From assembly GCF_003334335.1 (NCBI RefSeq), contig NZ_QOWQ01000010.1: a DNA stretch of 64,000 bases. One strand, written 5' to 3'. Every line of letters begins with the position of its first letter. Within the stretch, counting starts at the first letter, position 1. The position numbers and the translations under genes were made by a program. This stretch comes from Escherichia coli (lineage in GTDB: Bacteria; Pseudomonadota; Gammaproteobacteria; Enterobacterales; Enterobacteriaceae). The notes under the pieces were generated by a model. The model did not search any database and was not told the origin of the DNA. It saw nothing but the letters and a program-made list of their open reading frames with translations. This document shows positions 1 to 64,000 of this stretch, piece after piece.

Positions 1-307
1 AAGGTTCGGCAAAGAATAGACGCGGCAAAAACCAGGCGGTCGGCACTGTAAACGACCAAAAGTAAACCAACAATTAACAGTGCCGTAGCTAAAAGCATCT
101 AACGTCCTTTCTTCAGGTATACTCGCCGGTCCGCTGAAGATTTTCAGAAAGCCGTAACGGATGCTTAATTTTGACTTTATGCGGCTAAAAAGTAAAACAA
201 ATGCCAGCTTTCGCTAACCACGGCGGGTAATATTCTGTAAATATGTTGGGTTCAAGGTTAAATTGAGCGCCATGCTTAGAAAATCAACGCAAGACGAAGG
301 GTGAATT

Positions 308-1907
<1,600 letters not shown>

Positions 1908-1911
1908 GTTC

Positions 1912-2463
1912 ATGCAAACGAAAAAAAATGAAATTTGGGTGGGTATCTTTTTATTAGCAGCACTGCTGGCGGCGCTGTTTGTTTGCCTGAAGGCGGCGAA
2001 CGTGACGTCCATACGTACTGAACCGACCTACACGCTTTATGCGACGTTCGATAACATTGGCGGCCTGAAAGCGCGCTCTCCGGTCAGTATTGGTGGCGTT
2101 GTTGTGGGTCGGGTGGCGGATATTACGCTGGACCCGAAAACCTATCTGCCGCGCGTAACGCTGGAAATTGAACAACGTTATAACCACATTCCAGATACCA
2201 GTTCGCTGAGCATTCGTACTTCCGGCCTGCTGGGGGAACAATATCTGGCATTAAACGTCGGTTTTGAAGACCCGGAACTGGGGACTGCTATCCTGAAGGA
2301 TGGCGATACAATTCAGGACACTAAGTCTGCGATGGTGCTGGAAGATCTCATTGGTCAGTTCCTTTACGGTAGTAAAGGCGATGACAATAAGAATAGTGGC
2401 GATGCGCCAGCTGCTGCGCCAGGTAATAATGAAACCACTGAACCTGTGGGTACAACGAAATAA
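1912..2463 (+). CDS. mlaD: MCE-domain periplasmic substrate-binding protein MlaD
   Basis: ORF-track 1897..2463; start trimmed to ATG at 1912 (MQTKKNEIWVG, N-terminal TM anchor), 183 aa. Confidence 0.9.
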   Translation: MQTKKNEIWVGIFLLAALLAALFVCLKAANVTSIRTEPTYTLYATFDNIGGLKARSPVSIGGVVVGRVADITLDPKTYLPRVTLEIEQRYNHIPDTSSLSIRTSGLLGEQYLALNVGFEDPELGTAILKDGDTIQDTKSAMVLEDLIGQFLYGSKGDDNKNSGDAPAAAPGNNETTEPVGTTK

Positions 2464-3116
<653 letters not shown>

Positions 3117-3117
<1 letters not shown>

Positions 3118-3410
3118 TGAGCGAGTCACTGAGCTGGATGCAGACGGGTGACACGCTGGCGTTATCCGGAGAGCTGGATCAGGACGTTTTGCTACCGCTT
3201 TGGGAAATGCGTGAGGAAGCGGTGAAGGGGATTACCTGCATCGATCTTAGCCGTGTCTCCCGCGTGGATACGGGGGGACTGGCACTGCTGCTCCATCTTA
3301 TCGATCTGGCGAAAAAGCAGGGCAACAATGTGACGCTTCAGGGGGTAAACGACAAAGTGTATACCCTGGCGAAATTGTATAATTTGCCTGCTGATGTTCT
3401 GCCTCGTTAA
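3117..3410 (+). CDS. mlaB: STAS-domain protein MlaB
   Basis: 97-aa ORF (MSESLSWMQTGD...) whose ATG overlaps the mlaC stop (TAATG); ORF-track 3021..3410 trimmed. Confidence 0.9.
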
Positions 3411-3569
3411 ATTTTTTCAGGCCGGATATGGCGTTAACCGCCTGTCCGGCAAACCTGCCTGCAAGTCGAGCCTTGTCTGATTTATCAGCGAGGCTTTTTG
3501 CTTATTTATGCCAGCGCAACTTTGCTCTAAGATGTTTCGCTGGTTTATTAACTGATGATTGAAGATCCC

Positions 3570-3824
3570 ATGGAAAATAATGAAATTCAGAGCGTGTTGA
3601 TGAACGCTCTCTCCCTCCAGGAAGTCCACGTTTCCGGCGATGGCAGCCACTTTCAGGTTATTGCCGTGGGTGAGTTGTTTGACGGCATGAGTCGGGTTAA
3701 AAAACAGCAGACGGTCTATGGTCCGCTGATGGAATATATTGCGGATAACCGCATTCATGCTGTGTCGATCAAAGCGTATACCCCTGCGGAGTGGGCGCGC
3801 GATCGCAAACTGAACGGCTTTTGA
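3570..3824 (+). CDS. ibaG: BolA-family acid-stress protein IbaG (YrbA)
   Basis: ORF-track 3555..3824; 84-aa product from ATG at 3570 ([10 protein letters not shown]...) matches remembered IbaG; ATG at 3555 is an alternative start. Confidence 0.85.
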
Positions 3825-3878
3825 GCTATGGGCGATTCGCCGGTAGCGGATATGAATTGTTAACTGAGAACAAACTAA

Positions 3879-5138
<1,260 letters not shown>

Positions 5139-5185
5139 TCGTCTGAGAGCTGGCAGCCCCGTTCGCGGGGCTACCGCCAGACCAC

Positions 5186-5464
5186 TCATTTTTTCGGTTT
5201 AGTGTAGCTACGCATCAACTGCGTTCTGTCGATAAACTCATGGGTCTGCGGATCATGGTAGCGTGATGGCCAGATAACCCAGGGGTCAGTTCCCAGGGCT
5301 TTCGCAATAATCATCTCTCCTTTCGGCCATGGGCGCGATAATGCATTCGCCAGCGTTGAGGAACTCAAACCATTTCTGCGAGATTCCGCCGCCATTGACG
5401 TTCCCTTCTTGCGCAAACCCGCAATGATGTCAGCGGGATGCCAGTCAATGAAATTACTTTCCAT
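5186..5464 (-). CDS. sfsB: Ner-like DNA-binding regulator SfsB (Nlp)
   Basis: 92-aa ORF MESNFIDWHPADIIAGLRKKG..., small HTH protein of Ner/Nlp family. Confidence 0.85.
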   Translation of the reverse strand: MESNFIDWHPADIIAGLRKKGTSMAAESRRNGLSSSTLANALSRPWPKGEMIIAKALGTDPWVIWPSRYHDPQTHEFIDRTQLMRSYTKPKK

Positions 5465-5691
5465 TTTTCCTCACTCCTTAAGTTAGTCGCTTTCATTCAG
5501 AACACTTCTTCTGTCGAGCATCACTATACTCCTGATGGCCTATTGCTCTAAAAAGTTCCTGTAAAGAGTGTGAATATTCAGAATATATAAAGATGCACAT
5601 CCCTATTTTTCAGGTGTTATAGAGCTGAATAAGTGTTTTTATGGAACTTACTGGAACCATCCCGCGCGCTGCGCGGGATGAGGGGAGGGGA

Positions 5692-6663
5692 TTAACGATC
5701 GCGTTGAACAGCGATGTGCGCGAGGCCGATGAGTGCTTCTCGCCAAGGGGTGTCCGGGAGCACCTGTAACGCTGCGATGGCTTTGTCTGCTTCTTCCTCG
5801 GCACGCTGACGCGTCCATTCAAGAGATCCACAAGCGTTCATTGCTTCCAGAACCGGTTCCAGAAGATGGCGACCGTTACCCTGTTCGATGGCGGTACGGA
5901 TCATCTGTGCCTGTTCTGGTGTGCCATGATGCATCGCATGCAGCAGCGGCAGCGTCGGTTTACCTTCGTTCAGATCGTCGCCGACATTTTTACCTAACTG
6001 TTCGCCATCGGCATTGTAATCGAGTAAATCGTCGATCAACTGGAAAGCAGTGCCGAGATAGCGCCCATAATCCTGCAGGCCTTTCTCCTCCTCCGGCGTA
6101 CAGCCAGCCAGAATCCCGGAACACTGCGCGGCAGCCTCAAACAGACGCGCGGTTTTGCTATAGATAACGCGCATGTAGTTTTCTTCAGTGATGTCCGGAT
6201 CGTTAACGTTCATCAGTTGCAGAACTTCACCTTCTGCGATGACGTTTACGGCTTCTGACATGACTTCCAGCACTTTGAGCGAACCGAGGCTGGTCATCAT
6301 CTGGAAAGCGCGGGTATAAATAAAATCGCCTACCAGCACGCTGGCGGCATTGCCAAATGCGGCGTTGGCGGTAGCTTTACCCCTGCGCATATCTGATTCA
6401 TCCACAACGTCGTCGTGTAGCAGAGTCGCCGTGTGGATAAACTCGATCAGGGCAGCAATGGTGACATGCGCATTTCCCTCATAGCCAACAGCTCGTGCAG
6501 CCAGTACAGCAATCATCGGACGAATACGTTTACCGCCGCCGCTGACGATGTAATAGCCTAACTGATTGATCAGTTGGACGTCGGAATTAAGCTGCTCAAG
6601 GATTGCCGCATTAACACCCGCCATATCTTGCGCGGTTAACTCATTGATTTTTTCTAAATTCAT
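5692..6663 (-). CDS. ispB: Octaprenyl diphosphate synthase IspB
   Basis: 323-aa ORF with two aspartate-rich prenyltransferase motifs (LLHDDVVDE and FQLIDDLLD). Confidence 0.95.
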   Translation of the reverse strand: MNLEKINELTAQDMAGVNAAILEQLNSDVQLINQLGYYIVSGGGKRIRPMIAVLAARAVGYEGNAHVTIAALIEFIHTATLLHDDVVDESDMRRGKATANAAFGNAASVLVGDFIYTRAFQMMTSLGSLKVLEVMSEAVNVIAEGEVLQLMNVNDPDITEENYMRVIYSKTARLFEAAAQCSGILAGCTPEEEKGLQDYGRYLGTAFQLIDDLLDYNADGEQLGKNVGDDLNEGKPTLPLLHAMHHGTPEQAQMIRTAIEQGNGRHLLEPVLEAMNACGSLEWTRQRAEEEADKAIAALQVLPDTPWREALIGLAHIAVQRDR

Positions 6664-6820
6664 CGCAAAAGCCGGGCTTTTCGCCCCGATTACCTTACTG
6701 TGAACAAAGGCAACTTAGGGTTTATGGTTAGGAATATAGGGTGATTGTACTGAAAAAATGGCACAGATAAACGTTACCGTACAAGTTGTGTTTTTTTTCT
6801 TCGTGTATTGACTGTAGCAC

Positions 6821-6849
6821 TTGTCAAAGGCGTGCGTTTTGCGTAATAT
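6821..6849 (+). promoter_or_regulatory. Candidate sigma70 promoter for rplU-rpmA
   Basis: TTGTCA (6821-6826), 17-bp spacer, TAATAT (6844-6849), followed by GC-rich discriminator CGCGCCC typical of stringently controlled ribosomal promoters. Confidence 0.45.
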
Positions 6850-6885
6850 TCGCGCCCTATTGTGAATATTTATAGCGCACTCTGA

Positions 6886-7511
<626 letters not shown>

Positions 7512-7537
7512 GTTTTTCGCGTCCCGGTAACGGATGA

Positions 7538-7567
7538 AAGCCCCGCAACACGTTGCGGGGCTTTTTA
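7538..7567 (+). terminator. Rho-independent terminator after rpmA
   Basis: GC stem AGCCCCGCAAC/GTTGCGGGGCT followed by TTTTT, 27 nt after rpmA stop. Confidence 0.75.
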
Positions 7568-7637
7568 CATTCGATAACCGGTAAAAATGCGCATGGTGCG
7601 ACGTTAATCCGCAAATGCGCTTTGCAGAGAATACGGT

Positions 7638-8603
7638 ATGAAGCAGCAGGCAGGCATTGGCATTCTTTTGGCGCTCACCACAGCAATTTGCTGGGGGGCG
7701 TTGCCAATCGCAATGAAGCAGGTGCTGGAGGTGATGGAACCTCCGACAATCGTGTTTTACCGTTTCTTGATGGCGAGTATTGGCCTGGGTGCCATTCTTG
7801 CGGTGAAGAAGAGGTTGCCGCCATTACGCGTGTTTCGTAAGCCACGCTGGTTGATTTTGTTGGCAGTGGCGACCGCCGGGCTGTTTGGGAACTTCATCCT
7901 GTTCAGCTCATCCTTGCAATACCTGAGTCCGACCGCTTCGCAGGTGATTGGGCAACTCTCGCCAGTTGGCATGATGGTTGCCAGCGTATTTATCCTCAAA
8001 GAGAAAATGCGCAGCACTCAGGTTGTAGGGGCATTGATGCTCCTGAGCGGCCTGGTGATGTTTTTTAACACCAGTCTGGTCGAGATATTTACAAAGCTCA
8101 CCGATTACACCTGGGGAGTTATCTTTGGGGTCGGTGCGGCGACGGTTTGGGTGAGTTATGGCGTGGCGCAAAAGGTTTTATTGCGTCGGCTGGCCTCACC
8201 GCAGATCCTGTTTTTACTGTACACTTTATGTACAATTGCGCTCTTCCCTCTGGCAAAGCCTGGAGTGATAGCGCAGCTTAGCCACTGGCAGCTCGCATGT
8301 TTAATTTTTTGCGGACTGAATACCTTGGTAGGATATGGCGCCCTGGCGGAAGCGATGGCTCGCTGGCAGGCAGCGCAGGTGAGCGCGATCATCACGCTCA
8401 CCCCACTGTTTACGCTGTTTTTTTCAGATCTTTTATCACTGGCCTGGCCCGATTTCTTCGCCAGACCGATGTTAAACCTTTTAGGTTATCTCGGTGCGTT
8501 TGTCGTGGTTGCGGGCGCGATGTATTCCGCCATTGGTCATCGTATTTGGGGCGGATTACGTAAGCATACAACGGTGGTATCGCAACCCCGCGCAGGCGAA
8601 TGA
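7638..8603 (+). CDS. yhbE: EamA/DMT-family inner membrane transporter YhbE
   Basis: 321-aa polytopic membrane ORF with duplicated EamA-like halves. Confidence 0.85.
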   Translation: MKQQAGIGILLALTTAICWGALPIAMKQVLEVMEPPTIVFYRFLMASIGLGAILAVKKRLPPLRVFRKPRWLILLAVATAGLFGNFILFSSSLQYLSPTASQVIGQLSPVGMMVASVFILKEKMRSTQVVGALMLLSGLVMFFNTSLVEIFTKLTDYTWGVIFGVGAATVWVSYGVAQKVLLRRLASPQILFLLYTLCTIALFPLAKPGVIAQLSHWQLACLIFCGLNTLVGYGALAEAMARWQAAQVSAIITLTPLFTLFFSDLLSLAWPDFFARPMLNLLGYLGAFVVVAGAMYSAIGHRIWGGLRKHTTVVSQPRAGE

Positions 8604-9791
<1,188 letters not shown>

Positions 9792-9809
9792 TCACTGATG
9801 ATAAACGCC

Positions 9810-9920
<111 letters not shown>

Positions 9921-9942
9921 AAGCGCACTTTGTCAATAATCT

Positions 9943-9974
9943 GAAGCCCCGGCCATGTGCCGGGGTTTCTTTTT
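9943..9974 (+). terminator. Rho-independent terminator downstream of obgE
   Basis: Hairpin GAAGCCCCGGCCATGTGCCGGGGTTTC followed by TTTTT. Confidence 0.65.
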
Positions 9975-9976
9975 GA

Positions 9977-11410
9977 CTAATTGTTCTGATAAATATCTTT
10001 ATACAAACGGCTTTCAAAACGCACTAACGGAATACGGCGATTACGCTGATCCGCAGGTTCTACTGCATAGCCAGAAAGATATTGCACAAACGCCATTCGT
10101 TGCCCGCTCGCTGTGGTAATGAATCCCGCCAGGTTATATACCCCCTGCAACGAACCGGTTTTCGCTGAGACTTTTCCATCCACGCCCGCCTGATGCAGAC
10201 CTGCACGGTACTGCAAAGAGCCGTCATAGCCCGCCAGCGGCAGCATGGAGATAAAGTTAAGTTCATTGTCGTGTTGGGCAATGTATTGCAGCACCTGCAT
10301 CATGGTGGCGGGGGCAATCAGGTTATGCCGCGAAAGCCCTGAACCATCGGCAATAATGGTGTTTCCAATATCGACACCGGCTTGCTGGCGCAGGATCTGA
10401 CGCACGGCGTCCGACCCGGCCCGCCATGTTCCAGGCACATTGAAGCGCGCATGGCCTATCATGCGGAAAACCGTATCGGCGATCATGTTGTCCGACTTTT
10501 TCAGCATAATCTTAAGCAGATCGTGCAGCGGGGCCGACTGTTTACTGGCAACTACCGTTCCAGGTTCGTTAACCTGAGTCTGGCGCAGCAGTGTTCCGCT
10601 CCAGGTGATACCCGCCTGTTTTAACTCATCTTTCAGAATTGCACCGGCATAGCTGGCTCCATCCTGCACGGCAAAAGCCAACGGGAGCGGCTCAGAACGT
10701 TGTGGCAGGCATCCCGTCAGCGTAAAGCGGTTCAGGTCGCCTGGCACCACATCCAGTTCGCAGTATTGCGCTTCGGCAGAACCACGGGGGAGGGTGCGTA
10801 CCTGGCTGAACATCGTAACGGGGTAATAAGATGCCACGCGTATAAAAGCCATATCACCAGGCTTTGGGGCACTGTAGAGCGAGACGGAGAAACAGTTGCG
10901 GTCAACTATGGCGGCGGCAGGCGGAGCGCTAAAGCATTGTGTCATGTCATTCCATGGCCAGCCGGGGGCTTTATCGTGGCTGGCGAAAATGGAGGTATCT
11001 ATCAACACATTGCCATCGATTTGGTTGACGCCAGATTTTTTCAAAGTCGCGACCATATTGCGAATATCCTGACGTTTTAACGTCGGATCGGCACCAAATC
11101 GCGCCACTAAGTCACCCTTAAGTACGCCGTTTTCCACATTGCCTTTGGTTTCAAGCGTCGTGGTAAAACGAAAATCGGGGCCGAGTTGAATCAACGCCGC
11201 CAGCGCAGTAATCACTTTCTGGGTACTGGCAGGCAGCGCCATCTGCTGACTGTGGTAATCAATAGCGGGGGCCGACGCGCCGACTTTTTGCACCATCAGG
11301 GCAAGGTTGGCACCAGCGGGGAGTTGAGTAATGTACTCATCAACATTTGCGGCCTGAACACTGAACGCTATACAGCTGGTCAATCCGATGATAAATCTGG
11401 AAAATCGCAT
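9977..11410 (-). CDS. dacB: D-alanyl-D-alanine carboxypeptidase/endopeptidase PBP4 (DacB)
   Basis: 477-aa ORF with signal peptide and active-site STQK motif. Confidence 0.95.
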   Translation of the reverse strand: MRFSRFIIGLTSCIAFSVQAANVDEYITQLPAGANLALMVQKVGASAPAIDYHSQQMALPASTQKVITALAALIQLGPDFRFTTTLETKGNVENGVLKGDLVARFGADPTLKRQDIRNMVATLKKSGVNQIDGNVLIDTSIFASHDKAPGWPWNDMTQCFSAPPAAAIVDRNCFSVSLYSAPKPGDMAFIRVASYYPVTMFSQVRTLPRGSAEAQYCELDVVPGDLNRFTLTGCLPQRSEPLPLAFAVQDGASYAGAILKDELKQAGITWSGTLLRQTQVNEPGTVVASKQSAPLHDLLKIMLKKSDNMIADTVFRMIGHARFNVPGTWRAGSDAVRQILRQQAGVDIGNTIIADGSGLSRHNLIAPATMMQVLQYIAQHDNELNFISMLPLAGYDGSLQYRAGLHQAGVDGKVSAKTGSLQGVYNLAGFITTASGQRMAFVQYLSGYAVEPADQRNRRIPLVRFESRLYKDIYQNN

Positions 11411-11529
11411 AATCTCGCGCTAACAACCTGGAATCGAGCCGTCATACTACGGCGCAACGCCCTATAAAGTAAACGATGACCCTTCGGGAACTTCAGGGTA
11501 AAATGACTATCAAAATGTGAATTGTAGCT

Positions 11530-11563
11530 GACCTGGGACTTGTACCCGGGTCGGTATTTTTTT
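11530..11563 (+). terminator. Leader terminator/attenuator upstream of greA (GraL-type)
   Basis: GACCTGGG-ACTTGTA-CCCGGGTC hairpin followed by T7 run about 95 nt upstream of the greA ATG. Confidence 0.5.
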
Positions 11564-11657
11564 GCTTCTGGTCCCGGTAAGGAGTTATGCCGGGCAGGCC
11601 GAACAGCCGGGGTGGGTGAAGACTTGCCCTATCAGGAATATTCAAGAGGTATAACAA

Positions 11658-12134
<477 letters not shown>

Positions 12135-12175
12135 GAATTACCCAATACTCAAGATGTTGATGTATTGTAAAGAAA

Positions 12176-12206
12176 GGAAAAAGGCCGCTATGCGGCCTTT
12201 TATCAA
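12176..12206 (+). terminator. Terminator between convergent greA and yhbY
   Basis: AAAAAGGCCGCTATGCGGCCTTTTAT: GC hairpin flanked by A-run and T-run, so potentially bidirectional. Confidence 0.7.
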
Positions 12207-12289
12207 CGAACAGAGCGTGGCATTTTGCTCTCCTGCCTGCGGAAAACCCCTCGTTTTACACAGCAAATGTGTGTAACTTTAGGATAATC

Positions 12290-12583
12290 TTAGCGTGGCA
12301 GCGAGATTTTACGTTCTTTAGTTGGGCGATAAAGCACCAGCGTTTTACCGATGACCTGTACATTACAGGCGCCGGTTTCGCGCACGATAGCTTCCACGAT
12401 CAAGGTTTTAGTTTCGCGATCTTCGGTGGCGATTTTCACCTTGATGAGTTCATGGTGCTCTAACGCTTGTTCAATCTCGGCCAGCACCCCTTCGGTCAAA
12501 CCATTACTGCCAAGCAGAACAACTGGCTTGAGCGGATGTGCCAGACCTTTCAGGTGCTGTTTTTGTTTAGTACTCAGATTCAT
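12290..12583 (-). CDS. yhbY: CRM-domain RNA-binding protein YhbY
   Basis: 97-aa ORF MNLSTKQKQHLKGLAHPLKPVV..., divergent from rlmE. Confidence 0.9.
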   Translation of the reverse strand: MNLSTKQKQHLKGLAHPLKPVVLLGSNGLTEGVLAEIEQALEHHELIKVKIATEDRETKTLIVEAIVRETGACNVQVIGKTLVLYRPTKERKISLPR

Positions 12584-12708
12584 CGTATTTTTTGCTTACG
12601 TTGGGATTGAAAACGGGTCATTCTACCGCCATCTCCCATATATCACCAAATAGGCGCGTAAAAATTTACGCAATTGGTTACGATGAGTTATCCCCATGGG
12701 AAAGTTAA

Positions 12709-13338
12709 ATGACAGGTAAGAAGCGTTCTGCCAGCTCCAGCCGCTGGCTTCAGGAACACTTTAGCGATAAATATGTTCAACAGGCACAGAAAAAGGGGTT
12801 ACGTTCCCGTGCCTGGTTTAAACTTGATGAAATACAGCAAAGTGACAAACTCTTTAAACCGGGAATGACGGTTGTCGACCTTGGTGCTGCTCCGGGTGGT
12901 TGGTCACAATATGTGGTCACCCAAATTGGCGGCAAAGGCCGCATCATCGCTTGCGATCTTTTACCTATGGATCCTATCGTTGGTGTGGACTTTCTTCAGG
13001 GCGATTTTCGTGATGAACTGGTGATGAAAGCACTGCTGGAGCGCGTTGGCGACAGCAAAGTCCAGGTTGTCATGTCCGATATGGCACCAAACATGAGCGG
13101 AACACCGGCGGTGGATATCCCCCGTGCCATGTATCTGGTGGAACTGGCGCTAGAAATGTGTCGTGATGTATTAGCGCCAGGTGGCAGTTTTGTAGTGAAG
13201 GTGTTCCAGGGCGAAGGTTTCGATGAGTATCTAAGGGAAATTCGCTCCCTGTTTACGAAGGTCAAAGTTCGTAAGCCGGACTCTTCTCGTGCACGTTCGC
13301 GGGAAGTGTATATTGTAGCGACCGGGCGTAAACCCTAA
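12709..13338 (+). CDS. rlmE: 23S rRNA U2552 2'-O-methyltransferase RlmE (FtsJ/RrmJ)
   Basis: 209-aa ORF with SAM-binding motif [11 protein letters not shown]. Confidence 0.95.
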
Positions 13339-13437
13339 CCGGGAGATTTCAGACGAAAGTTTGAAAGATGCTGGATATAGAGTATCCTGACGCTGTTTTT
13401 AACACAGTTGTAATAAGAGGTTAATCCCTTGAGTGAC

Positions 13438-15372
13438 ATGGCGAAAAACCTAATACTCTGGCTGGTCATTGCCGTTGTGCTGATGTCAGTATTCCAGAGC
13501 TTTGGGCCCAGCGAGTCTAATGGCCGTAAGGTGGATTACTCTACCTTCCTACAAGAGGTCAATAACGACCAGGTTCGTGAAGCGCGTATCAACGGACGTG
13601 AAATCAACGTTACCAAGAAAGATAGTAACCGTTATACCACTTACATTCCGGTTCAGGATCCGAAATTACTGGATAACCTGTTGACCAAGAACGTCAAGGT
13701 TGTCGGTGAACCGCCTGAAGAACCAAGCCTGCTGGCTTCTATCTTCATCTCCTGGTTCCCGATGCTGTTGCTGATTGGTGTCTGGATCTTCTTCATGCGT
13801 CAAATGCAGGGCGGCGGTGGCAAAGGTGCCATGTCGTTTGGTAAGAGCAAAGCGCGCATGCTGACGGAAGATCAGATCAAAACGACCTTTGCTGACGTTG
13901 CGGGCTGCGACGAAGCAAAAGAAGAAGTTGCTGAACTGGTTGAGTATCTGCGCGAGCCGAGCCGCTTCCAGAAACTCGGCGGTAAGATCCCGAAAGGCGT
14001 CTTGATGGTCGGTCCTCCGGGTACCGGTAAAACGCTGCTGGCGAAAGCGATTGCAGGCGAAGCGAAAGTTCCGTTCTTTACTATCTCCGGTTCTGACTTC
14101 GTAGAAATGTTCGTCGGTGTGGGTGCATCCCGTGTTCGTGACATGTTCGAACAGGCGAAGAAAGCGGCACCGTGCATCATCTTTATCGATGAAATCGACG
14201 CCGTAGGCCGCCAGCGTGGCGCTGGTCTGGGCGGTGGTCACGATGAACGTGAACAGACTCTGAACCAGATGCTGGTTGAGATGGATGGCTTCGAAGGTAA
14301 CGAAGGTATCATCGTTATCGCCGCGACTAACCGTCCGGACGTTCTCGACCCGGCCCTGCTGCGTCCTGGCCGTTTCGACCGTCAGGTTGTGGTCGGCTTG
14401 CCAGATGTTCGCGGTCGTGAGCAGATCCTGAAAGTTCACATGCGTCGCGTACCATTGGCACCCGATATCGACGCGGCAATCATTGCCCGTGGTACTCCTG
14501 GTTTCTCCGGTGCTGACCTGGCGAACCTGGTGAACGAAGCGGCACTGTTCGCTGCTCGTGGCAACAAACGCGTTGTGTCGATGGTTGAGTTCGAGAAAGC
14601 GAAAGACAAAATCATGATGGGTGCGGAACGTCGCTCCATGGTGATGACGGAAGCGCAGAAAGAATCGACGGCTTACCACGAAGCGGGTCATGCGATTATC
14701 GGTCGCCTGGTGCCGGAACACGATCCGGTGCACAAAGTGACGATTATCCCACGCGGTCGTGCGCTGGGTGTGACTTTCTTCTTGCCTGAGGGCGACGCAA
14801 TCAGCGCCAGCCGTCAGAAACTGGAAAGCCAGATTTCTACGCTGTACGGTGGTCGTCTGGCAGAAGAGATCATCTACGGGCCGGAACATGTATCTACCGG
14901 TGCGTCCAACGATATTAAAGTTGCGACCAACCTGGCACGTAACATGGTGACTCAGTGGGGCTTCTCTGAGAAATTGGGTCCACTGCTGTACGCGGAAGAA
15001 GAAGGTGAAGTGTTCCTCGGCCGTAGCGTAGCGAAAGCGAAACATATGTCCGATGAAACTGCACGTATCATCGACCAGGAAGTGAAAGCACTGATTGAGC
15101 GTAACTATAATCGTGCGCGTCAGCTTCTGACCGACAATATGGATATTCTGCATGCGATGAAAGATGCTCTCATGAAATATGAGACTATCGACGCACCGCA
15201 GATTGATGACCTGATGGCACGTCGCGATGTACGTCCGCCAGCGGGCTGGGAAGAACCAGGCGCTTCTAACAATTCTGGCGACAATGGTAGTCCAAAGGCT
15301 CCTCGTCCGGTTGATGAACCGCGTACGCCGAACCCGGGTAACACCATGTCAGAGCAGTTAGGCGACAAGTAA
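13438..15372 (+). CDS. ftsH: ATP-dependent zinc metalloprotease FtsH (HflB)
   Basis: ORF-track 13429..15372 trimmed to ATG 13438 ([10 protein letters not shown]...); AAA Walker A GPPGTGKT and zinc site HEAGH present. Confidence 0.96.
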
Positions 15373-15403
15373 GTTCCCGCATCAGATGACTGTATTTGTA
15401 CCG

Positions 15404-15434
15404 AAAACCCCGGGGCGTGCTCCGGGGTTTTTTC
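15404..15434 (+). terminator. Rho-independent terminator after ftsH
   Basis: AAAACCCCGGGGCGTGCTCCGGGGTTTTTT. Confidence 0.75.
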
Positions 15435-15461
15435 TTATCAATTCATACCAGGGATAACATC

Positions 15462-16310
15462 ATGAAACTCTTTGCCCAGGGTACTTCACTGGACCTTAGC
15501 CATCCTCACGTAATGGGGATCCTCAACGTCACGCCTGATTCCTTTTCGGATGGTGGCACGCATAACTCGCTGATAGATGCGGTGAAACATGCGAATCTGA
15601 TGATCAACGCTGGCGCGACGATCATTGACGTTGGTGGCGAGTCCACGCGCCCAGGGGCGGCGGAAGTTAGCGTTGAAGAAGAGTTGCAACGTGTTATTCC
15701 TGTGGTTGAGGCAATTGCTCAACGCTTCGAAGTCTGGATCTCAGTCGATACATCCAAACCAGAAGTCATCCGTGAGTCAGCGAAAGTTGGCGCTCACATT
15801 ATTAATGATATCCGCTCCCTTTCCGAACCTGGCGCTCTGGAGGCGGCTGCAGAAACCGGTTTACCGGTTTGTCTGATGCATATGCAGGGAAATCCAAAAA
15901 CCATGCAGGAAGCTCCGAAGTATGACGATGTCTTTGCAGAAGTGAATCGCTACTTTATTGAGCAAATAGCACGTTGCGAGCAGGCGGGTATCGCAAAAGA
16001 GAAATTGTTGCTCGACCCCGGATTCGGTTTCGGTAAAAATCTCTCCCATAACTATTCATTACTGGCGCGCCTGGCTGAATTTCACCATTTCAACCTGCCG
16101 CTGTTGGTGGGTATGTCACGAAAATCGATGATTGGGCAGCTGCTGAACGTGGGGCCGTCCGAGCGCCTGAGCGGTAGTCTGGCCTGTGCGGTCATTGCCG
16201 CAATGCAAGGCGCGCACATCATTCGTGTTCATGACGTCAAAGAAACCGTAGAAGCGATGCGGGTGGTGGAAGCCACTCTGTCTGCAAAGGAAAACAAACG
16301 CTATGAGTAA
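15462..16310 (+). CDS. folP: Dihydropteroate synthase FolP
   Basis: ORF-track 15396..16310 trimmed to ATG 15462 ([32 protein letters not shown]), 282 aa. Confidence 0.95.
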
Positions 16311-17640
16311 TCGTAAATATTTCGGTACCGATGGGATTCGTGGTCGTGTAGGGGATGCGCCGATCACACCTGATTTTGTGCTTAAGCTGGGTTGGGCCGC
16401 GGGTAAAGTGCTGGCGCGCCACGGCTCCCGTAAGATTATTATTGGTAAAGACACGCGTATTTCTGGCTATATGCTGGAGTCAGCACTGGAAGCGGGTCTG
16501 GCGGCAGCGGGCCTTTCCGCACTCTTCACTGGCCCGATGCCAACACCGGCCGTGGCTTATCTGACGCGTACCTTCCGCGCAGAGGCCGGAATTGTGATAT
16601 CTGCATCGCATAACCCGTTCTACGATAATGGCATTAAATTCTTCTCTATCGACGGCACCAAACTGCCGGATGCGGTAGAAGAGGCCATCGAAGCGGAAAT
16701 GGAAAAGGAGATCAGCTGCGTTGATTCGGCAGAACTGGGTAAAGCCAGCCGTATCGTTGATGCCGCGGGTCGCTATATCGAGTTTTGCAAAGCCACGTTC
16801 CCGAACGAACTTAGCCTCAGTGAACTGAAGATTGTGGTGGATTGTGCAAACGGTGCGACTTATCACATCGCGCCGAACGTGCTGCGCGAACTGGGGGCGA
16901 ACGTTATCGCTATCGGTTGTGAGCCAAACGGTGTAAACATCAATGCCGAAGTGGGGGCTACCGACGTTCGCGCGCTCCAGGCTCGTGTGCTGGCTGAAAA
17001 AGCGGATCTCGGTATTGCCTTCGACGGCGATGGCGATCGCGTGATTATGGTTGACCATGAAGGCAATAAAGTCGATGGCGATCAGATCATGTATATCATC
17101 GCGCGTGAAGGTCTTCGTCAGGGCCAGCTGCGTGGTGGCGCTGTGGGTACATTGATGAGCAACATGGGGCTTGAACTGGCGCTGAAACAGTTAGGAATTC
17201 CATTTGCGCGCGCGAAAGTGGGTGACCGCTACGTACTGGAAAAAATGCAGGAGAAAGGCTGGCGTATCGGTGCAGAGAATTCCGGTCATGTGATCCTGCT
17301 GGATAAAACTACTACCGGTGACGGCATCGTTGCTGGCTTGCAGGTGCTGGCGGCGATGGCACGTAACCATATGAGCCTGCACGACCTTTGCAGCGGCATG
17401 AAAATGTTCCCGCAGATTCTGGTTAACGTACGTTACACCGCAGGTAGCGGCGATCCACTTGAGCATGAGTCAGTTAAAGCCGTGACCGCAGAGGTTGAAG
17501 CTGCGCTGGGCAACCGTGGACGCGTGTTGCTGCGTAAATCCGGCACCGAACCGTTAATTCGCGTGATGGTGGAAGGCGAAGACGAAGCGCAGGTGACTGA
17601 ATTTGCACACCGCATCGCCGATGCAGTAAAAGCCGTTTAA
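16303..17640 (+). CDS. glmM: Phosphoglucosamine mutase GlmM
   Basis: 445-aa ORF with active-site ISASHNP motif; start overlaps folP stop by 8 nt. Confidence 0.96.
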
Positions 17641-17657
17641 AGCGTTAGATAACTGGC

Positions 17658-17686
17658 TAAAAAGGCGGCGATTGTCGCCTTTTTTC
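17658..17686 (+). terminator. Rho-independent terminator after glmM
   Basis: AAAAAGGCGGCGATTGTCGCCTTTTTT. Confidence 0.75.
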
Positions 17687-17867
17687 TCAGCGAACACATC
17701 GGTTTTGCTGTTTTTTTCCGCAGTTGATACAATGCGATAAAATTGCCCTTGCGAAGGTCATTCGCTTTGGTTAGTATTCACACCCGCTTCAGTGGGAAAG
17801 ATTAAAAACTCCCGCTTTATTGGTTGAAGCATTGGTACGCGGCAACTCCGCAAGGAACAGGTTGATT

Positions 17868-18200
17868 ATGTATGAAGCTCTTTTAGTAGTTTTCCTTATT
17901 GTGGCAATTGGCCTTGTTGGTCTGATCATGCTGCAGCAAGGTAAAGGCGCTGATATGGGAGCCTCCTTCGGAGCAGGCGCTTCCGCTACGCTGTTTGGTT
18001 CAAGTGGTTCTGGTAACTTCATGACCCGCATGACGGCGCTGCTGGCAACGTTATTCTTCATCATCAGTCTGGTGCTGGGTAACATCAATAGCAACAAAAC
18101 CAATAAAGGTAGCGAATGGGAAAATCTGAGTGCACCGGCGAAAACCGAACAAACTCAGCCAGCTGCTCCGGCTAAGCCGACCAGCGATATCCCGAACTAA
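17868..18200 (+). CDS. secG: Protein-export membrane protein SecG
   Basis: ORF-track 17820..18200 (TTG start) trimmed to ATG 17868 (MYEALLVVFLIVAIGLVGLIMLQQGKGADMG), 110 aa. Confidence 0.93.
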   Translation: MYEALLVVFLIVAIGLVGLIMLQQGKGADMGASFGAGASATLFGSSGSGNFMTRMTALLATLFFIISLVLGNINSNKTNKGSEWENLSAPAKTEQTQPAAPAKPTSDIPN

Positions 18201-18214
18201 AAAGTAGTATCCGT

Positions 18215-18301
18215 GCCGAGGTGGTGGAATTGGTAGACACGCTACCTTGAGGTGGTAGTGCCCAATAGGGCTTACGGGTTCAAGTCCCGTCCTCGGTACC
18301 A
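18215..18301 (+). tRNA. leuU: tRNA-Leu
   Basis: 87-nt sequence GCCGAGGTGGTGGAATTGGTAGACACGC...GGGTTCAAGTCCCGTCCTCGGTACCA with long variable arm and encoded CCA, 14 nt after secG stop. Confidence 0.93.
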
Positions 18302-18309
18302 AATTCCAG

Positions 18310-18340
18310 AAAAGAGACGCTGAAAAGCGTCTTTTTTCGT
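18310..18340 (+). terminator. Rho-independent terminator after secG-leuU
   Basis: AGAGACGCTGAAAAGCGTCTTTTTTCG immediately after tRNA-Leu. Confidence 0.75.
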
Positions 18341-18759
18341 TTTGGTCCTGGTCTGAGGAATGGTTGTCAGGTATCTGTATCTCGTCCAGTTGCTTTACTC
18401 GTAGCTGGTACCTTGAAACGATGGTGCCGGTACGCCTTAGTTATAAATTTTTCCCTTCTACTGACATAATTGGCACTTTATTGTGTCAACTCCAGTTCCG
18501 GTACGAATACGGATATGTTTACTTCTCGATAAACCATCCTGCTCCTGTCAGTATAACGACTGATGGCTACGTTCTGCGTAATGTTTAGAGACGCATTGAT
18601 AATGTTATTTAATTACTGAGAACGCAATGGCCGCATCATTTAAAAAGAAAAAACTAACAGTGTTTCGTTCTGATATGGATCAGAGTTGAAAAACATGTCT
18701 GATATAAAATTAAACATTGTTGATAATTGTTTATATTGGTTGTGAACTTGGATTTCTGG

Positions 18760-20385
18760 ATGACAGTATTCAACAAATTTGCTAGAACTTTTAAATCTCA
18801 TTGGTTGTTGTATCTTTGTGTTATTGTTTTTGGTATTACGAACTTAGTCGCTTCTTCCGGAGCGCATATGGTTCAGCGCTTGCTGTTCTTCGTTCTGACC
18901 ATCCTGGTTGTAAAACGTATATCATCCCTTCCGCTTCGCCTGCTTGTTGCCGCACCATTTGTGTTACTGACTGCGGCAGACATGAGTATTAGCCTCTATT
19001 CATGGTGTACCTTTGGTACAACTTTCAATGATGGATTTGCGATTAGTGTGCTCCAGAGTGATCCGGATGAAGTTGTCAAAATGCTGGGGATGTATATCCC
19101 TTATCTATGTGCCTTTGCTTTTTTATCCCTTCTTTTTTTGGCAGTAATAATAAAATATGATGTTTCCTTGCCGACAAAAAAAGTGACAGGAATATTATTG
19201 CTGATTGTCATTTCGGGCAGTTTATTTTCCGCTTGTCAATTTGCTTATAAAGATGCAAAAAATAAAAAAGCGTTCAGTCCATATATACTAGCGTCGCGAT
19301 TTGCTACCTATACGCCGTTTTTCAATCTCAACTATTTTGCTTTAGCAGCGAAAGAGCATCAAAGATTACTCTCAATTGCAAACACGGTGCCGTATTTTCA
19401 ATTATCAGTCAGGGATACAGGTATTGATACCTACGTGTTGATTGTGGGGGAGTCTGTACGTGTCGACAATATGTCTTTGTATGGATATACACGCTCTACG
19501 ACACCGCAAGTTGAAGCACAAAGAAAACAGATCAAACTGTTTAATCAAGCAATAAGCGGCGCACCTTACACTGCGCTGTCGGTTCCCCTTTCTTTAACTG
19601 CTGATTCTGTTTTGAGTCATGACATTCATAATTACCCCGACAACATTATTAATATGGCTAATCAAGCAGGATTTCAGACTTTCTGGCTAAGCTCGCAATC
19701 CGCTTTTCGGCAGAATGGTACAGCAGTTACCAGTATCGCCATGCGCGCCATGGAAACAGTTTATGTCAGAGGATTTGATGAATTGTTGTTGCCGCATTTA
19801 TCGCAAGCATTACAGCAAAATACGCAGCAAAAGAAACTGATTGTTCTTCATTTAAATGGAAGCCATGAACCGGCTTGTAGCGCCTATCCGCAATCCAGCG
19901 CCGTGTTTCAACCGCAGGACGATCAGGATGCCTGCTATGACAACTCCATTCATTACACAGATAGTTTGCTAGGTCAGGTTTTTGAATTATTAAAAGATCG
20001 CCGCGCCTCGGTCATGTATTTTGCCGACCACGGCCTGGAACGTGACCCTACGAAGAAGAACGTCTATTTTCATGGAGGCAGGGAGGCTAGCCAGCAGGCA
20101 TATCATGTCCCGATGTTTATCTGGTATAGCCCCGTTCTTGGGGATGGCGTGGATCGCACAACGGAAAACAACATCTTTTCGACAGCTTACAATAATTACC
20201 TTATTAATGCGTGGATGGGGGTAACAAAGCCGGAACAGCCGCAAACGCTTGAGGAAGTGATTGCACACTATAAAGGAGACTCACGGGTTGTGGATGCAAA
20301 CCATGATGTTTTCGATTATGTGATGCTCAGAAAGGAGTTTACAGAGGATAAGCAAGGTAACCCCACCCCTGAAGGGCAGGGTTGA
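18760..20385 (+). CDS. yhbX: Sulfatase-family membrane protein YhbX (EptA-like putative phosphoethanolamine transferase)
   Basis: ORF-track 18727..20385 trimmed to ATG 18760 (MTVFNKFARTFKSHWLL...), 541 aa; N-terminal TM segments plus C-terminal sulfatase-like domain; AT-rich. Confidence 0.85.
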   Translation: MTVFNKFARTFKSHWLLYLCVIVFGITNLVASSGAHMVQRLLFFVLTILVVKRISSLPLRLLVAAPFVLLTAADMSISLYSWCTFGTTFNDGFAISVLQSDPDEVVKMLGMYIPYLCAFAFLSLLFLAVIIKYDVSLPTKKVTGILLLIVISGSLFSACQFAYKDAKNKKAFSPYILASRFATYTPFFNLNYFALAAKEHQRLLSIANTVPYFQLSVRDTGIDTYVLIVGESVRVDNMSLYGYTRSTTPQVEAQRKQIKLFNQAISGAPYTALSVPLSLTADSVLSHDIHNYPDNIINMANQAGFQTFWLSSQSAFRQNGTAVTSIAMRAMETVYVRGFDELLLPHLSQALQQNTQQKKLIVLHLNGSHEPACSAYPQSSAVFQPQDDQDACYDNSIHYTDSLLGQVFELLKDRRASVMYFADHGLERDPTKKNVYFHGGREASQQAYHVPMFIWYSPVLGDGVDRTTENNIFSTAYNNYLINAWMGVTKPEQPQTLEEVIAHYKGDSRVVDANHDVFDYVMLRKEFTEDKQGNPTPEGQG

Positions 20386-20392
20386 TGTCGAA

Positions 20393-21751
<1,359 letters not shown>

Positions 21752-21786
21752 TTAATTAACTGATGATGAGCCTGGATTTCCGCTCT

Positions 21787-21825
21787 CACTGAATTTTTAT
21801 GCAAAATAAATGAGTTTTCATTTAA
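21787..21825 (-). promoter_or_regulatory. Candidate tandem ARG boxes (ArgR operator) in argG promoter
   Basis: Two adjacent 18-bp elements CACTGAATTTTTATGCAAAA and ATAAATGAGTTTTCATTTAA resembling TnTGAATwwwwATTCAnw, 50-90 bp upstream of the argG start codon. Confidence 0.45.
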
Positions 21826-21961
21826 TCATCTTTTATCGGAGACAGGAAGAGTTTAGTGTGTTTTTTGTAAAATAATGCGCTTAAGGGAGAGCAGGAGAAG
21901 GCAAAAGTATTCAACAAATGAAAGTGAACTGGATATTCATTCACATGATTAGCAATAAACG

Positions 21962-21991
21962 TTGACAAAATGTGGCGTGGATCACTATAAT
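21962..21991 (+). promoter_or_regulatory. Near-consensus sigma70 promoter upstream of metY (distal promoter candidate)
   Basis: TTGACA (21962-21967), 18-bp spacer, TATAAT (21986-21991). Confidence 0.5.
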
Positions 21992-22038
21992 GCCTGCAGA
22001 TTTTACGTCCCGTCTCGGTACACCAAATCCCAGCAGTA

Positions 22039-22068
22039 TTTGCATTTTTTACCCAAAACGAGTAGAAT
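22039..22068 (+). promoter_or_regulatory. Candidate proximal promoter of metY
   Basis: TTGCAT (22039-22044), 18-bp spacer, TAGAAT (22063-22068); tRNA starts at 22084. Confidence 0.5.
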
Positions 22069-22083
22069 TTGCCACGTTTCAGG

Positions 22084-22160
<77 letters not shown>

Positions 22161-22281
22161 CTTTCCCTTAGAGTCCTTTTTCAAATATACTGTGAAGACT
22201 TCGGCCTTCGTAGTGGGATTTGAAAAAATCCTTCTGGAAAGTGCTCCAGACCGCAGTTGCGGTTATAGGGTTCAGTTATAT

Positions 22282-22308
22282 AAAGCCCCGATTTATCGGG
22301 GTTTTTTG
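22282..22308 (+). terminator. Terminator/attenuator between metY and rimP
   Basis: AAAGCCCCGATTTATCGGGGTTTTTTG between the tRNA and the rimP start. Confidence 0.7.
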
Positions 22309-22366
22309 TTATCTGACTACAGAATAACTGGGCTTTAGGCCCTTTTTTTATGTCTTGGGGGTGGGC

Positions 22367-22819
22367 TTGTCCACATTAGAGCAAAAATTAACAGAGATGA
22401 TTACTGCGCCAGTTGAGGCCCTGGGTTTTGAACTGGTTGGCATCGAATTTATTCGCGGTCGCACATCCACACTGCGCATCTATATTGATAGTGAAGATGG
22501 CATCAATGTTGATGATTGTGCTGATGTGAGCCACCAGGTAAGTGCTGTGCTGGATGTTGAAGATCCCATCACCGTTGCTTATAACCTGGAAGTCTCCTCA
22601 CCGGGTCTCGATCGCCCACTGTTCACGGCTGAACACTACGCCCGTTTTGTCGGAGAAGAGGTGACTCTGGTTCTCCGTATGGCGGTACAAAACCGTCGTA
22701 AATGGCAGGGCGTTATCAAAGCGGTAGACGGTGAAATGATCACAGTTACCGTCGAAGGTAAAGATGAAGTGTTCGCGCTGAGTAATATCCAGAAGGCGAA
22801 CCTGGTTCCCCACTTTTAA
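22367..22819 (+). CDS. rimP: Ribosome maturation factor RimP
   Basis: ORF-track 22355..22819; start placed at in-frame TTG 22367 (150 aa, [25 protein letters not shown]...) from remembered N-terminus; no in-frame ATG nearby. Confidence 0.88.
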
Positions 22820-22846
22820 TAGTCTGGATGAGGTGAAAAGCCCGCG

Positions 22847-24334
<1,488 letters not shown>

Positions 24335-24358
24335 TAAACTGTAGCAGGAAGGAACAGC

Positions 24359-27031
24359 ATGACAGATGTAACGATTAAAACGCTGGCCGCAGAGCGACAG
24401 ACCTCCGTGGAACGCCTGGTACAGCAATTTGCTGATGCAGGTATCCGGAAGTCTGCTGACGACTCTGTGTCTGCACAAGAGAAACAGACTTTGATTGACC
24501 ACCTGAATCAGAAAAATTCAGGCCCGGACAAATTGACGCTGCAACGTAAAACACGCAGCACCCTTAACATTCCTGGTACCGGTGGAAAAAGCAAATCGGT
24601 ACAAATCGAAGTCCGCAAGAAACGCACCTTTGTGAAACGCGATCCGCAAGAGGCTGAACGCCTTGCAGCGGAAGAGCAAGCGCAGCGTGAAGCGGAAGAG
24701 CAAGCCCGTCGTGAGGCAGAAGAATCGGCTAAACGCGAGGCGCAACAAAAAGCTGAACGTGAGGCCGCAGAACAAGCTAAGCGTGAAGCTGCTGAACAAG
24801 CGAAACGTGAAGCTGCGGAAAAAGACAAAGTGAGCAATCAACAAGACGATATGACTAAAAACGCCCAGGCTGAAAAAGCCCGCCGTGAGCAGGAAGCTGC
24901 AGAGCTCAAGCGTAAAGCTGAAGAAGAAGCGCGTCGTAAACTCGAAGAAGAAGCACGTCGCGTTGCTGAAGAAGCACGTCGTATGGCGGAAGAAAACAAA
25001 TGGACTGATAACGCGGAACCGACTGAAGATTCCAGCGATTATCACGTCACTACTTCTCAACATGCTCGCCAGGCAGAAGACGAAAGCGATCGTGAAGTCG
25101 AAGGCGGCCGTGGCCGTGGTCGTAACGCGAAAGCAGCGCGTCCGAAGAAAGGCAACAAACACGCTGAATCAAAAGCTGATCGTGAAGAAGCACGCGCAGC
25201 AGTACGTGGCGGTAAAGGCGGAAAACGTAAAGGTTCTTCGCTGCAGCAAGGCTTCCAGAAGCCTGCTCAGGCCGTTAACCGTGACGTTGTGATCGGCGAA
25301 ACTATCACCGTTGGCGAACTGGCGAACAAGATGGCGGTTAAAGGCTCTCAGGTCATCAAAGCGATGATGAAACTGGGCGCAATGGCAACCATCAACCAGG
25401 TTATCGATCAGGAAACCGCACAGCTGGTTGCTGAAGAGATGGGCCATAAAGTTATCCTGCGTCGTGAAAACGAGCTGGAAGAGGCGGTAATGAGCGACCG
25501 TGACACGGGTGCTGCGGCTGAACCGCGCGCGCCGGTTGTGACCATCATGGGTCACGTTGACCACGGTAAAACCTCTCTGCTGGACTACATTCGTTCAACG
25601 AAAGTGGCCTCTGGCGAAGCGGGCGGCATTACCCAGCACATTGGTGCATACCACGTTGAAACTGAAAACGGCATGATCACCTTCCTGGACACCCCGGGGC
25701 ACGCCGCGTTTACTTCAATGCGTGCTCGTGGTGCGCAGGCAACGGACATCGTAGTCCTGGTTGTTGCTGCCGACGACGGTGTGATGCCGCAGACCATCGA
25801 AGCAATCCAGCACGCGAAAGCGGCGCAGGTACCGGTGGTGGTTGCAGTGAACAAGATCGATAAACCAGAAGCTGATCCGGATCGCGTTAAGAACGAACTC
25901 TCCCAGTACGGCATCCTGCCGGAAGAGTGGGGCGGTGAAAGCCAGTTCGTACACGTATCTGCGAAAGCGGGTACCGGTATCGATGAACTGCTGGACGCTA
26001 TCCTGCTGCAGGCGGAAGTTCTGGAGCTGAAAGCGGTACGTAAAGGTATGGCGAGCGGTGCGGTTATCGAATCCTTCCTCGATAAAGGTCGTGGTCCGGT
26101 TGCTACCGTTCTGGTACGTGAAGGTACTCTGCACAAGGGCGATATCGTTCTGTGTGGCTTCGAATACGGTCGTGTTCGTGCGATGCGTAACGAACTGGGT
26201 CAGGAAGTGCTGGAAGCGGGTCCGTCCATTCCGGTGGAAATCCTCGGCCTGTCCGGCGTACCGGCTGCGGGTGATGAAGTTACCGTTGTACGTGACGAGA
26301 AGAAAGCGCGTGAAGTTGCACTCTATCGTCAGGGTAAATTCCGCGAAGTTAAACTGGCGCGTCAGCAGAAATCTAAACTCGAGAACATGTTCGCCAACAT
26401 GACCGAAGGCGAAGTTCACGAAGTGAATATCGTCCTGAAGGCAGACGTACAGGGTTCTGTCGAAGCGATCTCCGACTCCTTGCTGAAACTGTCTACTGAC
26501 GAAGTTAAAGTGAAGATCATCGGTTCTGGCGTAGGTGGTATCACCGAAACCGACGCCACCCTGGCTGCGGCGTCCAACGCCATCCTGGTTGGCTTTAACG
26601 TACGTGCTGATGCCTCTGCACGTAAAGTGATTGAAGCGGAAAGCCTGGATCTGCGTTACTACTCCGTCATCTATAACCTGATTGACGAAGTGAAAGCGGC
26701 GATGAGCGGTATGCTGTCTCCGGAACTGAAACAGCAGATTATCGGTCTGGCGGAAGTTCGTGACGTGTTCAAATCGCCGAAATTTGGTGCCATCGCAGGC
26801 TGTATGGTTACCGAAGGTGTGGTTAAACGTCACAACCCGATCCGCGTTCTGCGTGACAACGTGGTTATCTACGAAGGCGAGCTGGAGTCCCTGCGCCGCT
26901 TCAAAGATGACGTTAACGAAGTCCGTAACGGTATGGAATGTGGTATCGGCGTTAAGAACTACAACGACGTCCGCACTGGCGATGTGATCGAAGTATTCGA
27001 AATCATCGAGATCCAACGTACCATTGCTTAA
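24359..27031 (+). CDS. infB: Translation initiation factor IF-2
   Basis: 890-aa ORF with charged AEEQA/REAE repeat region and G-domain GHVDHGKT. Confidence 0.97.
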
Positions 27032-27039
27032 GGTTTTTA

Positions 27040-27125
27040 GGGTTCCATGCGGGATAAGGCGTTTACGCTGCATCCGGCATGGATTGCCTGATGTGACGCT
27101 GGCGCGTCTTATCAGGTCAACGTGA
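27040..27125. repeat. REP/BIME-type palindromic repeat
   Basis: GGGATAAGGCGTTTACGCTGCATCCGGCA and inverted partner ...CGCGTCTTATCAGG between infB and rbfA. Confidence 0.65.
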
Positions 27126-27153
27126 ACAGCCCTTCCACCTGAAATTAATTTTA

Positions 27154-27180
27154 AAAAGGGGCTAACAGCCCCTTTTTTGT
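27154..27180 (+). terminator. Hairpin plus U-tract immediately upstream of rbfA (possible attenuator/processing site)
   Basis: AAAAAGGGGCTAACAGCCCCTTTTTTG ending 15 nt before the rbfA ATG. Confidence 0.5.
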
Positions 27181-27194
27181 CAGGAGAATTTATT

Positions 27195-27596
27195 ATGGCG
27201 AAAGAATTTGGTCGCCCGCAGCGCGTAGCGCAGGAAATGCAAAAAGAGATCGCTCTCATCCTGCAGCGTGAAATTAAAGATCCTCGCCTGGGCATGATGA
27301 CCACCGTTTCCGGTGTCGAAATGTCTCGCGACCTGGCGTATGCCAAAGTATATGTGACGTTCCTCAACGACAAAGATGAAGACGCGGTTAAAGCGGGCAT
27401 CAAAGCGTTGCAAGAAGCTTCTGGTTTCATCCGCAGCCTGCTGGGGAAAGCGATGCGCCTGCGTATCGTGCCGGAACTGACCTTCTTCTACGACAACTCT
27501 CTGGTTGAAGGGATGCGCATGTCAAACCTGGTGACCAGCGTGGTCAAACATGACGAAGAACGTCGTGTTAACCCGGACGACAGCAAGGAGGACTAA
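27195..27596 (+). CDS. rbfA: Ribosome-binding factor A
   Basis: ORF-track 27177..27596 (TTG) trimmed to ATG 27195 ([23 protein letters not shown]), 133 aa, SD CAGGAG upstream. Confidence 0.93.
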
Positions 27597-28540
27597 TGAG
27601 TCGTCCTCGTCGTCGCGGTCGCGACATTAACGGCGTTTTGTTGCTGGATAAACCTCAGGGTATGTCCAGCAACGATGCGCTGCAAAAAGTGAAACGTATA
27701 TATAACGCCAACCGTGCCGGGCATACCGGTGCGCTGGACCCGCTGGCGACCGGCATGTTGCCGATTTGCCTCGGGGAAGCGACGAAGTTTTCCCAGTATC
27801 TGCTGGACTCCGACAAACGCTATCGGGTCATTGCGCGTCTTGGACAGCGTACCGATACTTCTGATGCCGACGGACAGATCGTTGAAGAACGTCCGGTAAC
27901 CTTTAGCGCAGAGCAGCTGGCAGCGGCACTGGATACTTTCCGTGGCGATATCGAACAGATCCCTTCGATGTATTCAGCACTGAAATATCAGGGCAAAAAA
28001 CTGTACGAATATGCGCGTCAGGGCATTGAAGTTCCGCGTGAAGCGCGTCCGATTACCGTTTATGAATTGCTGTTTATTCGCCATGAAGGCAATGAGCTGG
28101 AGCTGGAAATTCACTGCTCAAAAGGCACTTATATCCGCACCATCATTGATGACCTGGGTGAAAAACTCGGCTGTGGCGCGCATGTTATTTACCTGCGCCG
28201 TCTGGCGGTAAGTAAATATCCGGTTGAACGGATGGTGACCCTGGAGCACCTGCGTGAACTTGTTGAGCAAGCTGAACAGCAGGATATTCCAGCCGCGGAG
28301 TTACTTGATCCATTACTGATGCCAATGGACAGTCCAGCTTCGGACTATCCGGTGGTGAATCTTCCGTTAACGTCTTCTGTTTACTTCAAAAATGGTAACC
28401 CGGTTCGTACATCTGGTGCGCCACTGGAAGGACTGGTTCGCGTCACGGAAGGTGAGAACGGCAAATTTATCGGTATGGGCGAAATTGACGATGAAGGCCG
28501 CGTTGCGCCTCGTCGCCTGGTGGTTGAATACCCGGCGTAA
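27596..28540 (+). CDS. truB: tRNA pseudouridine-55 synthase TruB
   Basis: 314-aa ORF with catalytic [12 protein letters not shown] motif; ATG overlaps rbfA stop (TAATG). Confidence 0.96.
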
Positions 28541-28592
28541 TGTTAACCGTCTTGCGATAACAGGTCGCTACGAGTAGAATATTGCCGCTTAA

Positions 28593-28958
<366 letters not shown>

Positions 28959-28972
28959 TTCTTGCGAGTTTC

Positions 28973-29003
28973 AGAAAAGGGGGCCTGAGTGGCCCCTTTT
29001 TTC
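28973..29003 (+). terminator. rpsO rho-independent terminator
   Basis: GAAAAGGGGGCCTGAGTGGCCCCTTTTTTC, 15 nt after rpsO stop. Confidence 0.8.
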
Positions 29004-29204
29004 AAGCTGACGGCAGCAATTCACTGGAAACTAATGTATTGTTGCTATGAATGATCTTCCGTTGCAGAGGTTCGCGCGGCTAATGAGAGGCTTTACCCAC
29101 ATAGAGCTGGGTTAGGGTTGTCATTAGTCGCGAGGATGCGCAGAAGATCGGGTATTAACACCAGTGCCGTAAGGTACTGTCTAAGAAAGAGAAAGGATAT
29201 TACA
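29004..29204 (+). promoter_or_regulatory. pnp 5' leader (autoregulatory, RNase III-processed region by established knowledge)
   Basis: About 200-nt untranslated leader between the rpsO terminator and the UUG start of pnp; exact structure not computed here. Confidence 0.5.
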
Positions 29205-42234: not shown

Positions 42235-43275
42235 ATGACTGGTCAGTCTTCATCTCAGGCGGCAACGCCCATTCAGTGGTGGAAACCCGCGCTTTTCTTT
42301 CTCGTTGTCATTGCCGGTCTCTGGTATGTGAAATGGGAACCTTACTACGGCAAAGCGTTTACTGCTGCCGAAACCCACAGTATCGGTAAATCTATCCTTG
42401 CGCAGGCGGATGCTAACCCATGGCAGGCGGCGTTGGATTACGCGATGATCTATTTCCTCGCGGTATGGAAAGCGGCGGTGCTGGGGGTGATCCTCGGTTC
42501 GTTGATTCAGGTGCTGATCCCGCGTGACTGGTTGTTGCGTACGCTTGGGCAATCGCGCTTTCGCGGCACGCTGCTGGGAACGCTGTTTTCGTTGCCGGGC
42601 ATGATGTGTACCTGCTGTGCGGCTCCGGTCGCGGCGGGAATGCGTCGCCAACAGGTGTCGATGGGCGGTGCGCTGGCATTCTGGATGGGCAATCCGGTGT
42701 TAAACCCGGCGACGCTGGTGTTTATGGGCTTTGTCCTCGGCTGGGGTTTTGCGGCGATTCGTCTGGTGGCCGGGCTGGTGATGGTGTTGCTGATTGCGAC
42801 GCTGGTGCAAAAATGGGTGCGTGAAACACCGCAAACGCAGGCACCGGTCGAAATTGACATACCGGAAGCACAGGGCGGGTTTTTTAGCCGCTGGGGCAGG
42901 GCGCTATGGACGCTTTTCTGGAGTACGATCCCGGTTTACATCCTTGCAGTACTGGTGTTGGGTGCCGCTCGCGTCTGGTTATTCCCCCATGCCGATGGTG
43001 CTGTCGATAACAGCCTGATGTGGGTGGTGGCGATGGCGGTAGCAGGATGCTTGTTTGTCATTCCCACGGCAGCAGAAATTCCGATTGTACAAACGATGAT
43101 GCTGGCAGGTATGGGAACCGCTCCGGCGCTGGCATTGTTGATGACGCTCCCGGCAGTGAGTTTGCCGTCACTGATTATGCTGCGCAAAGCGTTCCCGGCG
43201 AAAGCCTTATGGCTGACAGGGGCGATGGTGGCAGTGTCTGGTGTGATTGTCGGCGGGCTGGCGCTGTTGTTCTGA
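42235..43275 (+). CDS. yraQ: Predicted permease YraQ
   Basis: 346-aa polytopic membrane ORF. Confidence 0.88.
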   Translation: MTGQSSSQAATPIQWWKPALFFLVVIAGLWYVKWEPYYGKAFTAAETHSIGKSILAQADANPWQAALDYAMIYFLAVWKAAVLGVILGSLIQVLIPRDWLLRTLGQSRFRGTLLGTLFSLPGMMCTCCAAPVAAGMRRQQVSMGGALAFWMGNPVLNPATLVFMGFVLGWGFAAIRLVAGLVMVLLIATLVQKWVRETPQTQAPVEIDIPEAQGGFFSRWGRALWTLFWSTIPVYILAVLVLGAARVWLFPHADGAVDNSLMWVVAMAVAGCLFVIPTAAEIPIVQTMMLAGMGTAPALALLMTLPAVSLPSLIMLRKAFPAKALWLTGAMVAVSGVIVGGLALLF

Positions 43276-43292
43276 TTTGAGGGAAAACATGT

Positions 43293-43375
43293 CGGATGCG
43301 GCGTAAACGCCTTATCTGACCTACGGTTTGTATCGTTGTAGGCCTGATAAGACGCGGCAAGCGTCGCATCAGGCA
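43293..43375. repeat. REP/BIME-type palindromic repeat
   Basis: GTCGGATGCGGCGTAAACGCCTTATCTGACCTAC ... GTAGGCCTGATAAGACGCGGCAAGCGTCGCATCAGGC between yraQ and dolP. Confidence 0.7.
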
Positions 43376-43388
43376 TTACAAGGGGCTG

Positions 43389-43964
43389 CTATTTAATAAA
43401 CGTAAACGCCGTAGTTACCCGCTTCACGCCGCTCACCCGGCTGGCAATATCTGCCGCCGCTTTCGCTTCACGTTCAGTCACCAGCCCCATCAGGAACACT
43501 TCACCGTTTTCGGTGGTCACTTTCACGTTGGACGATTTCACCAGGTCGCTGGTTAAGAGCTGCGAACGCACTTTGGTGGTGATCCACGTATCGTTAGATG
43601 CTTCGCCCAGACCAATCGGCTGGCCCTGACGAATCTCGTTATACACTTCGTTGGCACCGTCTACGCCCATAGCAATCTGTTTGGCGCGAGCCGAAAGTTC
43701 AGCATTTGGTGACTGCCCAACCAGCAGCACTTTGCCCTGATAGGCCGTTACATTAATGCGCGCTTCTTTCTTAATCTGTTCGTCTTTCGACAATGCGCTG
43801 TTCACGCGCACTTCCAGGGTACCATCGTCCACCTGGGTGCCGACACTGCGTGGGTCAGTTGCGGCTTTGGTACCCACAGCAGCGGTACCCACTACGGCAG
43901 CGGCAACACAACCTTGCAACAGCAGCGCGGAAATAAGGACTGCGATTGGCGATAATGCCTTCAT
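43389..43964 (-). CDS. dolP: Dual-BON-domain outer-membrane lipoprotein DolP (YraP)
   Basis: 191-aa ORF with lipobox LLQGC and two BON-like repeats. Confidence 0.92.
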   Translation of the reverse strand: MKALSPIAVLISALLLQGCVAAAVVGTAAVGTKAATDPRSVGTQVDDGTLEVRVNSALSKDEQIKKEARINVTAYQGKVLLVGQSPNAELSARAKQIAMGVDGANEVYNEIRQGQPIGLGEASNDTWITTKVRSQLLTSDLVKSSNVKVTTENGEVFLMGLVTEREAKAAADIASRVSGVKRVTTAFTFIK

Positions 43965-43973
43965 GTATTCTCC

Positions 43974-44564
43974 TTAATCATCCTGGTGAGGGAAAAGCGT
44001 GTTATCGATCAGATCGCACAGGCAATTTACCGTCAGCATATGCATTTCCTGAATGCGAGCACTACGATGCGAAGGAATGCGGATCTCCACATCCTGTGGC
44101 CCTAACAAACCTGCAAGTTCGCCGCCGTCATAGCCGGTCAATGCCACAATGGTCATATCACGCGTAACGGCGGCTTCAACTGCTTTAACAATATCGCGGC
44201 TGTTGCCACGGGTGGAAATGGCTAACAATACATCTCCCGCATGACCCAGCGCCCGCACCTGTTTTGCATACACTTCATCATGTAAGCGATCGTTGGCAAT
44301 CGCCGTTAAGACAACATTATCAGTATTTAGTGCAATGGCAGGTAAGCTGGGCCGCTCCGTTTCGAAACGGTTGATCATGCTGGCAGCAAAATGCTGTGCA
44401 TTGGCAGCGGAAGTTCCATTACCACAACAGAGGATTTTGTTGCCATTGAGCAGAGACTGAACCAGCGTCATGGCTGCACGGGAGATGGCATCCGGAAGCG
44501 CCTCTGCCGCCGCAATTTGAGTTTGAATGCTTTCAGTGAAGCAAGCTTTAATTCTTTCTTGCAC
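43974..44564 (-). CDS. diaA: SIS-domain DnaA initiator-associating protein DiaA
   Basis: 196-aa [64 protein letters not shown]... Confidence 0.93.
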
Positions 44565-44583
44565 GCTAATCCTTAAACCTTAA

Positions 44584-44979
44584 TTATGAGTGGTCATTAA
44601 AGGCATCCTTAATCCACTCAACCTCATTCCCGGTGAAGGCTACCACATCGAACCGGCAATCCACAGTATCAAAACTCCCATTATGACGCGCGAGCCACAA
44701 GCGGGCAGTCTGTAATAATTTGTGTTGTTTGCTGCGGGTCACACTGGCTGCCGCGCCGCCATAAAGCGCAGAGCGGCGATAGCGTACCTCGACAAAAATG
44801 GTGGTCCGGCCTTCACGCATTATCAGATCGATCTCGCCGCCACGCTCGTTCACGTTAGCGGCGATAAACCGCAGTCCTTTGCCTTCCAGCCAGCGACGCG
44901 CTTGTGCTTCCCACGCATCGCCGGTCTGTTTGGTGGTTAACTGACGGGGACTACCTGACCTTGTTGGTACTGTAGCCAT
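44584..44979 (-). CDS. yraN: UPF0102 protein YraN
   Basis: 131-aa ORF; 5' end overlaps the lpoA 3' end by 43 nt. Confidence 0.85.
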
Positions 44980-46973
44980 GATAAGTTCCTGTTAATCACG
45001 CAATCCGGGTTAGCCGTCAGGCTTCCGGTATTACCGTTGATTTCAAAACCCTGAACCTGGCGCATTTGTGAGAAATGATTTGCCAGCGACCAGGCATCGA
45101 CGCCCATCGCATACATGCGAGCCAGTGAATAATCGTTATTCACCGCGCTGAGTGCCTGCTGCATTAACGGTAGATTACCGCCTGCCAGCATCGGGATTTC
45201 GCTGTACTGCAAGCCTTCCATCTCCAGTCGGAAATCCGGGCCAGCGGTCCCTTGCGCACTGCGGGAGCTGGCGTACAGCGTTGCACCGCTCTGGCTACCG
45301 TTACGCATGGCGATCATCGGTTTGATAAAAGCGATTTCACCCGGCGTTGCCACAATGTACACCGCATCGACACGACCGCCATTATTGGTGAACTGGTCAT
45401 CGGTTGGCGTGGTTTGCAGCGTTGGATTGTTGGTCGTCATGCCGGAGTCGGTTGTCGCTCTGAGAGTAATCGGGCTACCCGTTAAAGCAATACCAGAACC
45501 GCCGTTAACACCCGCGCGTAATTCGCTGGTGGAACCAAATTTTTGTTGCAGAACGGTGCCGCCGCCCAGTTTCTGCCACTCTTGCGCAAACGCATTGGCT
45601 ACGCGATCGCCCAATGAACTGCGTGGGATCAGCACCAGCGGCGCTTGTTTACCCTGGTCACGAATATGACGCGCTGCATCGCGCGCTTCGTCTTCCGGTG
45701 AAAGCGCGAAGTAACAAATATTGACGCGATTTTCGATATTCTCCGGCTGGTTCAGTGCCAGTACGTTCAGCGGAGTGTTGCTCTTCAGCAACTCTTCAAC
45801 GTTATTTTTCAGCAACGGACCGACCACAATACTCGCGCCATCCTGCTGAACCTGGCTTAAGATCTGGCTAAGTGGTTGTGATGAGGTATCGTAGATTTTC
45901 AGCTCTGCGGATGGATTTGCGGGTGCGCTTACCGCTGCGGTGCTTGTCGCCGGGGCGCTTACAGGCACCGGCTGGGCTGCAGGCTGTTCACCGGTCAGAT
46001 CGCTAACCGAGGCTTGTGCCGGGCTGGCAACGCCATCCACGGTTTGCGGCTGAGGTTGTTCAGCTACGTCTGCGGCAGGTGCGGCAGCTACCTGAGCTGC
46101 CACTGGCTGAGTGCCGATACTTTTCGCCGCTTCAAAGCCTTGCTGAATAGTGCGACCAAATACCGCTGCCTGGCCATTCAGTGGCAACAGCAGGGCGATT
46201 TTGTTGGTCGAGGCTGGTTTAAACGCTTTTACGTTAACCAACTGCGTTGGCAGCATTTTCGCGCCCGGATTGTTCGGATAACGTTTCTGCCAGTCGGCGA
46301 TCCCGGCTTTCATCATGTCGGGATCGTTACGGTTATCAAACCAGACGCGCTGCAGATCCAGCCAGCCTTGCAGAATATTTTCGTCGGCGTTGATCACCAG
46401 CGTATTCGCCTGTTCCTGAGTCATGGAGGAGAGCGCCTGCCAGGTGGCATCAATATTCTGCTGTTTTTCTTTCGCGCCAAGCAGCGGTTCCTGAGCAATT
46501 AACGCGCGCAGTAAATCAATGGAAGGACGCCCCTGGCTGGCATCGATTTTTGCCTGCCAGTAACGCGCTTGCTGGTTTTGTTCTAAATCGGCAGGTGTGA
46601 TTTTCGCCAGCAAGTTTTGCGCGCCAGCAAAATCTTTCTGCGCCAGTTTAATCTCTACCGCCAGCAGTGTTTTCTCGCGACGCTGAGCATCGTTCAGTTC
46701 TTGCGGTAGTTGGTTAAACAACTCAACCGCCTGCCCGGTTTTACCTTCTTTCACCAGTGCACGAATGGCGAGTAATTGCCAGTTGATCCTGGTATCATCA
46801 GAGCTTTGCTGCATCTGCTGAAGATAAAAGGCAGAATCAGCCTGCGCCGTGCCCTGCATATAAGCAGTGGACTGATCGGGAGTATGGGTGCCACAACCGG
46901 CGAAAATCAGGGCTGCCAGAACAACAGGCAGACAACGCGCGGCTTTCAAACGAGAAAATGTTGAGGGTACCAT
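44937..46973 (-). CDS. lpoA: PBP1A activator lipoprotein LpoA (YraM)
   Basis: ORF-track 44937..47003 trimmed to ATG 46973 ([27 protein letters not shown]..., lipobox), 678 aa; proline/alanine-rich linker. Confidence 0.92.
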
Positions 46974-47037
46974 AATGTATCCAGTGATATTTTTTTTACG
47001 CAATGCTCAATATTAAATCGGCAATACGGACGACACA

Positions 47038-47898
47038 ATGAAACAACACCAATCGGCGGATAATTCTCAGGGCCAGCTTTACATTGTACCGACGCCAATC
47101 GGCAATCTGGCGGATATCACCCAGCGTGCGTTAGAGGTATTACAGGCCGTTGATCTGATTGCCGCCGAGGATACTCGTCACACCGGTTTATTGCTGCAAC
47201 ATTTTGGGATTAATGCCCGGTTGTTTGCGCTGCACGACCATAACGAACAACAAAAAGCTGAAACGCTGCTGGCGAAGCTGCAAGAGGGGCAAAACATTGC
47301 GCTGGTTTCCGATGCCGGAACGCCGCTAATTAACGATCCTGGCTACCATCTGGTGCGTACCTGCCGTGAAGCGGGGATCCGCGTGGTGCCGCTACCCGGG
47401 CCGTGTGCTGCTATCACTGCGTTAAGCGCAGCGGGTTTACCCTCTGACCGTTTCTGTTACGAAGGCTTTTTACCTGCCAAATCAAAAGGCCGCCGTGATG
47501 CGCTAAAAGCCATTGAAGCGGAGCCGCGCACGCTGATTTTTTATGAATCTACCCACCGTCTGTTAGATAGCCTGGAAGATATCGTTGCGGTATTAGGCGA
47601 ATCCCGCTACGTGGTTCTGGCGCGTGAGCTGACCAAAACCTGGGAAACCATTCACGGCGCGCCCGTTGGCGAGCTGCTGGCGTGGGTAAAGGAAGATGAA
47701 AACCGTCGCAAAGGCGAAATGGTGCTGATTGTCGAAGGTCATAAAGCACAGGAAGAAGACTTACCCGCCGATGCCCTGCGCACGCTGGCGCTGCTACAGG
47801 CAGAACTGCCGCTGAAAAAAGCGGCGGCGCTGGCCGCAGAAATTCACGGCGTGAAGAAAAATGCGCTGTATAAGTATGCGCTGGAGCAGCAGGGGTAA
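47038..47898 (+). CDS. rsmI: 16S rRNA C1402 2'-O-methyltransferase RsmI (YraL)
   Basis: 286-aa ORF with tetrapyrrole-methylase-type fold motif [14 protein letters not shown]. Confidence 0.93.
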
Positions 47899-47907
47899 CA
47901 GTGCCGA

Positions 47908-47940
47908 AGCGTTGCGTTAATCAAAACGCAACGTCTTCTT
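47908..47940. terminator. Hairpin terminator between convergent rsmI and yraK
   Basis: GTTGCGTT-AATCAA-AACGCAAC stem-loop followed by T-rich tract in the 42-bp gap. Confidence 0.5.
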
Positions 47941-49032
47941 TTACCGCACGATGACGGTAATGGTGGCTGTGCCCTGAAATTTTCCTGTTTCCAGCTCACC
48001 ACCGACCAGATTAACTGGCCAGGCGCGCATATTGACGGTGCCATGCCCGGAAGGATCAACGGGAAGGATACCGTTCTGAAAAGGAATATTTGCAACTCCG
48101 CCGCCGAGATTTTCAATACGAATACCGACATCGGGCACATTGTCTGAACTTCTTCGCCTGGCGACCAGGTTGTACTGGTCTACTACCCCAGTTGTACCGT
48201 CGATGCGCATTTGCAACGAGTTTTTAATCTTTGAAGTATCACCACAGTCATAAGTGATATCAAAGTCTACTGGAGTAAAACCGTCTGGCATGGCATTGCG
48301 GGTGGTAAACTTCTGACCATTGATGAATCCAAAATTAACCTTAATAACATCGCCCTGATTAATTTTGCACGACTGTGGGGCGGTGAGATTTCCCTGAATC
48401 GATAACTTGACTAAATCATGGAAGTCACCTGTAGACGGGCTTCCCATTCCATCGACCCACGCGCCTTTAATGACGGCAATATCCGTTTTCGGAATGGTCA
48501 TCGAGCCGAGAAATGGCTTGGTGACATACAGGGTAAAGGTGGTGTTCGCACCAATATTAACGGGTCCATAACGAGACGTATCACCCTGGCAAACACCCGT
48601 TTGGGTTGCAGCAGAATATACCGTGTTGTTTTTTATCTGTGTGAATCGGGTGTTAACAGAGACAACCTGGTCGGTTGTGAGTCCTGGAATGTCGTTTGCC
48701 TGTAATGTGGTTTTAATATCCAGGCTGTCATTGAGTTTGTAATATCCTGTCTGATGTCCAGTGGTGGTAAGTACGGGGCTGACCATATAGACAAGTTTAA
48801 CTGCCTTACCCGCAGAGCAGGAACAGGCGTATTGCCAGTTAGTGCTACTTAGCGTTGCAGAGGTAAACTCCCGTCCTGTCACGTTATCTGTCTGGTTCAC
48901 CGTAACATCATCAACCACACTGCTGTAATTTGTCGCACCGCTAGTGCTGTCGGCTCCACACCCTCCTGAGGAGGCATAAGCGCAGGATGTGGATATCAAC
49001 AAAAGACCTGTTATAAGAGGCGCTCTTTTCAT
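47941..49032 (-). CDS. yraK: Fimbrial adhesin-like subunit YraK
   Basis: ORF-track 47941..49290 trimmed to ATG 49032 (MKRAPLITGLLLISTSCAYA signal peptide), 363 aa; last gene of chaperone-usher operon. Confidence 0.8.
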   Translation of the reverse strand: MKRAPLITGLLLISTSCAYASSGGCGADSTSGATNYSSVVDDVTVNQTDNVTGREFTSATLSSTNWQYACSCSAGKAVKLVYMVSPVLTTTGHQTGYYKLNDSLDIKTTLQANDIPGLTTDQVVSVNTRFTQIKNNTVYSAATQTGVCQGDTSRYGPVNIGANTTFTLYVTKPFLGSMTIPKTDIAVIKGAWVDGMGSPSTGDFHDLVKLSIQGNLTAPQSCKINQGDVIKVNFGFINGQKFTTRNAMPDGFTPVDFDITYDCGDTSKIKNSLQMRIDGTTGVVDQYNLVARRRSSDNVPDVGIRIENLGGGVANIPFQNGILPVDPSGHGTVNMRAWPVNLVGGELETGKFQGTATITVIVR

Positions 49033-49042
49033 TTTTTTATCC

Positions 49043-51559
49043 TTAATGGCACTGCGCTGTGCCTTGTAATACAGAGGTTGTAGGTTCTGAATCCGGTGTA
49101 CTGAAAGCAAACTGACATTGTTGATCTGCCTGATTTCCCCAGCGTACAGTCCAGCTTTGTGATTTACTCGATATCCCAGAGAGATATAGTATGCCGCCCT
49201 CATCGACGATACTTTGTTGCCCTGTATCATCGTTGCTGGCAAGAGCGCCAAAGGGCAACGGTTTACCGTTGCGATCGCTGACTGTAACAAGTACGCGATA
49301 ACCGATATTGGCGTTGAAACGCGCCGCTACCATTGCACCTCTGTTGGGCACCACAAACTGTGTTGTTTGTTCAAGATCGACGTTATCGGGCAGCTGCGTA
49401 GTATCTACCGAGAGACGGTTTTCCTGATAAGTTGTGAGATAAGGAACCACTGCATAGCCAAAAGGATCGGTAGCAATCCCCGGATAGTTTTGTATCCTCA
49501 CGCCAGATGCTCCGTTAGCATCGATAAGCGCAAAAGCGTTGCCCAGATATTGCGAGAGCGTCACGCCATGAGGATGGATAACCACGCCGCCGGTAACGCC
49601 GTAATTGTATTGGCTGCTGTCATTACCGTAGCTGTATCCGGCACTGAAGGTGCCATAAGGTGAACGGTAACTGGCGTTCAGGCTACTGTTATGGTTGTTA
49701 TCGTCATCCAGACTTTGTTCCAGGCTATAGCTCAGGCGACCATCATCCAGCAGTGAGCCATCAAGACGCATTTCATGTTGGGTTGGGCGATCTTTCTGGC
49801 TGGTCATCTGATAGGAAACCCGGCTACGCGGTAACCAGCGTTCTAACGGAATACTGAGATTCAAAGAGAGTGCGCGGTCATTATTTTGATCAGTGTAGCG
49901 GCTGTATTGATAATTCAGGCTGTAACCAACTCCCCATTGCTGGCCGGAAACCCCAACAGAGATATTCCTGTTTTTATCGTTATTGCCCCAATAGTCTTGC
50001 TGCGAACCGGAGGCATACAGACTTACCCCATCAAATATTGTCTGGCTGATGTTGAATTGAATTTCACTTTTTTGGCGACTGTTATAGTCCCAATTGCGGG
50101 TATTGGCTTCATTAAAACTAAAATAGCCATCGTTGGTATAGCGATAGTAGCTGACAGCGATATTGGTGTTGGTTTCCGGGATATCTTTGATGTACTGCGT
50201 ACGCCATTGATAGCCATGAAAAGAGTGCTGGTTATCGAATTGGGTGTCAGCTCTGTTGATATCCATCGACAACGCGCCCAGTGCGCCAAGTGTGCCGCCG
50301 ATACCGATCCCCAGCGCATAATAATCTTCAGAACCGAGCAGGCCGCCATACAGCGTAAAAGTATTATTCAAACCATATATTGCCGTGGCTTCAGCAAATT
50401 CGGGTTCCTTGCTATCACTGTTTGCATCAGCGCGATAGCGTCCAGCGGTCGCGCTATACTTTAGATGCCCAGGTCGCTGCATCATGGGTAATGAAGAATA
50501 AGGCTGGATAAAGCGACGTTGTGTACCGTCACTTTCTTCAATCGTGACTTCTAAATCGCCGCTGTTGGAAGAGGGGTAGAGATCGTTAATTTCAAAGGCA
50601 CCCGCTGACACGTTGCTTTGATAGATCACATAACCATTTTGCCTGATAGTCACGATTGCACTACTGTTTGCGATACCGCGTACCGTTGGGGCAAATCCGC
50701 GCTGGCTGTTTGGCAACATATTATCGTCGGAAGCGAGTTGCACGCCAGTAAAGGTGTAGCTGGAAAAAATACTGCCGCTGGTGGCGCTTTCTCCCAGAAG
50801 CAACTGAGACTTCAACGCCTTGATATCACGTTGTAAATAACTACTGATGGTATTCCAGCTTGATGTCTGATCGTTGCGTGTCCATGTGGAATAGTTGCGT
50901 AATCGCCAGGGGCCAAAATTAGCACCATTTTGCATATTCAGGTACTGTCGTTGGCTACGATTGCCCTGGCGGTAACGGTTATCAGAACCTGTAAACGAGT
51001 AGTTGGTAAACAGCGTTGGTATACCATCGTCCCAACGAGAAGGGGAGACGTAACCTCTTGCATCACGGTACAGTGCAATTTGGGGAATGCTCAAATTAAG
51101 TTGCTGATGATTGAAATCAAATTCAGCAGCTGTACCGGGAATGATTTGTTCAAGCGAGTTGATCACGCTATCGTCATCTTTTTCAGCCAGCGCCGGGATT
51201 TCATCCACCTTAATACCCAGCTCACGTAGTTGTTCTACCGTAAACTGTGGCTGCAGAAGTTGCTCTGCATTGGCGGTAAATGTAATTTTTTTCTGTGAAA
51301 CCTTCTTTTTATTCAGCCAGATATCAACCTGATAAGTTCCTGGTAGTTGTGCATATTTTTTTGAAAAACGCGACAGATCGGTTGTTTGCATACCACTTTT
51401 TGTGGTTTCCAGCATAATGGGGTCGAAATAATACTCTTCGGCGTTAGCGGTAGTGCAAAGCATGCCGCTGCCAGTGAGCACCATCGGCAAACAACGTTTG
51501 ATGATGAGCGCCAACTGTTTCGGTGTGCGTTTATGTCCCTGGTGGTGTCGTTGTGGCAT
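49043..51559 (-). CDS. yraJ: Fimbrial outer-membrane usher YraJ
   Basis: ORF-track 49043..51634 trimmed to ATG 51559 (MPQRHHQGHKRTPKQLALIIKRCLPMVLTGSGMLCTTANA), 838 aa, usher family. Confidence 0.88.
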   Translation of the reverse strand: MPQRHHQGHKRTPKQLALIIKRCLPMVLTGSGMLCTTANAEEYYFDPIMLETTKSGMQTTDLSRFSKKYAQLPGTYQVDIWLNKKKVSQKKITFTANAEQLLQPQFTVEQLRELGIKVDEIPALAEKDDDSVINSLEQIIPGTAAEFDFNHQQLNLSIPQIALYRDARGYVSPSRWDDGIPTLFTNYSFTGSDNRYRQGNRSQRQYLNMQNGANFGPWRLRNYSTWTRNDQTSSWNTISSYLQRDIKALKSQLLLGESATSGSIFSSYTFTGVQLASDDNMLPNSQRGFAPTVRGIANSSAIVTIRQNGYVIYQSNVSAGAFEINDLYPSSNSGDLEVTIEESDGTQRRFIQPYSSLPMMQRPGHLKYSATAGRYRADANSDSKEPEFAEATAIYGLNNTFTLYGGLLGSEDYYALGIGIGGTLGALGALSMDINRADTQFDNQHSFHGYQWRTQYIKDIPETNTNIAVSYYRYTNDGYFSFNEANTRNWDYNSRQKSEIQFNISQTIFDGVSLYASGSQQDYWGNNDKNRNISVGVSGQQWGVGYSLNYQYSRYTDQNNDRALSLNLSIPLERWLPRSRVSYQMTSQKDRPTQHEMRLDGSLLDDGRLSYSLEQSLDDDNNHNSSLNASYRSPYGTFSAGYSYGNDSSQYNYGVTGGVVIHPHGVTLSQYLGNAFALIDANGASGVRIQNYPGIATDPFGYAVVPYLTTYQENRLSVDTTQLPDNVDLEQTTQFVVPNRGAMVAARFNANIGYRVLVTVSDRNGKPLPFGALASNDDTGQQSIVDEGGILYLSGISSKSQSWTVRWGNQADQQCQFAFSTPDSEPTTSVLQGTAQCH

Positions 51560-51587
51560 TCCCTGATGACCTGTGTTTTTATATTTT

Positions 51588-52283
51588 TTATTGCAGTGGA
51601 CGAGTTTCTGTCCCGGAACTGCCGCCATAATCATTGATCGCAGCCCATTTCACGTTCTTTCCGCCAGATGCAGGAAGTGGTAACTGTTTATGTTCTCCGG
51701 GCGCGATATATTCAATTTTGCTTGTGAGATCGGTTTTATCGACTGCCAGTCCGGCAAATACGACGTAATATTCAGTTGGGTTATATATATTGAGTGAATG
51801 GTCACTACGTTTAAATTCCAGTGATTTCCACGCATCGTTTACCCGTCCCTTCAGGTGTGCGGGGCGATAAAACATTTTGATCCGTGTTTTAAATACCAGC
51901 GTCAACTCGTTAGCATTAACATCATCTGATTTTTTCTTTGCTGGAATGGCACGAACATTAATGTAGAACAGCGACTCTTTATTTTCAGGCAGGTTATCAG
52001 CTGTTTTAATAATTCGCAGTGATGAGTCATCGCCAGCCTCAAGACGAAATAGCGGTGGGGTTATAATAAATGGGGCACGGCTTTTACCATCTATATTATC
52101 TACCCATGATTGCAGTAAATAAGGCGTTTCTGCGCCTTTGTTTGCGACAGGTAACGCAGCCTCTTTGCGGCTGGCATCATAGATCACTCGCGTTCGCTGT
52201 AAAACGATTCCTCCTGCAAGCGCCTGGCCAATACAGAAGCTACACAACAAGGTTAATATCACCGCGAATGTTCGTTTTGACAT
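51588..52283 (-). CDS. yraI: Periplasmic pilus chaperone YraI
   Basis: 231-aa ORF with signal peptide, PapD-like chaperone fold. Confidence 0.9.
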
Positions 52284-52362
52284 AGTTATTTTTCAACCTG
52301 ATACAACGAGAAAGAGGAAGGAAAAGGGCGTTATCTGACAGGTCAGATAACGCCCTAACGTA

Positions 52363-52947
52363 TTAACGGTAATCCAGCGTTACGTTAACGATAGCGTCTG
52401 CTTCCCCTGGGGTGATTTCTGATGGAACTACGGTTGATACGTAGTAAGCGATGAGGTCAACATTGACAATACCATTGGATTCCGCCGGGATCTGATAAAC
52501 CGTGTTATCATTGCCCATAGCATTCAGTGGCATAATGTTTCCGCTTTCCGCATCGTCAATACGGATACCCACACCTGTTGCCGCTATGCCAGCAAAAGAG
52601 CCTACTTTTGCCAGATTAGGGAAGTTAGGGACGGTGCCATTATCTCGCGTTTCCAGCCATAGACGGAAAGACGCTTCAACGTTGCCGTTATCGTGCTCCC
52701 ACCCAGTCATTGGGCAGTTAACTAAAGGAATAGTGAATGGAATTTTTGGGCTACGCTCGCCAATATTACGAAACTGTTCGGCATTATAGTGACCAAGAGC
52801 AACTTCAATTTTCTTATCAGAGTCATTGATTTCACAAGCGGATTTTAAAATCTCGCCATCAAAAACTATTTCACCATCGGTTGCAGCGGCATTACCTGCG
52901 AAAAGCGCAAGTAAGCCCGCAATAGCTGTTTTTGTAACTTTATTCAT
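52363..52947 (-). CDS. yraH: Fimbrial subunit YraH
   Basis: 194-aa ORF with signal peptide MNKVTKTAIAGLLALFAGNAAA; first gene of yraHIJK. Confidence 0.88.
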   Translation of the reverse strand: MNKVTKTAIAGLLALFAGNAAATDGEIVFDGEILKSACEINDSDKKIEVALGHYNAEQFRNIGERSPKIPFTIPLVNCPMTGWEHDNGNVEASFRLWLETRDNGTVPNFPNLAKVGSFAGIAATGVGIRIDDAESGNIMPLNAMGNDNTVYQIPAESNGIVNVDLIAYYVSTVVPSEITPGEADAIVNVTLDYR

Positions 52948-53347
52948 ATATAACCTTATCCTTGTAACAAGTACATAATCATATTTAATGTGAATATATG
53001 TTCAACATCTTTAAAGATTATACAGGCAGAAATATTTCATTGAACATTAAATAGACTGAGCTTTAAGATTATATTTATATGCAAATATTTGATATTTTCA
53101 TTATATTGATATCAATTTTCTATGTATTCAAAAGAGTATAAATGCCTGACTTTGCTGCGCCAGGGGGCGAGTCAGAATACGAGGTGATTTATTAATAGAA
53201 CAAGTTATATGTATATCTAAAATTAAATTGTTGAACATAACTCCTTTTGCTATCGGCGTTATGTTCAACCCAGTCAAATGTTATTTAATATAATGCGTGA
53301 CTGTTACATAAGTTAATTTAAACATTTTGAGCAAATTTTTCATCTGG

Positions 53348-54103
53348 TTAGGTGTTAATTAAACAAATAAAGTTACTGTGCAGCCATAAAAATGAAGCCG
53401 GGATAGCGGTAGAGACTTTAGCCGTGAGAAAACGATCTGTCGCATCCTGCTTTCCTTCGCCAGTCACCAGTAACAAAACTTCGCGGGCATTGAGAATATC
53501 CTTCAGGCCTAAGGTGATCCCACGAGTCACGGGGCGACCCGCGGTTTTTAACATCTCATGTTGCTGTGTTCTGGCATCAAGTTGACTGATATGGCAGGCC
53601 GGTTGCAGGCTTTCTCCCGGTTCGTTCAGCCCAAGATGACCGTTTTTCCCCAATCCGAGAACGCATAAATCCAGACCGCCTTTGCGCGCAATCAGGTTCG
53701 TTACCCGTTCGCACTCTGTCTCATTTATCTCTTCGGAGCGAAAGCTGATGAGCTGGTCTTCACGTAGCCCCAGCGGCTGCACGATATGCTGTTGCAGGAA
53801 AGTTTCGCAGGTGCCTGGCATCGTTAATGGCAGATCCACCCATTCGTCGAGCTTCACGAAGGTGAGCTGGCTGACATCAACCTGCTGCTGGTGGATTTTT
53901 TCTACCAGATAATGATACGTCAGTAATGGCGTGGCTCCGGTCGCCAGGCAAATCACGGCATTCGGTTTGCTACGGATCACGGCCAATAAATATTCGCTGG
54001 CACGTTCACTTAACGCCGTATAGTTTTCAACTTGCTGAAGGGTTTGCACAGGATGAAATTCCTTAAGTAAAGAGGCACCACCAGACGCAGTGCCTCGTTC
54101 CAT
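53348..54103 (-). CDS. agaI: Putative galactosamine-6-phosphate deaminase/isomerase AgaI
   Basis: 251-aa ORF of the NagB/glucosamine-6-P deaminase family; last gene of agaS operon. Confidence 0.9.
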   Translation of the reverse strand: MERGTASGGASLLKEFHPVQTLQQVENYTALSERASEYLLAVIRSKPNAVICLATGATPLLTYHYLVEKIHQQQVDVSQLTFVKLDEWVDLPLTMPGTCETFLQQHIVQPLGLREDQLISFRSEEINETECERVTNLIARKGGLDLCVLGLGKNGHLGLNEPGESLQPACHISQLDARTQQHEMLKTAGRPVTRGITLGLKDILNAREVLLLVTGEGKQDATDRFLTAKVSTAIPASFLWLHSNFICLINT

Positions 54104-54895
54104 TTACAAAATGCCGAATGCGGAACAAACAATAGAGAGCACAAAAGTCACGCCGATTAACAGCACCGGATGCGCTTTTTTCACCCGCAGGAAGTAATAC
54201 ATCAGCAGGGTGTAGGCCATCGGTAAAATGTTCGGGAAGACTTTATCGAAGAAATCCTGCTGCAGCGCAACGCTGTGGGTATTGTCGATGGCAAACGATG
54301 TCACCACGTTAATATGCACATACGAAGCGATCAGCCCGCCGATTACCGTGATCCCGAGGATGGTTGCCGAACGGGCAATCATCTGCGAGTTCTCTCGCAC
54401 TTTATCGATCGCCTTCACGCCGACTGAATAACCGACGTGGGTCCAGCCGACGCGCAGGAAAAAGATAAGCAGGTAAACGGCGAAAAATAGAATCGGCCCC
54501 AGCAGGTTTCCCTGGCTGGCAAATGATGAGCAAATTCCCGCCATAATCGGCAACAAAGTAAACCAGAAAATCGCATCGCCAATCCCGGCGATTGGGCCAA
54601 ACAGTGCCACTTTGAGGCCTTTAATGGTGTCGCGGTTTTCTCCTTTTTCTTCCATCGAAATTAATAACCCCATCAGGAATCCGACCAGATTCGGGTGGGT
54701 ATTAATAAATTCGAGGTTATCTTTCATCGCCGCGCTTAAGCCCGGTTTGTCGTCCTTATAAATCTTTTTCAGGATCGGCAACATCGCCCAGGTAAAACCG
54801 CCCGCCTGCATCCTTTCGTAGTTAAAGCTCGCTTGCAGCAGCGACGAACGAAAGCCCAGACGGGTGATATCTTTTTTACTGATTTCAGATCCCAT
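54104..54895 (-). CDS. agaD: GalNAc/GalN PTS EIID component AgaD
   Basis: ORF-track 54104..55042 trimmed to ATG 54895 (MGSEISKKDITRLGFRSSLLQASFNYERMQ), 263 aa, mannose-family IID. Confidence 0.9.
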   Translation of the reverse strand: MGSEISKKDITRLGFRSSLLQASFNYERMQAGGFTWAMLPILKKIYKDDKPGLSAAMKDNLEFINTHPNLVGFLMGLLISMEEKGENRDTIKGLKVALFGPIAGIGDAIFWFTLLPIMAGICSSFASQGNLLGPILFFAVYLLIFFLRVGWTHVGYSVGVKAIDKVRENSQMIARSATILGITVIGGLIASYVHINVVTSFAIDNTHSVALQQDFFDKVFPNILPMAYTLLMYYFLRVKKAHPVLLIGVTFVLSIVCSAFGIL

Positions 54896-55688
54896 TGCTG
54901 TAGTCCTCTTCTTCATTTTTACTGGCAACGGGCTGCGGTTGCGCTTGCTGCCGGGATTTCGCATTGAAAAACTCATACACCGCAAAGCCTGCGCCCAGTA
55001 CGGCAACCGGCAACAGGTTGCTGACCTGGATGTAGCAAACAAACAGGAAACCGGCGATCAGGTAAGGGATATATTGCGCTTTGAACATTACGCGCAGCAG
55101 CAAGCCAAAACCAACGGCAGGCAGAATACCGCCAGCCACTTCAAAGCCGTGGGTCAGCCAGGCGGGCATCGCTTTCACCAGCGCCTGCATCGCCCCCTGT
55201 GCCAGGTAAGTACAGAGGAAAGCAATCACCGCATACGCTGAAGCGACGATGAGCATCGTTGTCCAGTTAAGCCGGGAAAACGCTGCCGTATCCGCCTCTT
55301 TCGCGCATTTATCGGCTTTGGTCATAAATAATGAGAAAGCGGAATAGAAGAACAGAATGACGTACTGCATTAACAAACTAAACGGCAGGCCAAGACCAAT
55401 TGCTGTTTTGGCATCAACGCCCGTAGACCATGCAATGACGGTGGTCATCAGACCCGCCATAATCGGGTTGGGCGGCTGAACACCACCTGCAGGGGTTAAT
55501 CCGGCGAAAGCCAACTCTGTCAGACCACCGGTAATTAAGCCAGTCTGAATATCACCGAGAATAGCGCCAGTTAGGGTACAAACGATTATCGGGCGGAATA
55601 AAAATAAGGCTTCCAGCCAAAAATCAATCCCCAGAACAAAAACTAACGCCGCCAGGGATAATCCCTGAAGTAGGGTTATTTCATGCAT
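54885..55688 (-). CDS. agaC: GalNAc/GalN PTS EIIC component AgaC
   Basis: 267-aa membrane ORF, mannose-family IIC. Confidence 0.9.
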   Translation of the reverse strand: MHEITLLQGLSLAALVFVLGIDFWLEALFLFRPIIVCTLTGAILGDIQTGLITGGLTELAFAGLTPAGGVQPPNPIMAGLMTTVIAWSTGVDAKTAIGLGLPFSLLMQYVILFFYSAFSLFMTKADKCAKEADTAAFSRLNWTTMLIVASAYAVIAFLCTYLAQGAMQALVKAMPAWLTHGFEVAGGILPAVGFGLLLRVMFKAQYIPYLIAGFLFVCYIQVSNLLPVAVLGAGFAVYEFFNAKSRQQAQPQPVASKNEEEDYSNGI

Positions 55689-55726
55689 TTTTATTACCTC
55701 AAACCAATATTAAGGCGATTTTAGAT

Positions 55727-56203
55727 TTAGTCAGGGATTTGTTCTTTTTGATCGCCAGGGACGTCCTGAATGAAAACATTCACGCCACGTTGTTTAATAA
55801 AACGTAAGTCCGTGAGATCCTGGTCATCGACATAAACTTTACTGCTGATTTGCTTTTTCCCTTCCGAGAAATGCATATTGCCGACGTTGACATCTTTCAG
55901 GTCAATACCACCTTCTACCAATTTACGTACCGTTTGTGGCGTACGGCAAATCAGGAAGATCTTCTGATGTGGTGCAGCTTTGCCGATGACGTTAATGGTT
56001 TTTTCGATAGTAAAGAAACGAATGCCAAAGCCGTAGGTTTCCGCGGTAATACCCATTAATTTCTGTTGAATATCATCGTTAGCGACAACATCATCCACGA
56101 CTACCAGCAGATTTGCACCGATGGTGGATGTCCAGGTCACGCCAACCTGACCGTGAACCAGACGGTTATCAATACGGGTTAAGAGAATATTTGGACTGGT
56201 CAT
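55727..56203 (-). CDS. agaB: GalNAc/GalN PTS EIIB component AgaB
   Basis: 158-aa ORF MTSPNILLTRIDNRLVHGQVGVTW..., mannose-family IIB with phospho-histidine motif. Confidence 0.92.
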   Translation of the reverse strand: MTSPNILLTRIDNRLVHGQVGVTWTSTIGANLLVVVDDVVANDDIQQKLMGITAETYGFGIRFFTIEKTINVIGKAAPHQKIFLICRTPQTVRKLVEGGIDLKDVNVGNMHFSEGKKQISSKVYVDDQDLTDLRFIKQRGVNVFIQDVPGDQKEQIPD

Positions 56204-56369
56204 TGTGTAATCCTCACCATAAAGTTGAATAATATAATTTTTTTAAATATATTATTGTTGCGATATTGTAGTGATGTATTTATTAAGGTTTAGTTATCTC
56301 CTTTTCCATTAAGGCACTCCCCGATATTAATCGGGAAGTACATTGGGATAAATCATAAAAAACTAATGA

Positions 56370-57242
<873 letters not shown>

Positions 57243-58397
57243 TTATGCCTGCCACGGATGAATGATTACGCCTTGCACCACGCGGTTAACGGTGCCACTG
57301 GCTGATGGGGTATCCGGCGTATTGCCCATGTGCAGCGACTGCATCAGTGCAAACGTCTGGGCGTACATCAGGAAGCAAAATGCCTGCTCAACGTCGATAA
57401 AGTGACGTGACGGTGGCAGGATGATATGTGGACCGGCAGCGACGATGTCGCTGCTTTCCGCGGCGATGGCGATTACACGCATTGCCTGGTTGTCACGGCG
57501 AAGTTCAGCCAGCAGATCAAGATCATACTGACGGGTGTAAGGGTGGCTGGAGACAAATACCACCACCAGCGTTTCGTCATCGACCAGCGATTTTGGTCCA
57601 TGACGGAATCCGGTTGGAGAATCATAAAAGGCCGCCAGTTTACCCGCCGTCAGTTCCAGCACTTTCAGCGCCGACTCGCGTGCTGCGCCCTGTAAGCCAC
57701 CGCTACCGAGATAAACGATCCGTTTCCACGGTGCGTAACCAAACACACCTTCGCTGAAATCGCCCAGTGAGGTCAGGATCGCCTGGCAACGATCCGCCAC
57801 GTCGCGGAAGGTTTGGCTGTTGATCGTCTCAGGTGCGAAAACCGCGAGGCAGCTGGCCATCATGGTGGTAATGCTGCTGGTCATCGCAAAGCCGCGATCG
57901 TGCGTTTCTGCGGGCATCAGCAGGGCAAACGCGTTATCGCTGTTGATCGCGTTTTGGTAAAGAGCGCCCGCTTCGTTGCAGGTGATCGGCAGGTGATAGC
58001 ATTCCGGTACAAATTGATTTGCCAGTTCCACGGCTGCGACGCTTTCCGGGCTGTTGCCGGATCGACCGAAGGAGATCAACAGCAGCGGATGAGCTGGGTT
58101 CAGGTAGTCCATCGGATTGGTGACCAGATCGGTGGTCGGTACGGCGCTGAAGTTTTTACCGGTATGGCTGGCGAGCCACGGCGCGATGATGTCACCGATA
58201 AATGCCGACGTTCCGGCTCCGGTCAGGATGATCCGCAGATTCTCTTTGCGCAGTAACGGTTCAAGGAAGTTATTGAGCGCGGAACGTAGCGCGTCGATGT
58301 TGGTGAGTGAACGGATCCATGCGCGAGGCTGATGGCGGATCTCTTTTTCAGTCCATGTACCGGTTGCGGCGGCAGCAGGGGTGTAATTTTCTGGCAT
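57243..58397 (-). CDS. agaS: SIS-domain sugar-phosphate isomerase/deaminase AgaS
   Basis: 384-aa ORF with two SIS domains; first gene of agaS-kbaY-agaBCDI. Confidence 0.92.
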   Translation of the reverse strand: MPENYTPAAAATGTWTEKEIRHQPRAWIRSLTNIDALRSALNNFLEPLLRKENLRIILTGAGTSAFIGDIIAPWLASHTGKNFSAVPTTDLVTNPMDYLNPAHPLLLISFGRSGNSPESVAAVELANQFVPECYHLPITCNEAGALYQNAINSDNAFALLMPAETHDRGFAMTSSITTMMASCLAVFAPETINSQTFRDVADRCQAILTSLGDFSEGVFGYAPWKRIVYLGSGGLQGAARESALKVLELTAGKLAAFYDSPTGFRHGPKSLVDDETLVVVFVSSHPYTRQYDLDLLAELRRDNQAMRVIAIAAESSDIVAAGPHIILPPSRHFIDVEQAFCFLMYAQTFALMQSLHMGNTPDTPSASGTVNRVVQGVIIHPWQA

Positions 58398-58439
58398 AAC
58401 TCAATCCTTAGTCTGATGAACTTGACGTCGGGCGTTGTC

Positions 58440-58580
58440 GCTTTCACTTGCCTTTCGTTTCATTTCACTTGGTGATGTCTTTCGTTGATTAAAATCTATA
58501 GAAAAGAAACTGAAAGTTCAATGGAGAAAAAAGAAATAAAACGAAATTTGTGATCGTTGAAAGAAAAGATAAAGGAAGCA
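58440..58580 (-). promoter_or_regulatory. agaS promoter region with candidate AgaR (DeoR-family) operator repeats
   Basis: Repeated CTTTCGTTTCATTTC / AAACGAAA-type motifs (e.g. CCTTTCGTTTCATTTCACTT, AATAAAACGAAATTTGTG) upstream of agaS. Confidence 0.45.
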
Positions 58581-58590
58581 AAAGGGATTG

Positions 58591-58672
58591 CTGGATGCGG
58601 CGCAAACGCTTTATCCGGCCTTGCGGTCACCAACTGTAGGTCGGATAAGACGCGTTAGCGTCGCATCCGACA
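58591..58672. repeat. REP/BIME-type palindromic repeat
   Basis: GGATGCGGCGCAAACGCTTTATCCGGCC...GTAGGTCGGATAAGACGCGTTAGCGTCGCATCCGAC between agaA and the agaS promoter. Confidence 0.65.
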
Positions 58673-58747
58673 CCGCTGCACAGATCAAAACGAAAGAAAA
58701 AGAAAGGCCTTACGGGGGAAGTGAAGGCCCAATAAAGGAGCAAACTA

Positions 58748-59881
58748 TCAAAACGAAGCTAATTGACCCTGAATCCAGATTTGTTGCACATGTAGCCCGC
58801 TATCCAGCGCAACGACGCTGGCGCGTTTGCCCGGTTTAAGCGATCCCAGAACACCATCAACACCCAGCATTCGCGCCGGATGCAGCGACGCCATATGGAT
58901 GGCTTCCGCAGGCGTTACGCCCGTCAACTCGACCATATTGCGCACTGCCGCATCAACAGACAGCGTACTGCCCGCCAGCCCACCAGACGCGGTACGGACA
59001 ACGCCACCGTGCATCTGCACTTCTTCACCACATAACGTATAGCGACCATCCGGCATCCCAGCTGCCTGCATCGCGTCGGTGATCAGTACGATTCTCTCTT
59101 TCGCACAGCAACAACACAGCGACATTGCCGCCGGATGCACATGATGACCATCGGCTATCAGTTCCAGCCAGGCGCGCTTGTCCGTTAATCCCGCGCCAAC
59201 CATTCCCGGTTCGCGGTGATGTAAACCTGTCATCCCGTTATAGCAATGCACCAGGCCGTCGGCACCAGCATCAAATGCGGCGCGGGTTTGTTGCCAGGTC
59301 GCCGCGCTATGCCCCAGCATCACCCTTACGTTTTGCTGTTTAAGATGGCGGATGGCCTGCAATGCCCCTTCTTTTTCCGGTGCCAGCGCTACCACACGTA
59401 AGGTGTGCTGAGAAACGGCAATCAACTGATCCAGCTCGGCAATTTCAAGCTCGCGAAACAACTCCGGCGGATGCGCGCCTTTATTCTGCGGCGTGAAGTA
59501 CGGTCCTTCGAGATAACTCCCCAGCACTTGCGCACCAGGTCCGCCGCGTTGGCAACGTTGAGCAATACGTTTCAGCGCCGCATGAATGGTATTAAGCGGC
59601 GTGGTTACGGTGGTCGGTAACCAACTGCCGACACCTTCGCGTGCCTTGTGCATTGCCAGCTTGTCGAGTACATCCGGCGCGTCATCCATTACATCAACGC
59701 CCGCACCACCGTGTACATGGGTGTCGATGTAAGCAGGGCAGAGCAGTTCCGCATCGCGTTCAGTCACGCCCGCTGGAATCGGTTCGATTGCTGCGATGAC
59801 ACCGTCAGCAATACGCAACTGATGGTCATCGAGCCATCCCTCTTCAGTCAGCAGCCTTCTGGCGCGCAGAACGTGTGTCAT
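58748..59881 (-). CDS. agaA: N-acetylgalactosamine-6-phosphate deacetylase AgaA (full length)
   Basis: ORF-track 58748..59902 trimmed to ATG 59881 (MTHVLRARRLLTEEGWLDDHQLRIADGVI...), 377 aa, NagA-like amidohydrolase; ATG overlaps agaF stop (ATGA). Confidence 0.88.
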   Translation of the reverse strand: MTHVLRARRLLTEEGWLDDHQLRIADGVIAAIEPIPAGVTERDAELLCPAYIDTHVHGGAGVDVMDDAPDVLDKLAMHKAREGVGSWLPTTVTTPLNTIHAALKRIAQRCQRGGPGAQVLGSYLEGPYFTPQNKGAHPPELFRELEIAELDQLIAVSQHTLRVVALAPEKEGALQAIRHLKQQNVRVMLGHSAATWQQTRAAFDAGADGLVHCYNGMTGLHHREPGMVGAGLTDKRAWLELIADGHHVHPAAMSLCCCCAKERIVLITDAMQAAGMPDGRYTLCGEEVQMHGGVVRTASGGLAGSTLSVDAAVRNMVELTGVTPAEAIHMASLHPARMLGVDGVLGSLKPGKRASVVALDSGLHVQQIWIQGQLASF

Positions 59882-60312
59882 ATTCCTTCCTCGACCGGAC
59901 ATTCTTCATGGCAGCGGCCTAACTCGTCCACCAGACTGGTCAGCCCTCGGTGTCCACACTCCAGCGCCTGTACACGGAATTCTTCACCGCTTAACCCTTC
60001 GCGCTCCAGCACCATCTCCAGTAGCAGTTGCAAATTGGTGCCGGTGATCACTTCACAGCCCGGTTTTTGCATCGCCAGCGTTGAAGCTACGCGAAACGGC
60101 GTGCCGCCCAGCAAATCCGTCAGAAAAACAATGCCGTCTTCACAATCCAGTTGGGCGATGGCCTCTTCAAGCTGCGATGTAAGCAGCGCGGTGCTTGAGG
60201 TTTCCGGAAAATCGATGGCGATAAACTGCGATTGCTCACCGAGAATTTGCTTCATTGCTTTTTCCATGCCGCTGGCAAACCCGCCATGCCCTGTCAAAAT
60301 AATACTTAACAT
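59878..60312 (-). CDS. agaF: GalN PTS EIIA component AgaF
   Basis: 144-aa ORF MLSIILTGHGGFASGMEKAMKQILG..., mannose-family IIA. Confidence 0.88.
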   Translation of the reverse strand: MLSIILTGHGGFASGMEKAMKQILGEQSQFIAIDFPETSSTALLTSQLEEAIAQLDCEDGIVFLTDLLGGTPFRVASTLAMQKPGCEVITGTNLQLLLEMVLEREGLSGEEFRVQALECGHRGLTSLVDELGRCHEECPVEEGI

Positions 60313-60329
60313 CTAATACCTCATTGTAT

Positions 60330-61214
60330 TTAAAGGAAATGGCAGAATTTACCGACGATGCCGAGAACCACGGTAACTGCAATCAGACGCAGCGGACTCC
60401 AGCCGCGGCGTACCAACCAAAACATGGTCAGGGTGTAGACCAACGGTAAGAAGGCCGGCATCAGTTTGTCGATAACATCAGCCTGTAACTTAACCACTGC
60501 GTCGCCCGCCGTGATTTCCAGCGTGGTGCTTAAACGAACATAGGTTGCCACCAGCGCACCGATTACCGTCATCCCAACGATAGACGCAGCATGGCCGACT
60601 TTTTTGGTATTCGCTTTAATCAGTGGAATCGCCGCCACGCCCATGCGGTAAGCATAATGCGCCAGACCAAAACGCAGCCCCAGGTGTACCACGTTGAACA
60701 GCACAATAAAGACGACTGCGCCAAGAATGGAGCCTTGCAATGCCAGACTGGCTCCAATCCCGCCACAAATCGGCAGTAGCGTTAGCCAGAACATTGCATC
60801 GCCAATCCCGCCAAGCGGCGCACCGACGGCAATTTTGGTGCTCTGAATACTGTTAACGTCCTGCTTAGAACGCTCCATCGCAAGGATAATGCCGATAACA
60901 AACGTCACCAGAAACGGATGGGTATTGAAGAAACCCATATGCCCCTTCATGGCGCGCGCCAGGTCGCGTTTATTAGTGTGGATCTTTTTCAGAGCAGGCA
61001 GCAGACCGTACAACCAGCCAGAAGCCTGCATACGTTCGTAGTTAAAAGACGCTTGTAACAGCATGGAACGCCAGGCGACGCGGTTGATATCTTTTTTCGT
61101 CAGCTCCGCGCCAATGCTCTGATCTTCATACACGTTTTCATTGACGCCAGTCAGCAATGTTTCTTCGTTTTCACTGACGTTCGGCAGGGTGGTTTGATTA
61201 GATGCCATCTTCAA
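60330..61214 (-). CDS. agaE: GalN PTS EIID component AgaE
   Basis: 294-aa membrane ORF, paralogous to AgaD (shared SLLQASFNYERMQA motif). Confidence 0.88.
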   Translation of the reverse strand: MKMASNQTTLPNVSENEETLLTGVNENVYEDQSIGAELTKKDINRVAWRSMLLQASFNYERMQASGWLYGLLPALKKIHTNKRDLARAMKGHMGFFNTHPFLVTFVIGIILAMERSKQDVNSIQSTKIAVGAPLGGIGDAMFWLTLLPICGGIGASLALQGSILGAVVFIVLFNVVHLGLRFGLAHYAYRMGVAAIPLIKANTKKVGHAASIVGMTVIGALVATYVRLSTTLEITAGDAVVKLQADVIDKLMPAFLPLVYTLTMFWLVRRGWSPLRLIAVTVVLGIVGKFCHFL

Positions 61215-61977
61215 ATTCCTCTTTCTGTGCCGCAGGTTGAGTCGGTTCAGGAGATTTACGCAGCAAGTCGATCAGCGCCATCGCCAGCGCAGCGGCAGCA
61301 ATAGCCAGCACTGGTAACTTGAGCCAGGCGGCGGCAACAAAGCCCAGGATGAAGTAGGGGATGTAGACGTTTTTCATCATGATTTTCAGCAGCACGGCAA
61401 AACCGATTGCTGGCATGATGCCGCCCGCGACGCCGAGGCCGTCGATTAATCGTTGCGGCAGGACATCAATGATGGTTTTTGCATGTTCCGCGCCGAAGTA
61501 GATAGGCAGGAAAGCGCAGAGAAAATAGAAAATGCCGAGTGCCAGCAGTGCCAGATAGTTCACGCGTTCAATGCCGCGAGTATCGGCGTTCTCCGCCATC
61601 CGGTCGCAGCGAGACATCACGCCGGACATCACCGAGAACAGGAAGGTAATCCCCATCTGTACTGCGACAGCGAAAGGTACGGCGACACCTACTGCGACAT
61701 CGGGTTTCACGCCAGTAGTAATGGCAAACGCCGTGCCGACGATAGTACCGATAATCACGTTAGGCGGCTGTGCGCCCGCCAGCGGGGCCAGCCCCATCCA
61801 CACCAGTTCCAGCGTACCGCCGGTTAAAATTCCGGTATGCAGATCGCCAAGTACCAGCCCGACCAACGGGCCGAGGACCACCGGGCGGTGCATATGGGTT
61901 AGGCCGTTAAACATATCCAGGCCAGCGATAAAGGCGATAATGCCCAACGCAAATGCCTGCAACAGGCTGATTTCCAT
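61198..61977 (-). CDS. agaW: GalNAc PTS EIIC component AgaW (full length)
   Basis: 259-aa membrane ORF, paralogous to AgaC. Confidence 0.88.
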   Translation of the reverse strand: MEISLLQAFALGIIAFIAGLDMFNGLTHMHRPVVLGPLVGLVLGDLHTGILTGGTLELVWMGLAPLAGAQPPNVIIGTIVGTAFAITTGVKPDVAVGVAVPFAVAVQMGITFLFSVMSGVMSRCDRMAENADTRGIERVNYLALLALGIFYFLCAFLPIYFGAEHAKTIIDVLPQRLIDGLGVAGGIMPAIGFAVLLKIMMKNVYIPYFILGFVAAAWLKLPVLAIAAAALAMALIDLLRKSPEPTQPAAQKEEFEDGI

Positions 61978-61987
61978 GATGAATCCC

Positions 61988-62461
61988 TCAAAGTAATTTA
62001 AAGAGGTCCACAGCAGGCTCTGTCGGGACGCCCTGAACGAAGCATTCCACCCCAGCGGTTTTCAGGTCGTTAAATGCTGCGATATCGCCCGCATCCACAG
62101 AAACCGTTTTGGCGATTTGTTGTTTGCCATTGGCGTAGTGCATATTGCCAACGTTAATGCGATTCACCGGAACGCCACCTTTCACCAGCGTCAGGAAATC
62201 GGCGGGTGTTTTACAAACCAGCAGGATTTTCTGTCGATCGGCGGCGCGATGAATGTTGTCGATAACTTTTTGCAGCGTCCAGAAACGTACGGCGATCCCT
62301 TCTGCCAGTACCATTTCCATCAGGTTTTGTTGTACCGGATCTTCGGCAACCTCATCGTTGGCTACCAGCACCAGATTTGCCCCCGCAAATCCGACCCATT
62401 GAACGCCGACCTGACCGTGAATCAAGCGTTCATCAATCCGGCTTAAAACAATATTTGGCAT
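61988..62461 (-). CDS. agaV: GalNAc PTS EIIB component AgaV
   Basis: ORF-track 61988..62497 trimmed to ATG 62461 (MPNIVLSRIDERLIHGQVGVQW...), 157 aa, SD AGAGGA upstream. Confidence 0.9.
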   Translation of the reverse strand: MPNIVLSRIDERLIHGQVGVQWVGFAGANLVLVANDEVAEDPVQQNLMEMVLAEGIAVRFWTLQKVIDNIHRAADRQKILLVCKTPADFLTLVKGGVPVNRINVGNMHYANGKQQIAKTVSVDAGDIAAFNDLKTAGVECFVQGVPTEPAVDLFKLL

Positions 62462-62483
62462 AGCGTGTTCCTCTTTGTTTTGC

Positions 62484-63764
62484 TTATTGGCCTTCACAGG
62501 CTGTGTGGTACTGCGCCAGGATGTCCTGAATATGGTTGATAATGAGTTCCCGTGGCGTTGGCTGCAGCTCGCCGGAGCGAACTTTCACGTACTGCAGCGG
62601 CAGATACTGGCTGATCAGCGGCAGCGGAATTGGTGAATCCGCCAGATTACGTACCAGATGAGCGAAAGCGTCATCAATCTGGCTGTCCGGCCAGTAATAG
62701 CGCACGCGATCCGAGTAGCTATAACCACGCGCCAGACGACGCGCGTTGCCGTCACCGTGGTAGTGGCTTTGCCAGTATTCCGGGCGGTCGAGCATCACGT
62801 CTTCCAGCACCTGACGCAGACCAGAACAGGCTTTCGCTGGCACCAGTTCTTCTTCAATCGCCGCCAGAGAGAACAGAGCTTCACGCAGGGCGAAGGTCAG
62901 CGCTGGGCCAACTTTCAGAATGGCAAAGTGGTCAATCACCAGCTGGCGCAGCGATTGCGGCGTTTGATAATCGGTAGAGTGCGCTTCGAAAATCAGCGTT
63001 TCGTAGTTTTCGACCATCTGGCTTAAGGCGCTCGCTTTGGCGGGCTGATAATCAATAACGTTGGTGTGATCGAATTCGACGCCGGGTTGAACCACCAGGG
63101 CAATGATGCGTGGCCAGATGGCATTCAAACCTTGCTTTTCAAAGGCGTGACGATGGGCTTCCAGCGTGGCGCGGGCGGCATCCGGCGTGGTGACCGCCAG
63201 CTCGCTTAAGGTTTCATGCGCGCCGCCAGGTACCGGCACTTCGGTACCAATGACATACTCCAGATCGGCTTCGCCAAAGTGTTCAAGACAGGTTTCTTCC
63301 GCCACTTTCGCCAGACGGGCGGCGCGTTCAGCCACGATGTCATCAGTTAAGGGAATCGGATCGTCCTGACAGGACATGCTGCAATCAAGGTGGATTTTTT
63401 TGAATCCTGCCGCAACGTAGCTTTTAATCAAATCATCGGCATTGGCCATTGCCTGAGCGGCCGGCAGGTTTTGCCAGCGGTTTGGCCCCAGATGGTCACC
63501 ACCCAGAATCAACGCATCCTGCGGGAAATTCAACGAGTCGGCGAGCTGACAAACAAAGCCGCGAAAATCGGCGGGCGTCATTCCGGTATAACCGCCGAAC
63601 TGGTCTACCTGATTGGAGGTTGCTTCAATCAGTAACGGCGTTTGGTTTGCACTGGCGTAGCGGATTGCAGCCTCCAGCACCAGCGGATGTGCGGAACAAA
63701 CGGCATAAATTCCATTTGTTTTGCCCGCTTTGTGCTGTCTCACCATTTCTGTCAGATGTTTCAC
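62484..63764 (-). CDS. kbaZ: Tagatose-bisphosphate aldolase non-catalytic subunit KbaZ (AgaZ)
   Basis: 426-aa [36 protein letters not shown]... initiating at GTG; first gene of kbaZ-agaVWEFA. Confidence 0.92.
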
Positions 63765-63779
63765 TTTCCTCTCCAGTTC

Positions 63780-64000
63780 AGATTACTGCGATATTAATCT
63801 TTCGTTTTGTTTCAGTTGATACTGCGTCATGGTGAGATAAAAATAAAACGAAAGATAATAGTTTTCTGATCTGTTTCACAAAAGAAACATAATGAAAGTC
63901 ACTGAAACGAGAGTAGCTTGCGTCAATGGGCAAGGTGGGCTTGCATTTGCTTAATAGAAAGGCGTTAATAGGCAAAACGAAATGAAACGAAAGTTTTACG
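63780..64000. promoter_or_regulatory. kbaZ upstream control region with candidate AgaR operator repeats
   Basis: Multiple copies of TTTCGTTT/AAACGAAA motifs (CTTTCGTTTTGTTTCAG, AAATAAAACGAAAGATAAT, GGCAAAACGAAATGAAACGAAAG) upstream of kbaZ; window ends before any divergent agaR CDS. Confidence 0.45.

Follow-up and report, generated by a model that had tools for sequence, protein, structure and literature searches.

GraL, the leader terminator of Escherichia coli greA, and structurally similar greA leader hairpins in Pasteurellaceae and Vibrio

The dacB-greA spacer and the terminator within it

The 64-kb window (the whole stretch of DNA analysed here) carries, around the element under study, the gene order obgE (+), dacB (-), greA (+), yhbY (-), rlmE (+) and ftsH (+). 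The genes dacB and greA are divergent, and the 247-nt spacer that separates them contains two promoter regions, with no gene having its 3' end there; the same layout is found in the RefSeq record of strain MG1655. Around greA the window was identical to MG1655 (NC_000913.3) at 5001 of 5001 positions, in the reverse orientation, so that a window position x is converted to MG1655 position 3340373 - x. The features of the region are listed below.

9977-11410, minus strand: dacB (from the ORF list)
11476-11504, plus strand: greA promoter P1, sigma70-type; -35 ATGACC at 11476-11481, 17-nt spacer, -10 TAAAAT at 11499-11504
11487-11514, plus strand: greA promoter P2, sigmaE-type, overlapping P1; GGAACTT at 11487-11493, 16-nt spacer, TCAAA at 11510-11514
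11509-11526, plus strand: 5' segment of GraL, single-stranded, corresponding to +1 to +18 in the P1 transcript (from the fold and PMC6829880)
11527-11555, plus strand: GraL terminator hairpin with an 11-bp stem (from the sequence, the fold and Rfam RF01769)
11527-11537, plus strand: stem I, GCTGACCTGGG (from the sequence)
11538-11544, plus strand: loop, ACTTGTA, 7 nt (from the sequence)
11545-11555, plus strand: stem II, CCCGGGTCGGT (from the sequence)
11556-11567, plus strand: U-rich tail A-U7-G-C-U2, the zone of imprecise termination; T7 at 11557-11563
11568-11657, plus strand: read-through leader, G+C-rich and predicted to be structured; Shine-Dalgarno region AAGAGG at 11644-11649
11658-12134, plus strand: greA coding sequence, 158 aa, the gene under the leader terminator (from the ORF list and RefSeq annotation)

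The 11 pairs of the stem comprise seven G-C, one A-U and three G-U pairs, the last at positions 1, 3 and 8 counted from the base. With a G+C-rich hairpin, a short loop and seven T residues after a single A, the element has the make-up of an intrinsic (Rho-independent) terminator. The preliminary description of this DNA had reported a hairpin and a T7 run at 11530-11563; both are present in the sequence, and this interval corresponds to an 8-bp core plus the T7 run, but it leaves out the bottom pairs that 11527-11529 form with 11553-11555. The distance of about 95 nt given from the end of the T run to the greA ATG (11658) is exact.

Folding of the region yielded -21.4 kcal/mol (z = -3.75), which was matched by only one of 200 dinucleotide shuffles, and in a consensus scan of 10500-13000 the hairpin was the top terminator-like site and had the longest stem. 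A permissive terminator scan returned seven sites in 2.5 kb, compared to 2.8 expected. Under strict criteria (a stem of at least 9 bp, at least five G-C pairs and at least seven T in nine), the element and only three other sites were found on both strands of the window.

These three other sites are located on the plus strand at 15406-15429, 34445-34469 and 47910-47933, the first of them directly after ftsH. A symmetric hairpin, AAAAGGCCGCTATGCGGCCTTTT, was also seen at 12179-12201 between the convergent greA and yhbY genes; it is terminator-like on both strands, and the sub-threshold matches of the Rfam families STnc540 and STnc420 at this position represent the terminator motif alone.

The element at 11527-11567 is almost certainly the published GraL intrinsic terminator of the E. 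coli greA leader. It agrees base for base with the '11 bp stem followed by AU7GCU2' described for GraL by Potrykus et al. 2010 (PMC2836576). Rfam RF01769 (Enterobacteria greA leader) gave a full-length match at 11441-11562 with a score of 127.5 bits (E = 9.9e-25), for a gathering score of 60 bits, and pairs the identical 11 stem positions. When the P1 +1 is set at 11509, the landmarks of Dylewski et al. 2019 (stem start at +19, hairpin end at +48 and tail end at +59) fall exactly on the element, +19 being 11527 and +59 being 11567. The 49-59-nt P1 transcripts (PMC6829880) would accordingly have their 3' ends at 11557-11567; for P2 transcripts starting at 11520 we computed 38-48 nt, compared to the 37-47 nt quoted in 2019, a gap within the authors' own margin of +/-2 nt. 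Since sequence identity and landmark coordinates agree, the identification is as firm as sequence analysis allows. No difference in the element was observed between the window and GraL of E. coli K-12 (PMC2836576, PMC6829880), the sequence, position, promoters, stem and tail being the same, and the name GraL, which had been given to a short leader transcript, was the right one.

The notion that the hairpin is a chance structure, or the terminator of a neighbouring gene, has practically no probability: permissive scans do give many hairpin-plus-T sites, and upstream of greA in 109 diverse bacterial genomes no enrichment of sense-strand terminators was detected (42 sense vs. 37 antisense matches), but the divergent orientation of dacB means that no upstream gene has its 3' end here, the z-score and the Rfam E-value (1e-24) speak against chance, the hairpin is invariant among the E. 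coli genomes examined, and the transcript-release and reporter data published for termination at the GraL sequence already refute such a reading (PMC2836576).

The finding of GraL at this site is correct but already known, from experiments published in 2010 and 2019 as well as from the Rfam family. A graL annotation is absent from two MG1655 RefSeq records, and none of 12 sampled E. coli matches to the region had an annotated feature beneath it. As GraL is missing from the standard RefSeq annotation of E. coli, MG1655 included, searches of unannotated sequence can be expected to come upon it again and again.

Conservation, start sites and the question of an antiterminator

The 68-nt GraL region was found in all of the complete E. 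coli genomes searched (5426/5426) and was identical in 5102 of the 5426. Even the lowest-ranked of 12 spread-sampled matches, with 95.6% identity, had an unchanged hairpin and tail and differed solely by the loss of 3 nt from the 5' single-stranded segment and by one substitution beyond the tail. E. coli strain KW21 lacks the TGT at 11516-11518, which lies between the two start sites P1 and P2, and has G for A at 11579, with hairpin and tail intact.

Beyond E. coli, RF01769 matched sequences in E. albertii, Enterobacter, Citrobacter and Photorhabdus (79 bits). The Photorhabdus stem is almost wholly rewritten and still paired, with one non-canonical pair, and in Salmonella, Pectobacterium, Chimaeribacter and Plesiomonas a stable hairpin followed by a U-tract occupies the equivalent position (-11 to -21 kcal/mol). 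The stems of E. albertii, Enterobacter and Salmonella differ by single substitutions that create or remove a wobble pair; double changes were found in Pectobacterium at pairs 4, 5 and 11, with G-C/A-U replaced by A-U/G-C at pairs 4 and 5, and in Chimaeribacter at pair 1. Stem covariation in the Enterobacterales was read from per-sequence folds, as MAFFT misaligned Photorhabdus, Plesiomonas and Pectobacterium, and R1, a covariance model for which seven Enterobacterales terminators were used, pushed the Pectobacterium bulge out of register. By the count of the original authors, 17 of 18 stem changes in relatives keep the pairing (PMC2836576).

The RF01769 element was absent from two insect endosymbionts. 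Four Morganellaceae-like metagenome loci (L149, L156, L159 and L165) have kept a P1-like promoter, AGTAAACGATGACC...TAGAAT, upstream of greA; no convincing terminator was detected in their 220-nt leaders, in which the best candidate had -9.6 kcal/mol and a poor T tail. In view of these loci the element is not universal even in the Enterobacterales, and this lineage may have lost it.

The P1 start was located by primer extension, and initiation there occurs with ApU in vitro (PMC2836576); in the window the +1 of P1 is the A at 11509, and positions 11509-11510 read AT, which fits ApU initiation. P2 is an exact match to GGAACTT-N16-TCNAA, the consensus quoted in PMC2836576, and its +1 is placed at about 11520 (AA), 11 nt 3' of the P1 start; it is transcribed by the Sigma-E holoenzyme with ApA initiation (PMC2836576). 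By sequence motif, the two overlapping promoters are located directly upstream of GraL, and the sigmaE motif is conserved in Salmonella, Citrobacter, Enterobacter, Pectobacterium and Chimaeribacter. As the published primer extension and in vitro transcription put both the P1 and the P2 +1 upstream of it, the hairpin does lie within the greA 5' UTR, where it had been placed. Two further 5' ends, P3 and P4, map 3' of the terminator; the authors judge them to be, probably, processing products (PMC2836576), and on that judgement no greA start site falls beyond 11563.

Downstream of the tail, three hairpins are predicted in the read-through leader at 11568-11640 (-30 kcal/mol over 102 nt), one of which would sequester an AGGAG/ATG pair at 11580-11589. 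Two candidate leader peptides were considered and rejected. The first, a 10-codon frame with its ATG at 11587, lies 2 nt beyond AGGAG and lacks conservation in Salmonella; the second is a 33-aa ORF in Salmonella, whose E. coli counterpart has five codons and begins upstream of +1.

In classical attenuators, such as those of trp and pyrBI of E. coli, an intrinsic terminator between the promoter and the first codon sets expression. GraL resembles these in being a leader terminator that controls the downstream gene; it differs from them in having neither a conserved leader peptide nor an alternative structure, and in that its effector increases termination. An organization of the attenuator or riboswitch type, with competition between the terminator hairpin and an antiterminator upstream of it, is nevertheless suggested by two observations: Naville and Gautheret described 'a clear antiterminator structure' as detectable in each cluster of greA/rnk leaders (PMC2965389), and the RF01769 model carries three helices 5' of the terminator. 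These helices, however, which make up the first 71 positions of the model, correspond to 11441-11511, upstream of the mapped starts at 11509 and 11520, and are therefore not in the RNA; when nine Enterobacterales were aligned, compensatory changes were seen at none of the 15 pairs of these helices, and 21 of the 135 cells were broken. No antiterminator was seen in the folded P1 and P2 transcripts either. The RNA ahead of the stem is only 18 nt (P1) or 7 nt (P2) long, and with the 3' arm blocked the 5' part folds to merely -0.2 kcal/mol, so that no competing structure can form. In addition, termination efficiency is constant across growth and roughly constitutive (PMC2836576), GreA enhances termination and does not relieve it, and the feedback on GraL survives when the native promoter is replaced by placUV5 (PMC6829880). 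We therefore regard an attenuator of this kind as highly improbable.

As the start sites leave no room for an antiterminator, the reading of Naville and Gautheret 2010 (PMC2965389) is not applicable to the E. coli element. The greA/rnk leaders of their work share with GraL a 5' terminator in the orientation of the Gre-family gene; the difference is that theirs was a computational survey which assumed antiterminators. The word 'attenuation', used in the preliminary description, can be retained in its loose sense, that of a partly efficient leader terminator whose action is raised by GreA, but not in the sense of a classical attenuator with an antiterminator, as none was found.

Within 11441-11511 the part that is invariant across the Enterobacterales is AAAGTAAACGATGACCC, which comprises the P1 -35 element and a dacB promoter-like match on the opposite strand. 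In the alignment of nine Enterobacterales the -10 element (TAAAAT or TAGAAT) is conserved without being invariant, and so is the sigmaE motif in most species. Judged by these patterns, the 5' part of RF01769 resembles conserved promoter DNA and not a structured RNA. Approximately two-thirds of the Rfam model, some 68 nt before the mapped starts, would thus appear to be promoter DNA, a point that may be of use to curators.

The dacB promoter-like match itself is motif-based; it occupies 11444-11473 on the minus strand and reads TTTACT (11473-11468)-N18-TAGTAT (11449-11444). Its equivalent in Pasteurellaceae is TTTACT-N17-TATTAT.

Termination at GraL and its control by GreA

The functional evidence on GraL comes from two papers of one research group (PMC2836576, PMC6829880), which between them established, for this very sequence, the promoters, termination, transcript release, the presence of GraL in vivo, and the feedback with its cis requirements. 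Termination was 60-66% efficient in vitro as well as in vivo (PMC2836576). Single-round transcription with purified holoenzymes produced RNA clusters of 50-60 nt from P1 and 40-50 nt from P2; these RNAs were not chased by Gre factors and were released from immobilised templates (PMC2836576). Both clusters were also observed in vivo by northern analysis, with RNase III and RNase E not needed (PMC2836576). The 3' ends are spread across about ten adjacent positions, an imprecision set by the three bottom stem pairs, and efficiency is set by stem length (PMC2836576). Addition of the terminator cut the activity of a P1P2 fusion by about two-thirds, and deletion of greA de-repressed the leader fusion approximately 3-fold (PMC2836576). 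The lowering of greA expression by the terminator, which had been proposed from the sequence, is thus a published effect of about 3-fold.

As reported in the second study, GreA raises GraL termination in vivo, which constitutes a negative feedback (PMC6829880). This feedback is promoter-independent and needs the GraL sequence in cis; it requires the catalytic residue D41 of GreA and correlates with GraL abundance (PMC6829880). It also depends on the +1 to +18 segment together with the native hairpin sequence: scrambling of +1 to +18 reduced GreA repression from 2.5-4.9-fold to 1.2-1.7-fold, and deletion of the leader beyond +59 left the feedback unaffected (PMC6829880).

The course of events at the locus is as follows. 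Polymerase starts at P1 (11509) or P2 (about 11520), transcribes 18 or 7 nt, and then the hairpin and A-U7-GC-U2. About two-thirds of the polymerases release their RNA at some ten adjacent positions, giving rise to GraL RNAs of 37-59 nt, and about one-third read through to yield greA mRNA. In vivo, catalytically active GreA raises GraL and lowers read-through, in a manner that depends on GraL in cis and not on the promoter. For the way in which GreA raises termination we infer a possible route: where complexes have backtracked in the U-tract, cleavage stimulated by GreA may offer the polymerase repeated chances of termination, and the wobble-weakened stem base, together with some further factor, might contribute to the effect.

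Another view of the locus is that the terminator serves chiefly to make GraL as a trans-acting sRNA, the lower expression of greA being a by-product. Overproduction of GraL improved competitive fitness in LB and changed more than 100 transcripts, and scrambled GraL did neither (PMC2836576); nudE mRNA has been named as a likely trans target, along with some 40 synthetic-lethal partners, in the authors' own work cited in PMC6829880; and for greA alone, two strong promoters directed into a terminator of 66% efficiency would seem wasteful. On the other side, the 2010 study presented no direct target and its predicted yhbY target failed (PMC2836576), GraL supplied in trans leaves greA unaffected (PMC2836576, PMC6829880), and the 18-nt segment varies among the Enterobacterales and has lost 3 nt in one E. 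coli, which amounts to weak conservation of a seed. A chiefly trans-acting purpose thus seems unlikely to us; it would be compatible with the cis role, and both can hold. According to Dylewski et al., one other well-documented dual cis/trans RNA is SreA of Listeria monocytogenes (PMC6829880). SreA and GraL are both prematurely terminated leader RNAs with reported cis and trans roles, but SreA has a ligand-binding aptamer, whereas GraL has merely 18 or 7 nt before its terminator hairpin.

An additional scenario, which concerns the proposed action of GreA on the polymerase at GraL, is that the feedback is indirect, with GreA altering another factor and with that factor, be it a protein, Rho or a small molecule, acting in turn on the GraL sequence. 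The effect was seen in vivo only and never reproduced with pure components (PMC2836576, PMC6829880), for which reason the involvement of some extra factor, or of an indirect route, is suspected. The specific GraL sequence is needed besides the structure, and the authors themselves keep both direct and indirect models and propose Rho as a candidate (PMC6829880). The need for GreA D41, in contrast, points to action on backtracked polymerase; Hfq, the Nus factors (NusA, NusB, NusE and NusG) and sigmaE induction were tested and excluded as requirements (PMC6829880); and inspection of 11509-11567 revealed no evident binding-site-like repeat. We consider an indirect route quite possible, although on balance we lean against it.

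greA leaders outside the Rfam family

The collection of greA loci consisted of 120 genome loci (recognised by the conserved greA codon pattern), 53 metagenome loci (recognised by the N-terminal codons for MKQIPMTVRGA) and eight further Vibrio loci from seven species. In Pasteurellaceae, dacB is again divergent from greA, and the Pasteurellaceae-like loci (L019, L066 and L123-L173) carry a hairpin followed by TTTTGTTTT between -70 and -16 from the greA ATG. Among 11 distinct Pasteurellaceae leaders, the 5' arm resembles (G/A)ACUGCGGCA and the 3' arm has CGUGGUU at its end, with UUUUGUUUU coming next; 16-33 nt separate the end of the element from the ATG. Five of the 14 pairs of this hairpin show double compensatory changes (RNAalifold), and the base of the stem is wobble-rich, as it is in E. 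coli.

In Vibrio (L035, L085 and L183-L189), the upstream neighbour of greA is a divergent porin gene, and a hairpin with a U-tract is located between -73 and -30 from the greA ATG, about 40 nt upstream. This element was found in eight species, with double changes at seven of its ten pairs. The z-scores of the Pasteurellaceae and Vibrio representatives ranged from -2 to -5.6. As these elements lie less than about 45 nt from the ATG, the greA promoter has to be upstream of them or at most within them; they therefore belong to the leader, and expression of greA requires the polymerase to pass through them.

Several other features were observed in these leaders. In Vibrio, the U-tract and the Shine-Dalgarno sequence have a second small hairpin, CCAAAG-N5-6-CTTTGG, between them, and a conserved block, TTTAAGATGATTTAG...GTTTACAC, is present upstream. 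Rfam RF02904 (Aggregatibacter sRNA 69) matched the Rodentibacter locus L019 at 773-854 (-), i.e. -170 to -89 on the greA strand; this match overlaps the dacB promoter-like block and not the hairpin.

An RF01769 search gave no match to the Pasteurellaceae or Vibrio elements, and model R1, searched among 42 sources, recovered its training sequences only, the best non-training matches being two Shewanella greA leaders with E of about 1. Because both models miss them, the Pasteurellaceae and Vibrio hairpins have the same architecture as GraL, with no demonstrable common descent. They share with GraL the gene, the strand, a divergent upstream neighbour and a hairpin followed by TTTTGTTTT; they differ in their position, 16-45 nt before the ATG as opposed to about 95 nt, and in that no sequence similarity is detectable. 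Their structures are well supported. That they terminate transcription is suggested by their hairpin-and-U-tract form, and a dependence on GreA is putative.

In Shewanella (L007 1336-1380 on the minus strand and L086 4495-4517 on the plus strand), a compensated hairpin of 8-10 bp is followed by 7 nt and GCTTTTGTTT; it directly precedes the greA Shine-Dalgarno sequence, in a geometry unlike that of a canonical terminator. Directly before greA, many gamma-proteobacteria have what reads like the final part of a coding sequence in the same direction, putatively carB, so that hairpins found there may be terminators of that gene.

That 5' terminators are frequent on greA-family genes across bacteria was the general point made in 2010 (PMC2965389), and the extension to Pasteurellaceae and Vibrio was partly anticipated there; it is an increment and not a discovery. 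Tentatively, and with more doubt than confidence, we suggest that GraL-type terminators are an old and functionally conserved control of greA across Enterobacterales, Pasteurellaceae and Vibrionaceae, in which the terminator itself senses GreA activity. In such an arrangement the wobble-weakened stem base and the interrupted U-tract would make termination dependent on the rescue of backtracked polymerase by GreA, and GreA would gauge its own activity on its own leader. These greA leader hairpins outside RF01769, unrelated in sequence and conserved in structure, may be of use to those who work on greA control, and if the Pasteurellaceae and Vibrio elements respond to GreA as that of E. coli does, the feedback mechanism could be studied comparatively.

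Follow-up and report, generated by a model that had tools for sequence, protein, structure and literature searches.

yhbX and its AT-rich leader between leuU and argG of Escherichia coli: a probable acquired cassette silenced by H-NS

Between the tRNA gene leuU and the 3′ end of argG, E. coli carries yhbX behind a long gene-free gap. The locus raises the question of whether this segment is a native part of the chromosome or arrived as a unit, whether H-NS silences it, and whether the gap holds a regulatory RNA. We examined it within a window of 64,000 nucleotides, in whose positions all coordinates are given unless stated otherwise. A sequence-only reading of the window had placed ~420 bp devoid of a convincing ORF after the leuU terminator; the gap was found to be 421 bp and the coordinates were correct. 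Our analysis points with good confidence to positions 18344-20391 being a single-gene acquired cassette that is silenced by H-NS and encodes a putative phosphoethanolamine (PEtN) transferase. The features of the locus are as follows.

18215..18301, + strand: leuU, tRNA-Leu(GAG), from ARAGORN, Rfam (tRNA, 52.8 bits) and the RefSeq annotation; conserved left neighbour, outside the cassette
18309..18338, + strand: leuU intrinsic terminator, from a terminator scan; reads as a terminator on either strand
18339-18759: gene-free gap between the leuU terminator and yhbX
18344..20391: probable acquired cassette (leader plus yhbX), 2,048 bp, delimited by BLAST breakpoints and outgroup spacers
18344..18759, + strand: non-coding leader, 416 bp, the cassette's own upstream region
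18344-18560: 5′ half of the leader, 44% GC, outside the H-NS-bound intervals
3′ half of the leader: 32% GC, H-NS bound in published data, promoter region
18543-18597 and 18605-18682: two H-NS-bound intervals in the leader (Forrest 2022, Supplementary Data 3)
18561, + strand: candidate yhbX transcription start (TSS_3321812), 199 nt 5′ of the yhbX ATG
18592, − strand: antisense start in the leader, directed toward leuU (TSS_3321781_+)
18760..20385, + strand: yhbX, 541 aa (RefSeq annotation; Pfam PF00884)
18836-19008, 19014-19147 and 19152-19470: three H-NS-bound intervals in the 5′ third of yhbX (Forrest 2022, Supplementary Data 3)
18933 and 19168 (sense), 19393 and 19434 (antisense): four intragenic starts in yhbX induced in Δhns (Forrest 2022, source data)
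20386..20401: right junction, consisting of the 7-bp spacer between the stop codons of the convergent genes yhbX and argG, plus the final two sense codons of argG

The overall GC content of the leader was 38.2%, compared to 51.4% for the window, and fell from 43.7% in the 5′ half to 32.2% in the final 199 bp. By our estimate, this value lies only ~1 sd under those of the other 27 intergenic regions of the window and the leader by itself is therefore no compositional outlier, although its length was unusual among these regions. Joined to the first ~700 bp of yhbX, the leader forms an AT-rich tract that is unusual, as only three stretches ≥1 kb long fall below 43% GC in the 64 kb. The gene itself had been described as AT-richer than its flanking genes, and a comparison of base composition and codon usage with the other window genes set it apart on every measure: GC (43.1%; z = −3.9 vs. 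the 48 other genes), GC3 (42.1%; z = −2.4) and local CAI (0.352) were each the lowest among the 49 genes. The AT-richest part of yhbX was its 5′ portion, which encodes the transmembrane segments, and GC3 rose up to 0.50 in the 3′ third.

The boundaries of the segment were resolved at the base level by a second haplotype of E. coli. In 237 of 5426 complete genomes (4.4%), an unrelated AT-rich cassette of 1168 bp with an HTH gene replaces 18344-20391 exactly, and BLAST against two such loci (L002 and L003) put the breakpoints at 18343 and 20392; leader and yhbX are swapped out together as a single block. The leader was found in 5179 of the same 5426 genomes. The final conserved sequence to the left of the cassette is the leuU terminator, with 18303-18337 being 100% identical to Salmonella. 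In Salmonella diarizonae and two Citrobacter, yhbX is absent and 179-211 bp separate leuU from argG, this spacer of ~200 bp being made up of the leuU terminator, a spacer and the argG terminator. These presence and absence calls cover E. coli, Salmonella and Citrobacter. In a published tree, likewise, no YhbX counterpart is included for Salmonella LT2 or C. rodentium (PMC4013655). At the right-hand end, the C-terminus of ArgG reads AK* in the outgroups; genomes with the alternative haplotype have VK* and those with yhbX have GQ*. The alternative haplotype retains an outgroup-like argG terminator together with the C-terminal Lys. A terminator scan of the yhbX-argG junction returned no terminator-like site, the argG terminator being gone.

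Relatives of YhbX were found elsewhere. The nearest clusters (41-48% identical) came from Buttiauxella, Pectobacterium, Mixta and Microvirgula, each at a different locus, and a 64.5% identical copy resides on an E. coli plasmid (pRHB40-C01_2). The copy of Buttiauxella noackiae showed the same AT-rich insertion signature, a local drop in GC. The Pectobacterium homolog lies within a waa cluster, adjoining a WaaP-family kinase gene, and that of Providencia adjoins hldD-waaF-waaC. Fragmentary "divergent" clusters 68-88% identical to YhbX were discarded as artefacts; one (L028) was ungapped and uniformly 83% identical, ftsH included, and another (L029) was an E. coli contig carrying frameshifts. 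Within E. coli, a pN/pS of 0.11 indicated that yhbX is under purifying selection and is being maintained. Its pS (0.050) was near that of secG, so that the cassette is old within the species and no recent arrival.

These observations bear on three accounts of how the segment came to be where it is. Horizontal acquisition of yhbX, as the sequence-only reading had proposed, is borne out by the exact cassette replacement, the absence of the gene in outgroups and the 41-65% identical relatives at other loci and on a plasmid. Were yhbX instead native and vertically inherited, its AT-richness would stem solely from low expression and from encoding a hydrophobic membrane domain, and Salmonella and Citrobacter would have deleted it. 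The concentration of AT in the transmembrane-encoding 5′ part, the recovery of GC3 in the 3′ third, a synonymous diversity like that of neighbouring genes and the "not horizontally acquired" call in the catalogues used by Forrest et al. (PMC8894471) all fit such a history. However, no window gene has a lower GC3 either, so the bias is more than an amino-acid effect; moreover, the spacer and the argG terminator are intact in all three outgroups, the alternative E. coli haplotype looks like them at its argG end, the relatives occupy unrelated loci and a plasmid, and the B. noackiae copy repeats the local GC drop. We consequently regard vertical descent as improbable. Still less credible to us is that what remains here is a decayed island whose integrase targeted the 3′ end of leuU. 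The segment does lie directly 3′ of a tRNA gene, and the same flank bears different cargo in other genera (a fimbrial operon, sugar-acid genes, an HTH gene), but no integrase or other mobility gene is present, the left boundary falls past the terminator and outside the tRNA, and the right boundary lies within the final codons of argG, which suggests illegitimate or homologous replacement over site-specific integration. Two short, collinear matches to leuU in the leader, considered as a degenerate copy of tRNA-Leu or an att-like repeat, were rejected because 144 of 1000 shuffles scored equally well.

Under acquisition, our preferred reading, the cassette would have entered the Escherichia lineage, a direction of transfer that we infer, and come to lie with the leuU terminator on its left and the 3′ end of argG on its right. 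The insertion would have replaced the ancestral spacer of ~200 bp, argG terminator included, and rewritten the two final argG codons.

The proposal that yhbX is probably silenced by H-NS was borne out by published data. Forrest et al. (PMC8894471) include yhbX in their supplementary list of "H-NS bound" genes and report a log2FC of +1.82 (P = 5.9e-7) in Δhns, i.e., 3.5-fold derepression. Its neighbours showed no such rise, with argG at +0.71 (not significant) and glmM at +0.10, and neither did the paralogues eptA, eptC and opgE, with values of +0.05, +0.02 and −0.19, respectively (PMC8894471). In MG1655, the bound intervals of Supplementary Data 3 lie at 3321776-3321830 and 3321691-3321768 in the leader, and in three pieces within 3320903-3321537 in the 5′ third of yhbX (PMC8894471). 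Coordinates were converted by the relation that window and MG1655 positions add up to 3340373. The five bound intervals and six induced starts all map to 18543-19470, and occupancy covers the leader in its 3′ half and yhbX in its 5′ third. This distribution also fits the suggestion that the leader acts as a silencer. A scan for the 10-bp high-affinity H-NS consensus did not set the leader apart from the remaining window.

Among the induced starts, that at 18561 rose 5.5-fold in Δhns (logFC 2.46; "H-NS bound" list in the source data for the cappable-seq of Fig. 1b, PMC8894471) and is preceded by an extended −10 element (TGtCAGTAT); it is our candidate for the yhbX promoter. Its strand, and that of two further starts, was read from the table allowing for a dropped minus sign. 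The start at 18592 (−) rose 14-fold (logFC 3.85), and the four intragenic starts showed log2 changes of 2.2 to 7.15 (PMC8894471), those at 18933, 19168 and 19393 having 5/6 matches to TATAAT 7-8 nt upstream. Mechanistically, H-NS would coat two AT-rich stretches, one in the 3′ half of the leader and the other in the first third of yhbX, and hold down the yhbX promoter ~199 nt 5′ of the ATG. It would also repress spurious sense and antisense promoters inside the cassette, as in classical xenogeneic silencing. At 3.5-fold, the effect of H-NS on yhbX is moderate, and part of it may be indirect.

The leader had also been suggested to hold a regulatory RNA. A weak RpoH-holoenzyme SELEX peak occurs near 18444, and a cat cassette at ~18440-18450 is in use as a neutral marker. 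A functional element controlling yhbX, whether a structured 5′ UTR or riboswitch, an sRNA or a leader peptide, would gain from the sense start at 18561, which would produce a 5′ UTR of 199 nt, from the SELEX peak and from the low diversity of the leader (π 0.0137, and 0.0087 in the 3′ half, well under the yhbX pS). Nevertheless, an Rfam search of 18344-18759 at E-values up to 5 matched no family, and the predicted fold of the leader was indistinguishable from shuffles (MFE z = −1.3). The ORFs of the leader are short; those of 20 and 74 aa are disrupted by indels in other strains, and a homolog search with the 74-aa ORF gave same-locus E. coli matches only. Furthermore, no similarity was detected between the leader and regions upstream of yhbX homologs, the cat insertion serves as a neutral marker, and a diversity of ~1.4% is too low for covariation analysis. 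The claim of a regulatory RNA was therefore not supported, and we judge such an element unlikely. The leader reads best as the upstream region of an acquired, H-NS-silenced gene.

The loss of the argG terminator has a possible consequence for yhbX, in that argG transcription may pass antisense through the gene. The argG-yhbX pair is among the overlapping convergent pairs in the list of ExcludonFinder, and the overlap of the two transcripts appears to be a by-product of the deletion of the terminator by the insertion. It is conceivable, though doubtful, that arginine-regulated transcription from argG enters the H-NS-coated DNA and either dislodges H-NS (counter-silencing) or represses yhbX in the manner of an excludon, which would couple a putative transferase, probably acting on the lipopolysaccharide (LPS) core, to arginine supply. 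A weaker variant of this idea would place a condition-specific regulatory element in the 5′ half of the leader (18344-18560).

The protein had been described as resembling PEtN transferases. Residues 224-467 of YhbX constitute a sulfatase-fold catalytic domain (Pfam PF00884, E = 3e-56), and E231, T271, H370, D423, H424 and H449 align with E240, T280, H383, D452, H453 and H465, respectively, of NmEptA (5FGN). We take these NmEptA residues to be the Thr nucleophile, the Glu/Asp/His zinc ligands and two further conserved His. The resemblance is confirmed by this domain and by the retention of all six residues; judged from its sequence, YhbX is a member of the PEtN transferase family with intact catalytic residues. 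Hydropathy analysis predicted five hydrophobic segments at the N-terminus (~16-34, 41-59, 59-79, 113-131 and 144-162). The alignments to full-length EptA and CptA models span these segments; Pfam gave no significant N-terminal match, its EptA_B_N model included. YhbX scored 94-157 bits over the generic PEtN-transferase, EptA, EptB and CptA models of NCBIfam, for which curated cut-offs are 404-900. Specifically, the EptA models (cut-offs 561 and 660) gave 122 and 94 bits, EptB (493) gave 105, and the CptA models (404 and 900) gave 142 and 124. As these scores are far under the equivalog cut-offs, orthology to EptA, EptB or CptA was rejected.

By analogy with solved relatives, YhbX would be an intact inner-membrane enzyme with a periplasmic catalytic domain that moves PEtN from phosphatidylethanolamine, via an intermediate on Thr271, to an acceptor in the envelope. 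That the substrate had been called unknown agrees with the literature of 2014, which gives no established function; the YhbX-like Proteus protein PMI3040 was functionally unassigned as of that year. Our best guess for the acceptor is the LPS inner core, from the neighbourhoods of two of eight relatives.

Set against H-NS-mediated xenogeneic silencing and the accompanying repression of spurious promoters within genes, as described previously (Singh 2014, PMC3923964; Forrest 2022, PMC8894471), the locus shares the AT-rich acquired segment and the presence of H-NS over promoter and 5′ coding DNA alike; yhbX mRNA and internal sense and antisense starts are likewise derepressed in Δhns (PMC8894471). 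Unlike the usual H-NS-silenced islands, the yhbX cassette is very small (one gene, 2 kb) and its derepression is moderate; unlike flagged acquired genes, yhbX was missed by the HGT catalogues of PMC8894471, and we propose that it be classed as acquired despite them. The pair it forms with argG recalls excludon-type pairs, being convergent, 7 bp apart and without a terminator. Xenogeneic silencing of yhbX is of an ordinary kind, the main experimental evidence for it can already be found in public supplementary tables, and its weight for general biology is small, an AT-rich acquired gene silenced by H-NS being of a textbook type. Knowing exactly where the cassette begins and ends, that the argG terminator is lost and that an HTH cassette can take its place does allow clean constructs for silencing tests to be defined.

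As to the enzyme, YhbX likewise is predicted to combine a multi-helix N-terminal membrane domain with a periplasmic sulfatase-fold domain, as in EptA (PmrC), MCR-1, EptB, EptC/CptA and OpgE (YbiP), and it has kept the metal-binding and nucleophile residues of NmEptA, six in all. Its identity to characterised PEtN transferases is only ~25-30%. It differs from its four E. coli paralogues in that yhbX is the sole one of the five to be derepressed in Δhns (PMC8894471). As with LPS PEtN transferases, some of its relatives have their genes within or next to LPS-core clusters. Taken with the conserved catalytic residues and the purifying selection, the waa neighbourhoods of these relatives suggest the LPS core as a direction for work on this orphan fifth PEtN transferase.

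The window is E. coli K-12 sequence, and its segment 18150-20450 was 100% identical to O16:H48 genomes and at least partly matched in 5426 of 5426 complete E. coli genomes. RefSeq annotation was carried over to window coordinates, and the features of the locus are as follows.

Features surrounding yhbX
16303-17640, plus strand, glmM (RefSeq)
17868-18200, plus strand, secG (RefSeq)
18215-18301, plus strand, leuU, tRNA-Leu(GAG)
18309-18338, plus strand, leuU terminator
18760-20385, plus strand, yhbX (RefSeq)
20393-21736, minus strand, argG (RefSeq)
22084-22349, plus strand, metY tRNA and rimP leader

The argG-rimP gap held the metY initiator tRNA (22084-22160) and the rimP leader (22249-22349; Rfam RF01770, 102 bits), both ordinary and known.

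The gene-free gap 3′ of the leuU terminator measured 421 bp, with a GC content of 38.2% (43.7% in its 5′ half and 32.2% in its last 199 bp) against a window mean of 51.4%. AT-richness is general in intergenic DNA, and because the leader (non-coding 18344-18759) was estimated to lie only ~1 sd below the 27 intergenic regions elsewhere in the window, its composition alone is unremarkable. What is remarkable is its length, together with an AT-rich tract that runs on for ~700 bp into yhbX. Among the 49 annotated genes, yhbX had the lowest GC content (43.1%, z = -3.9), GC3 (42.1%) and local codon adaptation index (0.352), so the sequence-only reading of a ~420-bp AT-rich, gene-free leader followed by an AT-rich gene held when GC and codon usage were compared with the window genes. 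GC3 climbed along the thirds of yhbX (0.36, 0.40 and 0.50); candidate causes, none of them favored, are a mosaic origin, amelioration that proceeded unevenly, and effects of amino-acid content or strand. Windows of 1 kb below 43% GC occurred at three places only in the 64 kb (18251-20000, 52251-53750 and 55501-56500). The latter two, located beyond the fimbrial genes yraK and yraJ (47941 onward) and reaching 27% GC in a 416-bp window (52937-53352), are likely further H-NS targets.

Silencing of yhbX by H-NS, as had been supposed from composition, is supported by published data. In RNA-seq of a delta-hns strain, yhbX showed a log2 fold change of +1.82 (P = 5.9e-7), a value that denotes derepression since the H-NS targets hdeAB, bglG and leuO were likewise positive; changes were +0.71 for argG (P = 0.087), +0.10 for glmM and -0.62 for leuU, and, for the paralogues, +0.05 (eptA), +0.69 (eptB), +0.02 (eptC) and -0.19 (opgE) (Forrest, 2022; PMC8894471). 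The "H-NS bound" column of the Figure 1b source data includes yhbX, and five bound intervals fall within MG1655 3320903-3321830 (PMC8894471). MG1655 numbering runs as the reverse complement of the window, and window and MG1655 coordinates sum to 3340373, because the published GalR motif at MG1655 3320107-3320122 corresponds to window 20251-20266. The start sites listed below are all in the H-NS-bound list of that study and all increased in delta-hns; the strand of three was inferred, as a trailing minus sign had been lost from the table.

H-NS-bound intervals and start sites (PMC8894471, converted to window coordinates)
18543-18597, bound interval, leader 3′ half
18605-18682, bound interval, leader 3′ half
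18836-19008, bound interval, yhbX 5′ third
19014-19147, bound interval, yhbX 5′ third
19152-19470, bound interval, yhbX 5′ third
18561, start site, sense to yhbX, log2 change 2.46
18592, start site, antisense to yhbX, log2 change 3.85
18933, start site, sense to yhbX, log2 change 2.22
19168, start site, sense to yhbX, log2 change 5.43
19393, start site, antisense to yhbX, log2 change 3.24
19434, start site, antisense to yhbX, log2 change 7.15

Five of six TATAAT positions were matched 7-8 nt upstream of the starts at 18933, 19168 and 19393, which supports the coordinate conversion. Within yhbX, the published intervals were restricted to the AT-rich 5′ part of the gene. An H-NS consensus-motif scan of the window was uninformative.

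The leader had been proposed to hold either a regulatory RNA or a silencer. It gave no Rfam match, even at E up to 5, and its folding energy lay within the shuffle distribution (z = -1.3), which speaks against the RNA; the H-NS intervals in its 3′ half are in keeping with the silencer. Leader ORFs of 20 aa and 74 aa were struck by indels in other strains, and no homologues of the 74-aa ORF were found elsewhere. The 5′ half (18344-18560; 44% GC) is not H-NS bound. In bench work, a cat cassette placed at ~18440-18450 serves as a linked, neutral marker. Most simply, the 3′ half can be read as promoter plus H-NS nucleation DNA. Room for a leader function is left by the 199-nt 5′ UTR implied by the start at 18561, by a nucleotide diversity of 0.0137 across the leader and 0.0087 in its 3′ half, well under synonymous diversity in nine strains, and by a weak RpoH-holoenzyme genomic-SELEX peak between yhbX and leuU (intensity 3.2, with many neighboring entries at 3.0-3.7), whose low-resolution position near 18444 was converted from older MG1655 coordinates.

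In strain 2014C-3011 and a fox isolate, homology to the window ended at 18343 and restarted at 20392, the 2,048 bp between being swapped for an unrelated segment of 1,168 bp and 37% GC (L002, the alternative haplotype, 3195-4362, in place of window 18344-20391). Leader and yhbX are thus one cassette and a natural replacement unit, which the bounds drawn from sequence alone (18341-20385) matched nearly exactly. On its opposite strand, the alternative cassette encodes a protein of 317 aa, recognizable only by an N-terminal HTH_19/XRE-type motif; matches to the protein were confined to its N-terminal ~40 residues, and no convincing PADLOC or NCBIfam match was obtained. Among 5426 complete E. coli genomes, 5179 had the yhbX leader and 237 the alternative cassette. 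A 1.5-kb contig of a "Collinsella sp." MAG (L015, JAIJJM010000762.1) encoded the alternative HTH protein with 100% amino acid identity beside an ArgG end at 98.6%, and is almost certainly E. coli contamination.

A scan for the leuU sequence across species-representative genomes returned 23 loci. The leuU-argG junction lacked yhbX in Salmonella enterica subsp. diarizonae as well as in two Citrobacter, where only 179-211 bp separated leuU from the argG stop codon; this stretch comprised the leuU terminator, a spacer (REP-like in appearance in Salmonella) and a hairpin with a T-run, which we read as a putative argG terminator. The alternative E. coli haplotype keeps a terminator of this type. In the yhbX haplotype, the stop codons of yhbX and argG are 7 bp apart, and a terminator scan found no such hairpin at their junction. 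ArgG ends in ...NKVK* in the alternative haplotype, which is close to the ...AK* of the outgroups, and in ...NKGQ* in the yhbX haplotype. From these junctions we infer that the event that introduced yhbX would have replaced the whole stretch beginning just past the leuU terminator and ending inside the final two argG codons. Further out, for instance in Hafnia and Edwardsiella (L005, L011, L022, L023 and L025 among the loci compared), rimP follows leuU directly, without argG, and the position of argG here is therefore itself derived. Other cargo 3′ of leuU, namely a chaperone-usher fimbrial operon in Intestinirhabdus alba (L020 1396-8000) and a sugar-acid dehydratase with an MFS transporter in one C. 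amalonaticus strain (L012 1-1978), indicates that the site is recurrently variable across Enterobacterales. No integrase gene was present at the locus. Two leuU-like stretches in the leader were rejected, as 144 of 1000 shuffles scored equally well. The argG-yhbX pair is among listed transcriptionally overlapping convergent pairs, which gives a low probability to regulatory coupling of argG transcription with yhbX silencing.

Across nine diverse E. coli strains, synonymous diversity was 0.050 in yhbX, 0.055 in secG, 0.084 in argG and 0.097 in glmM, so the cassette is old within the species. A pN/pS of 0.11 for yhbX versus 0.014-0.028 in its neighbors indicates a constraint that is maintained but relaxed. 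By annotation, yhbX was frameshifted in two of eight sampled RefSeq genomes (L032 and L034), be it real or sequencing error, and an IS4-like ISVsa5 element interrupts it in the laboratory strain ET12567 (NZ_CP045457.1).

Outside the 50% cluster of YhbX itself, none of 1.84 billion cluster representatives, searched exhaustively, exceeded 48% identity to it. The nearest clusters came from Buttiauxella, Pectobacterium, Mixta, Microvirgula and Providencia, each relative at a different locus.

Genomic settings of YhbX relatives
B. noackiae, between menF-elaB-GNAT genes and kdp genes
Mixta, among small hypothetical genes
B. massiliensis, defense or mobile island, EcsC gene after the homolog (L042)
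Pectobacterium, within the waa cluster for the LPS core, immediately following a WaaP-family kinase
Providencia, beside hldD-waaF-waaC
E. coli plasmid pRHB40-C01_2, CP057032.1 (L046) 438-2099, 553-aa phosphoethanolamine transferase, 64.5% identical to YhbX, closest relative found

The compositional signature seen in E. coli recurs at the B. noackiae copy, with 42.6% GC in the gene and 33.8% upstream of it against 50-52% in the flanks. The 62-kb plasmid is typed non-mobilizable; its yhbX-like gene adjoins MFS, EcsC and GGDEF genes, and its upstream DNA showed no similarity to the leader. A YhbX counterpart is missing among the Salmonella LT2 and Citrobacter rodentium proteins of a published transferase tree (PMC4013655). 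The scattered loci, repeated AT-rich signature, plasmid copy and missing counterpart together support the proposal that yhbX was horizontally acquired. This comparative evidence disagrees with a table in PMC8894471 that labels yhbX "not horizontally acquired", per the catalogues its authors used. A Logan assembly (L028, SRR3359616) aligned without a single gap to window 14760-22113, at a uniform 83.45% identity over 7,354 bp, ftsH and glmM included. Its genes are fragmented, and it makes YhbX fragments in protein clusters seem more diverse than they are; its reads look chemically converted or mutagenised, not like those of a divergent species. Some NCBI records in protein clusters P0045 and P0088 give the name "phosphate starvation-inducible protein PsiE" to proteins ~100% identical (rounded) to YhbX, which looks like a propagated annotation error.

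Taken as a whole, the finding is real and its initial interpretation essentially right. Modestly new are the exact cassette boundaries, the HTH cassette that takes this site in other genomes, the changes to argG (terminator lost, last two codons altered), and the plasmid-borne and waa-linked relatives. The yhbX case is commonplace: the phenomenon is known, the genome is well annotated, and the decisive experimental data are already public. The resemblance of YhbX to phosphoethanolamine transferases was upheld: it has a sulfatase-fold domain (PF00884, E = 3e-56), and when it was aligned to Neisseria EptA of known structure (5FGN), Glu231, Thr271, His370, Asp423, His424 and His449, the counterparts of the EptA nucleophile and metal-site residues, proved conserved. 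Five hydrophobic segments lie at the N-terminus of YhbX. The literature consulted states that its function is not known, consistent with the earlier remark on its substrate. As a tentative best guess, nearly as apt to hold as to fail, the acceptor may lie in the LPS core, because two relatives sit in or by waa-cluster genes. YhbX thus shares the fold and catalytic residues of EptA-type transferases and is a member of the superfamily; since its scores fell far short of the curated thresholds for the EptA, EptB and CptA models and it is ~25-30% identical to characterized members, it is the ortholog of no characterized enzyme.

Follow-up and report, generated by a model that had tools for sequence, protein, structure and literature searches.

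Elements of the rpsO-pnp control region in an Escherichia coli genome: a two-way terminator, the pnp leader hairpin, and the antisense RNA SraG

Introduction

What fills the 246 nt between rpsO and pnp in Escherichia coli, and how well can its elements be placed from raw sequence? Among the enzymes that degrade RNA, PNPase is a major one, and the spacer upstream of its gene is the classic case of a ribonuclease regulating its own mRNA. No fewer than five layers of control are packed into approximately 250 nt: termination, RNase III, PNPase together with RNase E, CsrA, and an antisense RNA.

Here we analyze the spacer within the window, that is, the whole stretch of 64,000 nt of E. coli DNA under study. 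An earlier note on this DNA had interpreted the interval as a terminator followed by a pnp leader with an RNase III hairpin, with the small RNA SraG on the opposite strand. Our results support this interpretation, the sequence being identical to that of the experimentally studied K-12 strain; all of the listed items are present, and their coordinates agree to 1-2 nt. We conclude that positions 28959-29204 are almost certainly the E. coli rpsO-pnp control region, which combines a two-way terminator, an RNase III-cleaved leader hairpin, and the antisense RNA SraG. The spacer and its elements are already known. The locus serves as a positive control, in which a known regulatory region was placed correctly from raw sequence, and it raises no new question.

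Materials and Methods

Coordinates were converted from K-12 by the relation: window position = 29205 + 3311168 - K-12 position. Our own results concern sequence identity, RNA folds and their statistics, conservation and covariation, and the match to an RNA family. The gathering score of the Rfam SraG family (RF00082) is 50 bits.

For the comparative analysis, related loci were gathered with a degenerate pattern in pnp codons 19-27, i.e., outside the leader. In total, 120 loci were recovered, almost all of them from Enterobacterales. The pattern also matched a 3,655-nt contig of a MAG labelled Thermodesulfovibrionales (L017), which may be a bin contamination; otherwise it matched Enterobacterales and Aeromonas almost exclusively. 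MAFFT alignment of the 175-nt leaders was gappy, with 338 columns, and an alignment-free survey and a shorter anchored alignment were used instead. The latter is a structure-blind MAFFT alignment of positions -160 to -45, onto which the E. coli structure was projected.

Results

Location and conservation of the spacer

The genes around the spacer follow the order truB, rpsO, the 246-nt spacer, pnp, nlpI, and deaD, all on the plus strand. Since the rpsO stop codon occupies 28956-28958 and the TTG codon of pnp occupies 29205-29207, the interval 28959-29204 is exactly the intergenic spacer (Table 1). Pairwise alignment of positions 28900-29260 with K-12 MG1655 revealed zero differences, and the K-12 annotation gives the gene order rpsO, sraG, pnp. 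A 701-nt query across the spacer found a match in each of the 5,426 complete E. coli genomes, with an identity of at least 99% in 5,412 of them. Matches to the spacer in these genomes amount to 5,429 places. A plasmid carries one of them, and two occur together in at least one genome, which would mean a duplicated or plasmid-borne copy.

The rpsO P1 promoter and the S15 leader are located directly upstream of the spacer. Other Rfam matches in the window, at 11441-11562, 22249-22349, 27048-27118, 18215-18298, and 22084-22157, comprise the greA leader (127.5 bits), the rimP leader (102 bits), naRNA4/CssrE (68.1 bits), and two tRNAs.

Table 1. Positions of the features in and around the rpsO-pnp spacer (window coordinates).
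Feature	Position	Strand	Details
rpsO P1 promoter	28552-28580		TTGCGA, 17-nt spacer, TAGAAT; consensus scan
S15 autoregulatory leader (Rfam RF00114)	28631-28745		117.6 bits
rpsO	28689-28958	+	stop TAA at 28956-28958
rpsO-pnp spacer	28959-29204		246 nt
GCGAGUUUC motif directly 5' of the terminator	28964-28972	+	candidate RNase E site
Bidirectional intrinsic terminator (T1 of rpsO on +; T of sraG on -)	28974-29002	both	fold, scan, Rfam SraG model
sraG (b4449), 216-nt primary transcript, cis-antisense to the pnp leader	28975-29190	-	mapped from K-12 3311183-3311398
SraG-S, older 174-nt form	28975-29148	-	
pnp P2 transcription start, approximate	29047-29050	+	estimate, +/- 3 nt
Hairpin R, RNase III substrate of the pnp leader	29053-29149	+	fold, covariation
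GGA in the invariant GCGAGGAUG, 3' arm of hairpin R	29134-29136	+	candidate upstream CsrA site
Small 7-bp hairpin between hairpin R and Shine-Dalgarno	29162-29179	+	fold
pnp ribosome-binding site	29193-29207	+	AAGGA 29193-29197, 7-nt spacer, UUG 29205-29207
sraG -10 box TAATAT	29197-29202	-	between pnp Shine-Dalgarno and UUG
pnp	from 29205	+	TTG start at 29205-29207

A terminator working on both strands

The first element of the spacer is a GC-rich hairpin, in which RNAfold pairs 28974-28985 with 28991-29002 (12 bp, 5-nt loop). A strong terminator had been placed at 28973..29003 in the earlier note, and the fold narrows it to 28974-29002. The core of the hairpin consists of six G-C pairs formed by GGGGCC and GGCCCC (28980-28985 with 28991-28996), with an A-run at 28975-28978 on one side and a T-run at 28997-29002 on the other. 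Because the A-run precedes and the T-run follows the GC stem, termination is expected on both strands. On the plus strand, the hairpin has a folding energy of -19.9 kcal/mol (z -3.3; 1 of 200 shuffles was as stable), and on the minus strand -15.7 kcal/mol. On the latter strand, the GGGGCC/GGCCCC stem is followed by CUUUUCUG, so that the 3' end of sraG is an intrinsic terminator; the end of the Rfam SraG model also falls in this hairpin. A pattern scan for terminators listed the element on the minus strand only. We attribute the omission of the plus strand to the T-run being taken up by pairing with the A-run, so that no T tail remains free beyond the longest stem counted by the scan. The palindromic form, with the A-run, the GC stem, and the T-run, is found at most 80 nt from the rpsO stop codon in 73 of 99 species. 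Fontaine 2016 (PMC5029454) likewise describes a single bidirectional terminator that serves as T1 of rpsO and as the terminator of sraG.

The motif GCGAGUUUC immediately upstream of the hairpin probably is the RNase E site at which decay of the rpsO mRNA starts. RNase E has been reported to cut upstream of T1 (Fontaine 2016, PMC5029454), and GTTTC is present within 30 nt of the rpsO stop codon in 71 of 99 species. Both the GTTTC motif and the terminator are found further downstream in the Erwinia/Pantoea group, past an insertion of ~60 nt. These extra nucleotides separate the rpsO stop codon from the GCGAGUUUC-terminator unit in Erwinia, Pantoea, and Tatumella (L014, L015, L021, L042, L066, L073, L077, and others), whose spacers are ~300-318 nt long, compared with ~245 nt elsewhere.

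Hairpin R of the pnp leader

Downstream of the terminator, the fold of 29004-29204 (201 nt; -71.8 kcal/mol, z -5.0) is dominated by one long imperfect hairpin. This is the duplex that the earlier note expected from folding 29004..29204, and we find it at 29053-29149 with 37 bp and a z-score of -5.8. Taken alone, hairpin R is 97 nt long and contains 37 pairs (17 GC, 15 AU, and 5 GU), with an energy of -46.1 kcal/mol that none of 200 shuffles reached. Its core is retained when a transcript of P2 length is folded. Hairpin R, which follows the rpsO terminator in the pnp 5' leader, is thus an imperfect duplex of more than two helical turns. The RNase III-cleaved hairpin of pnp autoregulation, which had been proposed for this leader, is therefore present, and its sequence is identical to that of K-12.

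The hairpin is retained across Enterobacterales. In the alignment-free fold survey, an equivalent of hairpin R was observed in ~90 of 99 species. The largest unbranched hairpin of the spacer has, in the median, 38 pairs, a span of 95 nt, and an end 56 nt before the start codon, the corresponding E. coli values being 37 pairs, 97 nt, and 55 nt. Its distance from the start codon is thus fixed across the order.

The anchored alignment demonstrates a structure conserved through compensatory changes in related species. Standard pairs occupy 88.1% of the cells, compared with 36-48% after a shift of the partners by 1-3 columns. Of the 37 pairs, 27 have changes on both sides (16.4 +/- 1.5 in shuffles, with 0 of 500 shuffles reaching 27), and such changes are found in 213 cells (65-100 in the shifted controls). 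The base and the tip of the hairpin are variable and covarying, and the middle is frozen. Two near-invariant blocks, 29071-29088 and 29119-29138, are located opposite each other in the helix.

Across the order, these middle segments of both arms are at least 90% invariant and show no covariation. The frozen arms point to a sequence-specific constraint beyond pairing, e.g., contacts with RNase III, PNPase, S1, or CsrA, or double use of the same sequence by two RNAs.

P2 start, RNase III cuts, and a candidate CsrA site

The exact P2 start and the exact RNase III cut positions are our own estimates, made by combining published distances with the predicted helix. Cuts at +39 and +77 from the P2 start have been described (Fontaine 2016, PMC5029454). 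The resulting spacing of 38 nt, together with the usual 2-nt stagger, fits the helix only for cuts after 29085 and 29123, which puts the P2 start near 29047. By another route, the pnp RNA used in vitro spans nucleotides 1-234 and ends at nucleotide 79 of the ORF (Fontaine 2016, PMC5029454); this gives a leader of 155 nt and a P2 start at 29050. The two routes differ by 3 nt, and we place the start near 29047-29050. The consensus promoter scan did not find P2, and the rpsO P1 promoter (28552-28580) was the only one listed.

RNase III would accordingly cut at ~29085 (RIII1) and ~29123 (RIII2), within ~3 nt in this model of the helix, and both predicted positions are inside the invariant blocks. 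A further estimate comes from P1. Its start is expected at ~28587, judging by the -10 box at 28575-28580, and the product from P1 to RIII1, reported to be 500 nt long (Fontaine 2016, PMC5029454), then fits a cut near 29086. Cleavage of hairpin R by RNase III was reported in vivo as well as in vitro in the same source (PMC5029454).

The position of P2 also bears on the length of the leader, given as about 200 nt in the earlier note. Since P2 is inside the spacer, this length (29004-29204, 201 nt) applies only to transcripts reading through from P1; it does not hold for P2 transcripts, whose leader is ~155-158 nt.

The processed leader has two CsrA sites, one of them over the Shine-Dalgarno sequence (Park 2015, as summarised in Fontaine 2016, PMC5029454). 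A plausible candidate for the other one is the GGA at 29134-29136 in the 3' arm of hairpin R, which would be exposed only after RNase III and PNPase have processed the leader. The surrounding GGATG (29134-29138) is at least 90% conserved in the MAFFT alignment.

The small hairpin and the UUG start codon of pnp

A small hairpin is predicted downstream of hairpin R, ahead of the Shine-Dalgarno sequence (Table 1). Most species have a hairpin at this position, formed by unrelated sequences. The median z-score of the position is -3.0, compared with +0.2 for the coding control, and z is below -1.5 in 84% of species vs. 5% for the control. The passages of Fontaine 2016 (PMC5029454) dealing with hairpins, stem-loops, or secondary structure make no mention of it. 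On the opposite strand, the mirror of this hairpin is within the 5'-terminal 42 nt of SraG, which are needed for repression.

The UUG codon named in the earlier note as the start of pnp is confirmed. TTG at 29205 is the annotated start in both K-12 and RefSeq, and TTG starts pnp in 104 of the 107 species with enough upstream sequence (loci L003-L122); of the exceptions, one species has GUG, and two Aeromonas differ. The AAGGA sequence is also conserved among the related loci. The retention of TTG suggests that this weak start codon is itself under selection as part of pnp control.

The antisense RNA SraG

The minus strand of the spacer matches the Rfam SraG family (RF00082) at 28975-29146 over the complete model (1-177 of 177), with a score of 164.3 bits and an E-value of 5.4e-30. 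The match falls between rpsO and pnp and is antisense to both genes. Together with the K-12 annotation of b4449, it makes SraG more than the possible antisense RNA of the earlier note. Folding of the 216-nt RNA gives -62.3 kcal/mol (z -3.6). In a sample of 18 Enterobacterales genera, all 18 have SraG-family matches above the gathering score; the sampled Aeromonas have none above it.

According to Fontaine 2016 (PMC5029454), SraG starts at a T, 42 nt upstream of the old annotation. The complement of position 29190 is indeed a T, and the hexamer TAATAT is 6 nt upstream of it, at 29197-29202 of the minus strand. Since this -10 box reaches within 2 nt of 29204, the upstream part of the promoter is in the first codons of pnp. 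No good -35 box was found in the minus-strand sequence of the promoter, in agreement with the low reported expression of SraG, and the consensus promoter scan did not find the sraG promoter. With its 5' end at 29190, SraG can pair up to ~3-5 nt from the pnp Shine-Dalgarno sequence. It overlaps the P2 transcript by ~141-144 nt and read-through transcripts by all of its 216 nt. In the literature, SraG is listed among the ProQ-associated antisense RNAs.

Discussion

Alternative interpretations

The minus-strand signal called SraG could be mainly a mirror of selection on the pnp leader, with SraG being a minor, perhaps lineage-restricted transcript; we consider this possible but rather doubtful. 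The helix of hairpin R speaks for it. Paired cells amount to 88.1% on the pnp strand vs. 77.3% on the SraG strand, and the alignment contains 507 G-U cells vs. 120 A-C cells, so that the helix is better kept on the pnp strand. Pairing is under selection in the pnp mRNA at least. The mirror of hairpin R on the minus strand is also less stable by 12.7 kcal/mol (-33.4 vs. -46.1 kcal/mol). Only 29 of 105 species retain the sraG promoter hexamer TAATAT unchanged, and mutation of this promoter raised pnp mRNA and PNPase by a factor of just 1.3 (Fontaine 2016, PMC5029454). However, SraG of E. coli has been detected by both Northern blot and circular RT-PCR, and a mutation in the -10 box abolishes the 216-nt RNA with the mentioned increase of pnp expression (Fontaine 2016, PMC5029454). 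The species with TAATAT are spread over several families of the order and include, e.g., Citrobacter, Photorhabdus, Yersinia, Rahnella, Pectobacterium, and Morganella, which suggests that the hexamer is ancestral. The A-run that enables termination on the minus strand is widely kept as well. In a scoring of -10-like hexamers, the plus-strand control scored equally high, both strands being alike in this A/T-rich stretch. A related suggestion, which we regard as tentative, is that SraG is made only in lineages that keep TAATAT between the Shine-Dalgarno sequence and UUG. The conservation of 'SraG' would then be driven mainly by the pnp leader, and the antisense RNA would be absent from, or started elsewhere in, Enterobacter, Klebsiella, Pantoea, and Erwinia.

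Two other readings concern hairpin R and the start of pnp. Being very stable and located between two genes, hairpin R might be taken for an attenuator or terminator of rpsO read-through rather than a processing site. This is highly improbable, as no T-run follows 29149 (the sequence there is GGGTATTAAC), the hairpin is absent from the terminator scan, and it is located downstream of the P2 start and is thus part of pnp transcripts; moreover, its cleavage by RNase III was seen in vivo as well as in vitro (PMC5029454). The probability that pnp is coded from a TTG at 29118, with no long leader, is next to nil. An open frame at 29118-31340 (+) does appear in the ORF listing, yet both K-12 and RefSeq annotate the start at 29205, which has AAGGA 7 nt upstream and is conserved in 104 of 107 species, and a toe-print was obtained 15 nt from this UUG (Fontaine 2016, PMC5029454). 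Furthermore, the in-frame open stretch upstream of it varies from 1 to 81 codons among species and is mostly at most 12 codons long, and the upstream sequence is kept as paired RNA arms rather than as codons. The 740-aa ORF from 29118 was rejected as mechanical, its upstream extension being unconserved. A 58-aa ORF on the minus strand (29093-29269), which crosses the sraG promoter, was also set aside as mechanical.

Proposed mechanism of control

We thus return to the reading of the spacer as the rpsO-pnp control region, and found nothing that contradicts it. For cleavages, transcript ends, and regulatory effects we rely on the literature on the identical sequence. This identity to K-12 means that the published mechanism applies directly; SraG transcription and RNase III cutting, in particular, are expected here from work on the K-12 sequence.

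Most transcripts from rpsO P1 would stop at the hairpin at 28974-29002, and some would read through into pnp. Other pnp transcripts would start at P2, near 29047-29050, and both kinds would carry hairpin R. RNase III would then cut both arms of this hairpin, near 29085 and 29123, and PNPase would remove the small 5' fragment left after the cut. The mRNA exposed in this way would be open to RNase E, and CsrA could bind at the GGA of the former 3' arm and at the Shine-Dalgarno sequence. PNPase would thereby lower its own synthesis. This sequence of RNase III, PNPase, and RNase E with CsrA corresponds to pnp autoregulation as described in Fontaine 2016 (PMC5029454).

On the opposite strand, a weak promoter with the -10 box at 29197-29202 would start SraG at 29190. 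The RNA would run antisense through the whole leader and end at the shared two-way terminator hairpin. By perfect pairing with the leader to within a few nucleotides of the Shine-Dalgarno sequence, it would block 30S binding, create new RNase III sites, and modestly lower pnp mRNA and PNPase. Blocking of 30S in toe-prints and new RNase III cuts in the presence of SraG have been reported (Fontaine 2016, PMC5029454).

Comparison with known systems

RliD (Listeria) and ref41 (Enterococcus), which are cis-antisense RNAs near pnp in Firmicutes, as well as SymR and GadY, resemble SraG in being located opposite or beside a ribonuclease gene or leader with perfect pairing. RliD and ref41 have no high sequence homology with SraG, as noted in the discussion of Fontaine 2016 (PMC5029454).

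We observed no difference from SraG of K-12 (b4449; RF00082), with which the RNA in the window shares the sequence, the full-length model match, the antisense position between rpsO and pnp, and the terminator. The Rfam model, whose match ends at 29146, is limited to the older 174-nt form, and the primary transcript mapped in 2016 is 42 nt longer, extending to 29190. Similarly, the pnp leader of Portier, Regnier, Hajnsdorf, and co-workers has the same sequence and the same long stem-loop, hairpin R, downstream of T1. The predicted cuts agree with the published system in their distances from P2 (+39 and +77) and in the length of the product from P1 (500 nt), with no difference.

Another case of this kind is the rnc-era operon, where RNase III regulates its own expression by cutting a hairpin in the 5' leader, which destabilizes the downstream message. 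In the literature, this operon is listed among the transcripts destabilized by RNase III. The pnp leader follows the same logic as the rnc leader, the likeness considered here being one of mechanism. The two systems differ in the role of the cleaving enzyme: in the rnc leader, RNase III regulates itself, whereas in the pnp leader it only opens the way for PNPase, RNase E, CsrA, and SraG.

Follow-up and report, generated by a model that had tools for sequence, protein, structure and literature searches.

The yraHIJK locus of Escherichia coli: a chaperone-usher operon, probably of gamma-1 type and silenced by H-NS, in a strain-variable segment at the rsmI/agaI junction

What lies between rsmI and agaI in this genome? 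Within the window, that is, the whole 64-kb stretch of Escherichia coli DNA that we analysed, four uninterrupted open reading frames, yraH, yraI, yraJ and yraK, are listed on the minus strand at 47941..52947, and they are flanked, as the initial annotation had stated, by rsmI (47038..47898, plus strand) and agaI (53348..54103, minus strand). The DNA of the operon is 100% identical to yraHIJK of E. coli K-12 MG1655, and the coordinates of the yra genes given here are taken from the RefSeq annotation of MG1655, whose DNA is the same. The operon is already known, as an ordinary, well-annotated feature present in every K-12 record. The tandem minus-strand order of subunit, chaperone, usher and adhesin-like genes proposed in the initial annotation matches these coordinates to the base, Pfam supports the roles assigned, and all four reading frames, on whose integrity that proposal depended, are intact in the window.

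The first gene, yraH (52363..52947), encodes a predicted major fimbrial subunit of 194 aa, annotated as 'fimbrial protein', in which an N-terminal extension (TDGEIVFDGEIL) follows the signal peptide; the protein also has a Cys pair. It matches the Pfam family Fimbrial (PF00419) over residues 27-193 (E=9e-28), and its closest solved structures in the PDB are FimI/FimA (1e-9 to 1e-8). The second gene, yraI (51588..52283), encodes a periplasmic chaperone of the PapD/FimC type (231 aa; Pfam PapD_N, E=5e-41, and PapD_C), which matches FimC in the PDB at E=1e-43 and has LpfB and FimC as its top NCBIfam models. After a gap of 28 bp follows yraJ (49043..51559), which encodes an outer-membrane usher of 838 aa with PapC_N, Usher (E=7e-216) and PapC_C domains and a PDB match to FimD (E=3e-174); a PapD-like chaperone gene and an outer-membrane usher gene are thus adjacent, as in chaperone-usher systems. 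The NCBIfam ranking of YraJ places the PRK15193 fimbrial usher model and LpfC ahead of FimD, all of them under the equivalog cut-offs.

The last gene, yraK (47941..49032), encodes a putative two-domain tip adhesin of 363 aa. Its Pfam Fimbrial match is restricted to the C-terminal pilin domain (residues 211-362), so that the pilin fold is recognised in YraH and in this half of YraK, and an additional N-terminal half lies upstream. Residues 45-360 align with the LpfD adhesin (5AFO, E=1e-11), and the identity of YraK across operon variants is 36-82% in the N-terminal half and 61-90% in the C-terminal half. Domain extent, the LpfD alignment and the faster N-terminal divergence are those of a two-domain tip adhesin of the FimH/LpfD type, and from its sequence the N-terminal region of ~190 residues is a putative receptor-binding domain. 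The yra cassette encodes no dedicated regulator gene, and the operon includes no minor adaptor subunit of the FimF, FimG or LpfE type, which suggests that the architecture of the Yra fibre may be simpler than that of type 1 fimbriae.

The nearest solved or curated usher relatives of YraJ, judged from PDB and NCBIfam matches, are FimD and LpfC, both gamma-1. The operon has been tabulated as gamma-1-type and as cryptic, or weakly expressed under laboratory conditions (PMC3032704), in agreement with its initial description as a cryptic chaperone-usher operon, whose gene identities were right; YraJ has also been put into a 'Gamma*' usher subgroup (PMC5717340).

Three stable hairpins mark the gene borders. 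The first, in the yraH-yraI spacer (52325..52356, minus strand), is terminator-like, with a 14-bp stem followed by a U-rich run (-25.3 kcal/mol, z=-4.6). A hairpin after the pilin gene is kept in all four operon variants (the K-12, MEW, E. whittamii and Citrobacter types), and the strong hairpins at this position in the MEW-type, E. whittamii and Citrobacter operons are of unrelated sequence. By analogy with pap and fim, this element may serve as an intra-operon attenuator or as a stabiliser of the mRNA 3' end, through which the major subunit would be made in excess; the position of yraH as first gene, together with the hairpin behind it, suggests that YraH is this subunit. The second hairpin (53230..53269, minus strand) is an AT-rich inverted repeat with a 12-bp stem, located ~80 nt downstream of the agaI stop codon and followed by AAUUUAAUUUU (-18.9 kcal/mol, z=-5.0), and is probably the terminator of the co-directional aga operon. 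The third (47909..47934) sits where rsmI and yraK converge, between their 3' ends, and folds at -21 kcal/mol on either strand (z=-3.9 and -4.4); it is terminator-like for rsmI on the plus strand, and the same stem follows yraK on the minus strand.

Upstream of yraH, the agaI/yraH spacer (52948..53347, minus strand) has the AT-rich character of a regulatory region. The initial annotation had the length of this region exactly right at 400 bp, and its description as very AT-rich is borne out by a GC content of 27.5%, the lowest in the window (mean 51.4%, sd 4.8%, in 400-bp windows); of the 6361 sliding windows, just 7 have so little GC, and each of these overlaps the spacer. The multiple A/T tracts that it reported are moderately evident: homopolymer runs of at least 4 number 7, against 3.75 +/- 2.4 per 400 bp elsewhere, and mixed A/T stretches reach a length of at least 8 in 11 places. 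The spacer contains no ORF of at least 50 aa and no Rfam family above threshold. Korea et al., in work of 2010, reportedly found H-NS control of several cryptic K-12 fimbrial operons. For this spacer, the proposal of a silenced promoter is supported by the window-minimum GC content, by ChIP-chip data that list it among 78 H-NS-bound 'promoter islands' of K-12 tied to horizontally acquired genes (PMC3661553), and by genomic SELEX, which placed both an RpoD promoter and an H-NS site in it (PMC3946193).

Two elements may contribute to a promoter. The promoter-like sequence TTGATA-17-TCAAAT, assigned to the agaI>yraH spacer by genomic SELEX with RpoD (PMC3946193), is located in the window at 53087..53115 (minus strand); in the spacer alignment, E. 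whittamii does not share this sequence, which leaves its in vivo use uncertain. The second, TGTATAAT (53017..53024, minus strand), is a perfect -10 hexamer within a promoter-proximal block of ~170 bp. The hexamer and its immediate surroundings are identical in E. whittamii, and almost no changes separate the two species across the block that runs from TGTATAAT to the Shine-Dalgarno sequence AAGGATAAGG, which makes TGTATAAT a candidate core promoter. A simple sigma-70 scan of the spacer returned only 2 promoter-like sites, with no enrichment over shuffles.

How widespread is the operon? We surveyed 5426 complete E. coli genomes, and ~3520 of them (~65%) carry yraHIJK; in 1822, the site is cleanly empty, a 49-bp hairpin spacer being all that lies between rsmI and agaI, and a few genomes hold other cassettes there. 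The operon is hence not universal core, and the view of it as an accessory islet holds: as a cassette at the rsmI/agaI junction, it varies between strains and lies outside the core genome. Yra has been reported missing from phylogroup B2 (PMC8767327). Alignment of the junctions shows that homology to the empty allele stops at 47894 and restarts at 53379, so that the full strain-variable segment comprises 5484 bp (47895..53378), replaced by 99 bp in empty-site strains, and alters the last codons of both rsmI and agaI. The GC content of the islet is 45.1%, against 54-55% for rsmI and lpoA, and GC3 is 39-48% in the yra genes, against 56% in rsmI and lpoA. We found no repeats of at least 7 nt at the segment ends, and no integrase, transposase, other mobility gene or tRNA target in the segment; exchange more likely proceeds by homologous recombination through the flanks.

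Divergent Yra-type operons also adjoin rsmI in E. whittamii, a Citrobacter and two E. coli genomes. The orthologues in E. whittamii are intact and syntenic, with conserved domain structure, and amino-acid identity between the K-12 type, the MEW type, the E. whittamii type and the Citrobacter relative is 46-90%, the adhesin N-terminal half diverging fastest. All Escherichia haplotypes with a fimbrial operon carry the variant xNFICLI... at the C-terminus of agaI, versus NYFTCMIDEMCRR at the empty site. In Citrobacter sp. MGH106, the homologous operon lies co-directionally downstream of gat, a sugar cluster of the tagatose pathway. We considered that the rsmI/agaI junction might be a long-lived exchange site at which divergent Yra-type alleles with diversified adhesin heads are moved by homologous recombination through the flanks, possibly with a coupling of mucin-sugar use and adhesion. 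Such coupling could explain why the operon is constantly co-oriented downstream of a tagatose-pathway operon (aga in Escherichia, gat in Citrobacter), and we offer this broader picture as a tentative and rather unlikely one.

Taken together, the region is very probably a gamma-1-type (type 1/long-polar-fimbria-like) operon that is silenced by H-NS, varies between strains and assembles a fibre along the lines proposed here. Under ordinary conditions, H-NS would coat the spacer and keep transcription very low; when active, one or more sigma-70 promoters in the spacer would drive a polycistronic yraHIJK transcript, part of which would be terminated or stabilised at the hairpin after yraH, yielding an excess of the major pilin. 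All four proteins would be exported by Sec, and in the periplasm YraI would fold and cap the subunits through donor-strand complementation. The usher YraJ would recruit the two-domain adhesin YraK first, placing it at the tip, and would then polymerise YraH, through donor-strand exchange, to form the surface fibre, with the fast-evolving N-terminal domain of YraK as the seat of receptor specificity. The assembly order, the role of the hairpin and the promoter used are proposed by homology. Assembly of a surface fibre was reportedly examined by Korea et al. in 2010 after forced expression.

Could transcription instead enter from upstream? If GalNAc or GalN (mucin sugars) induce aga, read-through from agaS-kbaY-agaBCDI past the weak AT-rich hairpin at 53230..53269 might switch on Yra. 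The same orientation of agaI and yraH, merely 400 bp apart, would permit this, as would the AT-rich nature of the sole terminator candidate between them; a simple scan of the E. whittamii spacer found no canonical terminator, and the co-directional arrangement recurs downstream of gat in Citrobacter sp. MGH106. However, the hairpin has significant stability and runs into U-rich sequence, an H-NS filament on the spacer would itself impede elongation, and the Citrobacter spacer begins, in the alignment, with a GC-rich hairpin. A literature search also found no supporting expression data, and we consider this route very improbable.

The operon might also be a non-functional relic, without useful expression and decaying neutrally toward loss. 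Its crypticity in the laboratory (PMC3032704) and its absence from about one third of genomes are compatible with decay, as are the destruction of yraK by IS1203 in O157-like strains and the IS3 or IS1 insertions or partial deletions of other strains. Nevertheless, the four ORFs are intact in the window, and at least 80% of the region is present at 97.8-100% identity in 3270 genomes. The orthologues in E. whittamii are likewise intact, a homologous operon exists in a Citrobacter, and the YraK pilin domain and post-pilin hairpin have been kept across deep divergence, which argues for purifying selection. Transcription is also responsive: yraH is raised by BolA overexpression (PMC4337573), and levels differ between STEC groups, with more yraH, yraI and yraJ expression in strains from HUS cases (PMC6033998). 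We therefore regard decay as very improbable. Finally, phase variability is common among fimbrial operons and several TGTTGAACATA copies occur in both orientations in the spacer, but the reading of the spacer as a phase switch, whether through an invertible promoter like fimS or through Dam/Lrp methylation as in pap, is largely refuted and scarcely credible. The 400 bp contain zero GATC sites, which excludes the pap-type switch, and neither the cassette nor its immediate neighbourhood has a recombinase gene or one like papI/papB. The inverted repeats are short as well; the best pair, with 15-nt arms separated by 10 nt, forms a hairpin rather than switch borders.

We thus retain the H-NS-silenced, strain-variable operon as the preferred reading. 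Since published studies have already classified yraHIJK, deleted it and expressed it, and have tabulated its upstream spacer as an H-NS-bound promoter island, our result is mainly confirmation; the segment boundaries, the allelic alternatives at the site and the conserved post-pilin hairpin are small additions for work on E. coli adhesin diversity.

Among known systems, 'Yra fimbriae' of MG1655 (b3142-b3145) are identical in DNA over 47900..53400, with the same genes, order, spacer and flanks. In K-12, however, agaW and agaA are pseudogenes, whereas the aga/gam cluster of the window is intact; the window strain is a close relative of K-12, not K-12 itself. Type 1 fimbriae (fimAICDFGH) probably share the gamma-1 machinery, YraI resembling FimC, YraJ FimD and YraH FimI/FimA, and each system also features a tip adhesin of two domains and a regulatory region that is AT-rich and bound by H-NS; Yra lacks the FimB/FimE recombinases, the invertible fimS and the FimF/FimG adaptors. 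The NCBIfam match of YraK to FimH is weak (E=6e-10, below cut-off), and FimH is absent from the PDB matches of YraK at E<=0.01. Long polar fimbriae (lpfABCDE) supply the best NCBIfam matches of YraI (LpfB) and YraK (LpfD), and the second-best of YraJ (LpfC), almost level with the first, and LpfD (PDB 5AFO) aligns to both domains of YraK. Nevertheless, every Lpf score is far under the equivalog cut-offs, the lpf genes occupy another chromosomal locus and Yra has no LpfE-type fifth gene. The closest usher relative of YraJ is reported to be UshC (ECSF_0165) of the 'Gamma*' subfamily, encoded by ushABCD of EPEC and ST131, whose four-gene layout matches that of Yra and whose usher reportedly never co-occurs with YraJ (PMC5717340); judging by its locus tag, ushABCD lies elsewhere and is not an allele of the rsmI/agaI site. 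The other cryptic K-12 operons (sfm, ycb/elf, yad, yeh, yfc and ybg) are, like Yra, silent in the laboratory, and the spacers adjoining sfm, elf, yad, yeh, yfc and ybg are also H-NS-bound promoter islands (PMC3661553). Of these, Yad, Yeh and Yfc have been classed as 'core-associated' and are nearly universal (PMC3559732), whereas Yra is carried by ~65% of genomes.

Four uninterrupted, consecutive minus-strand open reading frames (ORFs) lie between rsmI (47038..47898, plus strand), which flanks the yraK side, and agaI (53348..54103, minus strand), which flanks the yraH side, in the ORF listing for 45.5-56 kb. The roles assigned by Pfam agree with the initial annotation, which had described a tandem of genes for a fimbrial subunit, a chaperone, an usher and an adhesin-like subunit: yraH (52363..52947) encodes a Fimbrial domain, yraI (51588..52283) PapD_N and PapD_C, yraJ (49043..51559) PapC_N, Usher and PapC_C, and yraK (47941..49032) a Fimbrial domain confined to residues 211-362. 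These positions follow the RefSeq annotation of MG1655 DNA that is 100% identical to this segment of the window; among 5426 complete E. coli genomes searched with megablast, K-12 MG1655 and several other strains matched 47900..53400 with 100% identity. The mechanical ORF list gives yraK as 449 aa and yraJ as 863 aa, lengths that reflect in-frame upstream extensions overlapping the preceding gene, and the annotated starts of the yra genes yield normal signal peptides. Two GalR operator-like sites have been predicted in silico inside yraH and yraI, at MG1655 positions 3287545 and 3288641 (PMC5110547).

The presence of the operon varies among strains. The rsmI gene was found in 5425 of the 5426 genomes, and homology runs on from it into yraK in 3520 of them, elsewhere stopping at the end of rsmI. 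For a 301-bp probe spanning the empty junction, 1822 genomes gave a match covering 80% or more of the probe, among them ATCC 11775 (the type strain), ST131 and an O6:K2:H1 strain; in such empty genomes rsmI and agaI point towards each other across a hairpin spacer of 49 bp. According to one report, phylogroup B2 lacks Yra and D carries it less often (PMC8767327), and the empty configuration is common to the divergent strain AST85 (rsmI 91.7% identical) and B2 strains. The GC content of the islet is 45.1%, and the GC3 of the yra genes is 39-48%, versus 56% for rsmI and lpoA. This comparison across E. coli, together with the low GC content, bears out the earlier proposal of an accessory islet wedged between rsmI and the aga cluster.

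How might this variable segment have arisen? In the alignment, it spans 47895..53378 (5484 bp) and stands in place of 99 bp of the empty allele, and the 3′ ends of both rsmI (47895..47898) and agaI (53348..53378) fall inside it. Consequently, the two flanking proteins differ at their last residues: RsmI, altered within its last codon or two, ends in QQG with the cassette (286 aa) and in QQGE without it (287 aa), and agaI differs over its final ~10 codons, which encode LHSNFICLINT with the cassette versus LHNYFTCMIDEMCRR without it. The insertion of a mobile element was rejected, as the edges of the variable segment carry no boundary repeats of at least 7 nt and the cassette contains no mobility genes. 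The cassette-bearing agaI end looks like a diverged homologue and not like random sequence, which suggests that recombination brought this variant in from a donor sharing the gene order. Moreover, the xNFICLI variant of the AgaI C-terminus is common to every Escherichia haplotype bearing a fimbrial operon, and this points to a common origin of the agaI-side junction and to exchange by homologous recombination.

Besides the empty state, two further alternatives were found at the rsmI/agaI site. In MEW and 18KM2445 (2 of the 5426 genomes), a different four-gene chaperone-usher operon occupies exactly this site (2920..7934 of L002, the E. coli MEW locus), and its proteins are 46-64% identical to Yra. 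In E. coli O145:H28 RM13514, as in about 30 further genomes, yraHIJK and agaBCDI are replaced by a cassette (9611..14632 of the RM13514 locus, L004) containing an MBL-fold hydrolase, a LysR regulator, a PTS IIB pseudogene, a MalY/PatB-like gene and a malX-like gene. The upstream spacer of the MEW-type operon is 1047 bp long, and a stretch of it (8474..8789 of L002) shares 81% identity with the PTS-IIB/MalY junction found in the O145 cassette. YraJ and UshC have been reported to be mutually exclusive (PMC5717340); an explanation in which ush is another allele of the rsmI/agaI site was rejected, because UshC is ECSF_0165, which, judged from this locus tag, is located elsewhere in the genome. At least 80% of the yra region is kept at no less than 97.8% identity in 3270 genomes (megablast). 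In O157-like strains, IS1203 splits yraK and part of the gene is deleted; in the O157-like strain 118 (8041..10090 of its locus, L087), this insertion and partial loss inactivate the YraK adhesin. The agaI gene of strain 118 (14406..15161) contains an internal stop. Further strains carry IS3 or IS1 insertions or partial deletions of the yra region (megablast rows H19, H28 and H29).

When one genome per species was scanned, just two ushers exceeded 50% identity. In E. whittamii, the usher is 89% identical and the gene order agaI-yraHIJK-rsmI is syntenic, with operon proteins 83-90% and flanking proteins 92-99% identical. In Citrobacter sp. MGH106, the usher is 69% identical and the operon (6575..11551 of L008, the MGH106 locus; 51-69% amino-acid identity) is bordered by rsmI and, on its upstream side, by a galactitol (gat) cluster in the same orientation, in place of aga. 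Coupling of Yra expression to the upstream sugar operon is a remote possibility.

The spacer between agaI and yraH (52948..53347) is exactly 400 bp long, as initially annotated, and its GC content is 27.5%, whereas the window averages 51.4% (sd 4.8%). Of 6361 sliding 400-bp windows, just 7 reach a value this low, each of them overlapping the spacer. Elsewhere in the 64 kb, the 400-bp GC fraction falls below 0.34 only at about 18431..18840 (minimum 0.33). The multiple A/T tracts described earlier were recovered as 11 A/T-only stretches of at least 8 nt, but homopolymer runs are only mildly enriched (7 vs 3.75 +/- 2.4). Nearest agaI, an AT-rich hairpin at 53230..53269 (-18.9 kcal/mol, z=-5.0) is probably the terminator of the aga operon; a short GC-rich patch separates it from a TTGATA-17-TCAAAT element, known from RpoD genomic SELEX (PMC3946193), which we located at 53087..53115. 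A promoter-proximal block of ~170 bp is well conserved in E. whittamii and contains the candidate promoter element TGTATAAT (53017..53024), a perfect TATAAT with a preceding TG. The motif TGTTGAACATA / TATGTTCAACA occurs in the spacer in 3-4 copies in both orientations (52997..53007, 53229..53244 and 53255..53269); one pair makes the hairpin after agaI, and E. whittamii retains the promoter-proximal copy with a single mismatch. This repeat might serve as a binding site for a regulator. The idea that the spacer hides an RNA or a small gene was rejected, with no Rfam match above noise and no convincing ORF (the sole ORFs are of 20-50 aa, without support). Likewise, a pap-like Dam/Lrp switch or a fim-like invertible switch was rejected: the 400-bp spacer contains no GATC site, and there is no recombinase or suitable inverted repeat.

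Korea et al. (2010) reportedly found operons of this kind, taken as a group, to be silent in the laboratory and mostly functional when forced. Wurpel et al. (2013) do not name Yra in their main text. In the literature, yraHIJK has been called cryptic or poorly expressed (PMC3032704), and agaI/yraH is among 78 'promoter islands', with H-NS binding marked from the Kahramanoglou and Oshima data sets and a tie to horizontally acquired genes made by four predictors (PMC3661553, Table 1); an H-NS site is also marked in this spacer in another study (PMC3946193). These listings and the computed GC content support the initial reading of a promoter region of the silenced type. The 'promoter island' label rests on the published algorithm and not on our simple consensus scan, which revealed no enrichment of sigma-70 promoters (8 found vs 10.3 expected over 5.7 kb, 2 of them in the spacer). 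Because yraH is raised by BolA overexpression (PMC4337573) and STEC strains from HUS cases show higher yraH, yraI and yraJ (PMC6033998), yraHIJK is inducible despite the cryptic label.

In the yraH-yraI gap, a hairpin with a 14-bp stem is followed by a U-rich run (52325..52356; -25.3 kcal/mol, z=-4.6). Three divergent relatives of the operon (E. whittamii, Citrobacter and MEW-type) have a strong hairpin at the matching position with unrelated stem sequences; position and structure are thus conserved, and sequence is not. By analogy with papA and fimA, we infer that this hairpin may act as an attenuator or 3′-end stabiliser, giving an excess of the major pilin.

Sequence searches against PDB matched YraI with FimC (1e-43), YraJ with FimD (3e-174) and YraH with FimI/FimA (6e-9 and 3e-8), and the sole match of YraK was LpfD, the adhesin of the long polar fimbria (5AFO, 1e-11, residues 45-360). 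In three comparisons, the N-terminal half of YraK was much less conserved than the pilin half (36 vs 61%, 44 vs 66% and 82 vs 90% identity), as would be expected of a receptor-binding head. Since the best NCBIfam matches of the Yra proteins are Lpf and Fim models, yet all fall below the equivalog cut-offs, yraHIJK is a member in its own right of the type 1/Lpf-like group. The operon has been classed as gamma-1 (PMC3032704), and one study places YraJ together with UshC in a 'Gamma*' subgroup (PMC5717340).

Taken together, our results confirm the initial observation and support its interpretation: this is the familiar Yra chaperone-usher operon, already known, whose AT-rich promoter region is bound by H-NS and whose site varies among strains. 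Mildly new are where exactly the cassette begins and ends and how this alters the C-termini of the flanking genes, the allelic alternatives at the rsmI/agaI site, the hairpin conserved downstream of the pilin gene, and a conjectural coupling of yra to the upstream sugar operon. The best 24-kb matches of the window are strains such as EC416, GDSC2BY4G and ML35. The window is colinear with an intact aga/gam cluster at 53379..62281, and agaA/nagA, agaF, agaE, agaW, agaV and kbaZ are full-length ORFs (58748..63764); in contrast, agaW and agaA are pseudogenes in K-12 MG1655. Because of this difference, the window is not K-12 itself, and although its yra segment is 100% identical to that of K-12, it comes from a close relative of K-12.

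Follow-up and report, generated by a model that had tools for sequence, protein, structure and literature searches.

Our analysis indicated that positions 58440-58570 of the window (the whole 64-kb stretch of Escherichia coli DNA analysed) very probably form an array of AgaR operators around PS, the promoter of agaS, and that a terminator and a REP pair (BIME) lie between this array and agaA. We concluded that the motif cluster proximal to agaS represents AgaR operators at the agaS promoter, a finding that is real but ordinary and already published. According to the passages of Hu et al. 2013 that cite Ray & Larson 2004, AgaR binds the agaR, kbaZ and agaS promoters (PR, PZ and PS, respectively), and Hu et al. 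reported a 20-fold induction of a Ps-lacZ fusion by GalNAc and constitutive agaS expression in a delta-agaR strain. Whereas AgaR binding at PS, PZ and PR and the repression are published, we infer from the sequence the contacts of AgaR with individual blocks, the exact promoter hexamers and the cooperativity of binding.

In the RefSeq annotation of an identical strain, the gene order is agaI-agaD-agaC-agaB-kbaY-agaS / agaA(nagA)-agaF-agaE-agaW-agaV-kbaZ / agaR, with agaR divergent from kbaZ, and the published operon split is kbaZ-agaVWEFA and agaS-kbaY-agaBCDI. As annotated in RefSeq for the identical E. coli locus and for K-12, agaS (57243-58397), agaA (58748-59902, labelled nagA by PGAP) and kbaZ (62484-63764) all lie on the minus strand, and agaR begins some 13 bp beyond the last base of the window. 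The agaA-agaS spacer, flanked by minus-strand genes, therefore spans 350 bp (58398-58747). A 381-bp query around the finding matched 5344 of 5426 complete E. coli genomes, the features beneath it being agaS and nagA/agaA. The agaA, agaF, agaE and agaW ORFs are intact at 58748-61977, the K-12 agaW'-agaA' deletion being absent from the window; in K-12 (NC_000913) the agaW-agaA segment consists of pseudogenes, yet the agaA-agaS spacer of K-12 MG1655 (3281626-3281975) is identical to that of the window base for base. Compared with the AgaR operators described for the E. coli aga/gam regulon (Ray & Larson 2004), the array thus belongs to the same organism, the same locus and the same promoter, PS, in a spacer equal to that of K-12, and there is no substantive difference beyond the intact agaW-agaA segment.

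The initial annotation had described TTTC/GAAA-rich motifs as dense upstream of agaS. The strings that it quoted are present, and the agaA-agaS spacer is the TTTC/GAAA density maximum of the window, containing 16 such tetramers where a 350-bp window has on average 4.1 (SD, 1.95). On the plus strand, CTTTCGTTTCATTTC occurs at 58452-58466 and AAACGAAAGAAA at 58688-58699. Sharing between the two aga spacers was evaluated without any prior consensus, with the REP removed and with 300 dinucleotide-preserving shuffles, the agaS spacer being compared with the 236 bp of the kbaZ-agaR spacer that lie inside the window. This revealed 36 pairs of 15-mers at ≤2 mismatches, while the shuffles gave 0.38 ± 0.89 (maximum, 5), and CTTTCGTTTCATTTC was found to be an exact 15-mer common to both spacers, a degree of sharing far beyond chance. 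Hence, the claim that the same motif family recurs upstream of kbaZ was borne out, and the analysis that could have overturned it, by yielding no significant motif common to both promoter regions, instead yielded significant sharing. These data also bear on whether the TTTC/GAAA richness is nothing more than non-specific low complexity, or promoter DNA that is curved and AT-rich, and serves no sequence-specific function, a reading whose probability we regard as next to negligible. The spacer is indeed T-rich on one strand, and some copies (CAACGAAAG at 58476-58484 and GTGAAAGCG at 58439-58447) are lineage-specific extras in E. coli that are unconserved elsewhere; however, the dinucleotide-preserving shuffles never came near the observed sharing, and the blocks keep their sequence, position, orientation and spacing in 71 species, in which the flanking DNA is not alignable.

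Next to these consensus-free data stand two pattern scans. The core CTTTCRTTTYRTTTY, allowing ≤2 mismatches, matched 13 times in 64 kb versus 2.39 expected, with 11 of the 13 matches located in the two aga spacers. A 24-nt AgaR consensus, allowing ≤3 mismatches, matched 7 times versus 0.21 expected, and all matches except one fell in the two aga spacers (6/7); scanning locus L002 with it gave the same result as the window. For this consensus, which Ray and Larson are said to have given in 2004 as WRMMTTTCRTTTYRTTTYNYTTKK, a full-text literature search for the string gave no match; the shuffle test and the published PkbaZ operator were used as independent support. The sole 24-nt match outside the aga spacers (1914-1937, minus strand, CAAATTTCATTTTTTTTCGTTTGC, 3 mismatches) sits where the plus-strand ORFs 1125-1907 and 1897-2463 meet, and it is probably fortuitous, the DNA there being T-rich.

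AgaR had been proposed as the candidate repressor from the sequence, and this assignment is upheld by the published binding at all three promoters and by a sequence match to a published site. Guharajan et al. 2021 (PMC8667592, Table S3) give CTTTCGTTTCATTTTCGTTT as the PkbaZ sequence to which AgaR binds and found that AgaR repressed a synthetic promoter via this sequence. Within the window, CTTTCGTTTCATTTTCGTTT corresponds to 63973-63996; the 15 bases with which it begins recur unchanged at 58452-58466, in the spacer directly upstream of agaS that contains PS, the promoter reported to be bound and repressed by AgaR. No relevant AgaR ChIP or motif data emerged from additional literature searches. 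It could be argued that the motifs are bound by another regulator, such as a DeoR-family paralogue or an amino-sugar regulator, and that AgaR acts elsewhere, as the assignment of the blocks here draws on sequence and citations. We consider this very improbable, given that the PkbaZ site of the same sequence conferred AgaR-dependent repression on a synthetic promoter, that AgaR binding has been published for all three promoters, and that the motif is almost wholly confined to the aga spacers within the 64 kb.

At the other AgaR-controlled promoters, those of kbaZ and agaR, four motif copies were identified within 63796-63996. The predicted operator proximal to kbaZ (63796-63819, plus strand, antisense to kbaZ) contains the core CTTTCGTTTTGTTTC, with no mismatch to the core and 3 to the 24-mer. 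The remaining three are on the minus strand: a predicted operator core, CTTTCGTTTTATTTT, at 63840-63854, which matches the core perfectly and differs from the U site upstream of agaS by 1 mismatch over 15 nt; a predicted operator at 63878-63901 with 1 mismatch to the 24-mer; and the operator beside agaR, AAACTTTCGTTTCATTTCGTTTTG, at 63973-63996, which has no mismatch to the 24-mer and is the published PkbaZ sequence. These four copies of the same motif would serve the divergent kbaZ and agaR promoters, PZ and PR.

For the region around PS, 71 agaS loci from Enterobacterales were compared, comprising Escherichia, Citrobacter, Klebsiella, Raoultella, Kluyvera, Enterobacter, Salmonella diarizonae, Yersinia, Buttiauxella and Cedecea. 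Most of the 71 loci have agaA or agaF upstream and kbaY downstream of agaS. The gene upstream of agaS varies (L010, L071, L027, L034, L043, L045, L058, L064-L070 and L075): E. coli E69 (L010) and about 14 other species have no agaA between agaF and agaS, and the Escherichia albertii locus (L071) has neither agaA nor agaF upstream. The final 215 bp before agaS gave a near-gapless alignment in which conserved islands stand within diverged DNA. From Escherichia to Yersinia, these islands are three blocks, designated U, S and D, together with the promoter elements TTGAAC-17-TAGATT.

Block D contains a predicted AgaR operator, TGCCTTTCGTTTCATTTCACTTGG (58449-58472, plus strand), which is oriented antisense to agaS within the predicted leader, at about +15 to +38. 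It shows no mismatch to the 24-nt consensus, and its 15-nt core is identical both to the kbaZ operator core at 63979-63993 and to the published PkbaZ sequence. The block (58450-58472, AAGTGAAAcGAAACGAAAG) was found in 69 of the 71 loci at a conserved position. Block U contains a second predicted operator, CAAATTTCGTTTTATTTCTTTTTT (58527-58550, minus strand), close upstream of the predicted -35 element (about -41 to -64) and in the agaS sense, with 1 mismatch to the 24-nt consensus and 1 to the core; the conserved block (58527-58556, GATCACAAnTTTCGTTTTATTTC) is present in 58 loci. U and D together form an inverted repeat of 14 nt with 93% complementarity (I4), and 48 of the 58 loci keep a U-to-D spacing of 80-82 nt, a conservation that suggests cooperative or looped binding of AgaR. 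Between them lies the operator-like block S, CTTTCAGTTTCTTTT (58502-58516, minus strand), within the predicted -35/-10 spacer at -16 to -30. It has 2 mismatches to the core and a consensus-base frequency mostly ≥0.9 across the 71 species, and it was detected at ≤2 mismatches in 57 of the 71 loci; block S may likewise be bound by AgaR.

The predicted sigma-70 promoter PS (58493-58521, minus strand) consists of a -35 element, TTGAAC (58521-58516), a 17-nt spacer and a -10 element, TAGATT (58498-58493), which places the predicted agaS transcription start near 58486. The pattern TTGAnn-N17-TAnAwT was present in 64 of the 71 loci, and the island comprising the promoter and block S (58491-58523, CATTGAACTTTCgaTTTCTTTTCTATAGATTTT) again shows a consensus-base frequency mostly ≥0.9. 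A consensus scan of 58300-58850 for promoters and terminators called nothing; PS escaped it because no more than 8 of the 12 hexamer positions fit the consensus, and both PS and the terminator described below were recovered by the comparative analysis after that scan. Further downstream, the agaS ribosome-binding site, CTAAGGA (58405-58411, minus strand), is conserved across genera, with 7 nt between its end and the ATG at 58397. We considered a riboswitch or another RNA element in the agaS leader and rejected it, since the folding is not unusual (z = +0.80) and Rfam gave only REP-related sub-threshold matches.

On the agaA side of the array, the REP palindrome reported in the initial annotation at 58591-58672 was found to be a pair of REP units at 58589-58672. 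Unit a (Y-like, 58589-58623, plus strand) is nearer to agaS and aligns to the canonical REPs at 9880 and 43291 with a mean column identity of 82%; unit b (Z-like, 58638-58672, minus strand) is linked to the pair by inverted repeats I2, I7 and I9, and the two units, inverted relative to each other, make up an extragenic BIME between agaA and agaS. The units are imperfect palindromes of about 35 nt in which the signature columns GGATGCGRCG ... CTTATCCGRCCTAC are invariant, and folding of the two units together gives -39.8 kcal/mol (z = -2.99). A scan with a Y-type REP consensus at ≤3 mismatches missed both local units, each of which has >3 mismatches, and it was the alignment to the two canonical REPs of the window that confirmed them; those canonical units, at 9880-9913 (minus strand) and 43291-43324 (plus strand), have 0 and 3 mismatches to the Y-type consensus, respectively. 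Thus, the pair resembles the REP/BIME elements of E. coli, including the other REPs in the window, in its two inverted, imperfect ~35-nt palindromes and its extragenic position downstream of an operon, and it differs from them in that both units have diverged somewhat from the Y consensus and unit a is polymorphic between lineages. Three sub-threshold Rfam matches to naRNA4 (RF02564), a REP-derived nucleoid-associated RNA family, cover 58589-58709 with 28-31 bits versus a gathering score of 59.5; these matches reflect REP similarity and not an naRNA4 gene. A second-place match elsewhere in E. coli genomes (H20) covers the REP part alone.

Among the 71 loci, REP cores occur in only four, all from Escherichia (L007-L010), and other genera carry an unrelated AT-rich stretch or nothing at the BIME position. 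Within E. coli, unit a is polymorphic: O157:H7, UPEC85 and FDAARGOS_1288 (L004, L005 and L006) have a different REP-like segment of similar length, while K-12-like and O150:H6 lineages carry one common version of 58589-58636, and the operators on either side of this polymorphic segment are nearly invariant. Because the pair is restricted to Escherichia among the 71 loci and polymorphic in E. coli, we regard it as a lineage-restricted insertion that stands outside the regulatory design and is dispensable for regulation.

Beyond the REP pair, a hairpin, GGGCCUUcAC-UUCCCCC-GUAAGGCCU (58705-58730, minus strand), starts 18 nt downstream of the agaA stop codon, and the T-tract CTTTCTTTTTCTTTCGTTTT (58684-58706, minus strand), which contains the distal AAACGAAAGAAA copy, directly follows it, so that the operon end reads as hairpin and then UUUCUUUUUCUUUCGUUUU. 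In E. coli the hairpin has modest stability (-10.2 kcal/mol; the 71-nt piece gives z = -0.55), and it was missed by the simple scan because of that scan's bulge and loop rule. In 65 of 72 sequences, an equivalent hairpin with a differing stem ends exactly at the tract CTTTCTTTTCCTTTC, examples of stems among genera being GGCCTTACG/CGTAAGGC, GGTCTGCGGC/GCAGAC and GTCTGTCGC/GCGACAGAC. All 5 predicted pairs show double changes, and at one stem position 27 sequences have CG where 13 have UA; as the MAFFT alignment of the hairpin is partly out of register, the per-sequence folds provide the cleaner evidence. The hairpin and T-tract are best read as an intrinsic terminator that ends kbaZ-agaVWEFA, which fits the published division of the cluster into two operons. 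Like Rho-independent terminators in general, the element combines a GC-rich hairpin carrying compensatory changes with a T-rich tract just past the stop codon of the last gene; it differs from them in that the E. coli stem is bulged and modestly stable and the T-tract is broken by conserved C positions. Most loci lacking agaA retain both terminator and tract. In L011-L069, a conserved CCTTTCATTGTG-like block falls within the first ~20 nt that follow the stop codon of agaA (or agaF), directly adjoining it and preceding the terminator hairpin, and Escherichia has a different sequence where the other genera carry this block.

Accordingly, of the motifs that the initial annotation had placed on both sides of the REP, those on the agaS side stand as operator blocks, while those on the agaA side are primarily a terminator U-tract, and the operator role proposed for them was not sustained. 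A tentative possibility is that 58684-58709 is nonetheless a true AgaR operator, besides or instead of being a terminator tail, for example one that loops to PS or blocks read-through from agaA into agaS. The distal match at 58686-58709 has 3 mismatches to the 24-nt consensus and 2 to the core, and it presents three (C)TTTC pentamers at the operator-like spacing of 5 bp. In addition, CTTTCTTTTCCTTTC is nearly invariant from Escherichia to Yersinia, with 0 mismatches in most of the 65 sequences, while the adjoining stem and loop vary freely, and its C positions, unusual in a U-tract, show less variation than a U-tract by itself would require. Set against this, the distal tract, CTTTC-T-TTTT-C-TTTC, has pyrimidines at both inter-pentamer positions, where the seven best operator-core matches have purines, and a T-rich tail can match a T-rich consensus at low stringency through composition alone. 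Moreover, the distance to U, which itself lies at about -153 from the agaS ATG, differs between genera: the tract starts at about -309, -253 or -190 to -199 depending on the genus (loci L007-L077 have it some 190-310 nt upstream of agaS), and its distance to the promoter varies by >100 bp. We therefore retain the terminator as the reading of this tract.

The conserved C positions could nevertheless reflect a second function of the tract, either as an AgaR site or in a 3'-UTR RNA role. One rather doubtful version of this idea is that CTTTCTTTTCCTTTC is bifunctional, acting in RNA as the terminator U-tract and in DNA as a low-affinity AgaR site that would link the PS array with the end of the first aga operon, either through looping or by forming a roadblock to read-through. 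If so, the insertion of the BIME in Escherichia would have moved the tract further from the promoter, by ~55 bp relative to Citrobacter-like loci and up to ~110 bp relative to Enterobacter.

With the terminator and the BIME set apart, the proximal blocks suggest how PS may be controlled. In the proposed mechanism, AgaR, a DeoR-family repressor, would occupy the array around PS, which drives agaS-kbaY-agaBCDI of the N-acetylgalactosamine/galactosamine cluster. Each operator is composed of 5-bp direct repeats (TTTCR/TTTYR), three of which make up the core CTTTCRTTTYRTTTY. The putative layout places one operator just upstream of the -35 element, an operator-like block in the -35/-10 spacer and an inverted operator in the early transcribed region. 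With an AgaR oligomer on all of them, RNA polymerase would be either kept out or trapped, and growth on GalNAc or GalN relieves the repression.

Repeated operators around and downstream of a promoter, bound by repressor oligomers, are known for the DeoR-family sugar repressors GlpR and DeoR, whose sites are palindromes of about 16-20 bp. The title of the 2004 paper by Ray and Larson names dominant-negative AgaR variants, and the repressor oligomerises. The agaS array resembles the GlpR and DeoR arrays in that several operator copies flank or overlap the promoter, the spacing between U and D is conserved, and the repressor forms oligomers; in contrast to their palindromes, the AgaR core consists of consecutive 5-bp direct repeats (TTTCR).

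Taken together, the array belongs to a published AgaR operator system at a published locus, the neighbouring BIME and terminator are likewise ordinary elements, and the value of the analysis lies mainly in annotating a textbook-level sugar regulon of E. coli. The cross-genus footprint adds modestly to this, as it identifies the operator blocks that are ancestral across Enterobacterales.

Follow-up and report, generated by a model that had tools for sequence, protein, structure and literature searches.

The end of the window, as we call the whole 64,000-nucleotide stretch of Escherichia coli DNA analysed here, holds a repeat-rich sequence (63780-64000) and raises the question of what these repeats do and which protein acts on them. 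A preliminary description had counted at least four copies of a motif upstream of kbaZ, and four exact AAACGAAA/TTTCGTTT octamers were confirmed; the longer string that it quoted, GGCAAAACGAAATGAAACGAAAG, was found exactly at 63971-63993, and the position of kbaZ on the minus strand (Table 1) does place the region upstream of this gene. Taking the explanation as a whole, we regard it as very probable that the octamers form the core of AgaR operators, of which there are four, each about 24 bp long.

The octamers were clearly concentrated. Ten copies were present in the 64-kb window, against 3.75 ± 1.9 expected, and 7 out of those 10 fell between genes of the aga cluster, in two regions (63765-64000 and 58398-58747). 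Being AT-rich (65% A+T), the region was shuffled on its own composition: 20,000 dinucleotide-preserving shuffles of 63780-64000 contained a mean of 0.06 octamers and a maximum of 2, none of them reaching 4. The shorter TTTC/GAAA tetramer appeared 12 times in the same interval, compared to 4.9 ± 1.7 expected.

The gene to the left, kbaZ, is the first of the kbaZ-agaVWEFA operon, which is controlled by the region studied here, and it is followed on the minus strand by agaV, agaW, agaE, agaF, agaA and agaS, in that order. The deacetylase gene which by its position is agaA (L001 3349-4482, equivalent to 58748-59881 of the window) is named nagA in RefSeq, with the product "N-acetylglucosamine-6-phosphate deacetylase"; we take this label as a naming inconsistency and not as a biological feature. 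The regulator gene agaR had been expected just beyond the window, and the extended sequence, taken from a 100%-identical E. coli genome (NZ_AP027404, locus L001), indeed revealed a divergent agaR, so that the control region is cut by the window edge. The ATG of agaR, on the opposite strand to kbaZ, would have the window coordinate 64013, which is 13 nt past the last base of the window, and the divergent gap between both genes measures 248 bp. The agaR product matched the NCBIfam equivalogs PRK09802 (577 bits; cut-off 351) and AgaR (465 bits; cut-off 260) and carries the Pfam domains HTH_DeoR and DeoRC, which identify it as a DeoR-family regulator. The locus is widespread in the species, as the 1.6 kb around the region was present with at least 95% identity in 5,319 of 5,426 complete E. 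coli genomes, and with 100% identity in several. The intergenic region of K-12 MG1655 departed from that of the window at two bases, 63860 (A; G in K-12) and 63874 (T; A in K-12), both outside the operators, and the region upstream of agaS was identical in K-12.

Table 1. Features of the agaR-kbaZ control region and related sites in the window (positions in window coordinates; conservation is column-wise, among orthologous loci).
Feature	Position	Strand	Description
kbaZ (agaZ) coding sequence	62484-63764	-	GTG start at 63764; ORF list and RefSeq annotation of identical genomes
kbaZ ribosome-binding region	63765-63776	-	minus strand reads CTGGAGAGGAAA, directly before the GTG; mean conservation 0.98 (77 species)
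Non-operator stretch	63775-63795		conservation 0.60
Octamer TTTCGTTT	63800-63807	+	exact match
Octamer AAACGAAA	63846-63853	+	exact match
Octamer AAACGAAA	63975-63982	+	exact match
Octamer AAACGAAA	63985-63992	+	exact match
O1, probable operator	63796-63819	+	AATCTTTCGTTTTGTTTCAGTTGA; 3 mismatches to consensus; left arm of inverted pair with O2; conservation 0.88
O2, probable operator	63834-63857	-	minus strand reads TATCTTTCGTTTTATTTTTATCTC; exact TTTCGTTT core; 4 mismatches; right arm of the pair; conservation 0.89
CRP-like site	63865-63880	+	TCTGA-TCTGTT-TCACA (TCTGATCTGTTTCACA); centre 63872/63873; between O2 and O3
O3, probable operator	63878-63901	-	minus strand reads TGACTTTCATTATGTTTCTTTTGT; 1 mismatch; conservation 0.93
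O3-O4 spacer	63902-63937	.	sequence conservation 0.44; length kept
Predicted agaR promoter	63941-63969	+	-35 TTGCAT (63941-63946), 17-nt spacer, -10 GTTAAT (63964-63969)
O4, probable operator	63973-63996	-	minus strand reads AAACTTTCGTTTCATTTCGTTTTG; 0 mismatches; contains the two adjacent octamers first described; conservation 0.89
AgaR-type operator, agaS site 1	58449-58472	+	TGCCTTTCGTTTCATTTCACTTGG; perfect consensus match; upstream of agaS
AgaR-type operator, agaS site 2	58527-58550	-	minus strand reads CAAATTTCGTTTTATTTCTTTTTT; 1 mismatch; upstream of agaS
Weaker AgaR-type site, agaS site 3	58686-58709	-	3 mismatches; exact octamer at 58688-58695; agaA-agaS intergenic
Off-target consensus match	1914-1937	-	3 mismatches; over the first mlaD codons, ATGCAAACGAAAAAAAATGAAATT

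To delimit the operators, the window was scanned with a 24-nt AgaR consensus, WRMMTTTCRTTTYRTTTYNYTTKK, which we take to be that of Ray and Larson (2004), allowing up to 3 mismatches. Seven matches were obtained against 0.21 expected, all but one of them in the aga intergenic regions named above. Two were perfect, although the consensus was itself derived from K-12 sequence and the perfect matches are therefore partly circular. The consensus string gave no match in a full-text literature search whose scope did not extend to the primary K-12 footprinting paper. The operators share the form of a run of TTTC-type pentamers, TTTCR-TTTYR-TTTY, which in O4 reads CTTTCG TTTCA TTTCG TTTTG. Two of them, O1 and O2, form an inverted repeat (I1) with 16-nt arms (63797-63812 and 63841-63856) that are 94% complementary and lie 28 nt apart; O2 was not listed by the scan because it exceeds the mismatch limit by one. 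O3 abuts the CRP-like site, with a 3-nt overlap. As it lacks an exact octamer, O3 had not been counted before: the four octamers of the preliminary description stood, but they missed this operator. Next to O3, the sequence TGAAACGAGAGT (63902-63913) repeats TGAAACGAAAGT of O4 with 92% identity (direct repeat D4) and is a possible extra half-site, lying in a stretch that is not conserved outside Escherichia.

The region upstream of agaS, with which a comparison had been proposed, contained the same motif, in the form of three more octamers and three 24-nt consensus matches, one of them perfect. This agaS promoter region (PS, 58398-58747) thus resembles that of kbaZ in its TTTC-pentamer operators, one a perfect match to the consensus, and also in their arrangement, a plus-oriented site nearest the gene being followed by a minus-oriented one. 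It differs in the core spacing of the inverted pair, about 94 bp compared to 54 bp at kbaZ, and in having embedded REP-like elements and no divergent regulator gene. Two inverted REP-like sequences, gctggatgcggcgcaaacgctttatccggcc ... ggtcggataagacgcgttagcgtcgcatccgac, were recognised by eye in the agaA-agaS intergenic region (58585-58680), between the second and third AgaR-type sites. The sole consensus match outside the aga cluster was at the mlaE/mlaD junction (ATG CAA ACG AAA AAA AAT GAA ATT) and was judged a chance occurrence, most likely caused by lysine codons.

We then considered how the operators are placed with respect to the promoters. The sigma-70 scan gave no kbaZ-strand promoter at threshold, so the overlaps between operators and promoters could only be inferred. 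The best -10 candidate in the kbaZ direction, read from the sequence, was CAGTAT (63824 to 63819). Transcription of kbaZ would start near 63811-63812, with a leader of some 48 nt; O1 would lie over this start, roughly from -8 to +16, and O2 over the -35 region. The predicted agaR promoter also fell below the threshold of the consensus scan and its hexamers were likewise read from the sequence; it coincided with two conserved blocks, 63938-63947 (0.93) and 63953-63970 (0.95). The agaR transcript would begin near 63976, a position putatively covered by O4 (about -3 to +21). Two plus-strand candidates found by the scan, TTGATA-17-AAAAAT (63816-63844) and GTGAGA-16-GATAAT (63832-63859), are located some 170 bp upstream of agaR and were not adopted, because the conserved blocks at 63938-63970 better fit a proximal agaR promoter; they could represent a secondary promoter or mere chance. 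A terminator-like match of 5 pairs (63930-63944) was also judged to be due to chance, as it lies in non-conserved spacer.

Between O2 and O3, the sequence TCTGATCTGTTTCACA was the only one-mismatch match to TGTGA-N6-TCACA in the 15.6-kb locus, in which the total of CRP-core matches at up to 2 mismatches was no higher than chance. Across the 77 species used for conservation analysis (see below) this block was conserved at 0.93. Its right half-site TCACA was kept in 63 of the 77, and the left one was mostly TCCGA (47 of 77), matching T..GA only. The block as a whole overlaps AgaR-like sequence and is similar to O1 in degenerate form (direct repeat D1, 72% identity), so part of its conservation could reflect AgaR rather than CRP. 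A GATC sequence, the Dam methylation site, is present within it (63868-63871), and GATCTG showed a conservation of at least 95% among the 77 species; the GATC may simply be part of a protein-binding site. In K-12, kbaZ has been listed as a known cAMP-CRP target and was recovered as such by genomic SELEX (PMC3105977). With CAGTAT as the -10 hexamer, the predicted CRP centre falls near -61, a classical class I position, from which the CRP-like site would activate the kbaZ promoter.

If the repeats are operators, their position should be maintained in other bacteria carrying agaR. Representative genomes were scanned with the AgaR protein, yielding 80 loci (AgaR identity from 81% to 99%) from about 30 enterobacterial genera, including Escherichia, Citrobacter, Klebsiella, Raoultella, Enterobacter, Kluyvera, Salmonella (arizonae and diarizonae), Yersinia, Serratia, Buttiauxella, Cedecea and Mixta. 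The conservation set comprised the 77 loci in which kbaZ and agaR are divergent neighbours, that of NZ_AP027404 included, i.e. 76 other species. The kbaZ-agaR gap was 245-251 bp long in 75 of these 77 loci, and octamer density reached 0.0122 per bp within the gap compared to 0.00010 per bp in the flanks, an enrichment of about 119-fold. Consensus matches occurred at fixed offsets from the agaR ATG, about -220, -138 and -41, and the motifs, whose absence from orthologous loci would have spoken against a regulatory role, were found at the same positions in the 76 other species. O1 kept its place in most of these 76 loci, O3 showed no indels in any of the 77 species, and the TTTCRTTT core of O4 was retained in 57 of the 60 indel-free orthologues. 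Column-wise conservation of the operator blocks ranged from 0.88 to 0.93, values close to those of the first and second codon positions of agaR (0.93 and 0.96, with 0.61 for the third), indicating that selection on the operators is about as strong as on non-synonymous positions. The spacer between O3 and O4 had drifted in sequence, yet the stretch 63899-63937 measured 39-42 nt in 73 of the 77 species.

The motif also tracks the aga promoters where gene order differs, as in Salmonella arizonae and Citrobacter. In Salmonella enterica subsp. arizonae and diarizonae (L023 1-2755 and L016) agaA directly follows kbaZ, with no agaVWEF transporter genes between them, and the motif cluster of S. arizonae is located just past the agaA stop (L023 47-169), where E. 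coli has the agaS promoter region. Several Citrobacter loci possess a further cluster directly downstream of agaR, which in Citrobacter amalonaticus (L008 3887-4081) consists of three TTTCGTTT/AAACGAAA motifs; the arrangement was also seen in L014, L019, L028, L031 and L039. After this cluster comes a second DeoR-family gene (L008 4127-4630), whose best NCBIfam match was AgaR with 199 bits, below the cut-off, and beyond it a ROK-family N-acetylglucosamine-kinase-like gene and an oxidoreductase gene. The second AgaR-like ORF of L008 ends at 167 aa and may be truncated or frameshifted. It may be an AgaR paralogue sharing the operator type.

The Citrobacter arrangement bears on the question of which protein binds the repeats. 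Because the same motif precedes a second AgaR-like gene there, cross-recognition by a paralogue is conceivable, and the repeats might be bound mainly by another protein, either a DeoR-family paralogue or a nucleoid protein with a preference for A/T tracts, AgaR playing a minor part. We consider this very unlikely. Each of the 77 loci has both the motif and agaR, and deletion of agaR alone makes the regulon constitutive, agaA and agaS being expressed at 50-fold and 175-fold, respectively (PMC3668189); since the loss of agaR suffices, binding by another protein finds no support. AgaR has been described as a DeoR-family autoregulator which represses agaZ and agaS by direct binding (PMC4694137), and AgaR binding and AgaR-dependent repression in K-12 are reported by both PMC3668189 and PMC4694137, citing Ray & Larson 2004. 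Moreover, one O4-type site is enough to place a synthetic promoter under repression by AgaR: the sequence CTTTCGTTTCATTTTCGTTT, given as the AgaR binding sequence "from PkbaZ", represses when placed at +1 (PMC8667592, Table S3). This 20-mer is essentially O4, one T being displaced with respect to the genomic CTTTCGTTTCATTTCGTTTT (63974-63993), a difference due either to a slip in typing or to intentional adaptation.

The long and nearly complementary arms of the O1/O2 repeat, separated by 28 nt, could also be read as an RNA hairpin in the kbaZ leader, acting as an attenuator or stability element instead of as protein operators. This reading seems to us highly improbable. The kbaZ start would fall inside the repeat, leaving a single arm in the transcript; the motif stands alone at O3 and O4 and is arranged in other ways in front of agaS; and both arms are conserved as TTTCG itself, so pairing gains no support from compensatory changes. 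The published work attributes the repeats to AgaR binding, and the Rfam search of the region returned no family match, only sub-threshold hits to Phe_leader on both strands (E about 0.4; 21 bits for a gathering score of 55), which we discarded as an artefact of TTTC richness. Finally, that the motifs are a functionless by-product of an AT-rich, low-complexity intergenic region has a negligible probability in our opinion: the weak Phe_leader matches do show that TTTC richness can mimic other patterns, but none of the composition-matched shuffles reached the observed count, the motif is found again at the agaS promoter of the same regulon, and its positions and sequence are conserved over some 30 genera while neighbouring intergenic bases drift.

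None of the analyses of this locus gave a result contradicting the AgaR operators. We are quite confident that the region harbours a set of four AgaR operators, with a CRP-like site, and that it serves the divergent control of agaR and kbaZ within the aga/gam regulon for the use of N-acetylgalactosamine (GalNAc) and galactosamine (GalN). What was directly observed comprises the enriched motifs, the DeoR-family gene next to them, a further operator cluster and the constancy of the motif positions across genera; when it comes to how the region may work, binding, repression and CRP targeting of kbaZ are taken from the K-12 papers, and promoter hexamers, transcription starts and overlaps from the spacing of the elements. 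Without inducer, AgaR would occupy all four operators. The inverted O1/O2 pair would bracket the kbaZ core promoter and block RNA polymerase, O3, by touching the CRP site, could hinder activation by CRP, and O4, over the agaR start, would allow AgaR to limit its own synthesis. During growth on GalNAc or GalN an inducer would release AgaR, and cAMP-CRP would then activate kbaZ-agaVWEFA from a position some 61 bp ahead of the kbaZ start. Similar operators upstream of agaS would bring about the co-regulation of agaS-kbaY-agaBCDI.

The distances between operators offer a further hint. The modal core-to-core distances were 53 bp for O1-O2 (about 5 helical turns) and 95 bp for O3-O4 (about 9 turns), and the constancy in length of the O3-O4 spacer suggests a constraint on spacing or phasing. 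Because this length is fixed despite sequence drift and the distances approach whole turns, an AgaR oligomer might conceivably bridge the operators through phased DNA loops, so that the autorepression exerted at O4 would be physically coupled to events at O1-O3, namely the repression of kbaZ and the exclusion of CRP; we put forward this idea tentatively and think it rather doubtful. The fixed spacer length nevertheless provides a cheap, testable hint of looping by a DeoR-family repressor, a modest refinement and not a discovery.

Beyond correct annotation, the significance of these results is slight, the length-conserved O3-O4 spacer being the only mildly new point. The cross-genus footprint, in which the promoter blocks of agaR and the CRP-like site accompany the four operators, could help to refine operator boundaries and to annotate the aga regulons of other Enterobacterales. 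The work as a whole also illustrates that a real operator array can be recognised from sequence alone, as was done in the preliminary description.

The agaR-kbaZ region is an already characterised control region of the K-12 type and an example of ordinary textbook regulation. Ray and Larson reportedly described, in 2004, the agaR-agaZ(kbaZ) control region of E. coli K-12, with its promoters PR and PZ and its AgaR operators. It is the same locus as that found here, with the same divergent gene pair, DeoR-family repressor and repeat motif, and identical operators. The operon under control is what differs: agaW, agaE, agaF and agaA are intact in the window (59878-61977), which consequently derives from a strain with a complete aga cluster and kbaZ-agaVWEFA operon, whereas K-12 MG1655 (L082 4702-5626) lacks agaE/agaF and retains agaW and agaA only as annotated pseudogenes, the remains of a deletion.

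Among other regulatory systems, those of GlpR, DeoR and SrlR are close, as these regulators belong to the same DeoR/GlpR protein family as AgaR, act on multiple operators per region and release their targets in response to an inducer derived from a sugar. Both DeoR and GlpR bind several operators as oligomers, with loop formation in the case of DeoR. The operators of GlpR and DeoR have been described as roughly palindromic, unlike the AgaR sites of this locus, which consist of tandem direct TTTC pentamers. The streptococcal regulators also called AgaR, i.e. AgaR1 and AgaR2 of S. suis and AgaR of S. pneumoniae, have in common with the enterobacterial protein the name and the control of GalNAc/GalN genes (PMC4694137, PMC5018945), but they belong to the GntR family, recognise unrelated binding motifs and are not homologous to the DeoR-type system that operates here.
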